Shown here: positions 1-64,000 of the stretch, piece after piece
Layout of the letters: every line of letters begins with the position of its first letter
How positions within the stretch are numbered: the first letter of the stretch is position 1
Assembly: GCF_001194135.2 (NCBI RefSeq)
Contig: NC_069002.1
Location: 30,710,546 to 30,774,545 of the forward strand
Origin: Octopus bimaculoides
Lineage: Eukaryota
Reading direction: 5' to 3'
DNA length: 64,000 nucleotides
Notes under the pieces: generated by a model
What the model saw: only the letters and a program-made list of their open reading frames with translations
Told to the model about the DNA's origin: nothing
Database searches by the model: none
Made by a program: the position numbers and the translations under genes

Positions 1-299
1 GTGTTTATTGAGCGAAAACACCTAAACGCTCCACGAGGCTCCGGCAGGGGATGGTGGCGAACCCTGCTGTACTCTTCCACCACAACTTTCTCTTACTTCC
101 TGTTTCTGTTGTGCCTGTAATTCAAAGGGTCAGCCTTGTCACACTCGGTGTCACGCTGAATATCCCCGAGAACTGCGTTAAGGGTACACGTGTCTGTGGA
201 GTGCTCAGCCACTTGTACGTTAATTTCACGAGCAGGCTGTTCCGTTGATCGGATCAACTGGAATCATCGACGTCGTAAGCGACGGAGTGCCAACAACAA
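1..299 (+). mobile_element. SINE family A copy (5' end cut by window edge), (CAA)n tail
   Basis: Near-identical to 40792-41153 and 48371-48803. Confidence 0.85.
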
Positions 300-2321
300 G
301 TCCTGACTTGGTAGACCTGTAATCTTTCAGATGTGACATTTTTCTGCTTTATTTAACCTTAAAGCATTCAGATTAGTCTGTCAAAATTAAATAATTATTT
401 ATTCACGTTGTTTTGAATTAACCATTATCTTGTAGCTTTGAAATTTCGATGTTGTGATTGCCTCTTTGTAGAACGACATTGTAGGGTGAGTGTAAGAGGC
501 TGGATCTGGCTGGTTTGAATGAAAAGCAATTAAATATTTAGACTTGATATGGCTGGTTTAACCCTTTAACTTAATCATGCATCATCTCGTACCTTTGAGA
601 TTTCAATGACGTGATTATTTGTAGAATGACATTGTAGAGTAAGTGTGAGAGGCTGGATCTGGCCAGTTTTCATATTAAACAGATAGAATATCTGGGCTGG
701 ATATGTCTAGTTTTACCCTTTAGCATTCAGATTCCTCTGTCAAATATAATGCTTATTTATTCACATTGTTTTGAACTGATAGAATATTTAGAATATTTAG
801 TCCTGGGGTTGATTTGTGTGACTAAAACCTTTCAAAGCAGTTCCCCAGCATGGCCACAGTCAAATGACTGAAACAAGTAAAAGAATATAAGATTTAACTT
901 TCCTGTGCTCACATGGGTCAAATGAAATTTGCCAAGGCAGATGTTTCTCTGGCTGGGTGNNNNNNNNNNTAAGATTTAACTTTCCTGTGCTCACATGGGT
1001 CAAATGAAATTTGCCAAGGCAGATGTTTCTCTGGCTGGGTGCTCTTTCTGTCACCAACCCTCACTGGTATGAAAACAAAGCTCATTTACATCATCACGTG
1101 ATGTGAAGACAAAGCTACATACACACGCATGTCATCAACATTCAATGTCCACTTTTTCATGTCTGCATGGATCAGATACAGCTTATTTGAGGCAGATTTT
1201 CTACAGGTAGAATATTTAGATATGGCTAGTTTAAATGCTAAAGGGTGAAGACATTAAACCACAATATATATTCCAGCTAATAGCTAAGATATATTCTAGC
1301 TAGAATATTTATATATTGTAGCTTGTAGCCAAGAGTAACAACACCAGTTTCTCTCATTTTTTGCCATTCTTCTTGGCATATGTTCCTCTCCTGTCTACTT
1401 GGACAAAGGTCAACTGACCATTATGTTGGATTCTTTATTCCTTCTCACAACAATGGAACTCTTTAAGAATCTCTTCAGTGGATTATCATTGCTGCTATTG
1501 AACATCTCTTTTCCCACGTTCTGGATTTTACCATTTTATGTGTGTGTATGTATGTATGTATGTATGTATGTATGTATGTGTCTGTGTGTGTGTATTTTTG
1601 AACACAAGTGTGTGTGTGTATTTCTTTTATACATGTTTGTATGTGTATTTGTTTATATCTGTTTGTGTCTGTCTGATTGTGTGTTTTTATTTGTTTGTGT
1701 ATGTTTATATGCTTGTGATTTCTATGTATGTCTGTGTGTTTGTCTATATGTGTTTGTGTGTGTAACAACAGAGCTATTCATTCAAATTTTCTCAACCAAT
1801 CAATCGACCAATTGAGTAAACCTGTCAGTAACGAACCTATAATGATAACTGGAAACAGCTGTAAGCCAAATTTACTGCACGAATAAATATGCAATGACCA
1901 TTATTTATACCTTGTCATATAATATATGTCAATGTATGTATGTATTTGTGTCTGCAAGTGTGTTTCTGTCTGTGTATGTATATGTATTGCTTATTTGTGG
2001 GCCAGCTAGAGTAAAAAAGTAAAAAAATAAGTGCTCAATACATTATAAATGTAGAGTCAACATCTTTTCTTAGAAAAAAGCACATGCACAATATATATAT
2101 TTGTTTTGCAAGATTCTTGATGTGAAATCGTGTGTTGAAACAGATATTATTGTATTTGGGGATGGTCATGTTGCCAGTTTAGCCAATAAAATAGTGCATG
2201 TGTTTTTATTGGCTAAACNNNNNNNNNNATATATATATGAAAGAGAGGTTAAAGTGAAGGTAACGTTGAGATGATTTGAAAGAGATAAATATAATTTCAC
2301 TGATAAAAATTTCATTTCCAG

Positions 2322-2423
2322 GCTATCAGGAGCTGGCTTCCAGTATCACGACAGAAACTTTCTGTCATGAAAGTTCCATCGACAGATAAGGCTGCACTAA
2401 GGCACCAAATTGAAGAACTTAAG
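2322..2423 (+). CDS. MACF1: Spectraplakin exon 1 (window numbering): [34 protein letters not shown]
   Basis: tttccag| acceptor, |gtaagt donor, 102 nt, phase 0-0, spectrin helix-A WL motif. Confidence 0.85.
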
Positions 2424-3623
2424 GTAAGTAAAATGCTGCAGTGTGTTTAATATACACACACATACAGGGTCGTGGTAGCCATGGTTTACTTATCATTCCA
2501 TCTTTTCAAGCTTCATGTTGCCAGCCAGCAGATGGCTCTGCCATGGGAATCATAAAACAAAGAAATGACAACACTTGCAATTTCCTATATATATATATAT
2601 AATGCGAGAGAGTTAGGGGTTGAGGGTTCAACCCACTAAGGGATAGTATCTATCCAATATACTGCTGGGAGGGTACCCAATTATTGCTACACTAGTGTTA
2701 TACCAAGTGCAATAAATGGGAGCAGGTATTCTGTTCATCCTCTGATTCCTTATGTACTTTGTACTTCTATCTGTAAACCCGGTTGGCAAAATAACATGGT
2801 TTGTCATAAACATCTGTACTTTGTATTTTTTTTGTCACTTTAGCTATGAATTAAGTTAATGAATTCAACGGGATACACTGTCTGCAAGTAGTTGAGTTCA
2901 GCATATTATCCTCCATTTTCTAATTGATATATATTTTTTTTTTTTTTTTTGATTTAATACACATTGCAAAAAGCTACTAATAATTTCATGTTTTTATAGT
3001 ACTTTAACCAGGAATATTCATGAAATGTGACATGTATCTCCAAGCAATCTTTCCTGCTCTGTTTATGTGTCCTTGCTTTTTAAAATATATATATAAATGC
3101 ATAAACAAAGCCTGAAAGATTGCTTGGAGATACATGGCACATTTCATGAATATTCCTGCTTAAAGGTTTTATAAAAACACAAAAATATTAGTAGCTCTTC
3201 TGGTTGTATATCAATTCGATATTTATTTTTCACTAGATGGGAAACCATTGTTTGCTGATATTACCTGTTTTGGATCCATCCATCCATATATATATATATA
3301 TACACACATACACACACACACAACACAATGTATGCGATTTAGTTCACAGGTGATCTAAACAATTGGGTACGCTAGGTAAATGTTGTAACAGATTACTGGG
3401 GCTCCATGGTTATAACTGGTTATGGTAGTTACAGAGCCATTGCAGATTATTTCCAATGCAGCCGATATATGATTGTTAAACAGGGCATCAAACATTAAGG
3501 CAAGGCAAACCTCAAGTCATATACAATATTATCTTGTAATAATATTGTATATGACTTGAGAGGTTTGCCTCGCCTTAATTTTTGATGTCCTGTTTAACTA
3601 TTATATCTATCTATCTATCTCTA

Positions 3624-3702
<79 letters not shown>

Positions 3703-5745
3703 ACTAATAGAGTAATATATATATATGCATGCTTATATGTTGATATTTTCTAGAAGTTTCTGGCAATTTATTCTTTCAGCTGTTCAAGATGCAGACGCAC
3801 CCCCATGTAGCTGATGTGGATACCCTCAATCAACACATGACTGCACTGAATGACCTTTCACCTGTGGCAGCAGAATACCTCATGAAGCCTGTCAGTGACA
3901 TTAATGAACAATGGAACGATCTAATTAAAGGAATTGCTGATCGAGAGGTGGGTAACTGTATCCTTATTGTTTATAAATGCACTGATTAATTAATTCCACT
4001 ATCCAAGAATTTGAGAGTTCATTAACCCATTGAGTTTCAGGGTGGAACCGTTGGAAACTTTAACATTTAGTGTATCTTGAGAAAGTCTGTGTAGTGGAGT
4101 TCATTCCTCTCCGGCAGCAGAATTTAGACTGAGCACTACAGGATAACAAGACCCTCGTGTCAGTTTTACTGTATTGCCATGGTGTGGATCCACAAGTTGT
4201 TCCTACTCTGTAATTCTATTAAAGCATGGACTTTATCATTAAGTCTGACATGTAAGAATGAAGTTATCTGGTTAATTTAGAAGTTTGCTCTTATTGACAA
4301 GAAGCGGAGAGAACACAGGTTGAGAAGATTCTTTAATCCTGCCAAGATGCAAGACAACCTCTTCAAAGCTGGTGCCATGATAAAATGGATCCAATAAGCT
4401 CTGTAAAGTGGTTGGTGATGGGAAAGGGATTCATCTGTCAAAATGAAACGTAATGCATTTTTATGTACCCGTTATTGTAATTCCATTTGCATGAAATTTT
4501 CTTTTAAGAATTAGTTGCTTCAATTTTATTATTTTATTGCTGTGATTAATATAGAATTTTATTTTTTTATTCTTTGAACTAATTTCCAACCAGAACTGCC
4601 CTTCCTTCACACAAACTCTGTTCCATTCCTTTTCAAAATTGTTCACCACAAAACTCCCCATCTCCTCCCTCAACCCCACCAAACATTCAGTGATGTTAAT
4701 TTGTTTCTGTTTACTTTCTTTCCTTCATTAACCATCGTTATCTACCTTTTATTTTTTAATTGCCAACTCTGGAAAATTTCTTCAGGAAGAACAGGTAACT
4801 GTGATCGGCACCAACAACTGCCTAAACAGCAGTTATCTGTTGTATACACTCACTTTATTCTTCTACACCATTTCACTTTAGAATAATTACAAATTCTAGC
4901 AAAAAAAAAAGAAGTTTGGAAAATCTTTTTTTTTTTGTTTCTAGAAATGTCTTTGATCCATAGAATTATAAATAGCTTAGCTTCTTATATGGCCCAAACC
5001 TCTCAGATCTGTCAGTTTTCACCCCTTCATTTCATTTTATTCATTCCCCAAACATTGCAGCAATTCTTCATGAAAGAATTTCAATCTTAGTTGTCGGCAT
5101 TATAATTCTTGTGTGTGTGTGACAGAGAGAGAGAGACATTTTAATGATGATCACCTCCACCAATAAAGTTCTCACCATCTATTTGCTGTCCGATTGACAT
5201 TCTGTCATCACCCAGTCATTGTTTTGCTTAATTATTACTCCTGGCATGCCAGACAAATTGCTTGGTAGTGTTTTGTCAGTCCTTAGGTTCTGAGCTCAAT
5301 TTCCACCAAAGTTGATTTTACCTTCTGCCCTTTTGGAGTTAATAAAATAGGCACCAGTTGAGCACTGGGGTCAGTGCAATGCATTTTCGCCTCCCTTCAA
5401 AATTTCTGGCCTTGTGCCAAACTTTCAAGCTATTAATACTTCCGGCTATTATGTACTGAGTTCAAATCTCACCATGGTCAGCTTTACGTTTCATCCTTTC
5501 AAGGTCGATAAAATAAAGTTCCAGTCAAGTACAGGTACCAATATAATCAACAAAATCATCTCCCTTCAAAGTTGCCGACTTTGTGCCTACGTGAGAAATG
5601 ATTCTCACTTTCTATGGCAGTGAATTGGGAGAGTTAGTAGACCATTCATCAAACTAGAAATCAACATTTTGTACATTCTTGTTCCGTGTCAACTCATTAA
5701 TTTGGTACATTTCTCAAAAGATTCATGATATATAACACACTCTCT

Positions 5746-5783
<38 letters not shown>

Positions 5784-5934
5784 CACACACACATTTTATT
5801 TATTTCATGCTCACACAGCAATATATATGCTTTGTCAATGTTGCTAGACACACACACACACACACACGGTGCTGTATATGCATAAATATTTTTCTGTATC
5901 TGTGTGTATGAGCACCCATTCATGCTCACATTGG

Positions 5935-6012
<78 letters not shown>

Positions 6013-6241
6013 CATACATATATACGTACATATATATGTATATATATATATATAAGTTTATAAAAGAATTTTATAAACTTTTAAGAGTATGAAATAATTC
6101 ATTTTTGGAAGAGTGGATCTTGAAGTACACACAAAGCTATAAATGATAGCATGTAGATATTTATTATTTATTTTTCAGTCCAATACCTACATGCTATTAT
6201 CTGTAACTTTAAGTATGCTTTGAGGTACGCTAATTCAGTAC

Positions 6242-6288
<47 letters not shown>

Positions 6289-9200
6289 AGACCTTTGGAA
6301 ATGTGCTGTGCGTGAGAAGACCCGGCAAGCCAAGTAAGATCGTTTCCAGTGTCCCTGGACTGGCTCTTGTGCGGGTGGCACATGAGATGCACCATTTTGA
6401 GCGTGGCCGTTGCCAGTACCGCCTGACTGGCTCCCGTAGGATTTTCGAGTGAGATCGTTGCCAGTGCCCCTGGACTGACCTGTGCGGGTGGCACATAAAA
6501 GACACCATTTCGAGCGTGGCCGTTTTCGTGCGGGTGACACGTAAAAGCACCCACTACACTCTCTGAGTGGTTGGCGTTAGGAAGGGCATCCAGCTGTAGA
6601 AACTCTGCCAAATTAGATTGGAGCCTGGTGTTGCCATCCGGTTTCACCAGTCCTCAGTCAAATCGTCCAACCCATGCTAGCATGGAAAGCGGACGTTAAA
6701 CGATGATGATGATATATATATATATATATATATATTAATGTATGTATGTATGTATAAACTTATGTATAGACACCCAATTCATTTATACACACTGCTGAGT
6801 GCATTGTCTGAAAATTTTGTTGTATTTGTAATTGTTGAACGTTACAAAGGAAATTCGTTAATGATAATGACCATAACCTTTGGCAATATATTGTGCTTGA
6901 AAAGACCTGTCGAGCCAAGTGAGATCGTAGTCGTGGCCGATGCTGGTGTTTCGTAACTGGCATGTAAAAAGCACCCACTACACTCTTGGAGTGGTTGGTA
7001 TTAGGAAGCGCATCCAGCTGTAGAAACCTTGCCAGATCAGATTGGAACCTGGTACAGCTCCCTGTCTTACCAGTTTTCAGTTAAACTGCCCAACCCATGC
7101 CAGCGTGGAAAATAGACATTAAATGATGATGATGATGATGATGATGATGATAGCTATCGGTATTTTTACAGCATGGAGCTTTGCTATAGTCAGCGAAATG
7201 AGTGATGGAGAAGAATTTAGGAGTCATTATGAGGAAAGCTGCACCAAAGATATAGTTACATACTTAATATTCATTTTTACTCTGTAATAGTGAATCTGGA
7301 AGTGTGTGTGTGTGTATATATATATAGCTCCCATGTAATGGTTGATATCTGCATACTGCAATAGTGAACTAGCAGTAAGTATACATAGCTAGTTGGTACA
7401 CACACTTTAACATTGTATATACTTCGCTTATGTGTGTGTATACACGCTCTGACAATGAAGCTAACAGCATGAATATCAAATCCATTTTGTTCAAAGTCTA
7501 AATTTCAAACAAAAATAAATTTTCATTGAAATATTAATTTTCAATAAACACATGAACTTTGATGTGAAGAACTTGAGTGTGCAATTAATCAAAGGATTTT
7601 TATTATTTTTCAGTCCAATTTGAATGAGACCCAAGTAAAAGTCGGAGAAATTGATAATGCCATTGAGAATGTGCTGGGAAGTTTGACTGGCATAAAGACT
7701 GACATTGATAGCTTGGATGAGGTGATCGGTGACTCCAAGTGTATTGAAACACAGCTGAAAAAGCTTCAGGTATGGATTATTGTTTTTGAATTTACATTGA
7801 ATAATAGTTGCCTGTTTGTGTTCCATCTTTGAGTCTCGGTATGACTGAGCTGCAGCAGGTATGGTTAAGATGCTTGCTTCCTAACTACGTGGTTTCAAGT
7901 TCAGTCCCACTGGGTGGCACCTTGGATGAGTGACTTCTACTAAAGCTCTAGGCCACCCAGCTTGTGAGTGGATTCGGTAGATGGAAACTGAAAGAAGCCG
8001 GTCATACATATATGCATACAGATAGTTGCACCCATATCAGTGACAAGCTGTAAAAGGGAGAGTAAGTCAGCCCTTCTGTCTGTAGACTGGGGCAGATGCT
8101 AGAAACCGTTTAGCCTTCTGTGCCAGAGATTTGGTGGAGACGTTGGCAGTAGGACGTTGGATAACCGACAAGGTGGAGGAGTCTTTGATCGATGCCTTGA
8201 AGGTTTATTGCTGCCAAGTGGAAGATCTATATCATCAGACAATGATCGGGTATCAATCTGCCAATGAGCTGCTATTGTGGGGCAGTCTCACTATCAACCA
8301 TGCTTGCTATACTCTTGTACACCATTTGGTACCTGGTGTGAAGGTGGTAATGGTGGGGGTGCTGCCAACTGCCTTACTCACTGATCAAAGTTCAGTGAGT
8401 AAGGCAGTTAGTGACACTCTCACCTCCATACTTTAACTTATCATTAAAGAAGGAAAACTGTAGCAGAGACTGAATTCGAAAATGGTAAAATATATACATC
8501 TTATGATCCACTTCAGTCTAACAACGTCTTTCTTGAAAAATATGAGTGACAATTGTTTCTAGATTTAGTATGGTGCCACGTAAGTAACGTCCAGTATGTT
8601 CTAAAGAAGGTTGGTGTTAATAAAAGCATCTGGTTGTAGAAACCATACCAGACAATTGGAGCCCGGTGCAGCTCTCTGGCTGGTCAGCTCCTGTCAAACT
8701 GTCCAACCCATGCCAGCATGGAAAACGGACGCTAATTGATGCTGACGATGAGATTAATTAAAGTCTTAAGAATAGTTATTTGGCTAAGATTGACAAACAT
8801 AGATGTTTTCCTTCAAAAATTATACTCAGATTGTAGAACCAACACAGATGGATTTAATACCGTGCTGTACATAGTTATTTCCCGTTATGTTCAATTTATA
8901 CTTAGTTATCTCCCATGATATTAAAGTCGCAGGACCCGTGGAAATTCCATGGCATAAAAGCCACCAATTTGAAAACATTATGTCAGTATATTAAACACAA
9001 GGAGCTTCGAAAAATTCTTTTGATATATTCTGCCATTTAATAAGGTATTGCTTATTTGCATCCTTGTAATACGTGCTTTATAGTTTAAGGAAATAAAAGA
9101 TGAATTAAAAAGATAAAAACATTCATATATATTGATTATGAATAAAATCAATGTTAATTTTTTGTTAAATGTCTGTCCCTTTCTAGGCTCAATTTTTGTC

Positions 9201-9786
9201 CCCCATTTTTTTTCTGGGATTGGTAAAATAAAAGTAATTATCAGATATCAATGTAGCATTACTTGTCTGTACTTATTTCCTGACGCCTAATCTGTGGTTT
9301 GATATCTATGTTTGGAATAGTTTATTTATTTTTCTGATATTCAATAATTCCAGCTGATCCAAGATGATGTAAAGAACCAAAGCTTAACGACTTCCAAGTT
9401 AAAGAATGCTGTTGATAATTTGATCTCAAGATCTGGTGATGCTGATTCTCCTCTTCAACGGAAGACAAATGAGGTTTCTAAATTGTTAAGAGAAGTTGAA
9501 ATCAAAACTAAAGATCAAGAAAACAAGCTTCAAGAAACTCTTCGTTATGTAAGTAATTATTATTATCATTATTAAAGTGGCAAGCTGGTAGAATTGTTAA
9601 CACGCAGGCGAAATGCTTAGCAATATTTTGTTTGTTGCTATGTTCTGAGCTCAAATTCCGCTGAGGTCAACTTTGCCTTTCATCCTTTTTTGATCGATTA
9701 AATAAATACCAGTTACACACTGGGGTTGATGTAATCAACTTAAACCCTTCCCCAAAATTTGAGGCCTTGTGCTTCCAATAGAAAGG

Positions 9787-9828
<42 letters not shown>

Positions 9829-10345
9829 TAGTTTTATTTTTATAACGTGCTTTCACTTCACTACCGAGCGCAGCTCTGTGCGCCTTGGGTATGTGCTGTG
9901 GTTTGCTGTGGTGCTCTTATGTTTACTGTATTGAAAGTGTTTTGCGTAGAATGTGTGCAGTACCCAGTAGTGCAATTTTCTGTATGTTATATATATTTGT
10001 AAGTCCTGGTATTTTTGTTATGTATTTGTCTGAATATTTTTTTATTATACCTAAGGCACCTACTATGATAGGAATTGTTTCTGTTTTTAGATTCCACATT
10101 CGAGTTATCTCTATTTCCAGGTCTTTGTATTTTGAAAGTTTTTCCATTTCTTTTAGGGAAACGTTGTCATCTGCTGGTATTGATACATCAATTAGAAAGC
10201 ATTTTTTTTCTTCATGATCTTTGACAACTATATCTGGTCTATTTGCCTTAATTTCTCTATCTGTGTGTATTGGCATATCCCAGAGTATGGTTGCTTTCTC
10301 GTTTTCTGTGACCTTTTCTGGCGTGTGTTTATACTATCTTTTTTC

Positions 10346-10378
<33 letters not shown>

Positions 10379-12222
10379 GGTAGTGAGCTGGCAGAATCGT
10401 TAGCATGCTGGGCGAAATGTTTAGCAGTATTTTGTCTGTCACTACATTCTGAGTTCAAATTCCACCGAGGTTGACTTTGCCCTTCATCCTTTCAGTGTCA
10501 ATAAAATAAATTCAACTTACGATGAAAGTAAACAAACAAACTTTGTTTTAGAAGCATTGAGATGTATTGAAAGATACAGAAATAAATTTTTTTATTGTCA
10601 AACACATGATAATGCTAATAAATATCGTGATCAGGATGAATTATCCATACATAGCAGAAAAATATGTTACCAGCCAGCCATGAGACTCGAACTCACATCC
10701 CTGTGATTACGTGTCAAGTGCTTTACCATTGTACCATTTGCATACTGGGGTCACTCCAATTGACTGGCACCCTCACCCCAAAATTTCAGGCTGTGTTCCC
10801 ATAGTAGAAAGGATTATTATTATTATTAGTATTATGGCAGTGAGTTGGTAGAATCGTTTTTATGCCGGACGAAACATGTACCCAGAAGAAATGCTTAGCA
10901 GCATTTCTTCTGGGTACATGTTCCGAGTAAGGTCAACTTTGCCTTTCACCCTTTCATGGTCAATAAAATAAGTACCAGTTGAGTACTAGGGCCAATGTAA
11001 TAGACTAGTCTATTACAGTGAGAAATTGTCCCCTCCTGCAAAATTTCAGGCCTTGTGGTTATAGTGGAAACGATTATTTTATTATTATTATTATTATGAA
11101 GCCTGTTTTCAGCTGAGTCCAAGATACTCTCTGTTAACATTCAGTTGAGTTGAAAACACTCTGCTAAAGGTAAAAATACTTTAGATACTAACAGTTATTG
11201 GTACTCGTGAAAGCACAGGTGAAATCACAGTAGGTGGTGGTGGGGGCGGGCGACAGGGTGCAAAGGAGATACCTGTAAGATTATTATAATTGTTTTACAG
11301 GTTATTCACTTCAACGTTAGATTTGAAAAAGTTAATTTTTTTTTGTGTTTCGTTTTATATATTTACTTCTATGCCATATTCCAGTCAGTCTGATCACCAG
11401 TTATCAGTTAAGGTTCTGGGCTCACAGTCATAAGGTTGTCGTTTCAATTCCTGCACTGGGCTGCGTCTTGTGTCCTTCTGGAGAGCACCTGATTCCACCT
11501 TGCTGTTGTCTACCCAGCTGAAGATGTGCATGAGCTGACTACTGGCGTGGTTGTCTCTCTTCCTTCTTGTTGTGACATCCTGGATGTCCTGCTGGGTGGA
11601 TGAGCTAAAGTTGGCTGGGCAGGTGTCTATCTGTTTATGACTACACAGGCCCCTAAGAAAATTAGTGTAAGCATGGTATATATACTGTCTCTTCTTACTC
11701 GTTTGCCAAGTTATAACAAAGCCTTATATATATATATAGCAATAAGAAAATGGAGGGGATTAATAGGTGGTGCTCATCAACTTGCAGACATTGTATTATG
11801 TCAATTTACCAGTTTATTTTTCAACTAAGAGGACAATAAAAACAATATACAAACACATATGACATATTGTGTCATATCAGTAATTAAAATTAAAAAGGAC
11901 ATCTAGTGACCGAAACACTAGTGTAATAATAATTGGGTATCCTCCTAGCAGTATATTGGATAGATATTATCCCTTAGTGGGTTGGATTCACAACCCCTAA
12001 CTTTCTTGGAGTATATATATATATATATATACGTATATATATGTATGTATATAGATTTAGATTGCCTATGTTCAGTCTGTCCACTGCAGGATGAAAGCCT
12101 TAGCATATTCTCTACCGAAATCATACTGGTTTGATGAGCTTACCCTGCCACACTGGCACAACATGACTTGGCAGAGGGGTGCAGTCTTTATACTATTACC
12201 CAGGAATATATGTAGTATATAT

Positions 12223-12255
<33 letters not shown>

Positions 12256-15200
12256 ATAAACTTGACATATCACAGCAAAAAATACTTTCAAACATGACAT
12301 TCTTCAATAAAAGATACATGTGTATATAAAACTGATTTCTGCAGTTAAAGGTAATGAAATTTTCAATGAGTATATTTGATTTCGTCAGTGAATGGGTTAG
12401 TTGCATCCAATAATGTGGTCCGTAATTTGTTAGAAATAGCAGCCAAATCTCCCTCAAATTAGAGGGTACTGTCTTAACCCATTGACTGCAAAATTAAATT
12501 TTGTGGTTATTCCAGTAATGGATGTTAAATACCTACCAAACACCCAAAAATATTTTTCTGCAAGTCACGTTGCCTTAATAAACTTGATATATCTCAACAC
12601 AAAACAGTTTCAAACATGGCATTATTAAAAAAAAGAAACAAACAAATTGGTATATAACACTGATTTCTGCAGTTAATGAAATTTTGAGCATACATATCTG
12701 ATATCTGTAGTAAATGGGTTTGTTACATTGAATAATGTAGTCCTTAATTTGTTAGAAATAGCAGCTTAATCTTCCTCAAGTCAAAGATTACTATCTTTAA
12801 CTGTGAAATTAAATTTCGTGGGTTTTTTCCAAAAATGATATCTATCTGCCCAAATATAGAATTGGTATTTTCTGCAAATTGCATTGCCTTGATAAACTTG
12901 GCATATCAATAAAAAATACTTTCAAACGTGACATTCCTCAACAAAAGATCTACCTTTCCACTGTTAAAGGTAATGAAATTTTGAGTAGATATATTGGGTT
13001 TCTGCTGTAAAAAGGAAAACCACTTTCTCCTCATGTTTTTTTTTCTTGGGACGCCCTTACTGCAAAGACCTGTTTGATGTTATCTCCCCCACCCCCTTCA
13101 CCAATCACATTAATGACACATCATTGATGAAACTGTTAATTATTCAGCTATTTTAATTACAGTTCTTCACTAACAACTACTGACTATAATTAGATAAATT
13201 CATTCCCAGTATTTTTAATTAAACATCTGTAATTTGGTAAACAACACTGCACTGGAATCACTCTGGTTTGGTTTCCTTTATTTTCTTCTAAGTCTTAGTC
13301 AAGTCATTGGTTTAGAATATGTTCTACAGAATTCAAAAATAACAAAAGATTTCAAGCATTTTTTTGTTAGGAACTTACTTTCATTTATTTATTTTTAATC
13401 TATTCATTACCATATTTTCTGCTGCTAAACATTGTTTCAATTAATTTTGAAAATATCAAGAAATTTAATACAATAACTTCATTATTATTTATTATGCTGG
13501 TGTTTGGAACATAAATTAAGGTTAAATTTTGATGGAAGAAAGTTTAAATTAATATCACTTTAAATAAGGAAGTTTGTATCACAGAGCCGAAGACAGTTGC
13601 AGGTGGGTTGCTATTAAAAGGGTTAAAGTAAGGAATTTGATGAAGGGCAAACTTTACTATTGGTTGCATGGAAACTAACAATGATTACTTATTTTAAAGT
13701 CTTTTGTTACCATGTTTCTGTTTCAATTCATGGTTATTTCAATAACGATGCTAAATACTTTCCTTTCAATCAATTTTGAAAGTAATGAAGAATTTACTAT
13801 AACTTTGTAGATATTCAGTTGGTGTTTGTAACAGAAGTTAACAGGAAATTTGGGAGAAAGTTTTAATTTAGATCAGTTTGAAACAAAAAGTTTGTAACAT
13901 AGGACCCAGGGAATCTTGGGCAGGTTGTTAAATGCGAGAATTTCGAAAATATCTTCTATTATTTTTAACTCTGTCTAATATTCATTCTTCTACATAAACA
14001 TCTGAAGGCATGATGCCATGTTGTGAATAATTAAGCAATATTCCTGCAGAATCATTAGAACTCCTGAAAAATAAAAAAACAAGATGTTTTGCAGTATTTG
14101 TTCTGGGTTTTTATATTCTGAGTTTCAAATATCAGAAACAATTATTATTATTATTTGACATGGCTCACATTTGGTTTTATTCCTGGAAGAATTTATGTAA
14201 CTTTGGATATCCACATGATTTCAATAAGTCTTGAACTGTTCAAAAACCATCTGATTATCTTTCCTATTCTCAAGAAGTGAATCTTCAGTGGAAGCCTTAT
14301 ACCAAATTATGATTATTATTATTATTATTATTTTATTAATTATATCAGTTATTTTGGGTTACAGTTATTCCGTGACTAAATTTACTTTCAAGAGAATATA
14401 TATTTCTTTAAAGAATTCATTGATTATCCTTAATGGTAATCTTCAATAATTAATATATCTTTTGGTGTTCTGTTTAAAGGTAAAGAAATTCTCTGGTGAC
14501 GTTGACGATATGCTTCATTGGATTACGGATCTCCGTATGGAACTGAAGTCTCAACCCCCGTTTGGGGCTCTTCCAGAAACAGCCAGAGGACAACTGGATA
14601 ATTTCATCGTAAGTCTTTTCTCCTCTAATTATGTTTTCCACCTTGTTCATTTAAATTCGACAAATTCAAATTGATTATTGCTTTTTTTCTCAATTTCATT
14701 TTAACCCTTTAGTATAGAGAATATTCTGTCTAATTTAATGTTTATTTATTCATACTGGAATTAACCATGCATTATCCCATAACTTTGAGATTTTGATGAT
14801 GTAACTTGAATTTTAGACTGACATTGTAGAGAAGGTGTGAGAGGCAGGAACTGGCCATTTTGAACCTAAAACAGGTAGAATATTTTGACTGGATATGACC
14901 AGCTTAAATACTGTAGAGTTAAAGAAGAAAACATTATTACAGTATAAAAATTATTTACAGATAGTTTACTGGGTGGCACTGGCATTAGTGGGGTCACTTA
15001 CTTGGCAATCTCCCTTGTGCTGGTGCCATGAATAAAGCACCCAGTACATTTTGTAAAGTGGTTGGTGTTAGAAGGGGCATCCAGCTGTAGAAACTATGCT
15101 GAAGCAGACATTGGAGCTTGACATAGTTTTCTGCCTCATTGGAGCCTGTTGACCCATCCAGACCACGCCAGCATGGAACATGGACATTTAATGATGATGG

Positions 15201-16191
15201 AATTAACCACAGTGGAGGTGCATGGCTTAGTGGTTAGGGGTGTTGGTCTCATGATTGTAAGATTGTGGTTTCCATTCTTGGACCAGGCAGTGTGTTGTGT
15301 TCTTGAGCAAAACACTTCATTTCACATTGTTCCGGACTACTCAGATGGTAAAAATGAGTAACACTGTGAAGGACTGGCATCCCATCCAGGAGGGGAATTT
15401 ATATGTTATTGGAAACCAGGAAACCAGCCCTAATGGGTTGGCATGGGTTGAGAGGAAAACGTTCCCTTACTTCACCTCGTTAACCACCCATTTTTGTTGC
15501 TTGCAGATAATTAAGAGCATCATCAACTTGATAAAAACATGCTTAAATTAAAGATTAAAGAGGTTTTGTCTTGGAGCTAATGACATTATGTCATGTGATT
15601 GTTATTTTCCCTCCTCTCTGTTAGAGAGGCACTAACACTTTCAGACATGCACACACACACATCACAGGAACTTCTGCCTATCAAATTCAATCACAAGGCT
15701 TCGGTCAGCTTGAGGCTATAGCAGAAGACAGTTGCCTGGGACTGAACCTGAAACAATGTGGTTGGGAAGCAAATTTCTTAACCGCACAGTCATGCCTGTG
15801 CCTACAAGCATGGCTGCATTTATACATCGTTATATATAAATAAACTATAACGAGTCTTTTATACAGGTATCTTCCACAAGATTTCTACATATAAAAACCA
15901 TGATAAATATTCCACAGACATTTTTTTTTCGAATAAATGATTTCTTCAGTAAGATAAAAATTTTATTTCTTGTTTGTTTTTGTTTATTTTCTTTTAGAAA
16001 CGATGTGAAGAACTTGATATCAAAGAAGATTGTGTCAAATCTCTGCAAATAAATGGTCAAGACATGATGGATCGATGCCAACCAGAAAATATTTTCCAAC
16101 TCAGTGAAAAACTGAAGAAGTTACGAGAAAGATGGCACGAAACGAAGAACAGAACTCTGAGACGAAGAGTAAGTATCACAGAACAGTATTT

Positions 16192-16246
<55 letters not shown>

Positions 16247-16765
16247 GGTTAGGATTCTCTACAGCTGTTTTGGACATATTAGCGTATACACGAATATGCT
16301 AATCTTGAACCTAACTTGGCGTCTTTATTATTAAGATACTTTGATTCAAATGAATCATACAAATAATGTGTGTGTGTGTGTGTGTATATATATATGTGTG
16401 TGTGTGCATATGGGTGTGTGTCTGTTTTGACATAAGAATTTGGAAACTTTGAGAGAACATGAAATAATTCATTTTTAACTGTGGAGCTCTAAGCAGATAA
16501 AGCTATAAATAACGGTATGTAATTATTGGGTTAAAAAGCCCTTTGGATAGAAAGATTTTCAAAAGCTGCCTGTGAGATTTGAACTCACATCTGTAAACAT
16601 GGCAAATTTTTCTACCATTGTACCAAAGCAATCCTTTGAGTTCCTCAAGCCAGTTTAGAAACTGTTCTTACCAGCGAGGATTGTATGTTGTTGATGTCGT
16701 AAGAAATAATAGACTTCGAGAGAGCATTAATTAATTTACTTTTGATAATTGAACTCTCTCCGTTC

Positions 16766-16797
<32 letters not shown>

Positions 16798-19700
16798 ATC
16801 TCCTCTTCAGCAAGATGTCTATTTCTGTCTCTCTGTCACACTCTAACCTTTCATCATCTGGCACAAGATCACCTCCTCCAGTGCCCCCCCCCATCCCCTC
16901 TCAATGAACTTTGTCTTGCAAGTTACTTGGTGGCCCCTGCCAGTGCTCGTGCCACGTAAAAAGCACTCGGTCCACTCTGCGGAATGGTTGGTGTTAGGAA
17001 GAGCATCCAGCTGTAAAAACCATAAAACCCATGCCAAAACCGACGTGATGCTTGGTGCAATCTTCTGCCTGGCTGGCTCCTGTCAAACTGTCCAACCCAT
17101 AGTAGCATGGAAGGCTGACATTAAATGATGATGGTGACACATATATGATGGCTGCCTACTCCTTAGACTATCATGACGATCACTGAGTGGGACGTCAGAA
17201 AAGCCTGTGTAATGGTTTCAAGTCCAGTACAGCTTGAATGACAACACGACTCTCACTGGCAACACCAAGAAGCCCAGATTCATGCAAAGTACAAGATATC
17301 CTGCTCAGTAGAGCAGCAGGTTTTATAGACAAGTTAACTGTCTCCAAGAGGAATGCCATGACAAGGACCAGGGGTCCCTCACTCCCAGTGGACTTACTGT
17401 GCCCTCGGACACCAACCCAAGTATTTCTACACCCTGGTACACATATAGATACACATAGACATCTAGATATACAACTACCTCTAAATATTGTCTTGAATCC
17501 ATTTTTTCATGTGTAAATCTTATAAATTCCTCGTTGTTATATCTTTGATAATATTAAACTCTTTAAGAATGTCATTAACACTCTCAGTGTTGTGAATGTT
17601 CTTGCTGTCACAGATGTTCTTGGCATGATGGATGTCCTCAGGCGTCGTGAACGTCGACAAGAATGTCGTAAATATCTTTAATGTTATAATGATGATGAAA
17701 TTCTTCTTTTATTCCAGGACAAAATGAAAGAACATCTGCAACATGTTGAAGAATTCCACACGACTTTAAAGAAATTCTCTGATTGGTTGAACTCGGCTGA
17801 GACGTTGATGCGAGGTTTTAAGTTCCCCAGTAAAATTGTGGAGAAAGTGTGTGAACAAATAAAAGAACATGCTGTAAGTAAATAGCAAATTCACTCGGTA
17901 TAATTGGTGGGGCATCAGATTTAGTACCTTGTGGTATTCATTTACAATGCTTTTAGTTCTAAGTTCAAATCCTGCCCAAGTTAATTTTGTCTTTCATTTC
18001 TCTGGGGTCACTGAAACATCGAGGGTCTCCATTGGTCAAGAATGACCTGACATCTATACATGGATGTGCAGATCTTTCATCTTTTACTTGTTTCTGTCAT
18101 TGGACTGTGGCCATGCTGGGGCACCGTCTTGAAGGGTTTTAGTCAAACAAACCAATCCTAGCACTTATTTATTTATTTATATATATATTTTTTTATGTCT
18201 GGTACTTATTCTATAGGTGTTTTTTGCTGAACTGCTAAGTTACAGGGATGTAAACAAGCCAACACTGGTTCTCAAGTAGACACACGCTCACTTACACTTT
18301 CTCACATACACACACAAACTTTCACACACACACACACACACACACTCTCTCTCACACATACACACTCTCACACATACACACTCTGGTGCAGCACTTCGGC
18401 TGACCAGCTTCAGTCAACCCGTTTAACTCATGCATAAATGGAAAATGGCTATTAAATGATATTGTATGCAGATGCCACTTTCCCAAGTCATTTTCCATTT
18501 TCCCTGCATTCCTTGTGGTATTTGTCTCTTTACATCCTGAGTTCAAATCCCACCAAGGTCAAATTTTGCCCTTTATCATGCATATATTTAACTCTTTAGC
18601 ATTGAAACCATCCATATCTGGCCAAGATATCCTACTTGTTTTAAGTTCAAACTAGCCAGATCCAACCTCTTACACCTACCCTACAATGTTATTCTAAAAA
18701 TAAACAATCGCATCAAATTCTCAAAACTATTAGACAATTGTGTGATTAATTAAAAACAATGTGGATAAATAAGGATTACATTTGATAAGGTAATCTGAAT
18801 GTTGAAGGGTTAAATTACTTCCAGCAATATTTTCCAAGAATTGGTTCAACAGTTTCAAGAAGAATTCGTAACAATTACTGCAATATTCTTTCATTTTTGA
18901 TTTGCAGGACTTCAAGAAAGATGTTCAGTCATACACAGAGTGGATGCAGAAGTTGGACCGCACCGGTACCTACTTGAAATATTTTGGTAGAAAACAAGAC
19001 ACTATTTACATCAAAAACCTTTTGGTGGGCATCAGGTTACGATGGAAAAAGCTCTTGCGAAGAACTGACGAGAGGGAACGCCTCTTGCAACAATCCTACC
19101 ACGAAGACAGACGGGTAAGTAAGAAGGATTCTTTGAAGAACTAGTAATTGAATGATAGCGTTAGACAATGGTAATTTATTGAAATATGAGCACAAGCTGT
19201 TGCTCCTGATTTATATTTTGGATATTTGTAACCTGTGCTGGTGCCATGTTAAAAGCACCCAATACACTCTGTAAAGTATATTAGGAAGAGCATACAGCTG
19301 CAGAAACCATATCAGAACAGACAAAATGGACCCAGGGCAGCTCTGTAGCATTGTCTTATTTCCAGATACTCTCACCTACCCTTATATAATGCAGGGTAGC
19401 CATGTATGTTCTCTACAGCAGGATAACTGTGCCTGTTCCTCTGTCATACTTCAGCCTCTCAACACCTAACATAAAAAGCTCCCTTTCTACTCCTCCACTC
19501 AGTCAAGAGGGACTTTCCTTTGTCTTGTGAATTTCTCAGATATTTGGCAACCTCACTAGTGCTGGTGCCATGGAAAACAGCACCCGGTACACTGTGTAAG
19601 TTGGTTGGCATTAGGAAGAGTATCCAGCCATAGCAACCATGCCAAAGCTGACATTGTAGTTTGATGCCGTCCTCTGGCCCCTGTTAGGTTTTGTTGCACC

Positions 19701-22162
19701 ATCCAACCCATACCAACATACAGGGCTGTGGAGTTGGAGTCGGAGTCGGTAATACCGACTCACAATGTCTTTATTCTTTTATATAAACCAGTTCTAACCT
19801 ATAGGCCTACTGAAAGTACAAGCGTATGCTTTGAGATATGTAAACCACAATCACTTAATTACATAAAGGGGAGTCGGAGGTGCCAGTAGTACAGAAGTCA
19901 GAGTCTGCCAACATGGAATATGGACGTTAAACGATGATATTTTGGGGATTTCCCAAATCTGATATATCTTTCAGTGTCTGTATTATAATAATATGTATTA
20001 AGTATATTTACAGTAATACATCTTTGAGTGATTTTACGCTAACGTATATATATATCATAAAGTGATTAATTTTATTGTTAATGAGGTCTATTATTTCTAA
20101 TGAAACCTCTTTGCTGTATTTTCTGCCATGCAAGTTTAATTTTTCAAACCAAAATTTAAATCTCCCAAAAGAAGTAGGTTGTCTTGTACACCCAAAAAAG
20201 ATTTGGAAGATCAAAAATTCCATGTGACCTGAAGCAAGATTTGAGAAAATAGTCTTTTTATTCAAAACAAAAGAAATTTTCTTTATAGTCAGGTTCCAAC
20301 CCAGGTCACAGCAACAAAGTCTACCCACCATACTTCTCGATACATCATCAAGGTCCTGGATACATTCCAGACCAATGTCTGCAATCAAGTTGATGTGTGA
20401 CAACATTTTCCTCTTCTTACATCACCATGAAGTGGGTCCCACAAGACTAATTTGGATTCTTCCGGTGACCAGATAGTTACAATTGTCTTTGCCTGATCTT
20501 CTTGCTAACTTTTGGCAGGTCTCCGTAAAGGCATTCGTTTGTCATATGTTGCTGCCATTTCACCTTTGGGGCCTTTTGTAGAAAGATAATGACGATGTTT
20601 GAATGCTCACTCTATATACTATTGTAGTGGCGTGTGTGGCCGCCATCTTGGGAAGTGCCATTGCGCATGTGCAAGGGACTTGCCGTCAGCGGAAGTACCC
20701 GGGCACGCATGCGCAAGGCAACAGGTGGAGAGAGAGCAATAGCGTTCGTCCTCTTCTCTATCTAGCAGCGGTCGTGACAACACGTATCCTCCAGTGCTCT
20801 CTCAACTCTATACCGACATGTGGTCGAAGCTTCCTTGGTATTCTAGTGGCATACCTGTTCACCCAGGAACGAAACGGCTCTACGCCAACCTAGAATAAAT
20901 TATTGATCTGTTGTTACCGTTATACCTCGTGTTGTTGTATTTCTGGATTTTAATGATTAATATAAGAACTGGGGAGAGAAGGCCGAGCCGTCATATCTCA
21001 TCCAATTCTTATAGTATGTTGACTTGAATGCCAGGCAGTGTGGTATTTCTATTTTGGCTAAAACAGGAGATGGTGGGAAACAAAATCTAATCTTTTATAT
21101 TATTTATCTGTTTTTTTTTTTTGGTCATTTCTTATAGTTTGAAGAATCGTGGAAGGATCTTTGCGATTGGTTAGATTCCAGTGAAGACATGCTGACCTCA
21201 TTCCTCACGCCACAAGTGCAAGCTTCTCCTCTCACACAAGTCAACAAAATGAAAGAGGAAATGGATGAGCTGAAGGTGAGTTAAGATAAAAAAAAAAGCT
21301 AAATTAAGTATACTAATTATTATACTCATTAAAAATTCCTCATTTTCCTTAATTAATTTCATCATTATTTTTTTTGTATTTAAATTTTAACAAATTTCAT
21401 TACTGTTCATTGAAGTAGTTTCGTCTGATTTATTCATCTGGGTCCCAATTTAATCTAAAAATACAATTAGGCCCCCAAAATATATTGCTAATTCCAGATC
21501 TTAGATTTAGTAGAGAGGCTTATGGGTTTTAGGAACCTGAAAATAAAGGATTAAAGACAGTTTTGTCTCCTTTAAAGTTTAACTCTTGATGCTGTGAAAA
21601 CATTCCATAAATCCTGAAGTTTTATTTTAAATTTATACTTGATATATTCTTAGTGTTGCACTGACTACAGCCTGGTTCTCCCTTGTGCCACTGGGTGGCA
21701 CATGTTATCTAATTCTCCTTTGTCAAAGTGTGGGGTCTCCCTCATGTGACATTGGGGTTTGCCCTCGTGTGACATTGCGAGTGTCCCTCGTGTAACATTG
21801 TGGGTTTGCCCACATTTGACATTGTGAATCTCTCTTGTGTCACAGTATGACATTGTGGTTCTCATTTATGTCACAATGTATGTCTCCCTTGTGTGACATT
21901 GTGGATCTCTTGTTATGTCACATTGTAGGTCTGGTCTATCTAGTCTCTACAAACTGGTTTTCATTGTGTCCTTTTGGTGTTGCAGTGACCCCCAACCTCC
22001 ATCTCTCCAGTGCTACAGTAACCATTTCTTATGATGATGAGTTTTATATCTTCGCATCAACTGATGTGGAATTCTTTAAAGGCATTCAATAAGTTAGAAC
22101 TGTTTTATCTTCAGTTTCATAAAGTCATTAGAAATAGAATTTATATACGTGTATGTATATTT

Positions 22163-22197
<35 letters not shown>

Positions 22198-25100
22198 GTG
22201 TGTGTGTGTGTCACACGGTGGTGGGAGACAGACACAAACACATAGATACACACACATATACCATGGGCTTCTTTTCAGTTTCCATCTACAAGTCCATTCA
22301 CAAGCCCGAGGCTATAGCAGAAGACACTAGGCCAAGGTGCCATGCAGTGGGACCGAACCCGGAACAATGTGCTTGAGAAGCAAGCTCCTTAACCACACAC
22401 AGCCACCCTCAAACCCCCCACTTTAGTAATTTACCATTATTAAAATTTCTATTTTCTCATTTTAAAATCAGACGAAAGATCAAGTCAACTTTTATTGCTT
22501 TTCATTCCTTTCATTCGAGCTTTTTGTTTTCTTCTCTCCTCCACCCCACCCCATCCCCACTACATATGCTACCACCTCTACCCTGCTTTCTTTCTTTCTT
22601 TTTTTTTTTTACCTTCCATTTCTCAATTTGTCTTGTTATTGTTGCCTATCTTTTTGATGTCTCAGCCAAAACCAGTGGATATGGAAACCCGTATAAGCCA
22701 ATTGCTCCACGTTAAGGTATACCAAACCAGTACATATACATATATATATATATATATGCCATTCTGTTTCTTTAGCATGTTGTCAGTCCTGCTTTATATC
22801 GATTTGTCTTTGATTATGTTGCATTTAGAATTTCATCCAAACTTTCTTTCTTCTTTATCTTATTTTTTTTTCCATTCCTTATTAAAAAAAAAAAAACCCA
22901 AAGTGCTGAAGAAGCACTTCTTAGACAAAGTACGGAGCTGCATGTCACTTCTCAACCTCTTGCATTATTCTGTCTGCAATGTATGTCTGGCACATACTAG
23001 CCCAATGCACATTTAGAATTCTTAAAAAGTTTATCATTATTATTATTTTTATTTACTTTTATTTGTTATTTATGGTTTCCATTTTGTTAAACCCATGCAT
23101 GATATTTTTTTCCTTGTGGGTTTATATCTCTTTTCATTATTTTATATTTCATTTTGTCACGGTTTTTGTGGGATTTCTTTTCACTGTGGGATTTCCTTTT
23201 TTCTTGAGGACTTGATTCTTTGGTTATTTAACCCTTTTGATACCAACCCAGCTGAAACTGCCTCTGGTTCTGTAGTACAAATGTCTTGTTTTCATAAGTT
23301 CTGAATCAAAATCTTCCACCAAACCTTAGTCACAATTTATGTTCCTAACGCTAGCTTAATAATGACTAAGTTATTTTACTAAATTCTTTGTTATATTTTA
23401 AATTAATTGAAAGAAACACAGAACATCTCAACAGCAAAATGGTAACAAAAGGGTTAGAATATATAATAGAGAAACAATTCTTAACCCTTTTGATACCAAC
23501 CCAGCTGAAACTACCTCTGGCTCTGTAGTACAAATGTCTTGTTTTCAAAAGTTCTGAATTAAAATCTTCCACCAAACCTTAGTCACAATTTATGTTCCTA
23601 ACACTAGCTGAATGATAACTAAGTTATTTTACTAAATCCTTTGTTGTTGTATTTAAAGTNNNNNNNNNNNNNNNNNNNNNNNNNNNNNNNNNNNNNNNNN
23701 NNNNNNNNNNNNNNNNNNNNNNNNNNNNNNNNNNNNNNNNNNNNNNNNNNNNNNNNNNNNNNNNNNNNNNNNNNNNNNNNNNNNNNNNNNNNNNNNNNNN
23801 NNNNNNNNNNNNNNNNNNNNNNNNNNNNNNNNNNNNNNNNNNNNNNNNNNNNNNNNNNNNNNNNNNNNNNNNNNNNNNNNNNNNNNNNNNNNNNNNNNNN
23901 NNNNNNNNNNNNNNNNNNNNNNNNNNNNNNNNNNNNNNNNNNNNNNNNNNNNNNNNNNNNNNNNNNNNNNNNNNNNNNNNNNNNNNNNNNNNNNNNNNNN
24001 NNNNNNNNNNNNNNNNNNNNNNNNNNNNNNNNNNNNNNNNNNNNNNNNNNNNNNNNNNNNNNNNNNNNNNNNNNNNNNNNNNNNNNNNNNNNNNNNNNNN
24101 NAATTTATCAAGTAGCTAGCATGAAAAAAACCTCATAAGGGAAAAACATCCATCATTTATTCCCGAAATATATATTTTTATTTATATAAGGGCATTACTA
24201 TACAATAACGCCTCACGCCATGAGGGACTCTAAGGTCAGACTACCATAAAAAACACATTTTTACCGAACGCGAGGAAATGCAACTCTCAAAGCCAACCCC
24301 TTAAAAACAGACTGAATTATAGATCATGATTTCGTAGTTATTGTAGTATTATACAACCTCTACTCATCAGTATAATATGGTCTATGATATGATCTATAAT
24401 TCAGTCTGTGTTTAAGGGGTTGGCTTTGAGAGTTGCATTTCCTCGCGTTAGGTAAAAATGTGTTTTTTATGGTAGTCTGACCTTAGAGTCCCTCATAGCG
24501 TGAGGCATTATTGTATAGTAATGTCCTTATATATATATATATTCTAAAATCCTAGACTTGAACAAAAGACTCTTTTTTGAAGTTATGTTTAAATATTTTA
24601 TTTAGCAATACCATCTTCACCATTTAGACATGTTGCCTCTCCTCAGTTGCTAAAAAACACAGTGTACCCTAACAGAAGGTACATCAGTGTACCCTAACAG
24701 AAGGTACATCAGTGTAACCTAGTTGTTATTAATTTAACTTTCTACTATGATGAAATCCGATGTCACTGCCAGTTCCATTTTAAAGTTACCATTAATGTTT
24801 AATTGTTCCACTGTCGACTTGAAAAATCAATAAAAGACTTTTGGAATTGTAGCTAAACTTTATTATTTCAATGTTTTTAGACCAGTTCTGTTACATATCA
24901 ATTCTAATAATGACATACCTTGTCTTTCCCCTTCAATTCATCTTGCTACCATCTATTTACACATCAACTGTTTCTTTTATTCTTACTACTACTACTATTA
25001 CATGTAGACCTTTCTCCTCCTCTTCTGAACATTTGTCACAGTTCACCTATTACAGTTAAGTAACTATAGATAAATTAGTGTTAACATTTAATTAATTAGA

Positions 25101-27819
25101 AACCGTATTGTGGTGAGGAAAAGATACTAGGTTATCAACAAATAGTAAATTATTTTTTTCAAATATGGGAGACAACTCCTGTCCTCTTTCAGTCTTATTA
25201 GACCTCCTCAATGAAACAAATTTCACTGTATTTGGTGAAGTATCACTGATGAGAAATGGTTGAATATTCTGAAGGGAACTGTTTCACCAATGCAACAGAT
25301 ATGTTGAGAAATCACCCTATGACTTTCTATTGCAATCGTGTAGTGTGCAATGGACATATTTAGACATGTGTCAGTGGTGTATCATATAACAATCTGGACA
25401 TTTGTCAACTGGTATACAAAGTGACAGTCTTGACATGCCAGTTGTGTACAATGTGACAGATTTGACATTTATCATCCAATTTTGTTTTTTAAAATAGTCC
25501 CTTTAAGAGGGCTGGAAACCTTTGTAATTCTAAGTAAGACTATGAAGCCCTTAATAGTCTGTTAAAATATATATGATAAAAGAACCCCACTGAACACAAA
25601 ATCTTCTGTTGCTACGACTACAGCCACATCAATCTTGAAATTTTCTATTCCTACATTTACAGTTTCCAAGAATGAATACAGCACCATTTCCTTTTGTCAT
25701 CTGATAATTTCTATTAAAGGGAGACAATTCCATGTTGTCTGAACTATTTAGTGGAAAATGGATTTTGCTGAAATATTTGAATTATGGAAATTTAATATTT
25801 TGTAAAAAATAAAATATATTTCCCTGCAATACAACAAAGAAAAAAAATTTTATTAGAAAATATACTACAAAGAAATTTAAGGGATTCTTAAAAATTGAAG
25901 CCAGATTAGAGTTGAGATATGAGATAAGTGTGACTGTGAATAAAGTTGAATGCAATGTTAGTGTTTCTCAGTCAGTATCAATCTTTACTCAATGTTTTTG
26001 TCAGTCATTATCACTCTTCACCGAATGTGTTTGTCAGTCAGTATCACTCTTTACTCAATGTTTTTGTCAGTCATTATCACTCTTCACCGAATGTGTTTGT
26101 CAGTCAGTATCACTCTTTACTCAATGTTTTTGTCAGTCATTATCACTCTTCACCGAATGTGTTTGTCAGTCAGTATCACTCTTTACTCAATGTTTTTGTC
26201 AGTCATTATCACTCTTCACCGAATGTTTGTCAGTCATTATCACTCTTCACTGAATGTGTTTGTCAGTCATTATCACTCTTCACCGAATGCATTTGTCAGT
26301 CATTATCACTCTTCACCGAATGTGTTTGTCAGTCGTTATCACTCTTCACTCAATGTGTTTGTCAGTCATTATCACTCTTCACCGAATGTGTTTGTCAGTC
26401 AGCATCACTCTTTACGCAATGTTTTTGTCAGTCAGCATCACTCTTCACCGAATGTGTTTGTCAGTCAGCATCACTCTTCACCGAATGTGTTTGTCAGTCA
26501 GCATCACTCTTCACTGTTTGTCAGTCTATATCAATCTTTTATGTCATTCTTCAGTCAATATGTTTGTCAGTCTTTTATATCACACGTCAATCCATCACAA
26601 TTTGCTTGTCAAATATTCTGTTGTCTTTTCTTTTTCTATTCTAAATTCTTCATTTTGCATTTTTGAAATGTATGAAATGTTTCATGAAACTCTTTTAATG
26701 GAATTGTGGCGCCATCTTCACATCTTACCTTCTTCACTCATTATGCACTTTTCTTCTGTTATGTCTCTTTTCACCTTCTGTTGCACTCGTGGCAAACAAA
26801 AGAAATTGTTGTTGTTATTATTATTATTATTATTATTATTTAAGGCAGTAAGCTGGCAGAATCGTTAGCACGCCAGGCGAAATGCTTAGTGGTATTTTGT
26901 CTGCAGCTATACTCTGAGTTCAAATTCCATCAAGGTTGACCTTGCCTTTCATCCTTTCGGGACTGATAAATTAGATACCAGTAAAATACTGAGGTTGATG
27001 CAATTGACTACCCCCTCCCCCAAAATTGCTGCCCTTGTGGCAAAATTTCAAAGCTGGCAGAATCGTTAGCATGCCAGGTGAAATCCTTAGCAGTATTTTA
27101 TCTGTTGCNNNNNNNNNNNNNNNNNNNNNNNNNNNNNNNNNNNNNNNNNNNNNNNNNNNNNNNNNNNNNNNNNNNNNNNNNNNNNNNNNNNNNNNNNNNN
27201 NNNNNNNNNNNNNNNNNNNNNNNNNNNNNNNNNNNNNNNNNNNNNNNNNNNNNNNNNNNNNNNNNNNNNNNNNNNNNNNNNNNNNNNNNNNNNNNNNNNN
27301 NNNNNNNNNNNNNNNNNNNNNNNNNNNNNNNNNNNNNNNNNNNNNNNNNNNNNNNNNNNNNNNNNNNNNNNNNNNNNNNNNNNNNNNNNNNNNNNNNNNN
27401 NNNNNNNNNNNNNNNNNNNNNNNNNNNNNNNNNNNNNNNNNNNNNNNNNNNNNNNNNNNNNNNNNNNNNNNNNNNNNNNNNNNNNNNNNNNNNNNNNNNN
27501 NNNNNNNNNNNNNNNNNNNNNNNNNNNNNNNNNNNNNNNNNNNNNNNNNNNNNNNNNNNNNNNNNNNNNNNNNNNNNNNNNNNNNNNNNNNNNNNNNNNN
27601 NNNNNNNNNNNNNNNNNNNNNNNNNNNNNNNNNNNNNNNNNNNNNNNNNNNNNNNNNNNNNNNNNNNNNNNNNNNNNNNNNNNNNNNNNNNNNNNNNNNN
27701 NNNNNNNNNNNNNNNNNNNNNNNNNNNNNNNNNNNNNNNNNNNNNNNNNNNNNNNNNNNNNNNNNNNNNNNNNNNNNNNNNNNNNNNNNNNNNNNNNNNN
27801 NNNNNNNNNNNNNNNNNNN

Positions 27820-27864
<45 letters not shown>

Positions 27865-28266
27865 GGTTAAAAAGCAAGCTGGAACTGTTCCTTGTCTTGG
27901 AGTAATATTGCTAAAAAATTTGTGTGAACAGGCAGGCACACACACACACACACACAAATAAAGATGGACACATACACACAGAGTTGGACAGACACACACA
28001 CACACACACACTGATGGACACACACATACACACAGATGGACAGGCATGTGCACACACTCATTCATGTACAAACACAAGTATGCACAGGCATGTGCACACA
28101 AACAGACACATCAACACGCACACACGCACACGCGTTCTGAACTCACTCTGTTGCACATTATATTCTGTCAATATTGATGTATTTAAACAGACTTTCTGGC
28201 TACAGTGTACTCAATAGGTGATCAATATTTCCATTAATAATGTAATAATGCCCCCAAATATATATC

Positions 28267-28298
<32 letters not shown>

Positions 28299-31290
28299 AA
28301 CACAGACATACACAGATACATACATGCACACACATATACATACACTGCACGTACACACATACATAACATATACACATATAATACACTACACACATACACA
28401 TGTATATATATATACACACACACATATATAATATATACACACACACATGTATATACATGTACACATGCACATATACATATATATTTATACATACATATGC
28501 ATGCACATATATATACATATACTTACACACACATATACACACATGCATATATATATATATATATACACACACATATATATATAAACACATATACACGTAT
28601 GTATGTATGTATAATCTCAAAGCAAATTAAACCAACCGCTTTCTCTTGAATATAATGTTTACATTGAACTGATCCCTAACTTTCTCCCTAAGGCCCTATT
28701 ATCTATACTGGCTTGACCCCTAACCTCTACTCTTTCCACTCTATTACAATTCCACCAATCAAGCACTTATCTATATTAACGTCCAAACACTTCTATATTT
28801 CCACTAACTTCACAATATATTCTCTCTCCTGTGTTGAACTCGTTAAATATATTAGCTTTCAATTAAATTATCTTATAATAAATTGTTGTTAATTGATTTA
28901 GTTTCTGTGTTTGCTTTGCAAAGTTCTTGATGTGGAATCATCTGTTGAAACAGATATTGTTGTAGTTGGGGATGGTCATCTTTGGCCAATTTAACACAGG
29001 GTGTTCATTTAATTATTTGTTTTTCTTTTATTTTATTCCTTTCTTTTACTCGTATCTGTCATTTGACTTTGGCCATGCTGGAGCACACTACTTTGAGTGG
29101 TTTCAGTCAAATAAATCGACCCCAGGACTTCATTCTTAAGTCAAGTACTGATTCTATTAGTCTCTTTTGCCTTGGGGATGTAAACACACCAACCCCAGTT
29201 GTTAAATGGTGATGGGGGACAAACAAAGACACACACATAGATTATATATATATATATGATGGGCTTCTTTCAGTTTCCATCTGCCAAATCCATTCACATG
29301 GCTTTGGGTAGCCCAAGGCTATAGTAGAAGGCACTTGCCCAAGGTGCCACACAGGAAATGTGTCAAGTCCAACAGGAAACAGTGTTTCCTAGGGCTAAAT
29401 AACAGTAGCATTCTTCCTTTTATGGGACTGTCACATTAAGTTGACAACATGCTATCACATTAAAATATTTTAAAATAATCTCACTGTCACAGGTTCACTT
29501 CCAGCACTATCCACACCACTATACCTCACTGTTGGTCACACTTAGAATTTTCCTTTTTTCCTTGTTTCTGATACTCTCTAATTTAATCCTTCACTCCAAT
29601 ACTCCCCATTTGAAATAATCTCACCTTAATCCTTAAGCATTGAAACTGGCCATATCCAGTTTAAATATTCTGCCTGGTTTATGTTCAAACTGGCCAGATC
29701 TGGCCTCTCACACTTACACTACAATGTCATTCTAAAAATAAACTATCACATTGTTGAAATCTCGAAGCTTTGAGATAATGCATCGTTAATTTCCAAACAT
29801 TATGAATAAATAAGCATCACATTTGCCAGAATAATCTGAATGCTAAAATATGTACTCCCTACCTTAATAATCTTTTAGCATTTGTATACTCCCTATCTTA
29901 ACTTACCTAATGCACATCACCTTAGCCTCACCTTCGAATACTCCCTACTTTAAATTTCACATTTGTGAAGCCTTGAAGGGTTTTACTCACACAAACAGTG
30001 TATGGACAGGACAAACACATACACGCAAACCTCACATTCATGTACTCCTTACCTAAACCTCACAGTTGTATACTCCCTGTTTTAATCTTCTAATACTCAT
30101 TACCTAAACCTTACCATCTAATTCTCACTCGCTCACATTCCTACACTCCCTAAACATCACTTTGTATCCCCCCCTCCCTACCTTTTACCCACATTGAAGT
30201 ACCACACGCTCCCTAAATCTTAAATTCTGATACTTCATACCTGAATATGATGTTCCTACAATCCATATTAAATGCTCTCTTCGCAATAGTTTATTTATCA
30301 CACTCCTGAAACGGATCTTAATATATTTTATATTTCTATCAAAAATAAGAATTGACCATTTCGTACACTTCCAAGAAGTTGTGGGTCACCAGGTCCTGAC
30401 CTTTGAACTTTGGGTTAAATGCCAAGTTCAGGGTATGTCATAAGGTCGTGACCTCATCACTTCCTGCCATCTAAAGATATACAAAGCAACCGTTTGTTCT
30501 CTCTCACTTCATTAAACATTCAGTTTAAATGTTCAATTCTTCAGCTTTTTTTTTTCTTTCTTCCTGATTTCCTGTCATGGCTGGCAGAATAACATTTGAT
30601 GTCCTATTTTGTTGTACAATTCACAAATAAGGAAAAGAAAGAAGAAAAAAAAAACAAGTTGACTGTAACAAAGTTTTCTGTCTTCTCGGTCAAACCTGGT
30701 TACCTCTTGTTATATTTATCTCCAAAGATGGCGAGCTGGCAGAATCATTAACACACCAGGCAAAATGTTAAGTAGGACTTCATTTGTCTTTACGTCCTGA
30801 GTTCAAATTCTGCTGGGGGTCAACTTTGCCTTTCATCCTTTCGGGGTTGATAAAATAAGTACCAGTTGAGTACTTGGGGTCGATTTAATCGACTGGCCCT
30901 CTCCCCCAAAATTCCAGACCTTGTGCCTATAGTAGAAAGGATTATATCTATCGCCACTGCTTGGCCCATGGTTGCCTTCAGTGAAGTTTGCTCTGTTGTA
31001 AGTATCTGGACTAAGCTCCTTGCAGGGGTTAATGAAGACTTTGGGGATACACCAACACCCTAATTCTCTCTCCCACCCAATCCATATTCCATCTCTGTTA
31101 TCCCCACCACCCTCTCTTCTGAAATTCCACTCTGAATGGTGACGTCTACACACCATAGGAAGATTCCCTGTTCCTCACCGTTCACCTTTCTTGTCTATCA
31201 GCAAGAAACACTTCTAGTTATTCTAACTTAGCAGTTCAGCCAAAGAGAGTAATATAGTACCAGGCTTTAAAAAATAAATCCTGGGGTTAT

Positions 31291-31321
<31 letters not shown>

Positions 31322-34300
31322 TNNNNNNNNNNTCTCTCTCTCTCTCTCTCTCTCGGCAGGTTTTGTGCAGTTTCCACCTATCAAACTCACTCACAGGGCA
31401 TTGGTCAGCCTAGGGCTATACTAGAAGACACCTCTCCCAAGGTACTGCTTGAAGTGGTAATTGAACTCAAAACCATTTGGTTGCCAAATGAACCACCACA
31501 ACCATCTTAAACAACCTGAATAACAAAATTGACCTCAGCAAGATTTGAACTCAGAGTGTAGGGATCTAGCACAAAACACCACAAGTCATTGTATCCATTC
31601 TAAACACTTTACCATTTCACCCCACATCTAATAATGTTCTGGGACCCCGAAATGGTCTCACCATTAACTTTACCATTTTTAACTGATTCCAAAGAATATA
31701 TGTTCTGTTTATTTATTTATTTAGAAATAATTGAAAAGATTTTTGTCTTTGCATTTTTTTTTGTTTTTGAAGGTCTGCAAATACCAATTTGATTCTTTGT
31801 TCTGAGATTTTTATTTTATATTTGATTTTATTCTTTACTTCTGTAACTTTTCCCTCCCTCCCTTGTTTCTTCAGCTCTTTCAACACCAACTGGCAGCTAA
31901 ACATTCCTTGTACTATTCCACTACAAGACTTGGCCGTAATCTTAAAGACCGCTGCACAAAAAGCGACCAAGATCGAGATATTCTTCAAGCAATGTTGGAC
32001 CAACTGAAAAACAAGTGGAACCTTGTTCGATCTGTTGTCTCTAAAAGGTAAGACATTTAAAAAAGCTGTCATAAGACCTGTCATATGATGTGTCATAATA
32101 CCATTTTATTTGGTCTTAAGTATCTAGTACATTATTCACTTGGTGTTTTCTTTTACAGGTTTTTTTTTCATGTGACAACCCATAGCCTATTATTGCTGTC
32201 TTTCCTTAGTTATTGTTAGCTGATTGCTTGCAACCTCATCATCATCATCATCATCGTTTAACGTCCGCTTTCCATGCTAGCATGGGTTGGACGATTTGAC
32301 TGAGGACTGGTGAAACCGGATGGCAACACCAGGCTCCAGTCTGATTTGGCAGAGTTTCTACAGCTGGATGCCCTTCCTAACGCCAACCACTCAGAGAGTG
32401 TAGTGGGTGCTTTTATGTGNNNNNNNNNNNNNNNNNNNNNNNNNNNNNNNNNNNNNNNNNNNNNGTGTCACCCGCACGAAAACGGCCACGCTCGAAATGG
32501 TGTCTTTTATGTGCCACCCGCACAAGCCAGTCCAGGGGCACTGGCAATGATCTCGCTCGAAAATCCTACGGGAGCCAGTCAGGCGGTACTGGCAACGGCC
32601 ACGCTCAAAATGGTGCATCTCATGTGCCACCCGCACAAGAACCAGTCCAGGGACCCATTGTTACATAGAATGTAGCCCTTATACAATAGCCTGTAGCCGA
32701 GACAATTTATTGTTGGTAGTCCATAGCCTATTGTTAGTTGATAGCTTGTAAATTCAAGCTATTGCTAACTTGTAGCCTGCAGGAGTGGAAATAGCCATGA
32801 CCCCTATTAATGCTGTCTACCCGCCTATCTGTACCATGAAGCAGAGAAATACTTACTTGAGAGGAAGCAGTGGGCTGATCCAAAGATTGAAACATACAGA
32901 CCGCCTGACCCAACACCTGTTCCTATAGGACATTGACTAGTTTTATTTCAGCCCATCACCACCACCACATTTCCATGACATGTCCAAATATGGTATTGTC
33001 CAAAATGAAGAGTTTTTTTTTTCCATCTTTATAGTTAAAGCAAGAGATTGTATCAGTTACATGGTGTTACTCCAGGAGCAAAAGATACATAGTAATTAAC
33101 AAATTACCGATACAGTATCACTAGATGACCATTAGAAAGAACATCTAAGTATCAATATACTAGATGACTGTTAGGTTATTTAACTACCAATATATTGCCA
33201 CTAGATGACTGCCAGAGAGGACTTCAACAACCAATATAGTGCTACCTAGACTAATTGATTAGGTTTCCAATAATCTTCAATATTATATTGACAATATCTG
33301 TTTAGATTTACTCTCTAATTTCATAACCTTGATGATAAATTAATTGGTTTCTCTCAGAAACGTGTTGTACATATTTCTTGTTATCATTTCCACGATTCTC
33401 ATTACCATTTCCATATTTCTTTTGTTCCATTTCTTCAATTGAAATCTGCGACAGCTTTATACAATTAAGATCCTTTTCTCAATTAATTTATCCGTCGTTA
33501 GTAATTAAACCGCCTTTCATGTTGTCATAAACACACTCGAAATTACTTTGAGACGGCAATTTAATGCAGATCGGAACTGTATATGAAACGACGGCTGTTT
33601 AAGACTGGTTCACACAATATGTTATGAATATTTATAAACAAGCTGACAAGAACAGCAACAGCAACAAACCTGTGAAGCAAAGCTTTGAGCAAAACAAAAC
33701 CTAGATTGTATATTGTTAGTACATATTGTTGTTATATTGTATATATATGTTATTTACAGCATTGTGCTTTGTAACAAAGTATGTGTGCGTGAGAGAGAGT
33801 GCTGCTCGTTATTGAGTATATAGATGAATGAAATGATTAGGATATTTTCAATGGAATATATTTCTCTGTTAATGTGTTTGATTCTTGATAAACCAGTCCC
33901 GTAATCTATAACGTTGTGGAATTTTTGTGAGCAGATAGTTTAACACTGAGATGACTCCGTGTAGTCAGATGGGAAAACTGCAGGAAAAAAAAAAAATGAA
34001 CAGAAATGTTAGAAAAGTGTTAAGCAATGAGAATCTTTTGATGGGAAGGTGTATGGTGTAGTGGTTACGATGTCGATCTCGCAGTTCGTGGGTTCAATTC
34101 TCAGATCGGACATTGTGTTCTCGAGCAAGGTACTTCATTTCACATTGCCTCTGTAAGCTCAGCTGAAAATGAGTAACTGTGGCATCTGAGGATGGGGGTG
34201 GAGAGCAGGAGGGGGTTAATTCTATGACAGACTGGTGCCCTATACACGGGCGGTGGTGGTGGAGTTTTAGACTTTTGATCTAGATTCCTTGTAATCTGAA

Positions 34301-34485
34301 TAAGCCTCAAAGGAAATATCTTTTGATGTTGAGTTGTGGAAAAACGATTTCTGGTAAGAAATCTGTTTCCTAACCACTTGGTTCCAGGTTTCAGTCCCAC
34401 TTGGGCAAGTGTCTTGTACTGTAACCTCAGGCTGACCAAAGCCTCGTGTGTGGATTTGGTACACGGAAACTGAAAAAAAGCCCAT

Positions 34486-34519
<34 letters not shown>

Positions 34520-35034
34520 ATATCTATGTGTGTGTGTAACTGCAGTTCAGCAAAAGATATCGATAGATTAAGTACCAGACTTATAATATAAGTTCAGGGG
34601 TCAATTTGTTCAAATTAAAGCTTGAAGCAGAAAATAAACAATTACTGAGCTGAAGCCAGAATAAACCCCATCATTTTTGATGGGTACTGCACCAGTAGAG
34701 AGAAAGAGAGAGAGAGAGGGGGGCGGAATTGAGCTAAAAAGCTTTGGACAGCCTTGTAAGGGGGTTCAACCATGTATTTATGGAGTGTGTTGGCGGTAGG
34801 TTGGTTACTGCAATCTGTCTCCCACCTAATTTGTGGGTTACGTGTGCTGCGCAGGAATTTTCTTTCCTCCTTTCAAAACTAAATATGAAATGAATGTGTG
34901 TGGGAGGGAGAGGAGAGAACCACATTGCAGAGAGAAATATTTTAAATATCAAGGACTTTGAAAGCTTTCATTAGCACAGTCTTTTCCACAACAACTTCGT
35001 TGTATTCTCTCTCTCACACCTCTCTCTCTCTCAC

Positions 35035-35071
<37 letters not shown>

Positions 35072-38000
35072 TCACACACACACACACACACAGAGCGACA
35101 TTTCTATATAAACTAGTTTAGCTAGATTTTACAAGCTGACAGACAAGATCTGTCCAACTTGATGTTTAATATCATCAAGTTGTTTACTTTCTATTTAATC
35201 AAAGCAGAAAAGAAAAAAAAAAGAAAGTGAAAAAAAGAAAAAACAGTCATAATGACACAGCTTGCCAAATATGGTAGTACTTTACATACTGGCCAATATG
35301 TGTGATGACTGACAAATGCGGGCTGTTTCTTTCTCCTGTCCTCNNNNNNNNNNCACTCTATCTACCTCTTCTATGACCCGTCCTTCTTTTGTTCAACCTG
35401 TTACTCCGTTCAATGGAAAGATACCTGTTATTACGAGTCCCTTACTAGAGATAGATAGATAAATAGATAGATAGAGAGGCTCTACGCAGTTGCTTCACCT
35501 GTTAGACATAGCAGTCAAATTACCTGCAATCTCAGTATTTTTTTTATTATTATTAAGATAAAAGAGGTATTGTACATAACGTAGTCTTTGATATACTCCC
35601 TAAAAAAATGGGATGGTTACAGCTGGAACGCCTTTAATCAATGGTCAACTTTATCAGGACTAAATTGGTGATAAACAACAAAAGGCTGGCTATTTGTTTA
35701 GCTTGCTAAACAGCATGAACTTTTTGGTACACTAACTCGTCTTAGCTGGACAGGTTAGTGTGAGTGAAAGATCGCAGTGAGTGAGTGAGTGAGTGACGTT
35801 TCTACATTGCTTTACCTGTGATTGTATGTTAAGGTGTAAGAGGGCGGTAAGGTAGTAGACGTCGCTGGAGGAGAAGACACCGCCGCCGCCACCATCATCA
35901 CCATCGCCACATAGTTGCCGCTTTAAATAATCTCTCTCTTTCTCTCGGGGAAAAAAGTTATGGATGACGGCAATTACCCTACCAGCACTTCTGCAGATTA
36001 CGAATTCCTCGTTTGGCCGAATGTCGACACAAGTTATAGGTAAAGATAAAAAAAAAAAAATACACATACACACGGGTAAAAACAATCAAACAATGGCTTT
36101 TAATAATTAGTAGCAATTAATTATAACGAGAAGGCACTAATATGAAACTTTCTTTTAATCTTTTTTGATTACTAATTTCCGTTTATTAAATTGTTTTGGT
36201 TCGCATTCCCCCCTCTCTCTCTCTCTCACTCTCTCACACACACTTTTTACTGTTACGGAAGTTTTTTTTTAATTTTAAATCTATTTATCGATGTTTTATT
36301 TTTTAAAATATTAACTGTTCTTTAAAGTAACATCTGGTTTATATATATATAAAAACTTTAAATTAAATATGAATTAAAATCTCAAGCAAAAACGAGGAAA
36401 CGTCCTGGAAACTTTCGACGTTCGCTTTTTAATTAAACAAGGTCATTGTTTTATACTTCCTAAATATTTATTTAATTTAATAAATATATATCCTTAATTA
36501 CATCAGTGTAATTAAACAATCTCGGCTTTCACAGAGTTTCTCAATAAACTTTGGTTCCTACCTGAGTTTAACAACCTCTCAGACTCACGTTAAAACGACC
36601 ACAGGTGAATCTCCATATATATACAATGCCTATATTTCTTAATGCTTTTATTTTCTTATCTTCCAAATATTTTCTAATCCTTATTTTAGCCCGCGTAATA
36701 CTAATTGATCGGGCGTAAATAAATATTTCTCCTGAACTTTTTCGTTGTAAAAACACTAAAATGGCGATGTCATTTTTGTCAATACAGGTGACCCGTTTCT
36801 CATTAACAGGTGTAACAACTCTTCAGCTTTTTCTCTAGCACTATTGGAATTTCTGCTTAATTTAGCTCTACTAACCTGTTGTTATTTCTTCATAAAGCAT
36901 CTCCGGTTATATAATACTTGTTTATATATATATATATATATATATAATCTTAAAAGAATAGTGTTTCGTTGTTTTAACTATAGTTGTTGTTGTTTAACCC
37001 CAGGTCAGTCCTAAACAAGTAAATCTACTATTAAAGGCATTCCACTCGTGACTGTCCGGTTTCCTTTTCAGGCATAGTTCATCTAGGACTACTTTATTCA
37101 GTGTGTCCTTTCTTATTTATTCTCAGCTCAATCTGATCAATCAGGTCTATGATTGAAGGCGTTCCACCTGTGGCATTTCCGTATTTTCTCCCCCCCCCCC
37201 CACCATCGCATAATATATCCAATACCACATCCAGTGTCCTGTTGTTTAACCCTTTAGTCAACACTGACCAACACACAGACACACACATAGAGCTATCATT
37301 AAGGACAGTTCGTCTGTGACCATCGTGTCTCTTCCATGGTCAGAACTACATTTTCAAACGTATTCTTCTATAAATCTTTTCAAAGGCGGTAGAATATAAG
37401 GAGATTTTGTTGCTATTTCTAGGAAGCCAGAGGACTTAATAGTAGTTCACCCTGTCATTTCAGTGAAAACTCATTGTCAGTGTGGGTGTGTGTTGACATT
37501 CCACCAAACAGTACTTGTATGACAATAAACTAAAACTTAACACACCTCATCAATCAGTTTAACAACTCACAAACTATTATCAGGTTACATTACCTTCCTA
37601 TTTCTCTCTGATCAGTGGCTGACATTCAGTACAGAGCAGTTTCACTAACTTTCTACCTGAGTACCTGGGTCTTCCTTCGGACTATTTCTATTGCCACCAT
37701 ACACACACACACACACACACACGGCTGTCACTTTGTTTAAAAAAAAACTCTTTAATGTTGTTATTGTTTATCTTGGCTGCTAGAAATGTTTAACTTCCGA
37801 TTACCTGAACATGTACCTGAACTACAACTGCTACACGCATGCGACAAGCACTCTCTCTCAAACACACTCAAACCTTGACAAATATAGAGGGTAGTTTGTC
37901 AGGGTATTCAGTACCCTGGCCCAGCCCTGTTCTCTTTTCCCCTCTCCCTATACTGTACACCCTCTTTCATTCCTACTACAGGTAGCCGCTTCTCTGTTCC

Positions 38001-41000
38001 TACACCGTGTGCTATTTTCTCCAAGTTACATACTGTATATCTCCTCAAATTCCTATTATATGTCTCCCTTTTTTCTGACCCTCTAATGTGCTCGTTCTTA
38101 TTTCATCCCTACAATGCATCCCCACTTCTCTGGGCCATTAACGTGCTCAGTCTTTTTTCATCCCTACAGAATGTATACCTTCTTCTCCAAATTCTACATT
38201 GTGTGACCCTTTCTCGCATTCCCACAATGCCCCTCACACCTCCCAGTCCTGTAATGTAAACCCTTCAGCTCCATAATATGCTCTCCTTTCCCCAACCTTG
38301 CAACTGAAAGAAGCCCTTCACATATATACATATATATATATATATATGCATGTCTCTGTGTGTCTGTAATTGACCCCATCACCTCTTAACAACTGTTGTT
38401 GGTGTGTTTACATCCCTGGAACTTAGTGGTTCGGTAAAAAGAGATCGATAGAATAAGAACTGGGCTTAAAAAAGAAATCTCTTCTTTATTCAGTTCTGTA
38501 GCGTGTACCCCCTTTCTACGTCTTTCCAGCCATCACTCCTTTTTACTGCAGCTGAAAAATACAATTGAAGAATCGCAGTTATTATAAAGTATATCACAGA
38601 CTAAATCAGTTATTTGTCAAAATTTGAAATGTTTTGGGTGAAATAATGTGAAATGTCATAACAGCCCACAATTCTCTCCTCTCCCGCCCTTCCTCTTTCT
38701 CAATTCTCAGAACAATCTCATCTGTTGTCTTTATTACACTGTGTGACACGATTTCTGTCCTTGGGTTGCGACTGTTATTTCCAATTTGCTGACCCCTAGA
38801 AAGTATGAAAAAATGGCTAATATTTCTTTCAGACTTTGCTTTTGATCTGATATTTATTCAAACCCCAAAGAATCCTTCTCAACACATGGCTATGATGCTC
38901 CTCCGCTACCCCTGCTCATGATCAGGTGGTTACGGTCAAACAACTGATAAGCAAATCTGTGGTTTTGAGCAAGAATATTTACGATAACAACATTTCTGAA
39001 ATGTAATGGAAAATGGGTCAGTTTCAAAACCTTGATGTCCAGGTCCCAAAAGCACAGTTTGAAGGGAATTGTTGTCATTTCCTTTGATTTCTAGATAGAA
39101 ACAAATAGGAAATAACACTCACTGACCAAAAACAAAAACTAAAACAAAAATTTGGTAACAGTGTTATTTAAATTGCTTAGGATTTAACTGGTGCCTATAG
39201 ATTTTGGTGCCCCTAGATTTTGGTGCCCCACAGGCATAACATACAAACACAAACATACAATGTATTTGTATATATGTTTTTATACGTCTGAATAGATATA
39301 TGTATGTATGTGTGTATTTCTTTTATATGTTTCAATCATTTGACTGGCCATGCTGGAACTCCACCTTGAAGGGTTTTAGTCGAACAAATCGACTCCGAGA
39401 TTTTTTTTTAAGCCCAGTTCTTATTCTGTTGGTTTCTTTTTACTGTACCACTAAGTTACAGGGATCTAAACACACCAACAACAGTTGTTAAGCGGTGATG
39501 GGGGTTAATTACAGACACACAGACACATACATATATATATATATCTATATATATGTGAAGGGCTTCTTTCAGTTTCTGTCTGCCAGATCTACTCATCAAG
39601 TTTTGGTTGGCCTGAAGCTATAATAGAAGATGCCCTAGGTACCACGTAGTGGGACTGAACCCATAACCATGTGGTTGGGAAGCAAGCTTCTTATCACACA
39701 GCCATGCCTGCGCATATATATATATTCTTTTATTAATGTTTCAGTCATTTGAGCCATGCTGGAGCACTGCCTTTAGTTGAAGAAATTGACCCCAGGACTT
39801 ATTCTTTGTAAGCTTAGTACTTATTCTATCGGTCTCTTTTGCTGAACCGCTAAGTTATGGGGACATAAACACACCCACATCAGTTTTCAAGTGATGGTGA
39901 GGGGACAAACACGGACACACACACACACACACACATATATATGTATATGTACACATGACGGGCTTCTTTCAGTTTCCGTCTACCAAATCCACTCAAATGC
40001 TCTGGTTGGTCCAGAGCTATGATAGAAGACAGTTGCTTTTAAGGTCCTACACAGTGGGACTTGACCCCAAAGCAGCATGGTTTGTAAAGTGAACTTCTTA
40101 AGCAACACAGTCATGCCTTCAGAATATTTCATTTTTAGATTTGGCTTGGAAAAATTCTTGACATGAACTTGTGTGTTGAAAGAAAATTTGTTGTATCTTG
40201 GGAGGGTCATTATGCCAAAATAAACACACACACAGACTGATTCAGTTTCACTTCTTTATCATTAGTCAATTGATTAGTTATTTAACCAACCAAGAAATCA
40301 AAAGGACTTTGACAGACAACTGATTGTTTGACTGATTAAGCATTCAACCAATTCATTAGTTGGTTAAATAACTGACCAATTGACTTAGAATTAGGTCGTG
40401 AAATTGAACCAGTGCTGTGTTTATTATTGGTGTAATCGACTTTCTCAAGATATATTAAAATAAGCTTATATCTCAAATTACAGGAAGAGTAAAATAATAT
40501 GGCTGGAGAGAGAGCAGAGATTTGTGTGTTTTCGAGTGAAGGCCTTCTTCAAGGTTGAGATAACTGGGTCGCGTAGGACATGACAAGTGTTCAATCTTTT
40601 GTTTTGAGTGACTGGTTGTAGCTGATCGGGAATAACATAAAACGATTCTCAGGAAGAATTTTGTCTGAAACATTCTCTACAGCAATATCACTTTACTGTT
40701 TCTCTCATTTTTATCAAATAACACAAGTCTTGCCGACATTGGCCACTAGTGAACTTCTTGGAGTTTGTTTTCTACATAGATGTATGTGTGTGGAGGCGCA
40801 ATAGTCCAGTGGTTAGGGCAGTGGACTTGCGGTTTCGATTACCAGACCGGGCATTGTGAGTGTTTATTGAGCGAAAACACCTAAAGCTCCACGAGGCTCC
40901 GGCAAGGGATGGTGGCGAACCCTGCTGTACTCTTTCACCACAACTTTCTCTCACTCTTACTTCCTGTTTCTGTTGTGCCTGTAATTCAAAAGGGTCAGCC

Positions 41001-41537
41001 TTGTCACGCTGAATATCCCCGAGAACTACGTTAAGGGTACACGTGCCTGTGGAGTGCTCAGCCACTTGCACATTAATTTCACGAGCAGACTGTTCCGTTG
41101 ATCGGATCAACTGGAACCCTCGACGTCGTAAGCGATGGAGTGCCAACAACAACAGATGTATGTGCGTAATACAAACAGGGTCTGATGAAGATTGTGATTA
41201 ATCTGCAATTTACAAAACTTATCTAGTGAAGTTTGTGGTGACAAGAGAGTCCTCGATGTTTCTTCATTTGAGGAAGAAAACTTCTCTTCTTCCTTTTTCT
41301 TTTCCCTTTCTGTTTCTTGTAACTTTTCACCTCTCTTTTCCTCTCACCAATTCACATCAGCCTTTCACTTCTTGTTGTCTTAACATTCATCTCCTTCCAA
41401 CAATTTGAAGTCGAGCAATTCTGTCAATCAATCAATCTTTCTCTCTCTCTCTTTGATCTTTAATTACTTGTTTCAGGTTTGAAAATTTCTCTTCACTTTT
41501 TTTACTCTTATGCTCTCCCTTCCTTACTTTCCTTTCT

Positions 41538-41586
<49 letters not shown>

Positions 41587-42493
41587 CATGTGTATATATA
41601 TATATACCGGAGTAAGCACATAAAATGTGCAACAAGGTGGAAAAAAGAGTACTCAAATACCAGAGGTAGAGTAATATGCTTTATTTAAAAGCAGCAGAAA
41701 TATAACAAAAAGACTGTTACTCAGAGTTTCACGTTCCTGTTCGGGAACGTGAAACTCAGAGTAACAGTATTTTGTCATATTTCTGCTGCTTTTAAATAAA
41801 GTATATATATGTGTGTGTGTGTGTATATATATCATCATTATTTCATGTCGGCTTTTCATGTTGGCATGGGTTATGTGTGTGTGTGTGCATTTGGTTGGGA
41901 AGCAAACTTCTTGATTATAGAAACATGCCTTTGGCACCCCCTGCCCCTCCACACACACTTGGTGTCGTGTGGTCCTTCATGTTATCCCAAAACATTAAGT
42001 ATTCCTTCACCAGAAAGATTTAATTGGGTTTTAAAATGGTTGCTGTTTTTTAATGTGTATCCTTCGCATTTTATATGTTGTGGAATATGCAATCTATCTA
42101 CATGTTATGTATGAATGTTTATTACATGTTATGTATGAATGTTTATTACATGTTAGTGTGTGTGTGTGTGTATATACGTTTGTGTGTGTATATAGTTGAA
42201 ATTTATAGAAAAACAAAAGACGAAGACAGGTGTATGAACAACAAGCATGTGTGTTAGTTTGATGCTCTGGAAAAATGGAAAAGCCTTTTACGTTTTTGCC
42301 TACGCTCTTTGATAGGAAAGAATGACAGTAAATAAACAGAGAAGGGAAAAAAACGTAGTGATATACATACACAGGGTGTCCACAAAGTCTGGGTACATGG
42401 GGATTAACATACGTTAAGAAATTATTATTTCTTATATTTAATTGTTTACGTTATGATTTTATTTACTCCATGTACCCAGACTTTGTGGACACC

Positions 42494-42573
<80 letters not shown>

Positions 42574-43899
42574 TGGCTACTGAATAATTGTCATATTATT
42601 TACAGATATATATATATATATATCCATACAAACATGTATATTTATATATGCAAGTTTTTGTGTGTGTATATAAGGGATTGGCTATAAGCTTCTCCACATG
42701 CTAGAAATAGATGCTTATAGCCAATCCCTTGTTATAATTATGAATATAATTATTATATTTGTTGTGTGTATGTGTATAATATTGTCAAGCGACGGTGGAG
42801 GGACAAACACACACACACACATATATATATATATATGTATGTATATATATTATGTGTATGTGTATGATCTGTATGTATGTTGCTGTGTGTGTGTACATGT
42901 ATTACGTTATCTGTCTGTGTGTGTGTCATAGGAATGTGACCTGTATGCATATATTGTGTGTGTGTGTGTGTGAATCTAATAAAACAATTGCTCTCAAACC
43001 CTGGCAGACATCAGTTTCCTCCCTTCCCTCCCTTTTATAAGTGGTGAGAGATTCCTGTGTGATGACAGATGATATTTTTGAATATATGGAGAGAGAGAGA
43101 GAAAGAAACAGGTGCTAATCCATAAAGTGCTGTTTTTACTTATAATATTCAACAAAGCAGTGAGTTGGCAGAATTGACAAAGAAACACCTTATGGTAGTT
43201 TTTTCTGATTCTTTACTCTGAGTTCCGAGGTCAACTTAGCCTTATAGTCGTTTCCCTATCCCCACCACATCCCTCCCCAGGGCTGATACAATAAAGTACC
43301 ACTCAAGTACTGGGGTGGGAGGGTTGATGGCATCACCTGAACCCTGCCCCTTCCTTCTTAGAATTTCTGGTCCTGGACCTAAATCAAAAACAACTATGAA
43401 TAAGGTACAAAAGTGGCTGTGTGGTAAGAAGCTTACTTGCCAACCACATGGTTCCAGGTTCAGTCCCACTGCATAGCACCTTGGGCAAGTATCTTCTACT
43501 ATAGCCTTGGGCCGACCAAAGCCTTGTGAGTGGATTTGGTAGATGGAAACTGAAAGAAGCCTGTTGTATATATGTATACACACACACACACACACATCTG
43601 TATGTCTTTGTGCCTATATTTGTCCCCCACCACTGCTTGACAACTGGTGCTGATGTTATGTCCTTGTAACTTAGCAGTTTGGCAAAACAGACTGATAGAA
43701 TAAGTGCCAAGCTTTGAAAAAAAAAGTCATACATATAAGGTGCAGGAGTGGCTGTGTGGTAAATAGCTTGCTTCCCAACCACATGGTTCTAGGTTCAGTC
43801 TCACAGCATGGCACCTTGGGCAAGTGTCTTCTACTATAGCCTCGAACCGACCAAAGCCTTGTGAGTGGATTTGGTAGACAGAAACTGAAAGAAGCCTGT

Positions 43900-43945
<46 letters not shown>

Positions 43946-45117
43946 TGTGTGTTTGTCTCTCCACTATTGCTTGACAACCAATGTTGGCGTGTTTACATCC
44001 CTGTAACTTAGCAGTTCTGCAAAAGAGACCGATAGAACAAGTACTGGAGTTGATTTGTTCGACTAAACTAAAGGTGGTGCTCCAGCATGGCCACAGTCAA
44101 ATGACTGAAACAAACAAAAAAAACATCTGATTAAAAATTCTTGAAAGTGATGTCCCAGCATGGCCACAATCTAATGACTGAAACAAGTAAAAGATAAAAG
44201 ATGGGCAAGACTTGAACTTGGAACCTCGAAAGCTTTAGTCCAGATTTATTCAATTATTTCTTGGTAGAAGGCTACAAATGTATGGAGAGAGGGAGAGAGA
44301 GAGAGAGAGAGAATGTGGTGGTGGTGGTGGTGGTGGGACATAGTCCCTTATATCAACCTTAGTACTTGACTGGTATTATATTTTATGAATCTTGAACAGA
44401 ATTAAGGACAAGTCAACCCGGGTGAGGTTTAAATTTGGATTGGAAAGCGATCAGAATTCCTAATATTGCTCTCGATTTCTCGCTGCTTTATTAACATTCT
44501 AGACAGACATTCATTAACACAACGAATGTCTAATGAATTGCAGACCAAAATTAATCAATTCCTGCTTCCTTCAGTTGAAATTTATTTTAAAATTACATTT
44601 TAAACTATATTAGGTCCTTCAAGTGTTATTGGTGGATGTATACAGGTGTGGCTGTATGGTAAGAAGCTCGTTTCCCAACCACATGGTTCTGGGTTCAGTC
44701 CCATTGTGTGGCACCTTGAGCAAGTGCCTTTTACTATAGCCTTGGGCCAACCAGAGCCTTGTGAGTGGATTTGGTAAACGGAAACTGAAAGAAGCTTGTC
44801 ATATATATGTATAAAAATCTATTTGTGTCTGTATCTGTCCCCCATCACATCTTGACAACCGGTGTTGGTGTGTTTATGTCCCTGTAACTTAACAGTTCAG
44901 CAAGACAGTCCCTGGGGTTGATTTGCTTGACTAAACCCTTCAAGGCTGTGAACCTGTATGACCACAGTCAAATGACTGAAACAAAATATGAAAGATATAC
45001 ACATACATACATAGATAGAAAAAATAGCAAACACCAGAAGAGAAATTGTGTTGTTATACAATTATTTTGCTGAGTTGGTGATCAGTAATATACTGTTTGA
45101 TGGTATAAGTGTAATGT

Positions 45118-45152
<35 letters not shown>

Positions 45153-47049
45153 GAATGTGTGCACACTTACATGCAGACGTGTATGTGGTGATTTGCTGTA
45201 CTTGAGAAGACATGTCAAACTAAGCAAAATCGCTGTCTTCCACACAAACAGGCTTGTCCTTTACAGGTGATGGTGCCATTTAAAAAGCATCCATGCAGGT
45301 GGCTGCTGTGTCAATGCACCTATGCTGGAACTGCATTAATGCACTCATGTCAGTGCTGCATAAATGCACCTGTGATGGTGATATGTAAAAGGCACCCAGC
45401 ACACACTCTGTAAAGTGGTTTGTGTTATGGAGGGCATCCAGCTGTAGAAACCATGCCGCAACTGACAGATGGAGTCTGGACAGCTCCCTTATTTCTTTAT
45501 TGCCCACAAGGGGCTTAACATAGAGGGGACAGACAAAGGGGTTAAGTCGATTGCATCGACCCCAGTGTGTAACTGGTACTTAATTTATCGACCCCCGAAA
45601 GGATGAAAGGCAAAGTTGACCTTGGCGGAATTTGAACTCAGAATGTAACGACAGATGAAATACCACTAAGCATTTCGCCCGGCGTCCCTAACGTTTCTGC
45701 CAGCTCGCTGCCTTACCCAGCCCCATATCAAACTGTCCAACACATCCCAGTATAGAGATGATGGTGTGTGTGTATTTGCATGCTATTTCTATTAATATAT
45801 TGTCTTTTTAGTTTATCATTTTAAAGGAAAACTGTTTAAAAGTTGAAAATTAACAATTGTGACATATCTTAATGAAATATTTGCTCTACTGACTCGGTTA
45901 ACAGGTGAACAATATAAAGCAATACAAATGTGTGCAATACCTTAAAAAACAGTTAACAGGTGAACAAAACCTTGCTATTACAGTTAATTTGTTCTTTAAT
46001 AAACATGGTTAACAAGTGAACTATACCTTAATAAACATATTTAGCATGTGAACAATGTTTGAATAAATGTGGTTAACATATGAACAGTGCTTCGATAAAC
46101 ACAATTAACGTGTGCACAATACCTTAATAAACACAGCTAGCAGGAAAATGATACTTTAATAAATGTGGTTTACAGGTGAACAAAACGTTTCTCACTCTGT
46201 TAACAGGTGAATGAAACCAAACAATTTGTCCTGTTTGTTTCTAGTTGATTTATTAATTTATTTCCTTTGGTTAATTAATATCGAAGTTCTTCTTGTACTA
46301 ATTACCCAAATTTAGTGACAGTTTAATCAAGCTTAATATCATCTCTCCCCCACCACCATTTACATTACTGCTATTTACCCAGCAGAGATAGATTGAGTTG
46401 TTATGGTAACAAATGGGGGATATTCATCAAGAGATTAGTTGAATAAATAATAACGAGAGCTTATAATTAAAGCTTTGCTTGATGTGTAGACTTGTATGGC
46501 AGGTCAGAAACTTGGGGGTGGTGGGGAATGAAATATGTTTACTTTCATGTGATGTTGTTGTTGTTGCTATTGTAAAGCCTCAGGTGATCCCAGATGGAAT
46601 AGATCTATGGCCTGTAAATAAGACCTACATCTGATCTGTTTGTTGTTCCAAATATATCACAGCCTTTGTTTAGCCGAAGACCATTCTGCACTGAATGGTA
46701 TGTAGTTGTAATGGCTGTGTGGTTAGGAAGTTTGCTTCACAACCATGAGGTCTCGAGTTCAATCTCACTGTGTGGTATTATGGACCTTGGGCAAGTGACA
46801 TCTGCTGTAGTGTTGGGTTGACCAAAGCCTTGCGAGTGAATCTGGTGGATGGAAACTTGTAAGACGCCTGTTGTGTGTGTGTGTGTATCATCATCATCAC
46901 CATTTAATGTCCATCTTCCATGAATGCATGAGTAGAATGGTTGACAGGAGCCCCGACCATGCAGAAAATGTACCCTAGGCTAGTGTCTGTTTTTTGTAGG
47001 GATTTTATGGCTGGATGCCCTTCCTAACACCAACCACTCCCCAGATACA

Positions 47050-47148
<99 letters not shown>

Positions 47149-50100
47149 TTGTGTGTGTGTGTGTATATATTCCAATAACACTGTACTTATTCAATGTCCT
47201 CGCGTTGTTGTCTTTTCATGTTTTTTCTTGCTTGCTCATGTTTGGATTGACTATATATATATACATGTGTGTGTCTATGTATATATACACGTGTGCATGT
47301 ATATATGTATACATACACACACAAAAATTGGTGCAGATTGGAGACAGGAAGAGCATCCAGCTGTAAAACCCTACCCCAAGATCAATTCCCATCCAAGCCA
47401 TGCTAGCATGGGAAAAACCTGTGCTGGTGCCTTGTCAGAAGCACCCAGTACACTCTTTAAAAATGTTTGACATCAGGAAGGGCATCCAGCTGTAGAAACC
47501 CGACTAAAACAGGCAATTGGACCCTGGTGCAACTCTCTGGCTGTTCAGCTCCTGTCAAACCATCCAACCCATGCCAGCATGAAAGATGGACATTAAACGA
47601 TGATGATGATAAACCAACTAGTAAATGGTTGTATATTTTTGTTACACAGCCATAATATTCTGGAACAAACTGTGATGCGTTTTAAAAGAACTACAAGACT
47701 GTAGTCTGGTTGATACCAAACCACACAGCACTGTCAACAATTTGTTGCAGCAATACAGTCGAGGCGGGATTAAAAGACAATTGATTCTCTATGTGTCACC
47801 CAACCCTGCCCTCCCCCTCTCTTGTGACCTTGACAGTGTCGAAATGACAATAAAGATATGAGTGTTGTTTGTGAAATGATTGATTAACAATTCAATTTTC
47901 TTCCAGATCAGACCCCCCCTACCTCATCCACCTAGGCTTGATTTCATCACTGTATTGACCCTTTCGGTACCGACCTGTCTGAGACTGACCCTGGTTCTAT
48001 GATATAAGTTTCCCTGCACCCTCAACACAATTCTAAGCCGGAATCAGAGTGATTGGCATCATGTGACGACCTTAGGCCTTTTCATTTAACCCTTTTGGCA
48101 CCAACCTACCTGAGACTGCTCCCTCCCCCCCTTGGTTCCATGATATGAGCTTCTTGTTTTAAAGCGATCTAAATTTAAACCTTCCATCAAATTTTCATGT
48201 TAATCTGTGTTTCAAACCCCGGCTTCCATAATGAGATTATTTCACTAAAGTCTTCATTATTTTCAGATTTAAATGAAACACAGTAAGTGTATCATAACAG
48301 GAATATGGTAACAAAAGGGTTAAAGTAATCCAAATTAAAACCTTTCATCATTAACTTATGTTCCAAGCATGGAGGCGCAATGGCCCATTGGTTAGGGCAG
48401 CGGACTCGCGGTCATAGGATTGCNNNNNNNNNNNNNNNNNNNNNNNNNNNNNNNNNNNNNNNNAGGATTGCGGTTTCGATTCCCAGACCGGGCGTTGTGA
48501 GTGTTTATTGAGCGAAAACACCTAAACGCTCCACAAGGCTCCGGCAGGTGATGGTGGCAAACCCTGCTATACTCTTCCACCACAACTTTCTCTCACTCTT
48601 ACTTCCTGTTTCTGTTGTGCCTGTAATTCAAAGGGTCAGCCTTGCCACATTCTGTGTCACGCTGAATATTCCTGAGAACTACGTTAAGGGTACACGTGTC
48701 TGTGGAGTGCTCAGCCACTTGCATGTTAATCTCACGAGCAGGCTGTTCCATTGATCGGATAAACTGGAACCCTCGACGTCGTAAGCGATGGAGTGCCAAC
48801 AACATGTTCCAAGCAGTAGCTTGATAATGACAGGTATTTTAATAAATTCTTTGTTGTTTTCAAAATTAATTGAAACAAAAGCAGTTTATAAATTAACTGT
48901 TAGTGATGGTAGCAGCCTTTGTAACAAATATTAACTTGCACATCCAACTTCATATGGATGTGCTGTCTTGAACACCAAAGACTGCAGTAATCCACCTTAG
49001 AAACCACCTTGTAAAGAGCTAAATAGCACAGATTATATTTGCAGAAGAAATTTTACCAGCATCAGCGTAATTTTTGCCTCATCAGCAGCAGATACCCAAT
49101 CACGAAATGTCAGACTGAAATCTCTTGAAGCCAATATAGTTTAACACTGACTAAACAAAACTGGCAGACTGTGTATAAATTAGCTATTAGCGACAGAAGT
49201 ATCATTTGTAATGAATATTAATTAGAACATCTGACTTAACTTGGATGTGTGGTTTCCAACATTGTAGACTGCAGTAATCATCTTGAGAAATCGTCTCGAA
49301 GAGAAGGTGCTGACAAAATTTCGTCAACCGATATATCTGTGCTTTTAATAGCATCTAATGTCTTTGCATAATGATTTCTCGAAACTATTACTGTAGTCTA
49401 CAGCATTCAAAATAGCACATCCAAGTTAAATTGGATGTGTTAATTAATAAAAACTGTGCATTTCAGCAGAAATATGGTAACAAGAAAGTTAAATATAATC
49501 TTCTGGGATTCCTAAACTAAGCACTATTCTATCTTTTATTCATCATTTTCCATTCCATGCTGTACCACTCCTCTCTCCCTCCAAGACAATTCTTGTAACA
49601 AATAAGTGGTTTTTGTTTTTTTTTTCTTTCTATGAAACGAAATGGATAAGAATAACTTGATTAATCTCTAACTTGATGAAGAATCAATCGCATTTATGAA
49701 CCAAGAATAACTCTGTTTGACTACTCAAAAATAATGAATTATCAATGGATTTGGTTTACCATTGGGTGTGTGTGTATAAATATATATATATATATATAAA
49801 TGAGGCTAATTGTGTGAATTTGTATATGGTATGTGTGTGAAGCACCAAAGGATGTGTGTATATGAAGGTATTTCTTTGTATACACATATGGTGTATGGGT
49901 TGGATTCTGGCACCGATGACTATATGTATCTGAGGGTATTTGTGTGTGTGTGTAATATATAGGCATTTTTGTGTCCATATATGGTGTGTTGGTGGGAGTT
50001 TGATCACAATAGATACCTGGACATGTGGCTATGTGTGTGTGTATATATATATATATGTAGTGTATGGGTGTTTGTTTAGAAGTCAGTGAGTTATTTGAGT

Positions 50101-50286
50101 TGTTTAGCCCCAGGTCGGTACTAGGCGTAGGAGTGGCTGTGTGGTAAGTAGCTTGCTTACGAACCACATGGTTCCGGGTTCAGTCCCACTGCATGGCACC
50201 TTGGGCAAGTGTCTTCTACTATAGCCTCAGGCCGACCAAAGCCTTGAGAGTGGATTTGGTAGACGGAAACTGAAAGAAACCTGTCG

Positions 50287-50319
<33 letters not shown>

Positions 50320-53300
50320 GTATATATATGTGTGTGTGTGTCTGTGTCTGTGTTTGTCGCCCCACCATCGCTTGACAACCGATGCTCAGGTGTTTACGTC
50401 CCCGTAACTTAGCGGTTCGGCAAAAGAGACTGATAGAATAAGTACTAGGCTTACAAAGAATAAGTCGTCGTGTCGATTTGCTCGACTAAAGGCGGTGCTC
50501 CAGCATGGCCACAGTCAAATGACCGAAACAAGTAAAAAAGACTTATGATGAAAGACAATCTAGCCATGGCCATTGTTGTTGTTTTTTTTTTTTCATATGT
50601 GATGGGAACCCAGGAACACATAAATCCCAATGTGTTCTTTTTTAAGACAGCAGGGCAAGATATGAGAAAAAATTGGCTGCTATTTCTAGCAGGTTCAATA
50701 ACTATAAAGAGGTTCCATCTCCGTGATTACTGGCCTGTCATTTGTGTGTATATGTGGTGGGTGGGGGTGGTAATAATAATTACTCAGACATTTCTCACTA
50801 CATCAGACCCTCTCCCTCTCTCTCTCTCTCTCTCTGTCTATATATATCTTCAACTATAAATATTACATCGTTGGGAGATCTAGCTAAATATATCTTCCAC
50901 ATTGATTAAATGGCCACAACTGAGGAAACTTTATACCTTCTGGTCAGCTGAGTTAATTTATTTCTCAGCCAAATTACTAAGCACTTTTCTTAATATCCAT
51001 CATCATCATTGTCATCGTCATCATCATTGTCATTTAATGCCCACTTTTTTATGCTCATGTGGGTCAGACTGAATTTGTTGAGGCAGATTTTCTATAGTTG
51101 GATGCCCGTCGTTGTTGCCAACCAAGGTACTGTTTCCCCATGGAAGACTGGAAATGAACAACCCCTCTTGTATGACAGTGATGCTCGTTTACAACCATTG
51201 TATGACGTCAAGACAAGGGTTCACACAAACATGCATTCATTTGTATGTTGGGCTTCTTTCAGTTCCCATCTACTCGCAATAGTTTGGTTGGTTAGGGGTT
51301 TTAGTTGAATGCCCTTGCCCCCAAATGCCACCCAGTGGAGCTGATTGGATTGCACCCAGTTCTTATCTTTTAAACCTGGTACTTATTCTGTTGGGGTCCC
51401 TTTTGTAGAGCCATTCAGTTGTAGAGTACTTGGGGACTTCACTGGTGCTGGTNNNNNNNNNNNNNNNNNNNNNNNNNNNNNNNNNNNNNNNNNNNNNNNN
51501 NNNNNNNNNNNNNNNNNNNNNNNNNNNNNNNNNNNNNNNNNNNNNNNNNNNNNNNNNNNNNNNNNNNNNNNNNNNNNNNNNNNNNNNNNNNNNNNNNNNN
51601 NNNNNNNNNNNNNNNNNNNNNNNNNNNNNNNNNNNNNNNNNNNNNNNNNNNNNNNNNNNNNNNNNNNNNNNNNNNNNNNNNNNNNNNNNNNNNNNNNNNN
51701 NNNNNNNNNNNNNNNNNNNNNNNNNNNNNNNNNNNNNNNNNNNNNNNNNNNNNNNNNNNNNNNNNNNNNNNNNNNNNNNNNNNNNNNNNNNNNNNNNNNN
51801 NNNNNNNNNNNNNNNNNNNNNNNNNNNNNNNNNNNNNNNNNNNNNNNNNNNNNNNNNNNNNNNNNNNNNNNNNNNNNNNNNNNNNNNNNNNNNNNNNNNN
51901 NNNNNNNNNNNNNNNNNNNNNNNNNNNNNNNNNNNNNNNNNNNNNNNNNNNNNNNNNNNNNNNNNNNNNNNNNNNNNNNNNNNNNNNNNNNNNNNNNNNN
52001 NNNNNNNNNNNNNNNNNNNNNNNNNNNNNNNNNNNNNNNNNNNNNNNNNNNNNNNNNNNNNNNNNNNNNNNNNNNNNTTCTATTGGCACAGGGCTTGAAA
52101 CCTAAAAGAAGTGGGGCTAGTTGATTACATTGAACCCCAGTACTCAACTGGTACTTATTTTATCAACCTTGAAATGATAGAGACAAAGTCCATCTTGGCA
52201 GAATTTGAACTTAGGACGTAAAGCCAGAAGAAATGCTGTTGGTATGCTAAGAATTCTGCCGGTTCAAATATTGTCTAACATTGGCCCAAGGCCCTGATAT
52301 CAGGGAACTGGACATAAGACCAAAAACAAAATTCATTTTTCTAATGAGAAAGTTAATTAATTTTATTTTAGATTGTTTTGTTGATTTAAAGTGTAATTTA
52401 TATTTATTCTGATTTTTTTTTGTTCTTTATTTGTCCATTTTTAGCCAGAATAAACTTGATGAAGCCCTGCTGACATCTGGCCGTGTGTCCGATGCCTTGA
52501 ATTCACTGCAAGAATGGTTGAGTAAAGCAGAAGCAATGCTGTCTAAAGACGAATGTATACTTGGAGATTATGATACTGTAAATCTATTAATAGAACAACA
52601 CAAGGTTTGTTTATTTACTTCACATGTAATAGTTGTGACTCTGTAGTCACGAGTTCAAACCTTGCTATCACCATTGAACTGTGCCTCAGTATACAACCTG
52701 ATTATTATACTTCATTCTAGCAAATACGCTACCTTTACTTTCTAGAAAATTAGATAAAGGACCCCTGCTTGTAAAAACAACCCATATCAAGAATTCATTC
52801 TTTGGTTCACTTTTCCGTCTGTTTTTCCATGCTAGCATGGGTTAGATGAATACATGCATACAAGAGGTAGACCCTGGAAGACAAGGGATGAAGTGGTGAA
52901 GCATGATTTCTGGACGTTGGGCCTCGCAGAGGCGATGACAAGTGACTGAGACCTTTGGCGATATGCTGTGCTTGAGAAGACTTGCCAAGCCAAGGGAAAT
53001 TGTAGTCGTGGCCGATGCTAGTGACACATAAAAGCACCCATTACACTATGTAAAGTGTTTGGCATTAGGAAGGGCATCCAGCGAACAACTGATGAAGGGT
53101 CGTTCTTTATGTTGTTTGTCTTCAAACAAAATATCTCTTATTCTGTGTCTATGGCTTTGTTGACAAGGAAATTACAACAACCACTGGGCTACTGATGTTA
53201 ACATTTGTAACTCAGTGATTTTTTGTGGGGGACAAGTGAAAACCTCAACAGTTACTCAGACACAGATATTCGAAACCATAGTAGATCTGTATGTTGGACA

Positions 53301-56300
53301 AACTGTTCAACTTGCTCCTCGCTTTCTGTCGAACAACTTGATGTAGTTAACAATTATTTAAAAAACAAAGAAAAATAAAAAAAAAGCTGTTTCTGTAGTA
53401 ATTAAATATCTATTTCCAGTCAGTGCAACAAGAACTGGAAGCTCGGGAACAAACTTTGGAAGCCCTGAAGTCTGCTGGAAGCATACCTGAACAACACATT
53501 GAGGATCTGGTATTTTTATGGAAACGGATTAATTTATTGAGTGAAAGTCGAGAGGCTCGTTTAAAGGAGGCATTAACTTTGGTAAATATCATTTCTTAAT
53601 ATAATTCCATTTCTCTGATTGTCCGTTACTCCTGACAAGCACAGTAAAGACAGCTGTTATTGTAGTTTGACTGTTTGTATGTTATTGAAACACTGACAGG
53701 TCATTTAGTTAGCTAAATACACAACTGGAAATATTTGTTATAATTTTAACTGTCTATGTATAACTTGTATACAGTTATAACTGTATGCATATTTTCTTAT
53801 TTATTACATAAGAACATTTATTTTACTCAGTTTAAATCTAATTTTGCAAGTAATTATCTTCAAAACTAAATATTTGTCACCCTTGCATTTTCCATGGGTA
53901 CCCTGTAGTTTACCTTTTTTTACTCTTAAAAAGGTTTTTCAACAGGAAACTGTTTGGTAATTGAAATTGCTGTTTTGGGACTAAAAAAAGCTGGCTATTA
54001 AAATTCTCTGAATATTTTGCTATCTCCCAAACACCAAATTAATAATGACAAAATTAATTACTGTACTAAATTCCTTCTAAACCTTACTTGTTTGTATGTT
54101 TTCAGGCAAATATTGTAAAGAAATATATTAATTGCTATTGTTTTTATTCAATTAGCCAAACAATGGAAGCATCTCCTCCTCCTACAACAACAACAACAAG
54201 CCTTAAGATTGGTTATAAACTATTTCACATCAAATTATCTACTCTAATTTATGCAAAAATATGTAAATGTTTGCAGTAAACTTGTATTCATAAAACTGTC
54301 AAAATTTATTAAGAGAACAAGTAATTTTTTTCTGTTTTTATTGGAAAAATATAATTTATATTCTGGAGTTATGCTTGTTTGACAAGTGATTCTTGATTTG
54401 AAATTGTGTGTTGAAGCTGAAAGAATTATTATCAGAGAAGGAACATTTTAATGATTGAAAAAAACCCACAAACAGTGTTAAATTCATTCTTAATTTACTT
54501 CATGAGGTGCCAAAAATTTTGTCAAACCACATTATGATCTTTAAGATAGCTGGACAAAGATGCAGTTGAACTGTGTCAATGGCCAAGGTTGGAGTTTCTG
54601 CTACAAAGACTTTCGCATCTCATAAGATAAACAAAAAGCAAACAAACTTTAGCATCTTTCGTGTATTTCTTTCTTTTTTTAATTGCTTTCAAATTGATTA
54701 CGAAAACACTGATGGTTGACAAGTCTTGTATTCTTTTACCAACCGAAGGTTTCCAGAGTCAAAGGTGTTTTATGATGCCGAATAGTCAAAGCCCTAGGGA
54801 AGCTAGTTGGCTGATACTGCTTTCGACAAAGAATTCCACGAGGTTTGGTGCGTGGAATGTTCGAACAATGTTTACTGCTGGAAAGTGTGAAAATATTAGC
54901 AAAGAAATGGACAATTATAAATTGGAAATTTTGGGTTTGTGCGAAACTAGGTGGATTGATAATGGACAAACTAAGCTAGCTTCAGGAAAAACAATTATAG
55001 ACTCAGAGCACAAAGATGATAAGGCGTGTCACACAAGGGGAGTAGCTCTGATGCTGACTAAGAAAGTGGTTAAAACATTAATAGAATGGCAACCCATAAA
55101 TGAAAGATTGATACTAGCAAAGTTTAGAACGTCTCATAAGCGGATTTTCCTAACAATTGTTATGTGCTACGCCCCAACAAATGATGTTAAAATGACTTTT
55201 CCACAATTTAATCGTTAACAATAATTTATAGTTTAATAATTTTGCCCTTCATCTCCTAGCATAAAGTTGCCCCCTTTTAAAGTTTGTAGTCTTGCCAACT
55301 GCATGGCGGCCCTTACTATTGCCAGTGAGGTGAGACAATGCACCCCGGTACATGGGAAGATGTTGGCAATAAAGTACATCCAACTGTAGAAACCCTGCCA
55401 AAGCAGACTGGAACATGATGCTATTCTTGGGCCCATCAAATCCTGTTAAAATGCCAACAAAGAACAAGGATATTAAATGCTGATTTACTTCTCTTTCAGG
55501 CTGATGAATTCCAAGAGGTTGTCCAAGTGATGAGAGAATTTCTTCCAACTGTAGAATCTGAGTTAAAATTCCGACCCCTACCTGATGATGAACTTTCCAT
55601 TATTCATTTGATTGAACGACATGAAGTAAGTTTATGTCCTCGTTTCTCTCTTTTTTTGTTTTGTAATTTTTATATCTCTCCCTCTTTCACTTCGTGTCCC
55701 CCACCTCTTAAAATTGCAATTGAACCTTTTAGCATTTAAACCAGCCACAATATTTGATCCGTTTTATGCTCAAACTACATTTGACAGCAAATTCTTAATG
55801 CTTAGAGGGTTAATATACAAATTAAAATTTAATACAGAAATTACACTTTTGAATGATAAATTACAATTTCATCCTTTTTATACAGACTTACCTGAGACCA
55901 CCTCTAGTTCTAAGATACAAAATTCCTATTTTAAAATGATCCAAATAAAAATCTTCCATCAAAATTTCATGTAAATATTTTCCAGACACCAGCTTCATAA
56001 TGGGTCATTTCATTAACTTCATTATTTCTCAGGGCTTCAAAGATCAGTGGGAGGAAGGGAGAAAGTTATATATACATGTATGTGAAAATGTGTGTGTGTA
56101 TATATTCTATTTCTTGTGTAAATCAATTTTTCAGAAATTCCAAGAACGTCTTCGTAATCACCAAGACACAGTCGACAAAATCAAGGTCCTTGCTGAAAGA
56201 ATTTTAAAACACTGTCACCCAAATGCTGTTAGATTCGTCAAATATTACCTTACAATTACTCAAACGCGGTGGGATCAAGTAAGTACTATGGCTACTATCT

Positions 56301-59300
56301 GTTCTTATTCCATAGTGAAACCATTCTATGAAAGTATAGTACAGCATTAGTATTGATGATAACAACTGGATATTCTATGACTGGCTGTGAGGTAACCAAC
56401 ATCTTTATATTTTATTATGTAACCGGCACAGCATGGCTGTGTAGTAAGAAGCTTGCTTTCCAATCACATGGTTCTGGGTTCATTCCCACTGCGTGGCACC
56501 TTGGGCAAGTGTCTTCTACTATAGCCTTGGGCAGGCCAAAGCCTTGTGAGTGGATTTGGTTGAGGGAAACCAAAAGAAGCCTGTTGTAAATATGTCTGTG
56601 ACAACCGATGCTGGTGTGTTTGCGTCCCTGCAACTTAGCAGTTCAGCAGAAAGGACTGATAGAATAAGTGCTAGGCTTACAAAGAATAAGTCCTGGGGTC
56701 GATTTGTTCGGCCAAGGGTGGCACTCCAGCATGGCCACAGTCAATTGACTGAAACAAATATAAGAATAATACTTGTGCATGTTCAGTTGTTTTATGCCCA
56801 GAGTAAGTAATGCCTTGCAGCCTCTTGTACAAGGGCATGGTAGTGTTGTTCTTCTGCCAATTCTATGTCGAAGCACATATCCTGCAACTGATTCTGGTTT
56901 CATTGACTCCAAAAAGCAAAGGCAACCTTGGATGAATTTGAGCTCAGAACATGAAGACTGACGAAATGTTGCTAAGCATTTCGCCCGGCGTGCTAACGGT
57001 TCTTATTTGTTTATTACCTACAAGGTGCTAAACATAGAGAGGACAAACAAGGACAGATAAAGGGATTAAGTCGATTACATCGCCTCCAGTGTGTAACTGA
57101 TACTTAATTTATCGACCCCGCAAAGATGAAAGGCAAAGTCGATCTCGAAGGAATTTGAACTCTGAATGTAACAGCAGATGAAAAACTGTTAAGCATTTCA
57201 CCTGGCATGCTAATGTTTCTGCCAGCTCGCTGCCTTAAGGGAAACAGAACACTGTTTCCCTTTCATAATCTTGCAGTTTAATCCATGCTTAATTAAACAT
57301 GCATTTAATTAAAGAAAAAGAAAATATTTAGGTGTGACTCATAGGTGCAGGTGTGGCTGTGTGGTAAGAAGTTTGTTCCTCAACCACATGGTTCCAGGTT
57401 CAGTCCAACTGTATGGCACCTTGGGCAAGTGTCTTCTATAGCCTCAGGCTGACCAAAGCCTTGTGAGTGGATTTGATAGATGGAAACTGAAAGAAGCCCT
57501 TCGTATGTCTGTATCTGTTTGTTCCACAACATTGCTAGACAACTGATGTTGGTGTGTTTATGTAACTTTAACCATCTGGCAAAAGGTGACCAATAAAATA
57601 AGTACCAGGCTTAAACAAAAAATAAGGGCTGGGAGTCGATTCATTCGACTAAAATAAATTGTTCAAAGTGGTGCCCCAGCATGGCCATAGTTTAATGACC
57701 GAAACAAGTAAAAGTAAAAAGACAAATAGTAATTCATATTAATTTTAAAATAAATTAATTTCTATTAATTAATCTTGTAATCATTTAATTGCAGTTGATA
57801 CAGCGATCCCATTCACGAGCACAACGACTGCAGGACGCATTGAAGAGTATTCAGGGAAATGCTGCTTTATTGGAAGAATTATTGGCCTGGTTAACAGACT
57901 GCCAAGTATTATTGGCAACGAAAGAAAAAGACCCAATTCCAGAGGACATTCGAGTTGTAGAGACCCTATTAAAAGAGCACCAGGTAAGTTGTGGCAGGGA
58001 TTTTGTGAACCAAAATGTCCAGTAATGAGGGACCAAGTTTGGGGAGTTCCAGAGTCTTGAAGCATGTGGAACCACCTCCAAGCTGCTGCTGCTGTTTCCT
58101 ACACTGCAACAACTCTGACCTGGAGTAGTTGCGGCTGTCAGGGTCTCAGATATTGTTTAAATAGCACATCATGATTTCTCTTGCCCCAACAGGTCTTCAT
58201 TGGACACGAAACTCAGCTTGCGAAGACCTGTTGGGGCAAGCGAAATCATGATGGCACCTGTGCCCAGCGTCGCCTTTCTGGCACTTGTGCCCACAGCATG
58301 TGTAAGGGCTTTCGAGCGAGATCGTTGCCAGTGCCCCTGTTTGTTTCTTGTGCGGGTGGCACGTAAAATACACCATTTTGAGCGTGGCCGTTGCCAGTAC
58401 TGCCTGACTGGCCTTCGCGCCGGTGGCACATAAAAGCACCCACTACACTCTTGGAGTGGTTGGCTTTAGGAAGGGCATCCAGCTGTAGAAACTCTGCCAA
58501 ATCAGATTGGAGCCTGGTGTAGCCATCTGGTTCACCAGTCCTCTGTCAAATCGTCCAACCCATGCTAGCATGGAAAGCGGACGTTAAACGATGATGTTGA
58601 TGATGATGATGATTAGGGCTTATCTACCTGTTAGTGTGTGAAGACTGCATTCGCTGAACTATGCGGAAGAGACCTTTATGGTTCAGCAGAAGGAAGGGCA
58701 ACTTCAGCAATGCATTGTGGAGTACAGAGAGTAAGACGTCTTGGTTACCCACTGCATCCCTCTCCATCCTCAGTTATTTTTACCAGGTCTTGTCATTGAA
58801 TTGAAACAGGTCACCGATGAGTGAGTGAAATTGACAATGCAGAACCCTTCTTCACTTTAAGGTCCCCACAAAAATCATCTGTCATTCTCAATGATGACGA
58901 GATAACTTGATGAGGATCATAAATTAGAAATTTAGCAAATATTTACTTACAGAACTATCATGCCATTCAACTCATGCTGGCATGGGTTGAATGGTTCAAG
59001 TGAGGACTGCACCAAGCTCCAATGTCTGCTTTGACATGGTTTCTACGGCTGGATGCCTTTCTTAATGTCAACCATCTTACAATGTACTGGATGCTCTTTA
59101 TGTGGCACTGAAACCTATCAAGTTACCAAGTAACTTGCAAAATCAAAACCCTCTTCTGTAAATATTCACTAAATATTTATTTAACTGTTTCACCAAAGTT
59201 TATTACTTTGTCTAAAAGACCCAGTGGCATCAAATGTGGTTTCTGTTTCTTCTGTTGCAGGATCTTCACGAAGAAATCACAAGTAAAAATGCCGATGCTG

Positions 59301-62300
59301 ATCGACTGACCAAAATAGTGACAAGTGAATCAAAATTATCTCAAGGACGGCATTATGGAAGGTAAATGGAATTATTGATTTTTTTTTTTACCATTCTCAG
59401 ACTTGAGTAAATCTCTTCAAATGTTCTGTATTTATAAAATACTTGAGAAAGCCATATCTTTTATATATATATACACACACACACACATACATATACTAGC
59501 CTATTACCTGTCATATAATGGGTAACTTTGGAATTATACTTTTGCCATCACTGGTAATATCAGGAAATAATTTAACTTTTTCTGTGATTTGTCTATTCTA
59601 TAGTGAATTACTGATGAGATCTCTTCTATTTGTGTTTAGTAATTGGAGATTAAATGAAATCGATGGCCACAATCCACGAGTTATTGCTCTGCAGAATAAA
59701 TGGAGAACAGTGTGGCGTATGTCTGTAGACCGCAAGAAGAAATTACAGGATGCGTTGGAAACTTTGATGGAGGTGAGTTTATTCTTAGATTTCATATTGC
59801 AGTTGATGTACAAACAGTATCATGTTTAATAACGAGCCATATTGTCAAATTTGCACATTTTGTTTGTGTTTTAAGACAGATATGAATGTTCTTGCTGCTA
59901 TTTTTAGCAGATTTAACAACCATGTACAAGAGGTGTGGGGGGGGGCCTTTGTAGTACCAGAGCACAAATGAAATGCATGAGAACTGGGCACCCATCTTTA
60001 CCGAGGAAAAAAAAAACGAATTTTAAAATTTACTACAAATCTAACTTTTATCACTGAACCTTTCATCCTCTGACATGAGTTCCCCTCCTCAAATTCCCGT
60101 CCCTCTCACAATTCCTTGTCTTGCAAGTTACTTGGTGACTCTGCCAGTGCTGGTGCCACGTTAAAAGCAACCAGTCCACACTGTAACATGGTCTGCATTT
60201 GGAAGGACATCCAGCTGTAAAAGTCCTGCCAAAACTGACCTCTCCTGTGCTAGTGTCATGTAAAACGCACTGAGTCCACTCTGCAGAGTGGTTGGTGTTA
60301 GGAAGGGCATCCAGCCGTAAAATCCCTGCCAAAACAGATACGGTAGCCTAGGGTAGTTTTTCTACCTGGCTAGCTCCTGTGAACCATCCTACCTCTGCAT
60401 GCATGAAAGATGGATGTTAAACGATGATGATGATGATGAACTTTTATTAGATTACTCTTTTAGTTTAAAGACTTACTGTTTTGTCTCTCACCCCCATCAA
60501 TTTTTTAGGGATGGGGCTTCATTGAAGGGCAGTTTCTAATCTAAATGTGGGAAAGGGTGGAGGATCCCGCCGTCTTATGCTGGTTCAATTATTTCACAAG
60601 TTAAACTCTTATGTAATTATGTCCCTTCGTTGNNNNNNNNNNNNNNNNNNNNNNNNNNNNNNNNNNNNNNNNNNNNNNNNNNNNNNNNNNNNNNNNNNNN
60701 NNNNNNNNNNNNNNNNNNNNNNNNNNNNNNNNNNNNNNNNNNNNNNNNNNNNNNNNNNNNNNNNNNNNNNNNNNNNNNNNNNNNNNNNNNNNNNNNNNNN
60801 NNNNNNNNNNNNNNNNNNNNNNNNNNNNNNNNNNNNNNNNNNNNNNNNNNNNNNNNNNNNNNNNNNNNNNNNNNNNNNNNNNNNNNNNNNNNNNNNNNNN
60901 NNNNNNNNNNNNNNNNNNNNNNNNNNNNNNNNNNNNNNNNNNNNNNNNNNNNNNNNNNNNNNNNNNNNNNNNNNNNNNNNNNNNNNNNNNNNNNNNNNNN
61001 NNNNNNNNNNNNNNNNNNNNNNNNNNNNNNNNNNNNNNNNNNNNNNNNNNNNNNNNNNNNNNNNNNNNNNNNNNNNNNNNNNNNNNNNNNNNNNNNNNNN
61101 NNNNNNNNNNNNNNNNNNNNNNNNNNNNNCCCCAGTGCTTGACTGGTACTTAATGAAAGACAAAGTTGACCCCAGCATGTAAGGTTAGATGAAATGCCAC
61201 AATGTATTTTGTTCAGCATGCTAATGATTCTGCAAGCTCGTTGCCTGATTGATAATAATAATAACAATAATAATAATAATAATAATAATATTGGTTTCAA
61301 ATTTTAGCACAAGACCAGCAATTTTGGGGAGGTGGTTAAGTCAATTACATCGACTCCAGTATGCAACTGGTACCTAATTTATCGATCCTAAAAGGATGAA
61401 AGTCAAAGTCAGCCCCTGGCAGAATTTGAACCGAGAACATAAAGACGGACAAACTGTCGCTTAGCATTTTGCCTGGCATGTTAATGATTCTACCAGTTCA
61501 CCCCCTTACTTTTACTACTACTGCTACTACTACTAATAATAATGGTTATAATGACAATAAAAAGGACAGTAGTAGCATAGTGGTAGTTATTCTTTCTAAG
61601 CTAGATACAATTTGAAATTTGTGGGGAGGGGTTATTTGATTAAATTGACTGGTACTTGATTTTATTGACCCTGAAAAGGGTGTTGGGCCCAAGTTGAAGC
61701 TTGGTGGTATTTGAAGCAAGAATGTCAAAACTCTGAACAAATACTGAAAGGTATTTCTTACCGATTCATGAGGTGGTGGATGGTTTATATTCCATGGACA
61801 AATATATAAAAAAAAAATGGTTATGGTTACAGAAGGAATCTGAGCACTCAGTCCAGTTAGACCCCCCCCCCCCCTAAACCCTTGATCTGTTTCTCTGAAC
61901 CTTACAAAGGAGATGACAGAGGACCGACATGTGGTGCATTGCTGTACTTGAGAAGACCCGCCCATCACACTGGCGATGGTGCCAGGTAAAAAGCACTTAG
62001 TACACTCTGTAAAGTGGTTGGCGTTAGAAAAGGGCCCCCAACTGTAGAAACCAAGTCAAAACAGACTATGGGACCTGATGCAGTCCCTCTCCTTGCCAGT
62101 TCCTGTCAATCCGTCCAACCCATGCCAGCATGGAAAACAGATGTTAAATGTTGTTGTTGATGATGATGATGATGTTGGGCAACCATACTCTCATTGTTGT
62201 TTTAGAAAGTTTTACCTGATCAATATTTTTTTCAATTCTTTATTGATTATTGCATTTATTGAACCTGGATATAAAGTTTAGAAACTGTATAATGTTTATC

Positions 62301-63466
62301 TTCTCTGTGTTTTTTTTTTTTTTTTTTTTTTAGCTTGAAAGTTTTAAGAACTTTGATTTTGACCTGTGGCGTCAACGATATCTGGGCTGGATTCAAGAAA
62401 AGAAACTTCGCATCACAGACTTCTTCAGGCGGCAGGACAAAGACTGCGATGGAGCTTTAACTCGTAAAGAATTTGTAGAAGGAATGATACAAACCAGTGA
62501 GTAATGCATTGTTTTCAAAATAATTTCAGACAGTCTCAAAACAGTTTGGCATTTTGATGGCATCAATTTGAAAAAAAAAAAGATTTGCTTCTTTAATTAA
62601 AAAAAAAAAAAAATTATTTTTGGAAAGTTCTGAAAATTTAATGCTTCCAAATTTATCACAAATCTATGTAATCTGATATAATCCAGTGTTATCTAATCTT
62701 CATTTACTTTAATGTTTGCTTGAGTTAGATGCCTCTGACCTTAGAATATTAGTCTCCATAAATCTCATTGGACCCATGGAAGCTTAGAATATTGGATGTC
62801 AAAAACAATGATAAAAAAAATGATGCCATGCACACACATTTTTATTAACATAGGCGCAGGAGTGGCTGTGTGGTAAGTAGCTTGCTTACCAACCACATGG
62901 TTCTGGGTTCTTCTACTATAGCCTCGAGCCAACCAAAGCCTTGTCAGTGGAATTGGTAGATGGAAACTGAAAGAAGCCCATCGTATATATATAAATGTAT
63001 GTGTGTGTATATGTTTGTGTGTGTGTGTGTGTCCCAATGTTGCTTGACAACCGATGCTGGTGTGTTTACGTCCCCGTAACTTAGTGGTTCAGCAAAGGAA
63101 ACCGATAGAATAAGTACTAGGCTTACACAGAATAAGTCCTGGGGTCGATTTGNNNNNNNNNNTAGAATAAGTACTAGGCTTACACAGAATAAGTCCTGGG
63201 GTCGATTTGCTTGGCTAAAGGCGGTGCTCCAGCATGGCCACAGTCAAATGACTGAAACAAGTAAAAGAATATCTAAAATCAACTCCAGAAGAATTAAACT
63301 GATCTGATCTGATGGTTTTTCAAAACGTTTCTTTTTGTTTCCTCTTTTTGCAGAATTTCCAACCAACAAAACAGAACTTAATGCTGTATTCGATATTTTC
63401 GACCCCAACCACACTGGAAAAATTGTCTACAGAAACTTTATTGCTGCCTTGAAACCAGACAGACAT
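2322..63466 (+). CDS. MACF1: Spectraplakin (MACF1/dystonin/Shot family), partial: 19 exons, 962 codons, spectrin repeats plus 2 EF-hands; start and GAR/GSR tail outside window
   Basis: 19 GT-AG exons with compatible phases (mostly 0, phase 2 after exons 10 and 16, phase 1 after exon 18) give one stop-free ORF. Peptides such as [47 protein letters not shown] and [11 protein letters not shown]...[12 protein letters not shown]...FPT match my recollection of MACF1/DST C-terminal repeats and EF region. The gene would be co-orthologous to MACF1 and DST. Confidence 0.93.
3780..3947 (+). CDS. MACF1: Exon 2: [18 protein letters not shown]...[16 protein letters not shown]
   Basis: ttctttcag| acceptor, |gtgggt donor, 168 nt, helix-C W motif. 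Confidence 0.87.
6286..6713 (+). mobile_element. 5'-truncated RTE-clade LINE 3' end with (GAT)n tail
   Basis: Begins [16 protein letters not shown] and ends ggacgttaaacgatgatgat; internally repeated gtgcgggtggcac modules; close copies at 32237-32654 (-) and 58222-58612 (+). Confidence 0.8.
7614..7769 (+). CDS. MACF1: Exon 3: [24 protein letters not shown]...[11 protein letters not shown]
   Basis: tttttcag| acceptor, |gtatgg donor, 156 nt, phase 0-0. Confidence 0.87.
9354..9548 (+). CDS. MACF1: Exon 4: [23 protein letters not shown]...[12 protein letters not shown]
   Basis: attccag| acceptor, |gtaagt donor, 195 nt; missed by the ORF track because it has no ATG. Confidence 0.87.
9826..10347 (-). 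mobile_element. 5'-truncated R4/Dong-like non-LTR retrotransposon (RLE endonuclease C-terminus)
   Basis: [22 protein letters not shown]...IDVSIP...EK.SKY.DL...IPII.GALG is a PD-(D/E)xK RLE; the ORF end is intact, a TAG lies upstream, and (TAA)n flanks both sides. Confidence 0.88.
12258..13010. repeat. Old tandem repeat of a roughly 320-bp unit (about 2.4 copies)
   Basis: Units start aaacttg(a/g)(c/t)atatc at about 12258, 12580 and 12894, with collinear diverged bodies. Confidence 0.8.
14480..14608 (+). CDS. MACF1: Exon 5: [43 protein letters not shown]
   Basis: tgtttaaag| acceptor, |gtaagt donor, 129 nt; the GALPETA..QL motif is typical of spectraplakin repeats. Confidence 0.9.
15222..15470 (+). 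mobile_element. Older CORE-like tRNA SINE
   Basis: tggcttagtggttagg head and gtgttcttgagcaaaacacttcatttcacattg core; related copies near 11395-11560 and 34052-34230. Confidence 0.6.
15998..16168 (+). CDS. MACF1: Exon 6: [28 protein letters not shown]...[16 protein letters not shown]
   Basis: ttttcttttag| acceptor, |gtaagt donor, 171 nt. Confidence 0.9.
17718..17873 (+). CDS. MACF1: Exon 7: [52 protein letters not shown]
   Basis: cttttattccag| acceptor, |gtaagt donor, 156 nt. Confidence 0.92.
18588..18813. mobile_element. Second piggyBac-like MITE family (TTAA|C(C/T)CTTTAGCATT...)
   Basis: TTAA-flanked; related copies at 14701-14922, about 350-790 (tandem/nested) and about 29625-29850. Confidence 0.72.
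18908..19114 (+). CDS. MACF1: Exon 8: [46 protein letters not shown]...EDRR
   Basis: tttgcag| acceptor, |gtaagt donor, 207 nt; KQD...IKNLLV resembles the MACF1 segment KQDVVLIKNLLVSVQSRW. Confidence 0.93.
19721..19907. mobile_element. hAT-like non-autonomous element inserted in an RTE 3' UTR copy
   Basis: Starts cagggctgtggagttggagtcggagtcgg; 8-bp flanks ccaacata/ccaacatg; right TIR mostly lost. Confidence 0.55.
20330..20575 (-). mobile_element. Decayed RTE/RTE-X LINE ORF2 3' fragment
   Basis: [31 protein letters not shown], frameshift, then [16 protein letters not shown]. Confidence 0.75.
20623..20967 (+). mobile_element. Solo-LTR-like, CpG-rich element
   Basis: Starts TGTAGTGG, has AATAAA at 20894-20899 and a T/G-rich 3' part; the end reads ataaga rather than CA and the TSD is imperfect (actat/actgg). 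Confidence 0.45.
21138..21275 (+). CDS. MACF1: Exon 9: [46 protein letters not shown]
   Basis: tttcttatag| acceptor, |gtgagt donor, 138 nt. Confidence 0.9.
24186..24530. mobile_element. Fold-back MITE: 142-bp inverted arms, 61-nt spacer, in (TA)n
   Basis: 24186-24327 is the reverse complement of 24389-24530 with about 5 mismatches. Confidence 0.88.
25969..26600. repeat. 33-bp minisatellite, about 17 units, with alternating A/B (66-bp) structure at the 5' end
   Basis: Units cagtcagtatcactctttactcaatgtttttgt and cagtcattatcactcttcaccgaatgtgtttgt. Confidence 0.95.
27820..28620. repeat. Compound microsatellite field: (TTA)n, (CA)n, (TA)n, (TACA)n
   Basis: Read directly; similar tracts at 1540-1770, 3600-3700, 5940-6055, 42497-42570 and 47053-47146. 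Confidence 0.95.
30725..30945 (+). mobile_element. SINE family B, representative copy (about 20 copies in window, usually next to (TTA)n)
   Basis: tRNA-like head ggcgagctggcagaatc...gagttcaaattc plus core gactttgcctttcatcctttcggggt(c/t)gataaa, which resembles the MetaSINE core from memory. Other copies near 9583, 10378, 10836, 26842 (+) and 45490, 57000, 61290, 63620 (-). Confidence 0.85.
31875..32047 (+). CDS. MACF1: Exon 10: [27 protein letters not shown]...[13 protein letters not shown] (ends phase 2)
   Basis: tttcttcag| acceptor, AG|gtaaga donor, 173 nt. Confidence 0.92.
32237..32654 (-). mobile_element. RTE-type LINE 3' end, antisense copy
   Basis: Reverse complement of 6286-6713 with (CAT)n. 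Confidence 0.82.
35050..35959 (+). promoter_or_regulatory. Candidate internal promoter / 5' UTR for the short isoform
   Basis: CTATATAAA near 35104, CArG box CCAAATATGG at 35265-35274, GGGCGG near 35822, CpG-rich cgccgccgcc tract, no recognisable interspersed repeat. Confidence 0.45.
35960..36039 (+). CDS. Candidate alternative first coding exon: [26 protein letters not shown] plus AG (phase 2)
   Basis: gttATGG start context, in-frame TAA at 35924-35926 upstream, 80 nt = 26 codons + 2, AG|gtaaag donor in the same phase as exon 10; sits in a CpG-enriched, TE-poor island. No transcript evidence. Confidence 0.62.
40792..41153 (+). mobile_element. SINE family A, full length, tRNA-derived head
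   Basis: A-box/B-box-like head, CAACAACAA tail, 14-bp TSD agatgtatgtg(t/c)gt at 40778-40791 and 41154-41167. Confidence 0.9.
42372..42496. mobile_element. Tc1/mariner-type MITE, 125 bp
   Basis: Perfect 29-bp TIR cagggtgtccacaaagtctgggtacatgg; TA on the right, CA on the left. Confidence 0.85.
45897..46212. repeat. Degenerate 32-bp minisatellite (gttaacaggtgaacaataccttaataaacaca-like)
   Basis: Unit starts at 46008, 46040, 46072, 46104, 46136, 46168 and 46199. Confidence 0.8.
48086..48323. mobile_element. piggyBac-like MITE (TTAA|CCCTTTTG...CAAAAGGG|TTAA)
   Basis: TTAA at both ends and CCCTT termini; related copies at 23228-23457, 23481-23659 and about 13390-13626. Confidence 0.75.
48371..48803 (+). 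mobile_element. SINE family A, full length, nested in a MITE fragment
   Basis: TSD atgttccaagca at 48358-48369 and 48804-48815; contains an N gap. Confidence 0.88.
50122..50540 (+). mobile_element. SINE family C, representative full copy with internal (TA)n/(TG)n (about 20 copies in window)
   Basis: Head ggagtggctgtgtggtaag...ggttcagtccc, 3' end cagtcaaatgac(t/c)gaaacaagtaaaa. Other copies near 43410, 43740, 44643, 56430, 57345, 62853 (+) and 18080, 22230, 29040, 39310, 39720 (-). Confidence 0.87.
52445..52604 (+). CDS. MACF1: Exon 11: (S)[32 protein letters not shown]...[11 protein letters not shown]
   Basis: catttttag| acceptor, starts phase 2, |gtttgt donor, 160 nt. Confidence 0.93.
52861..53080 (+). 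mobile_element. RTE LINE ORF2 C-terminal remnant plus 3' UTR
   Basis: Translates [43 protein letters not shown], resembling the RTE C-terminal RGRP.K.W motif; links the (GAT)n-tailed family to RTE. Confidence 0.75.
53420..53581 (+). CDS. MACF1: Exon 12: [54 protein letters not shown]
   Basis: tatttccag| acceptor, |gtaaat donor, 162 nt. Confidence 0.92.
54772..55185 (+). mobile_element. RTE-clade LINE 5' fragment: AP-endonuclease N-terminus
   Basis: AWNVRTM...[11 protein letters not shown]...RGVALML...[13 protein letters not shown]...MCYAPTND are APE motifs; no RT domain follows. Confidence 0.88.
55500..55625 (+). CDS. MACF1: Exon 13: [42 protein letters not shown]
   Basis: ctctttcag| acceptor, |gtaagt donor, 126 nt; L.FR.LPDD motif. 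Confidence 0.92.
56135..56278 (+). CDS. MACF1: Exon 14: [48 protein letters not shown]
   Basis: tttttcag| acceptor, |gtaagt donor, 144 nt; IL..CHP motif. Confidence 0.93.
57795..57983 (+). CDS. MACF1: Exon 15: [33 protein letters not shown]...[17 protein letters not shown]
   Basis: attgcag| acceptor, |gtaagt donor, 189 nt. Confidence 0.94.
58222..58612 (+). mobile_element. RTE-type LINE 3' end
   Basis: Same 3' UTR and (GAT)n tail as 6286-6713. Confidence 0.8.
59261..59361 (+). CDS. MACF1: Exon 16: [33 protein letters not shown] (ends phase 2)
   Basis: tctgttgcag| acceptor, AG|gtaaat donor, 101 nt. Confidence 0.88.
59640..59772 (+). CDS. MACF1: Exon 17: (S)[44 protein letters not shown] (alternative in-frame start at 59604)
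   Basis: tgtgtttag| acceptor, |gtgagt donor, 133 nt; NPR...W..VW...R.KL.DAL motif. Confidence 0.88.
62334..62496 (+). CDS. MACF1: Exon 18: [54 protein letters not shown] (EF-hand 1, ends phase 1)
   Basis: poly-T tag| acceptor, |gtgagt donor, 163 nt; canonical EF loop at 62436-62471. Confidence 0.95.
63354..63466 (+). CDS. MACF1: Exon 19: (K)[37 protein letters not shown] (EF-hand 2)
   Basis: ctttttgcag| acceptor, starts phase 1, |gtaaga donor, 113 nt. Confidence 0.94.
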
Positions 63467-64000
63467 GTAAGAAACACATTTTGCATTTTCCGTTTTCTTG
63501 TGTTTTCCTTCTCACACCTAGATTTAAGGATTATATCTTCCTAAACTAACACCTGCATTGTTACCTCAGAATGTAATGACAAACAAAATGCCAATAATAA
63601 TAATAATAATAATCCTTTCTTCTAAAGGCACAAGGCTTGAAATTTTGGGGTGAGGGGGTAAGTCAATTACATCGATCCCAGTGTTTCACTGGTACTTAAT
63701 TTATCGACCCTGAAAGGACGAAAGGCTAAGTCGACTTCAGCAGAATTTCAACTCAGAATGTAAAGACAGACCAAATACCGCTAAGCATTTTGCCTGGCAT
63801 GCAAACGATTCTGCCAGCTCGCTGCCTTAATAACAATAGCAACAACAACAATTCTTTCTACTAAAAACTAAAGGCCTGAAACTTTGGGGTGGAGGCTAGT
63901 CAGTTACACACCAACCCCAGTGCTCAACTGGTATTGACCCTGGAAAATGAAAGGCAATGTTGACCTTCAGTGAGATTTGAAATCAGAATGTAAAGAATAA

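What the first reader, a model, noticed from the sequence alone, without database searches (positions are those of the whole stretch)
35960..36039. Hidden alternative first exon in the 20-kb intron predicts a short C-terminal spectraplakin isoform
Seen: a gttATGG start, an in-frame TAA 12 codons upstream, 26 codons ([26 protein letters not shown]) plus AG, then a |gtaaag donor. Exon 10 also ends AG| (phase 2), so both splice to exon 11 to form AGC-CAG-AAT ([10 protein letters not shown]). No usable acceptor lies between the TAA and the ATG, so this is not a cassette exon. It sits in a CpG-enriched, TE-poor part of the longest intron. Known: internal promoters in long introns of rod-domain cytoskeletal genes give short C-terminal isoforms (dystrophin Dp71/Dp116/Dp140). 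Inference: the product would lack the actin-binding and plakin domains and most of the rod, keeping about 3 spectrin repeats, the EF-hands and presumably the microtubule-binding GAR/GSR tail beyond the window. It would be a microtubule-only or dominant-competitor form. I do not know of this isoform being described in molluscs.
Basis: partly seen in the sequence, partly recalled or inferred. Interest (0 to 1): 0.85.

Follow-up and report, generated by a model that had tools for sequence, protein, structure and literature searches.

The report
Chance intronic ORF on a CpG island
The proposed hidden first exon is in the sequence as described, but an ATG-ORF-donor pattern like it arises by chance several times in this intron, so nothing shows it is used; the more solid feature is the roughly 1-kb CpG-retaining, repeat-free island it sits on, which could be an intronic regulatory element or internal promoter.

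Summary
There is an ATG at 35960, an in-frame TAA at 35924, and 26 codons plus AG followed by a TAG|GTAAAG donor at 36040. The upstream exon (31875-32047) also ends AG in phase 2, and exon 11 starts at 52445, giving ...[12 protein letters not shown]. The host gene is a spectraplakin C-terminus: spectrin repeats, and EF-hands whose best PDB match is MACF1.

The configuration is not above chance. The same 20.4-kb intron holds 8 equal-or-better phase-2 ATG-ORF-donor sites, and dinucleotide shuffles give 4.0±2.0. The donor scores at the weak end of the gene's real donors. Codon usage falls below every real-exon window. No homologue of the peptide or the junction was found, but the searchable collections hold no cephalopod sequence, so neither transcription nor conservation could be tested.

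One thing is unusual. The site lies at the 5' edge of the strongest CpG-undepleted patch in the window (35750-36800; o/e 1.26 against 0.39 background; Poisson 2e-9), inside the longest stretch free of intra-window repeats. That fits a germline-unmethylated regulatory element or TSS, but does not prove one.

Verdict: observation confirmed; the isoform interpretation is unproven and more likely chance (about 10% real).

The parts
35960..36039 (+). Candidate ATG-initiated 80-nt segment (26 codons + AG) ending at a phase-2 GT. Most likely a chance intronic ORF.
   Evidence: sequence; 8 equivalent sites in the same intron, 4.0±2.0 in shuffles; codon LLR 0.89, against 11.5±4.3 for real exons.
36040..36045 (+). 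Donor-like site TAG|GTAAAG, lacking the +5 G and +6 T that most real donors of this gene have.
   Evidence: 1.2 bits, against -0.3 to 8.7 (median about 4) for 16 real donors; 68 sites of at least 1.2 bits in the intron (3.5 per kb).
35924..35926 (+). In-frame TAA upstream of the ATG. It lies inside a TTTAAATA stretch (TATA-like, 31-38 nt before the ATG).
35750..36800 (.). CpG-undepleted island: 37 CpG, o/e 1.26, TpG/CpA o/e 0.87. The dense core is 35841-36040 (14 CpG per 200 bp, 50% GC). Inferred to be germline-hypomethylated DNA, possibly a cis-regulatory element or an internal TSS.
   Evidence: Background o/e is 0.39 and TpG/CpA 1.29; Poisson P = 2e-9; it is the top-ranked 1-kb window of the 64 kb.
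35354..38301 (.). Longest stretch of the window with no interspersed repeat shared with the rest of the window (only microsatellites match).
31875..32047 (+).
52445..52604 (+). Exon 11 ((S)[14 protein letters not shown]...EQHK). The acceptor is tttttag|C. The exon and both of its boundaries appear to be conserved in distant animals.
35986..36039 (+). Alternative reading: a 54-nt in-frame cassette using the internal acceptor ccctaccag| at 35985. It would insert [18 protein letters not shown] between the two exons.
   Evidence: crude acceptor score 2.0, against 1.0-6.0 for real acceptors; the translation is in frame.

Best explanation
The 80-nt ATG...AG|GTAAAG segment is most likely a fortuitous open frame inside the 20-kb intron of a spectraplakin (MACF1/Shot-type) gene, and not a demonstrated first exon.

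What is distinctive at this spot is the DNA it sits on. This is a roughly 1-kb patch (35750-36800) that has kept its CpGs while the rest of the gene body has lost about 60% of them, and it is embedded in about 3 kb of unique, repeat-free sequence.

Shown: the CpG retention, the absence of the TpG/CpA excess that deamination leaves, the uniqueness within the window, and the absence of transposon, RNA-gene, mitochondrial or contaminant signatures.

Inferred: the patch is protected from germline methylation, as promoters and some regulatory elements are in Octopus bimaculoides genes with methylated bodies. It therefore probably acts as an intronic cis-regulatory element, possibly a TSS. Whether any transcript starts there, on which strand, and through which donor is not shown.
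For: Chance level. The same intron holds 8 distinct donors scoring at least as well as the candidate that close an ATG-ORF of 26 or more codons in phase 2, several of them with much stronger donors (34680-34795 GCG|GTAGGT at 4.4 bits; 50064-50143 GTG|GTAAGT at 5.7 bits). Dinucleotide shuffles give 4.0±2.0 such sites, or 0.57 with the Kozak criterion. One of 8 sites falling in a patch that is 5% of the intron has about a 35% chance (derived).

Donor. It scores 1.2 bits, in the lowest quarter of the 16 real donors, of which 12 have the +5 G and 13 the +6 T that it lacks.

Codon usage. The LLR is 0.89, below all 29 real-exon windows (minimum 3.6).

Homology. The peptide has no Pfam match and no homologue was found.

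Island. CpG o/e is 1.26 against 0.39, P = 2e-9; TpG/CpA is 0.87 against 1.29. The core ties for the highest CpG count per 200 bp, and most of the other top windows overlap interspersed repeats. There are no TIR, LTR or TSD, no Rfam match even at E<=1, no tRNA, no mitochondrial-code ORFs, and no plasmid or phage match.

Literature. O. bimaculoides has a large class of genes with methylated bodies but unmethylated TSS and promoter (PMC9476566).
Against: The candidate ATG would be the first ATG for any TSS between 35829 and 35959, and it has a purine at -3 and a G at +4. It coincides exactly with the CpG-dense core. The product would begin close to a spectrin-repeat boundary and retain folded repeats plus the EF-hands. 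GTAAA-type donors are used in this gene (53582 TTG|GTAAAT). An N-terminal leader peptide need not share spectrin-repeat codon usage, and the candidate scores above 89% of intronic pseudo-ORFs. All negative database searches are uninformative, because no cephalopod sequence is in the collections.
Confidence: 0.6

Rival explanations
1. An internal promoter in the island fires on the + strand just upstream of 35960. The 80-nt coding first exon splices from 36039 to 52445. The mRNA encodes a short protein (26 new residues, about 3 spectrin repeats, EF-hands, and presumably the GAR and C-tail beyond the window) that binds microtubules but not actin, analogous to dystrophin Dp71.
For: Frame, phase and junction are correct. 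It would be the first ATG, with a good Kozak context. It sits in the CpG-dense core of the only unique CpG island of the intron, and the island extends mainly downstream, as is usual around a + strand TSS (my knowledge). 36040 is the first donor-like site after the ATG. The downstream product contains Pfam spectrin repeats and MACF1-type EF-hands. An unmethylated TSS within a methylated gene body is documented in octopus.
Against: The pattern is expected by chance. The donor is weak and the codon usage is not exon-like. The TATA-like TTTAAATA sits only 31-38 nt before the ATG, which would leave almost no leader. No rod-less C-terminal spectraplakin isoform is described in the Shot, MACF1 or dystonin reviews. 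There is no transcript, TSS or conservation evidence of any kind.
Confidence: 0.1
2. The island is a real regulatory element or TSS, but the transcript is not the one proposed. It could be an enhancer or insulator for the full-length gene. It could be a promoter whose non-coding first exon uses another donor (for example 36605 CAG|GTGAAT or 37004 CAG|GTCAGT), with translation starting at a downstream Met. Or it could be an antisense or lncRNA promoter.
For: CpG retention and uniqueness are robust, while the specific ORF is at chance level. Stronger donors lie within or just after the island. Exon 11 contains an in-frame Met (…KAEAMLSK…).
Against: There is no positive evidence for any transcript. 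No Rfam family and no conserved ORF on either strand. CpG retention could also reflect a recent low-copy insertion, which a 64-kb window cannot exclude.
Confidence: 0.25
3. A 54-nt in-frame cassette exon (35986-36039) that uses the internal acceptor ccctaccag| and the same donor. It would insert 18 residues ([18 protein letters not shown]) at the linker between two spectrin repeats of the full-length protein.
For: The length is a multiple of 3 and the frame is open. The acceptor has C at -3 and a moderate pyrimidine tract, with a crude score of 2.0, within the real range of 1.0-6.0. Alternative splicing within the spectrin rod of spectraplakins is described.
Against: Such coincidences are common in 20 kb, both splice sites are weak, and no homologue carries an insertion here (one search shows the exon boundary is conserved, with nothing upstream of it).
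Confidence: 0.03

Closest known systems
Dystrophin Dp71, Dp116 and Dp140 (also utrophin and nesprin short isoforms): internal promoters in long introns with unique first exons
   Same: The proposed architecture is the same: a unique short coding first exon in a very long intron of a spectrin-superfamily rod gene, spliced in frame to the shared C-terminal exons, with a CpG-rich promoter-like setting. Dp71's promoter being CpG-rich and housekeeping-like is from my knowledge.
   Different: For Dp71 the TSS, the transcript and the protein are experimentally established and conserved. Here none of these is shown, and the ORF-donor pattern is at chance frequency.
Spectraplakin N-terminal isoform types (Shot A-D; MACF1a1-3, MACF1-4, MACF1c; dystonin 1/2/3 and e)
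   Same: They are generated by alternative promoters and first exons with unique leader peptides, and some lack the actin-binding domain.
   Different: All the described variants start at or near the 5' end and keep the whole spectrin rod. None of the reviewed isoforms starts about 3 repeats before the EF-hands.
Unmethylated TSS and promoter regions of gene-body-methylated genes in Octopus bimaculoides (methylation pattern 'MP2')
   Same: A local absence of the CpG depletion that marks methylated gene bodies (here; for the published pattern).
   Different: The published class concerns annotated 5' TSSs measured by bisulfite sequencing. Here hypomethylation is only inferred from CpG o/e, at an unannotated intronic site.

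Membership tests
Alternative first exon driven by an internal promoter | Transcription start mapped at or upstream of the exon (CAGE, 5'RACE, RNA-seq coverage edge) | not testable with these tools
   No expression data are available. The protein and contig collections returned nothing from this species for this locus.
Alternative first exon driven by an internal promoter | Splice junction from its donor to the shared downstream exon (36039^52445) | not testable with these tools
   A search with the junction peptide found only genomic exon-11 fragments of other animals.
Alternative first exon driven by an internal promoter | ATG-initiated open frame in phase with the downstream exon | tested here: met
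   phase 2, giving [36 protein letters not shown].
Alternative first exon driven by an internal promoter | The sequence signal (ORF + donor + Kozak) exceeds chance expectation | tested here: not met
   8 equivalent sites in the intron; shuffles give 4.0±2.0 (0.57 with Kozak; 44% of shuffles have at least one).
Alternative first exon driven by an internal promoter | Donor strength comparable to the gene's real donors | tested here: inconclusive
   1.2 bits on a generic PWM recalled from memory, against a real range of -0.3 to 8.7. Three of the 16 real donors score lower.
Alternative first exon driven by an internal promoter | Promoter-like chromatin or hypomethylation at the site | tested here: inconclusive
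   The CpG o/e proxy is strongly positive, but it is indirect and also fits an enhancer or a young insertion.
Alternative first exon driven by an internal promoter | Conservation of ATG, frame and donor in related species | not testable with these tools
   No cephalopod genomes are in the collections. The degenerate DNA pattern scan and the antisense-ORF search were both negative.
Spectraplakin (MACF1/dystonin/Shot), host gene | Spectrin-repeat rod followed by paired EF-hands of MACF1 type | tested here: met
   Pfam Spectrin 6e-49 and EF-hand_7 2e-9. The best PDB match is 5ve9, MACF1 EF-hands, 1e-29.
Spectraplakin (MACF1/dystonin/Shot), host gene | C-terminal GAR (Gas2-related) domain, and N-terminal CH and plakin domains | not testable with these tools
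   Both lie outside the 64-kb window.

The most novel reading that the evidence does not exclude
The CpG island marks a genuine internal promoter of an octopus spectraplakin gene, and the 35960-36039 exon gives a Dp71-like isoform with no rod and no actin-binding domain (about 3 spectrin repeats + EF-hands + GAR/C-tail). No such isoform class appears in the Shot, MACF1 and dystonin reviews read here.
Probability: 0.1. Interest if true: 0.65.

Novelty: not a real feature. Interest (0 to 1): 0.2.

Why it matters
If the exon were real, it would be the first C-terminal-only spectraplakin isoform. That would be a microtubule-binding module uncoupled from actin, and it would extend the dystrophin and nesprin internal-promoter logic to a third family of giant rod proteins.

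As it stands, the useful results are methodological and local. An in-frame ATG-ORF-GT in a long intron carries essentially no information. In this window the informative signal is the CpG-retaining unique island, which is a cheap and specific target for existing octopus methylome, ATAC and RNA-seq data.

Tried and rejected
(1) Annotated or transcript-derived proteins with the new N-terminus or junction. The 5.8-billion-protein search returned only genomic exon-11 fragments from other animals, at 75% identity or less. Exact look-ups of window ORFs found nothing on record. A homology search with the 117-aa antisense ORF that overlaps the exon, meant to pull out orthologous DNA, had no hits. A degenerate DNA pattern scan of metagenome contigs had none. 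All are uninformative because the collections lack cephalopods.

(2) Island as transposon. There are no intra-window copies beyond microsatellites, no TIR, LTR or TSD, and no similarity to the window's abundant SINE beyond a (CAT)n run. Rejected within the limits of a 64-kb window.

(3) Island as NUMT. There are no long ORFs under the invertebrate mitochondrial code and no mitochondrial rRNA or tRNA. Rejected.

(4) Island as small-RNA gene. No Rfam match at E<=1. Rejected for known families.

(5) Bacterial, phage or plasmid contamination. No blastn match. Rejected.

(6) Nested protein-coding gene on either strand. No Pfam hit for any long stop-free stretch, and a 117-aa stop-free stretch (the antisense ORF, with a TTG start and no ATG) is expected about twice by chance in the window (my calculation).

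(7) The bacterial promoter/terminator scanner was not used, because it does not apply to a eukaryote.

Full report
OBSERVATION

There is an ATG at 35960 in the context gttATGg, and an in-frame TAA at 35924, 12 codons upstream. The 26 codons read [26 protein letters not shown], followed by AG and then gtaaag at 36040.

I rebuilt the exon map of the + strand gene from stop-free stretches and splice-site scoring. Fourteen consecutive exons join into one uninterrupted 757-codon frame. Thirteen introns separate those fourteen exons, and twelve of them are phase 0. The exception is the 20.4-kb intron at 32048-52444. Its upstream exon (31875-32047) ends ...AAA AG|gtaaga, and its downstream exon starts tttttag|C CAG AAT. 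Both the real donor and the candidate donor therefore yield AGC-CAG-AAT, that is [10 protein letters not shown].

This intron is the longest in the window. The gene is a spectraplakin C-terminus. Pfam gives Spectrin at 6e-49 and paired EF-hands, and the EF-hand pair's best solved relative is the MACF1 EF-hand structure 5ve9 at 1e-29. Exon 11 and both its boundaries recur in genomic ORFs of distant animals, in the forms '...[F/Y/C][10 protein letters not shown]...EQHKV...'. The intron position, and probably its phase, therefore look ancient.

IS IT MORE THAN CHANCE?

No. I counted every ATG in the intron that opens a frame of 26 or more codons ending at a GT in phase 2, with a donor score at least equal to the candidate's. 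The candidate scores 1.2 bits on a generic metazoan donor matrix that I wrote from memory. The real intron contains 8 such donors (7 in the count, where the threshold fell just above the candidate's own score). Several are clearly stronger:
- 34680-34795, GCG|GTAGGT, 4.4 bits
- 50064-50143, GTG|GTAAGT, 5.7 bits
- 50545-50756, GTG|GTGGGT, 4.5 bits

Two hundred dinucleotide-preserving shuffles of the intron give 4.0±2.0 such sites, and 97.5% of shuffles have at least one. Even when a purine at -3 and a G at +4 are also required, 44% of shuffles have at least one. Donor-like sites of at least 1.2 bits occur 68 times in the intron, or 3.5 per kb.

The candidate donor TAG|GTAAAG sits in the lowest quarter of the 16 real donors of this gene (range -0.3 to 8.7). 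Twelve of those carry the +5 G and thirteen the +6 T that it lacks. One real donor, 53582 TTG|GTAAAT, is of the same GTAAA type.

I scored codon usage with a log-likelihood ratio (LLR) trained on 837 real codons against intronic trinucleotides. The candidate scores 0.89. That is below all 29 real-exon windows (mean 11.5, minimum 3.6), although it is above 89% of intronic ATG-ORFs, many of which are microsatellite-derived. The peptide has no Pfam match.

First, an AG does exist between the TAA and the ATG, at 35956-35957 after a (CT)n tract. Using it gives a TGA at 35965, so it cannot make a coding cassette.

Second, an acceptor inside the ORF (ccctaccag| at 35985) would give a 54-nt in-frame cassette reading [23 protein letters not shown]. 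A cassette exon is therefore not strictly excluded. It is just as unsupported as the first-exon reading.

WHAT IS DISTINCTIVE HERE

The window as a whole is strongly CpG-depleted (o/e 0.41) with a TpG/CpA excess (1.29). That is the signature of a methylated gene body. The exons themselves are at o/e 0.65.

The patch at 35750-36800 stands apart:
- It has 37 CpGs where 11.5 are expected at background depletion (Poisson 2e-9).
- Its CpG o/e is 1.26 and its TpG/CpA o/e is 0.87.
- It is the top-ranked 1-kb window of the 64 kb. The runner-up lies at about 5.9-7.0 kb, at o/e 0.92.

Its core (35841-36040; 14 CpG in 200 bp; 50% GC) ties for the densest CpG spot in the window. Most of the other top spots overlap sequence repeated elsewhere in the window. 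The island lies inside 35354-38301, the longest stretch of the window that shares no interspersed repeat with the rest.

I tested and rejected the trivial explanations:
- No terminal inverted or direct repeats, and no target-site duplication.
- No homology to the abundant SINE beyond a (CAT)n run.
- No RNA family even at E<=1, and no tRNA.
- No mitochondrial-code ORFs.
- No plasmid or phage similarity.
- No Pfam-recognisable ORF on either strand.

Published bisulfite data show that O. bimaculoides has thousands of genes with highly methylated bodies but an unmethylated TSS and promoter (PMC9476566). A CpG-retaining island within a depleted gene body is what a germline-unmethylated promoter or protected regulatory element would leave behind. 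That is an inference, not a measurement. A young low-copy insertion cannot be excluded from 64 kb alone.

DOES THE ISLAND RESCUE THE EXON?

Only partly. In its favour:
- The ATG would be the first one for any TSS between 35829 and 35959.
- It lies in the CpG core.
- 36040 is the first donor-like site after it.
- The product would begin close to a repeat boundary and keep folded spectrin repeats and the EF-hands.

Against it:
- With 8 chance candidates in the intron and an island covering about 5% of it, one candidate falling in the island has roughly a 35% chance.
- The only TATA-like element (TTTAAATA, 35922-35929) is too close to the ATG to leave a leader.
- Stronger donors lie further into and just beyond the island (36605, 36788, 37004).

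COMPARISON WITH KNOWN SYSTEMS

The model is a copy of the dystrophin Dp71/Dp116/Dp140 logic. That logic, and the similar internal promoters of nesprins and utrophin, are established knowledge that I cite from memory.

In spectraplakins, alternative promoters are well known, but all described ones act at the 5' end. These are Shot types A-D; MACF1a1-3, MACF1-4 and MACF1c; and dystonin 1/2/3 and e. All of them retain the whole spectrin rod (10.1101/122010; PMC4914211). I found no paper on cephalopod MACF1. A rod-less C-terminal isoform would therefore be new if real.

WHAT COULD NOT BE TESTED

Transcription, TSS position and cross-species conservation could not be tested. Every attempt to reach cephalopod sequence failed. 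The collections hold essentially prokaryote-style ORF calls and returned no near-identical match from this species, so these negatives carry no weight either way.

VERDICT

My estimates are:
- About 60%: a chance ORF on a real CpG island of unknown function.
- About 25%: the island is regulatory or a TSS, but with a different transcript.
- About 3%: the in-frame cassette.

Interest is low as it stands. The island is a cheap, well-defined target for existing octopus RNA-seq, bisulfite and ATAC data.

Noticed in passing
window 35750-36800 (core 35841-36040): The strongest CpG-undepleted patch of the whole 64-kb window (o/e 1.26 against 0.39; TpG/CpA 0.87 against 1.29). It is unique sequence and AT-rich downstream of 36040. 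It looks like a germline-hypomethylated island inside a methylated gene body.
   Followed up: yes
window 20560-20900: A second CpG-dense patch in sequence not repeated elsewhere in the window (19 CpG in 341 bp, 51% GC, o/e 0.87), 240-580 bp upstream of the exon at 21138-21275. It contains a 96-aa ORF with no Pfam match. It could be another regulatory island or a low-copy element.
   Followed up: partly
window 59262-59320 and 59639-59772: A small coding exon (cag|GAT CTT CAC..., [19 protein letters not shown]...) lies between the exons ending at 57983 and 59772. I could not reconcile its donor phase with the apparent acceptor tttgtgtttag|T AAT TGG at about 59639, so the exon structure of the last spectrin repeat is unresolved.
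   Followed up: partly
window 52445-52604 (exon 11): Both exon boundaries of this exon appear conserved in distant animals. Genomic ORFs from other species read ...[10 protein letters not shown]...EQHK then V (GT), showing the same boundaries. The phase-2 intron is the only non-phase-0 intron among the 13 I mapped between the 14 joined exons.
   Followed up: partly
window 35986-36039: The internal acceptor ccctaccag| at 35985 would turn the same donor into a 54-nt in-frame cassette exon.
   Followed up: yes
window 25900-26870: A long tandem minisatellite that is open in several frames (repeating ...[22 protein letters not shown]... for over 200 codons), inside the 10.6-kb intron.
   Followed up: no
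window 12-245, 40860-41200, 48512-48840: Three copies of one interspersed element (translation [27 protein letters not shown]...) that is CpG-dense. In addition there are many copies, on both strands, of a SINE-like repeat with a (CAT)n head. The window also has 11 assembly gaps (N runs of 10-711 nt), one of them at 35344-35353, about 400 bp upstream of the island.
   Followed up: partly
window 35732-36085 (- strand): A 117-aa stop-free ORF (TTG start, no ATG) antisense to the candidate exon, with a Gly/Asp-rich stretch from the (GCC)n/(CAT)n repeat. It has no Pfam hit, no homologue and no record in the collections. This length is expected about twice by chance in the window.
   Followed up: yes
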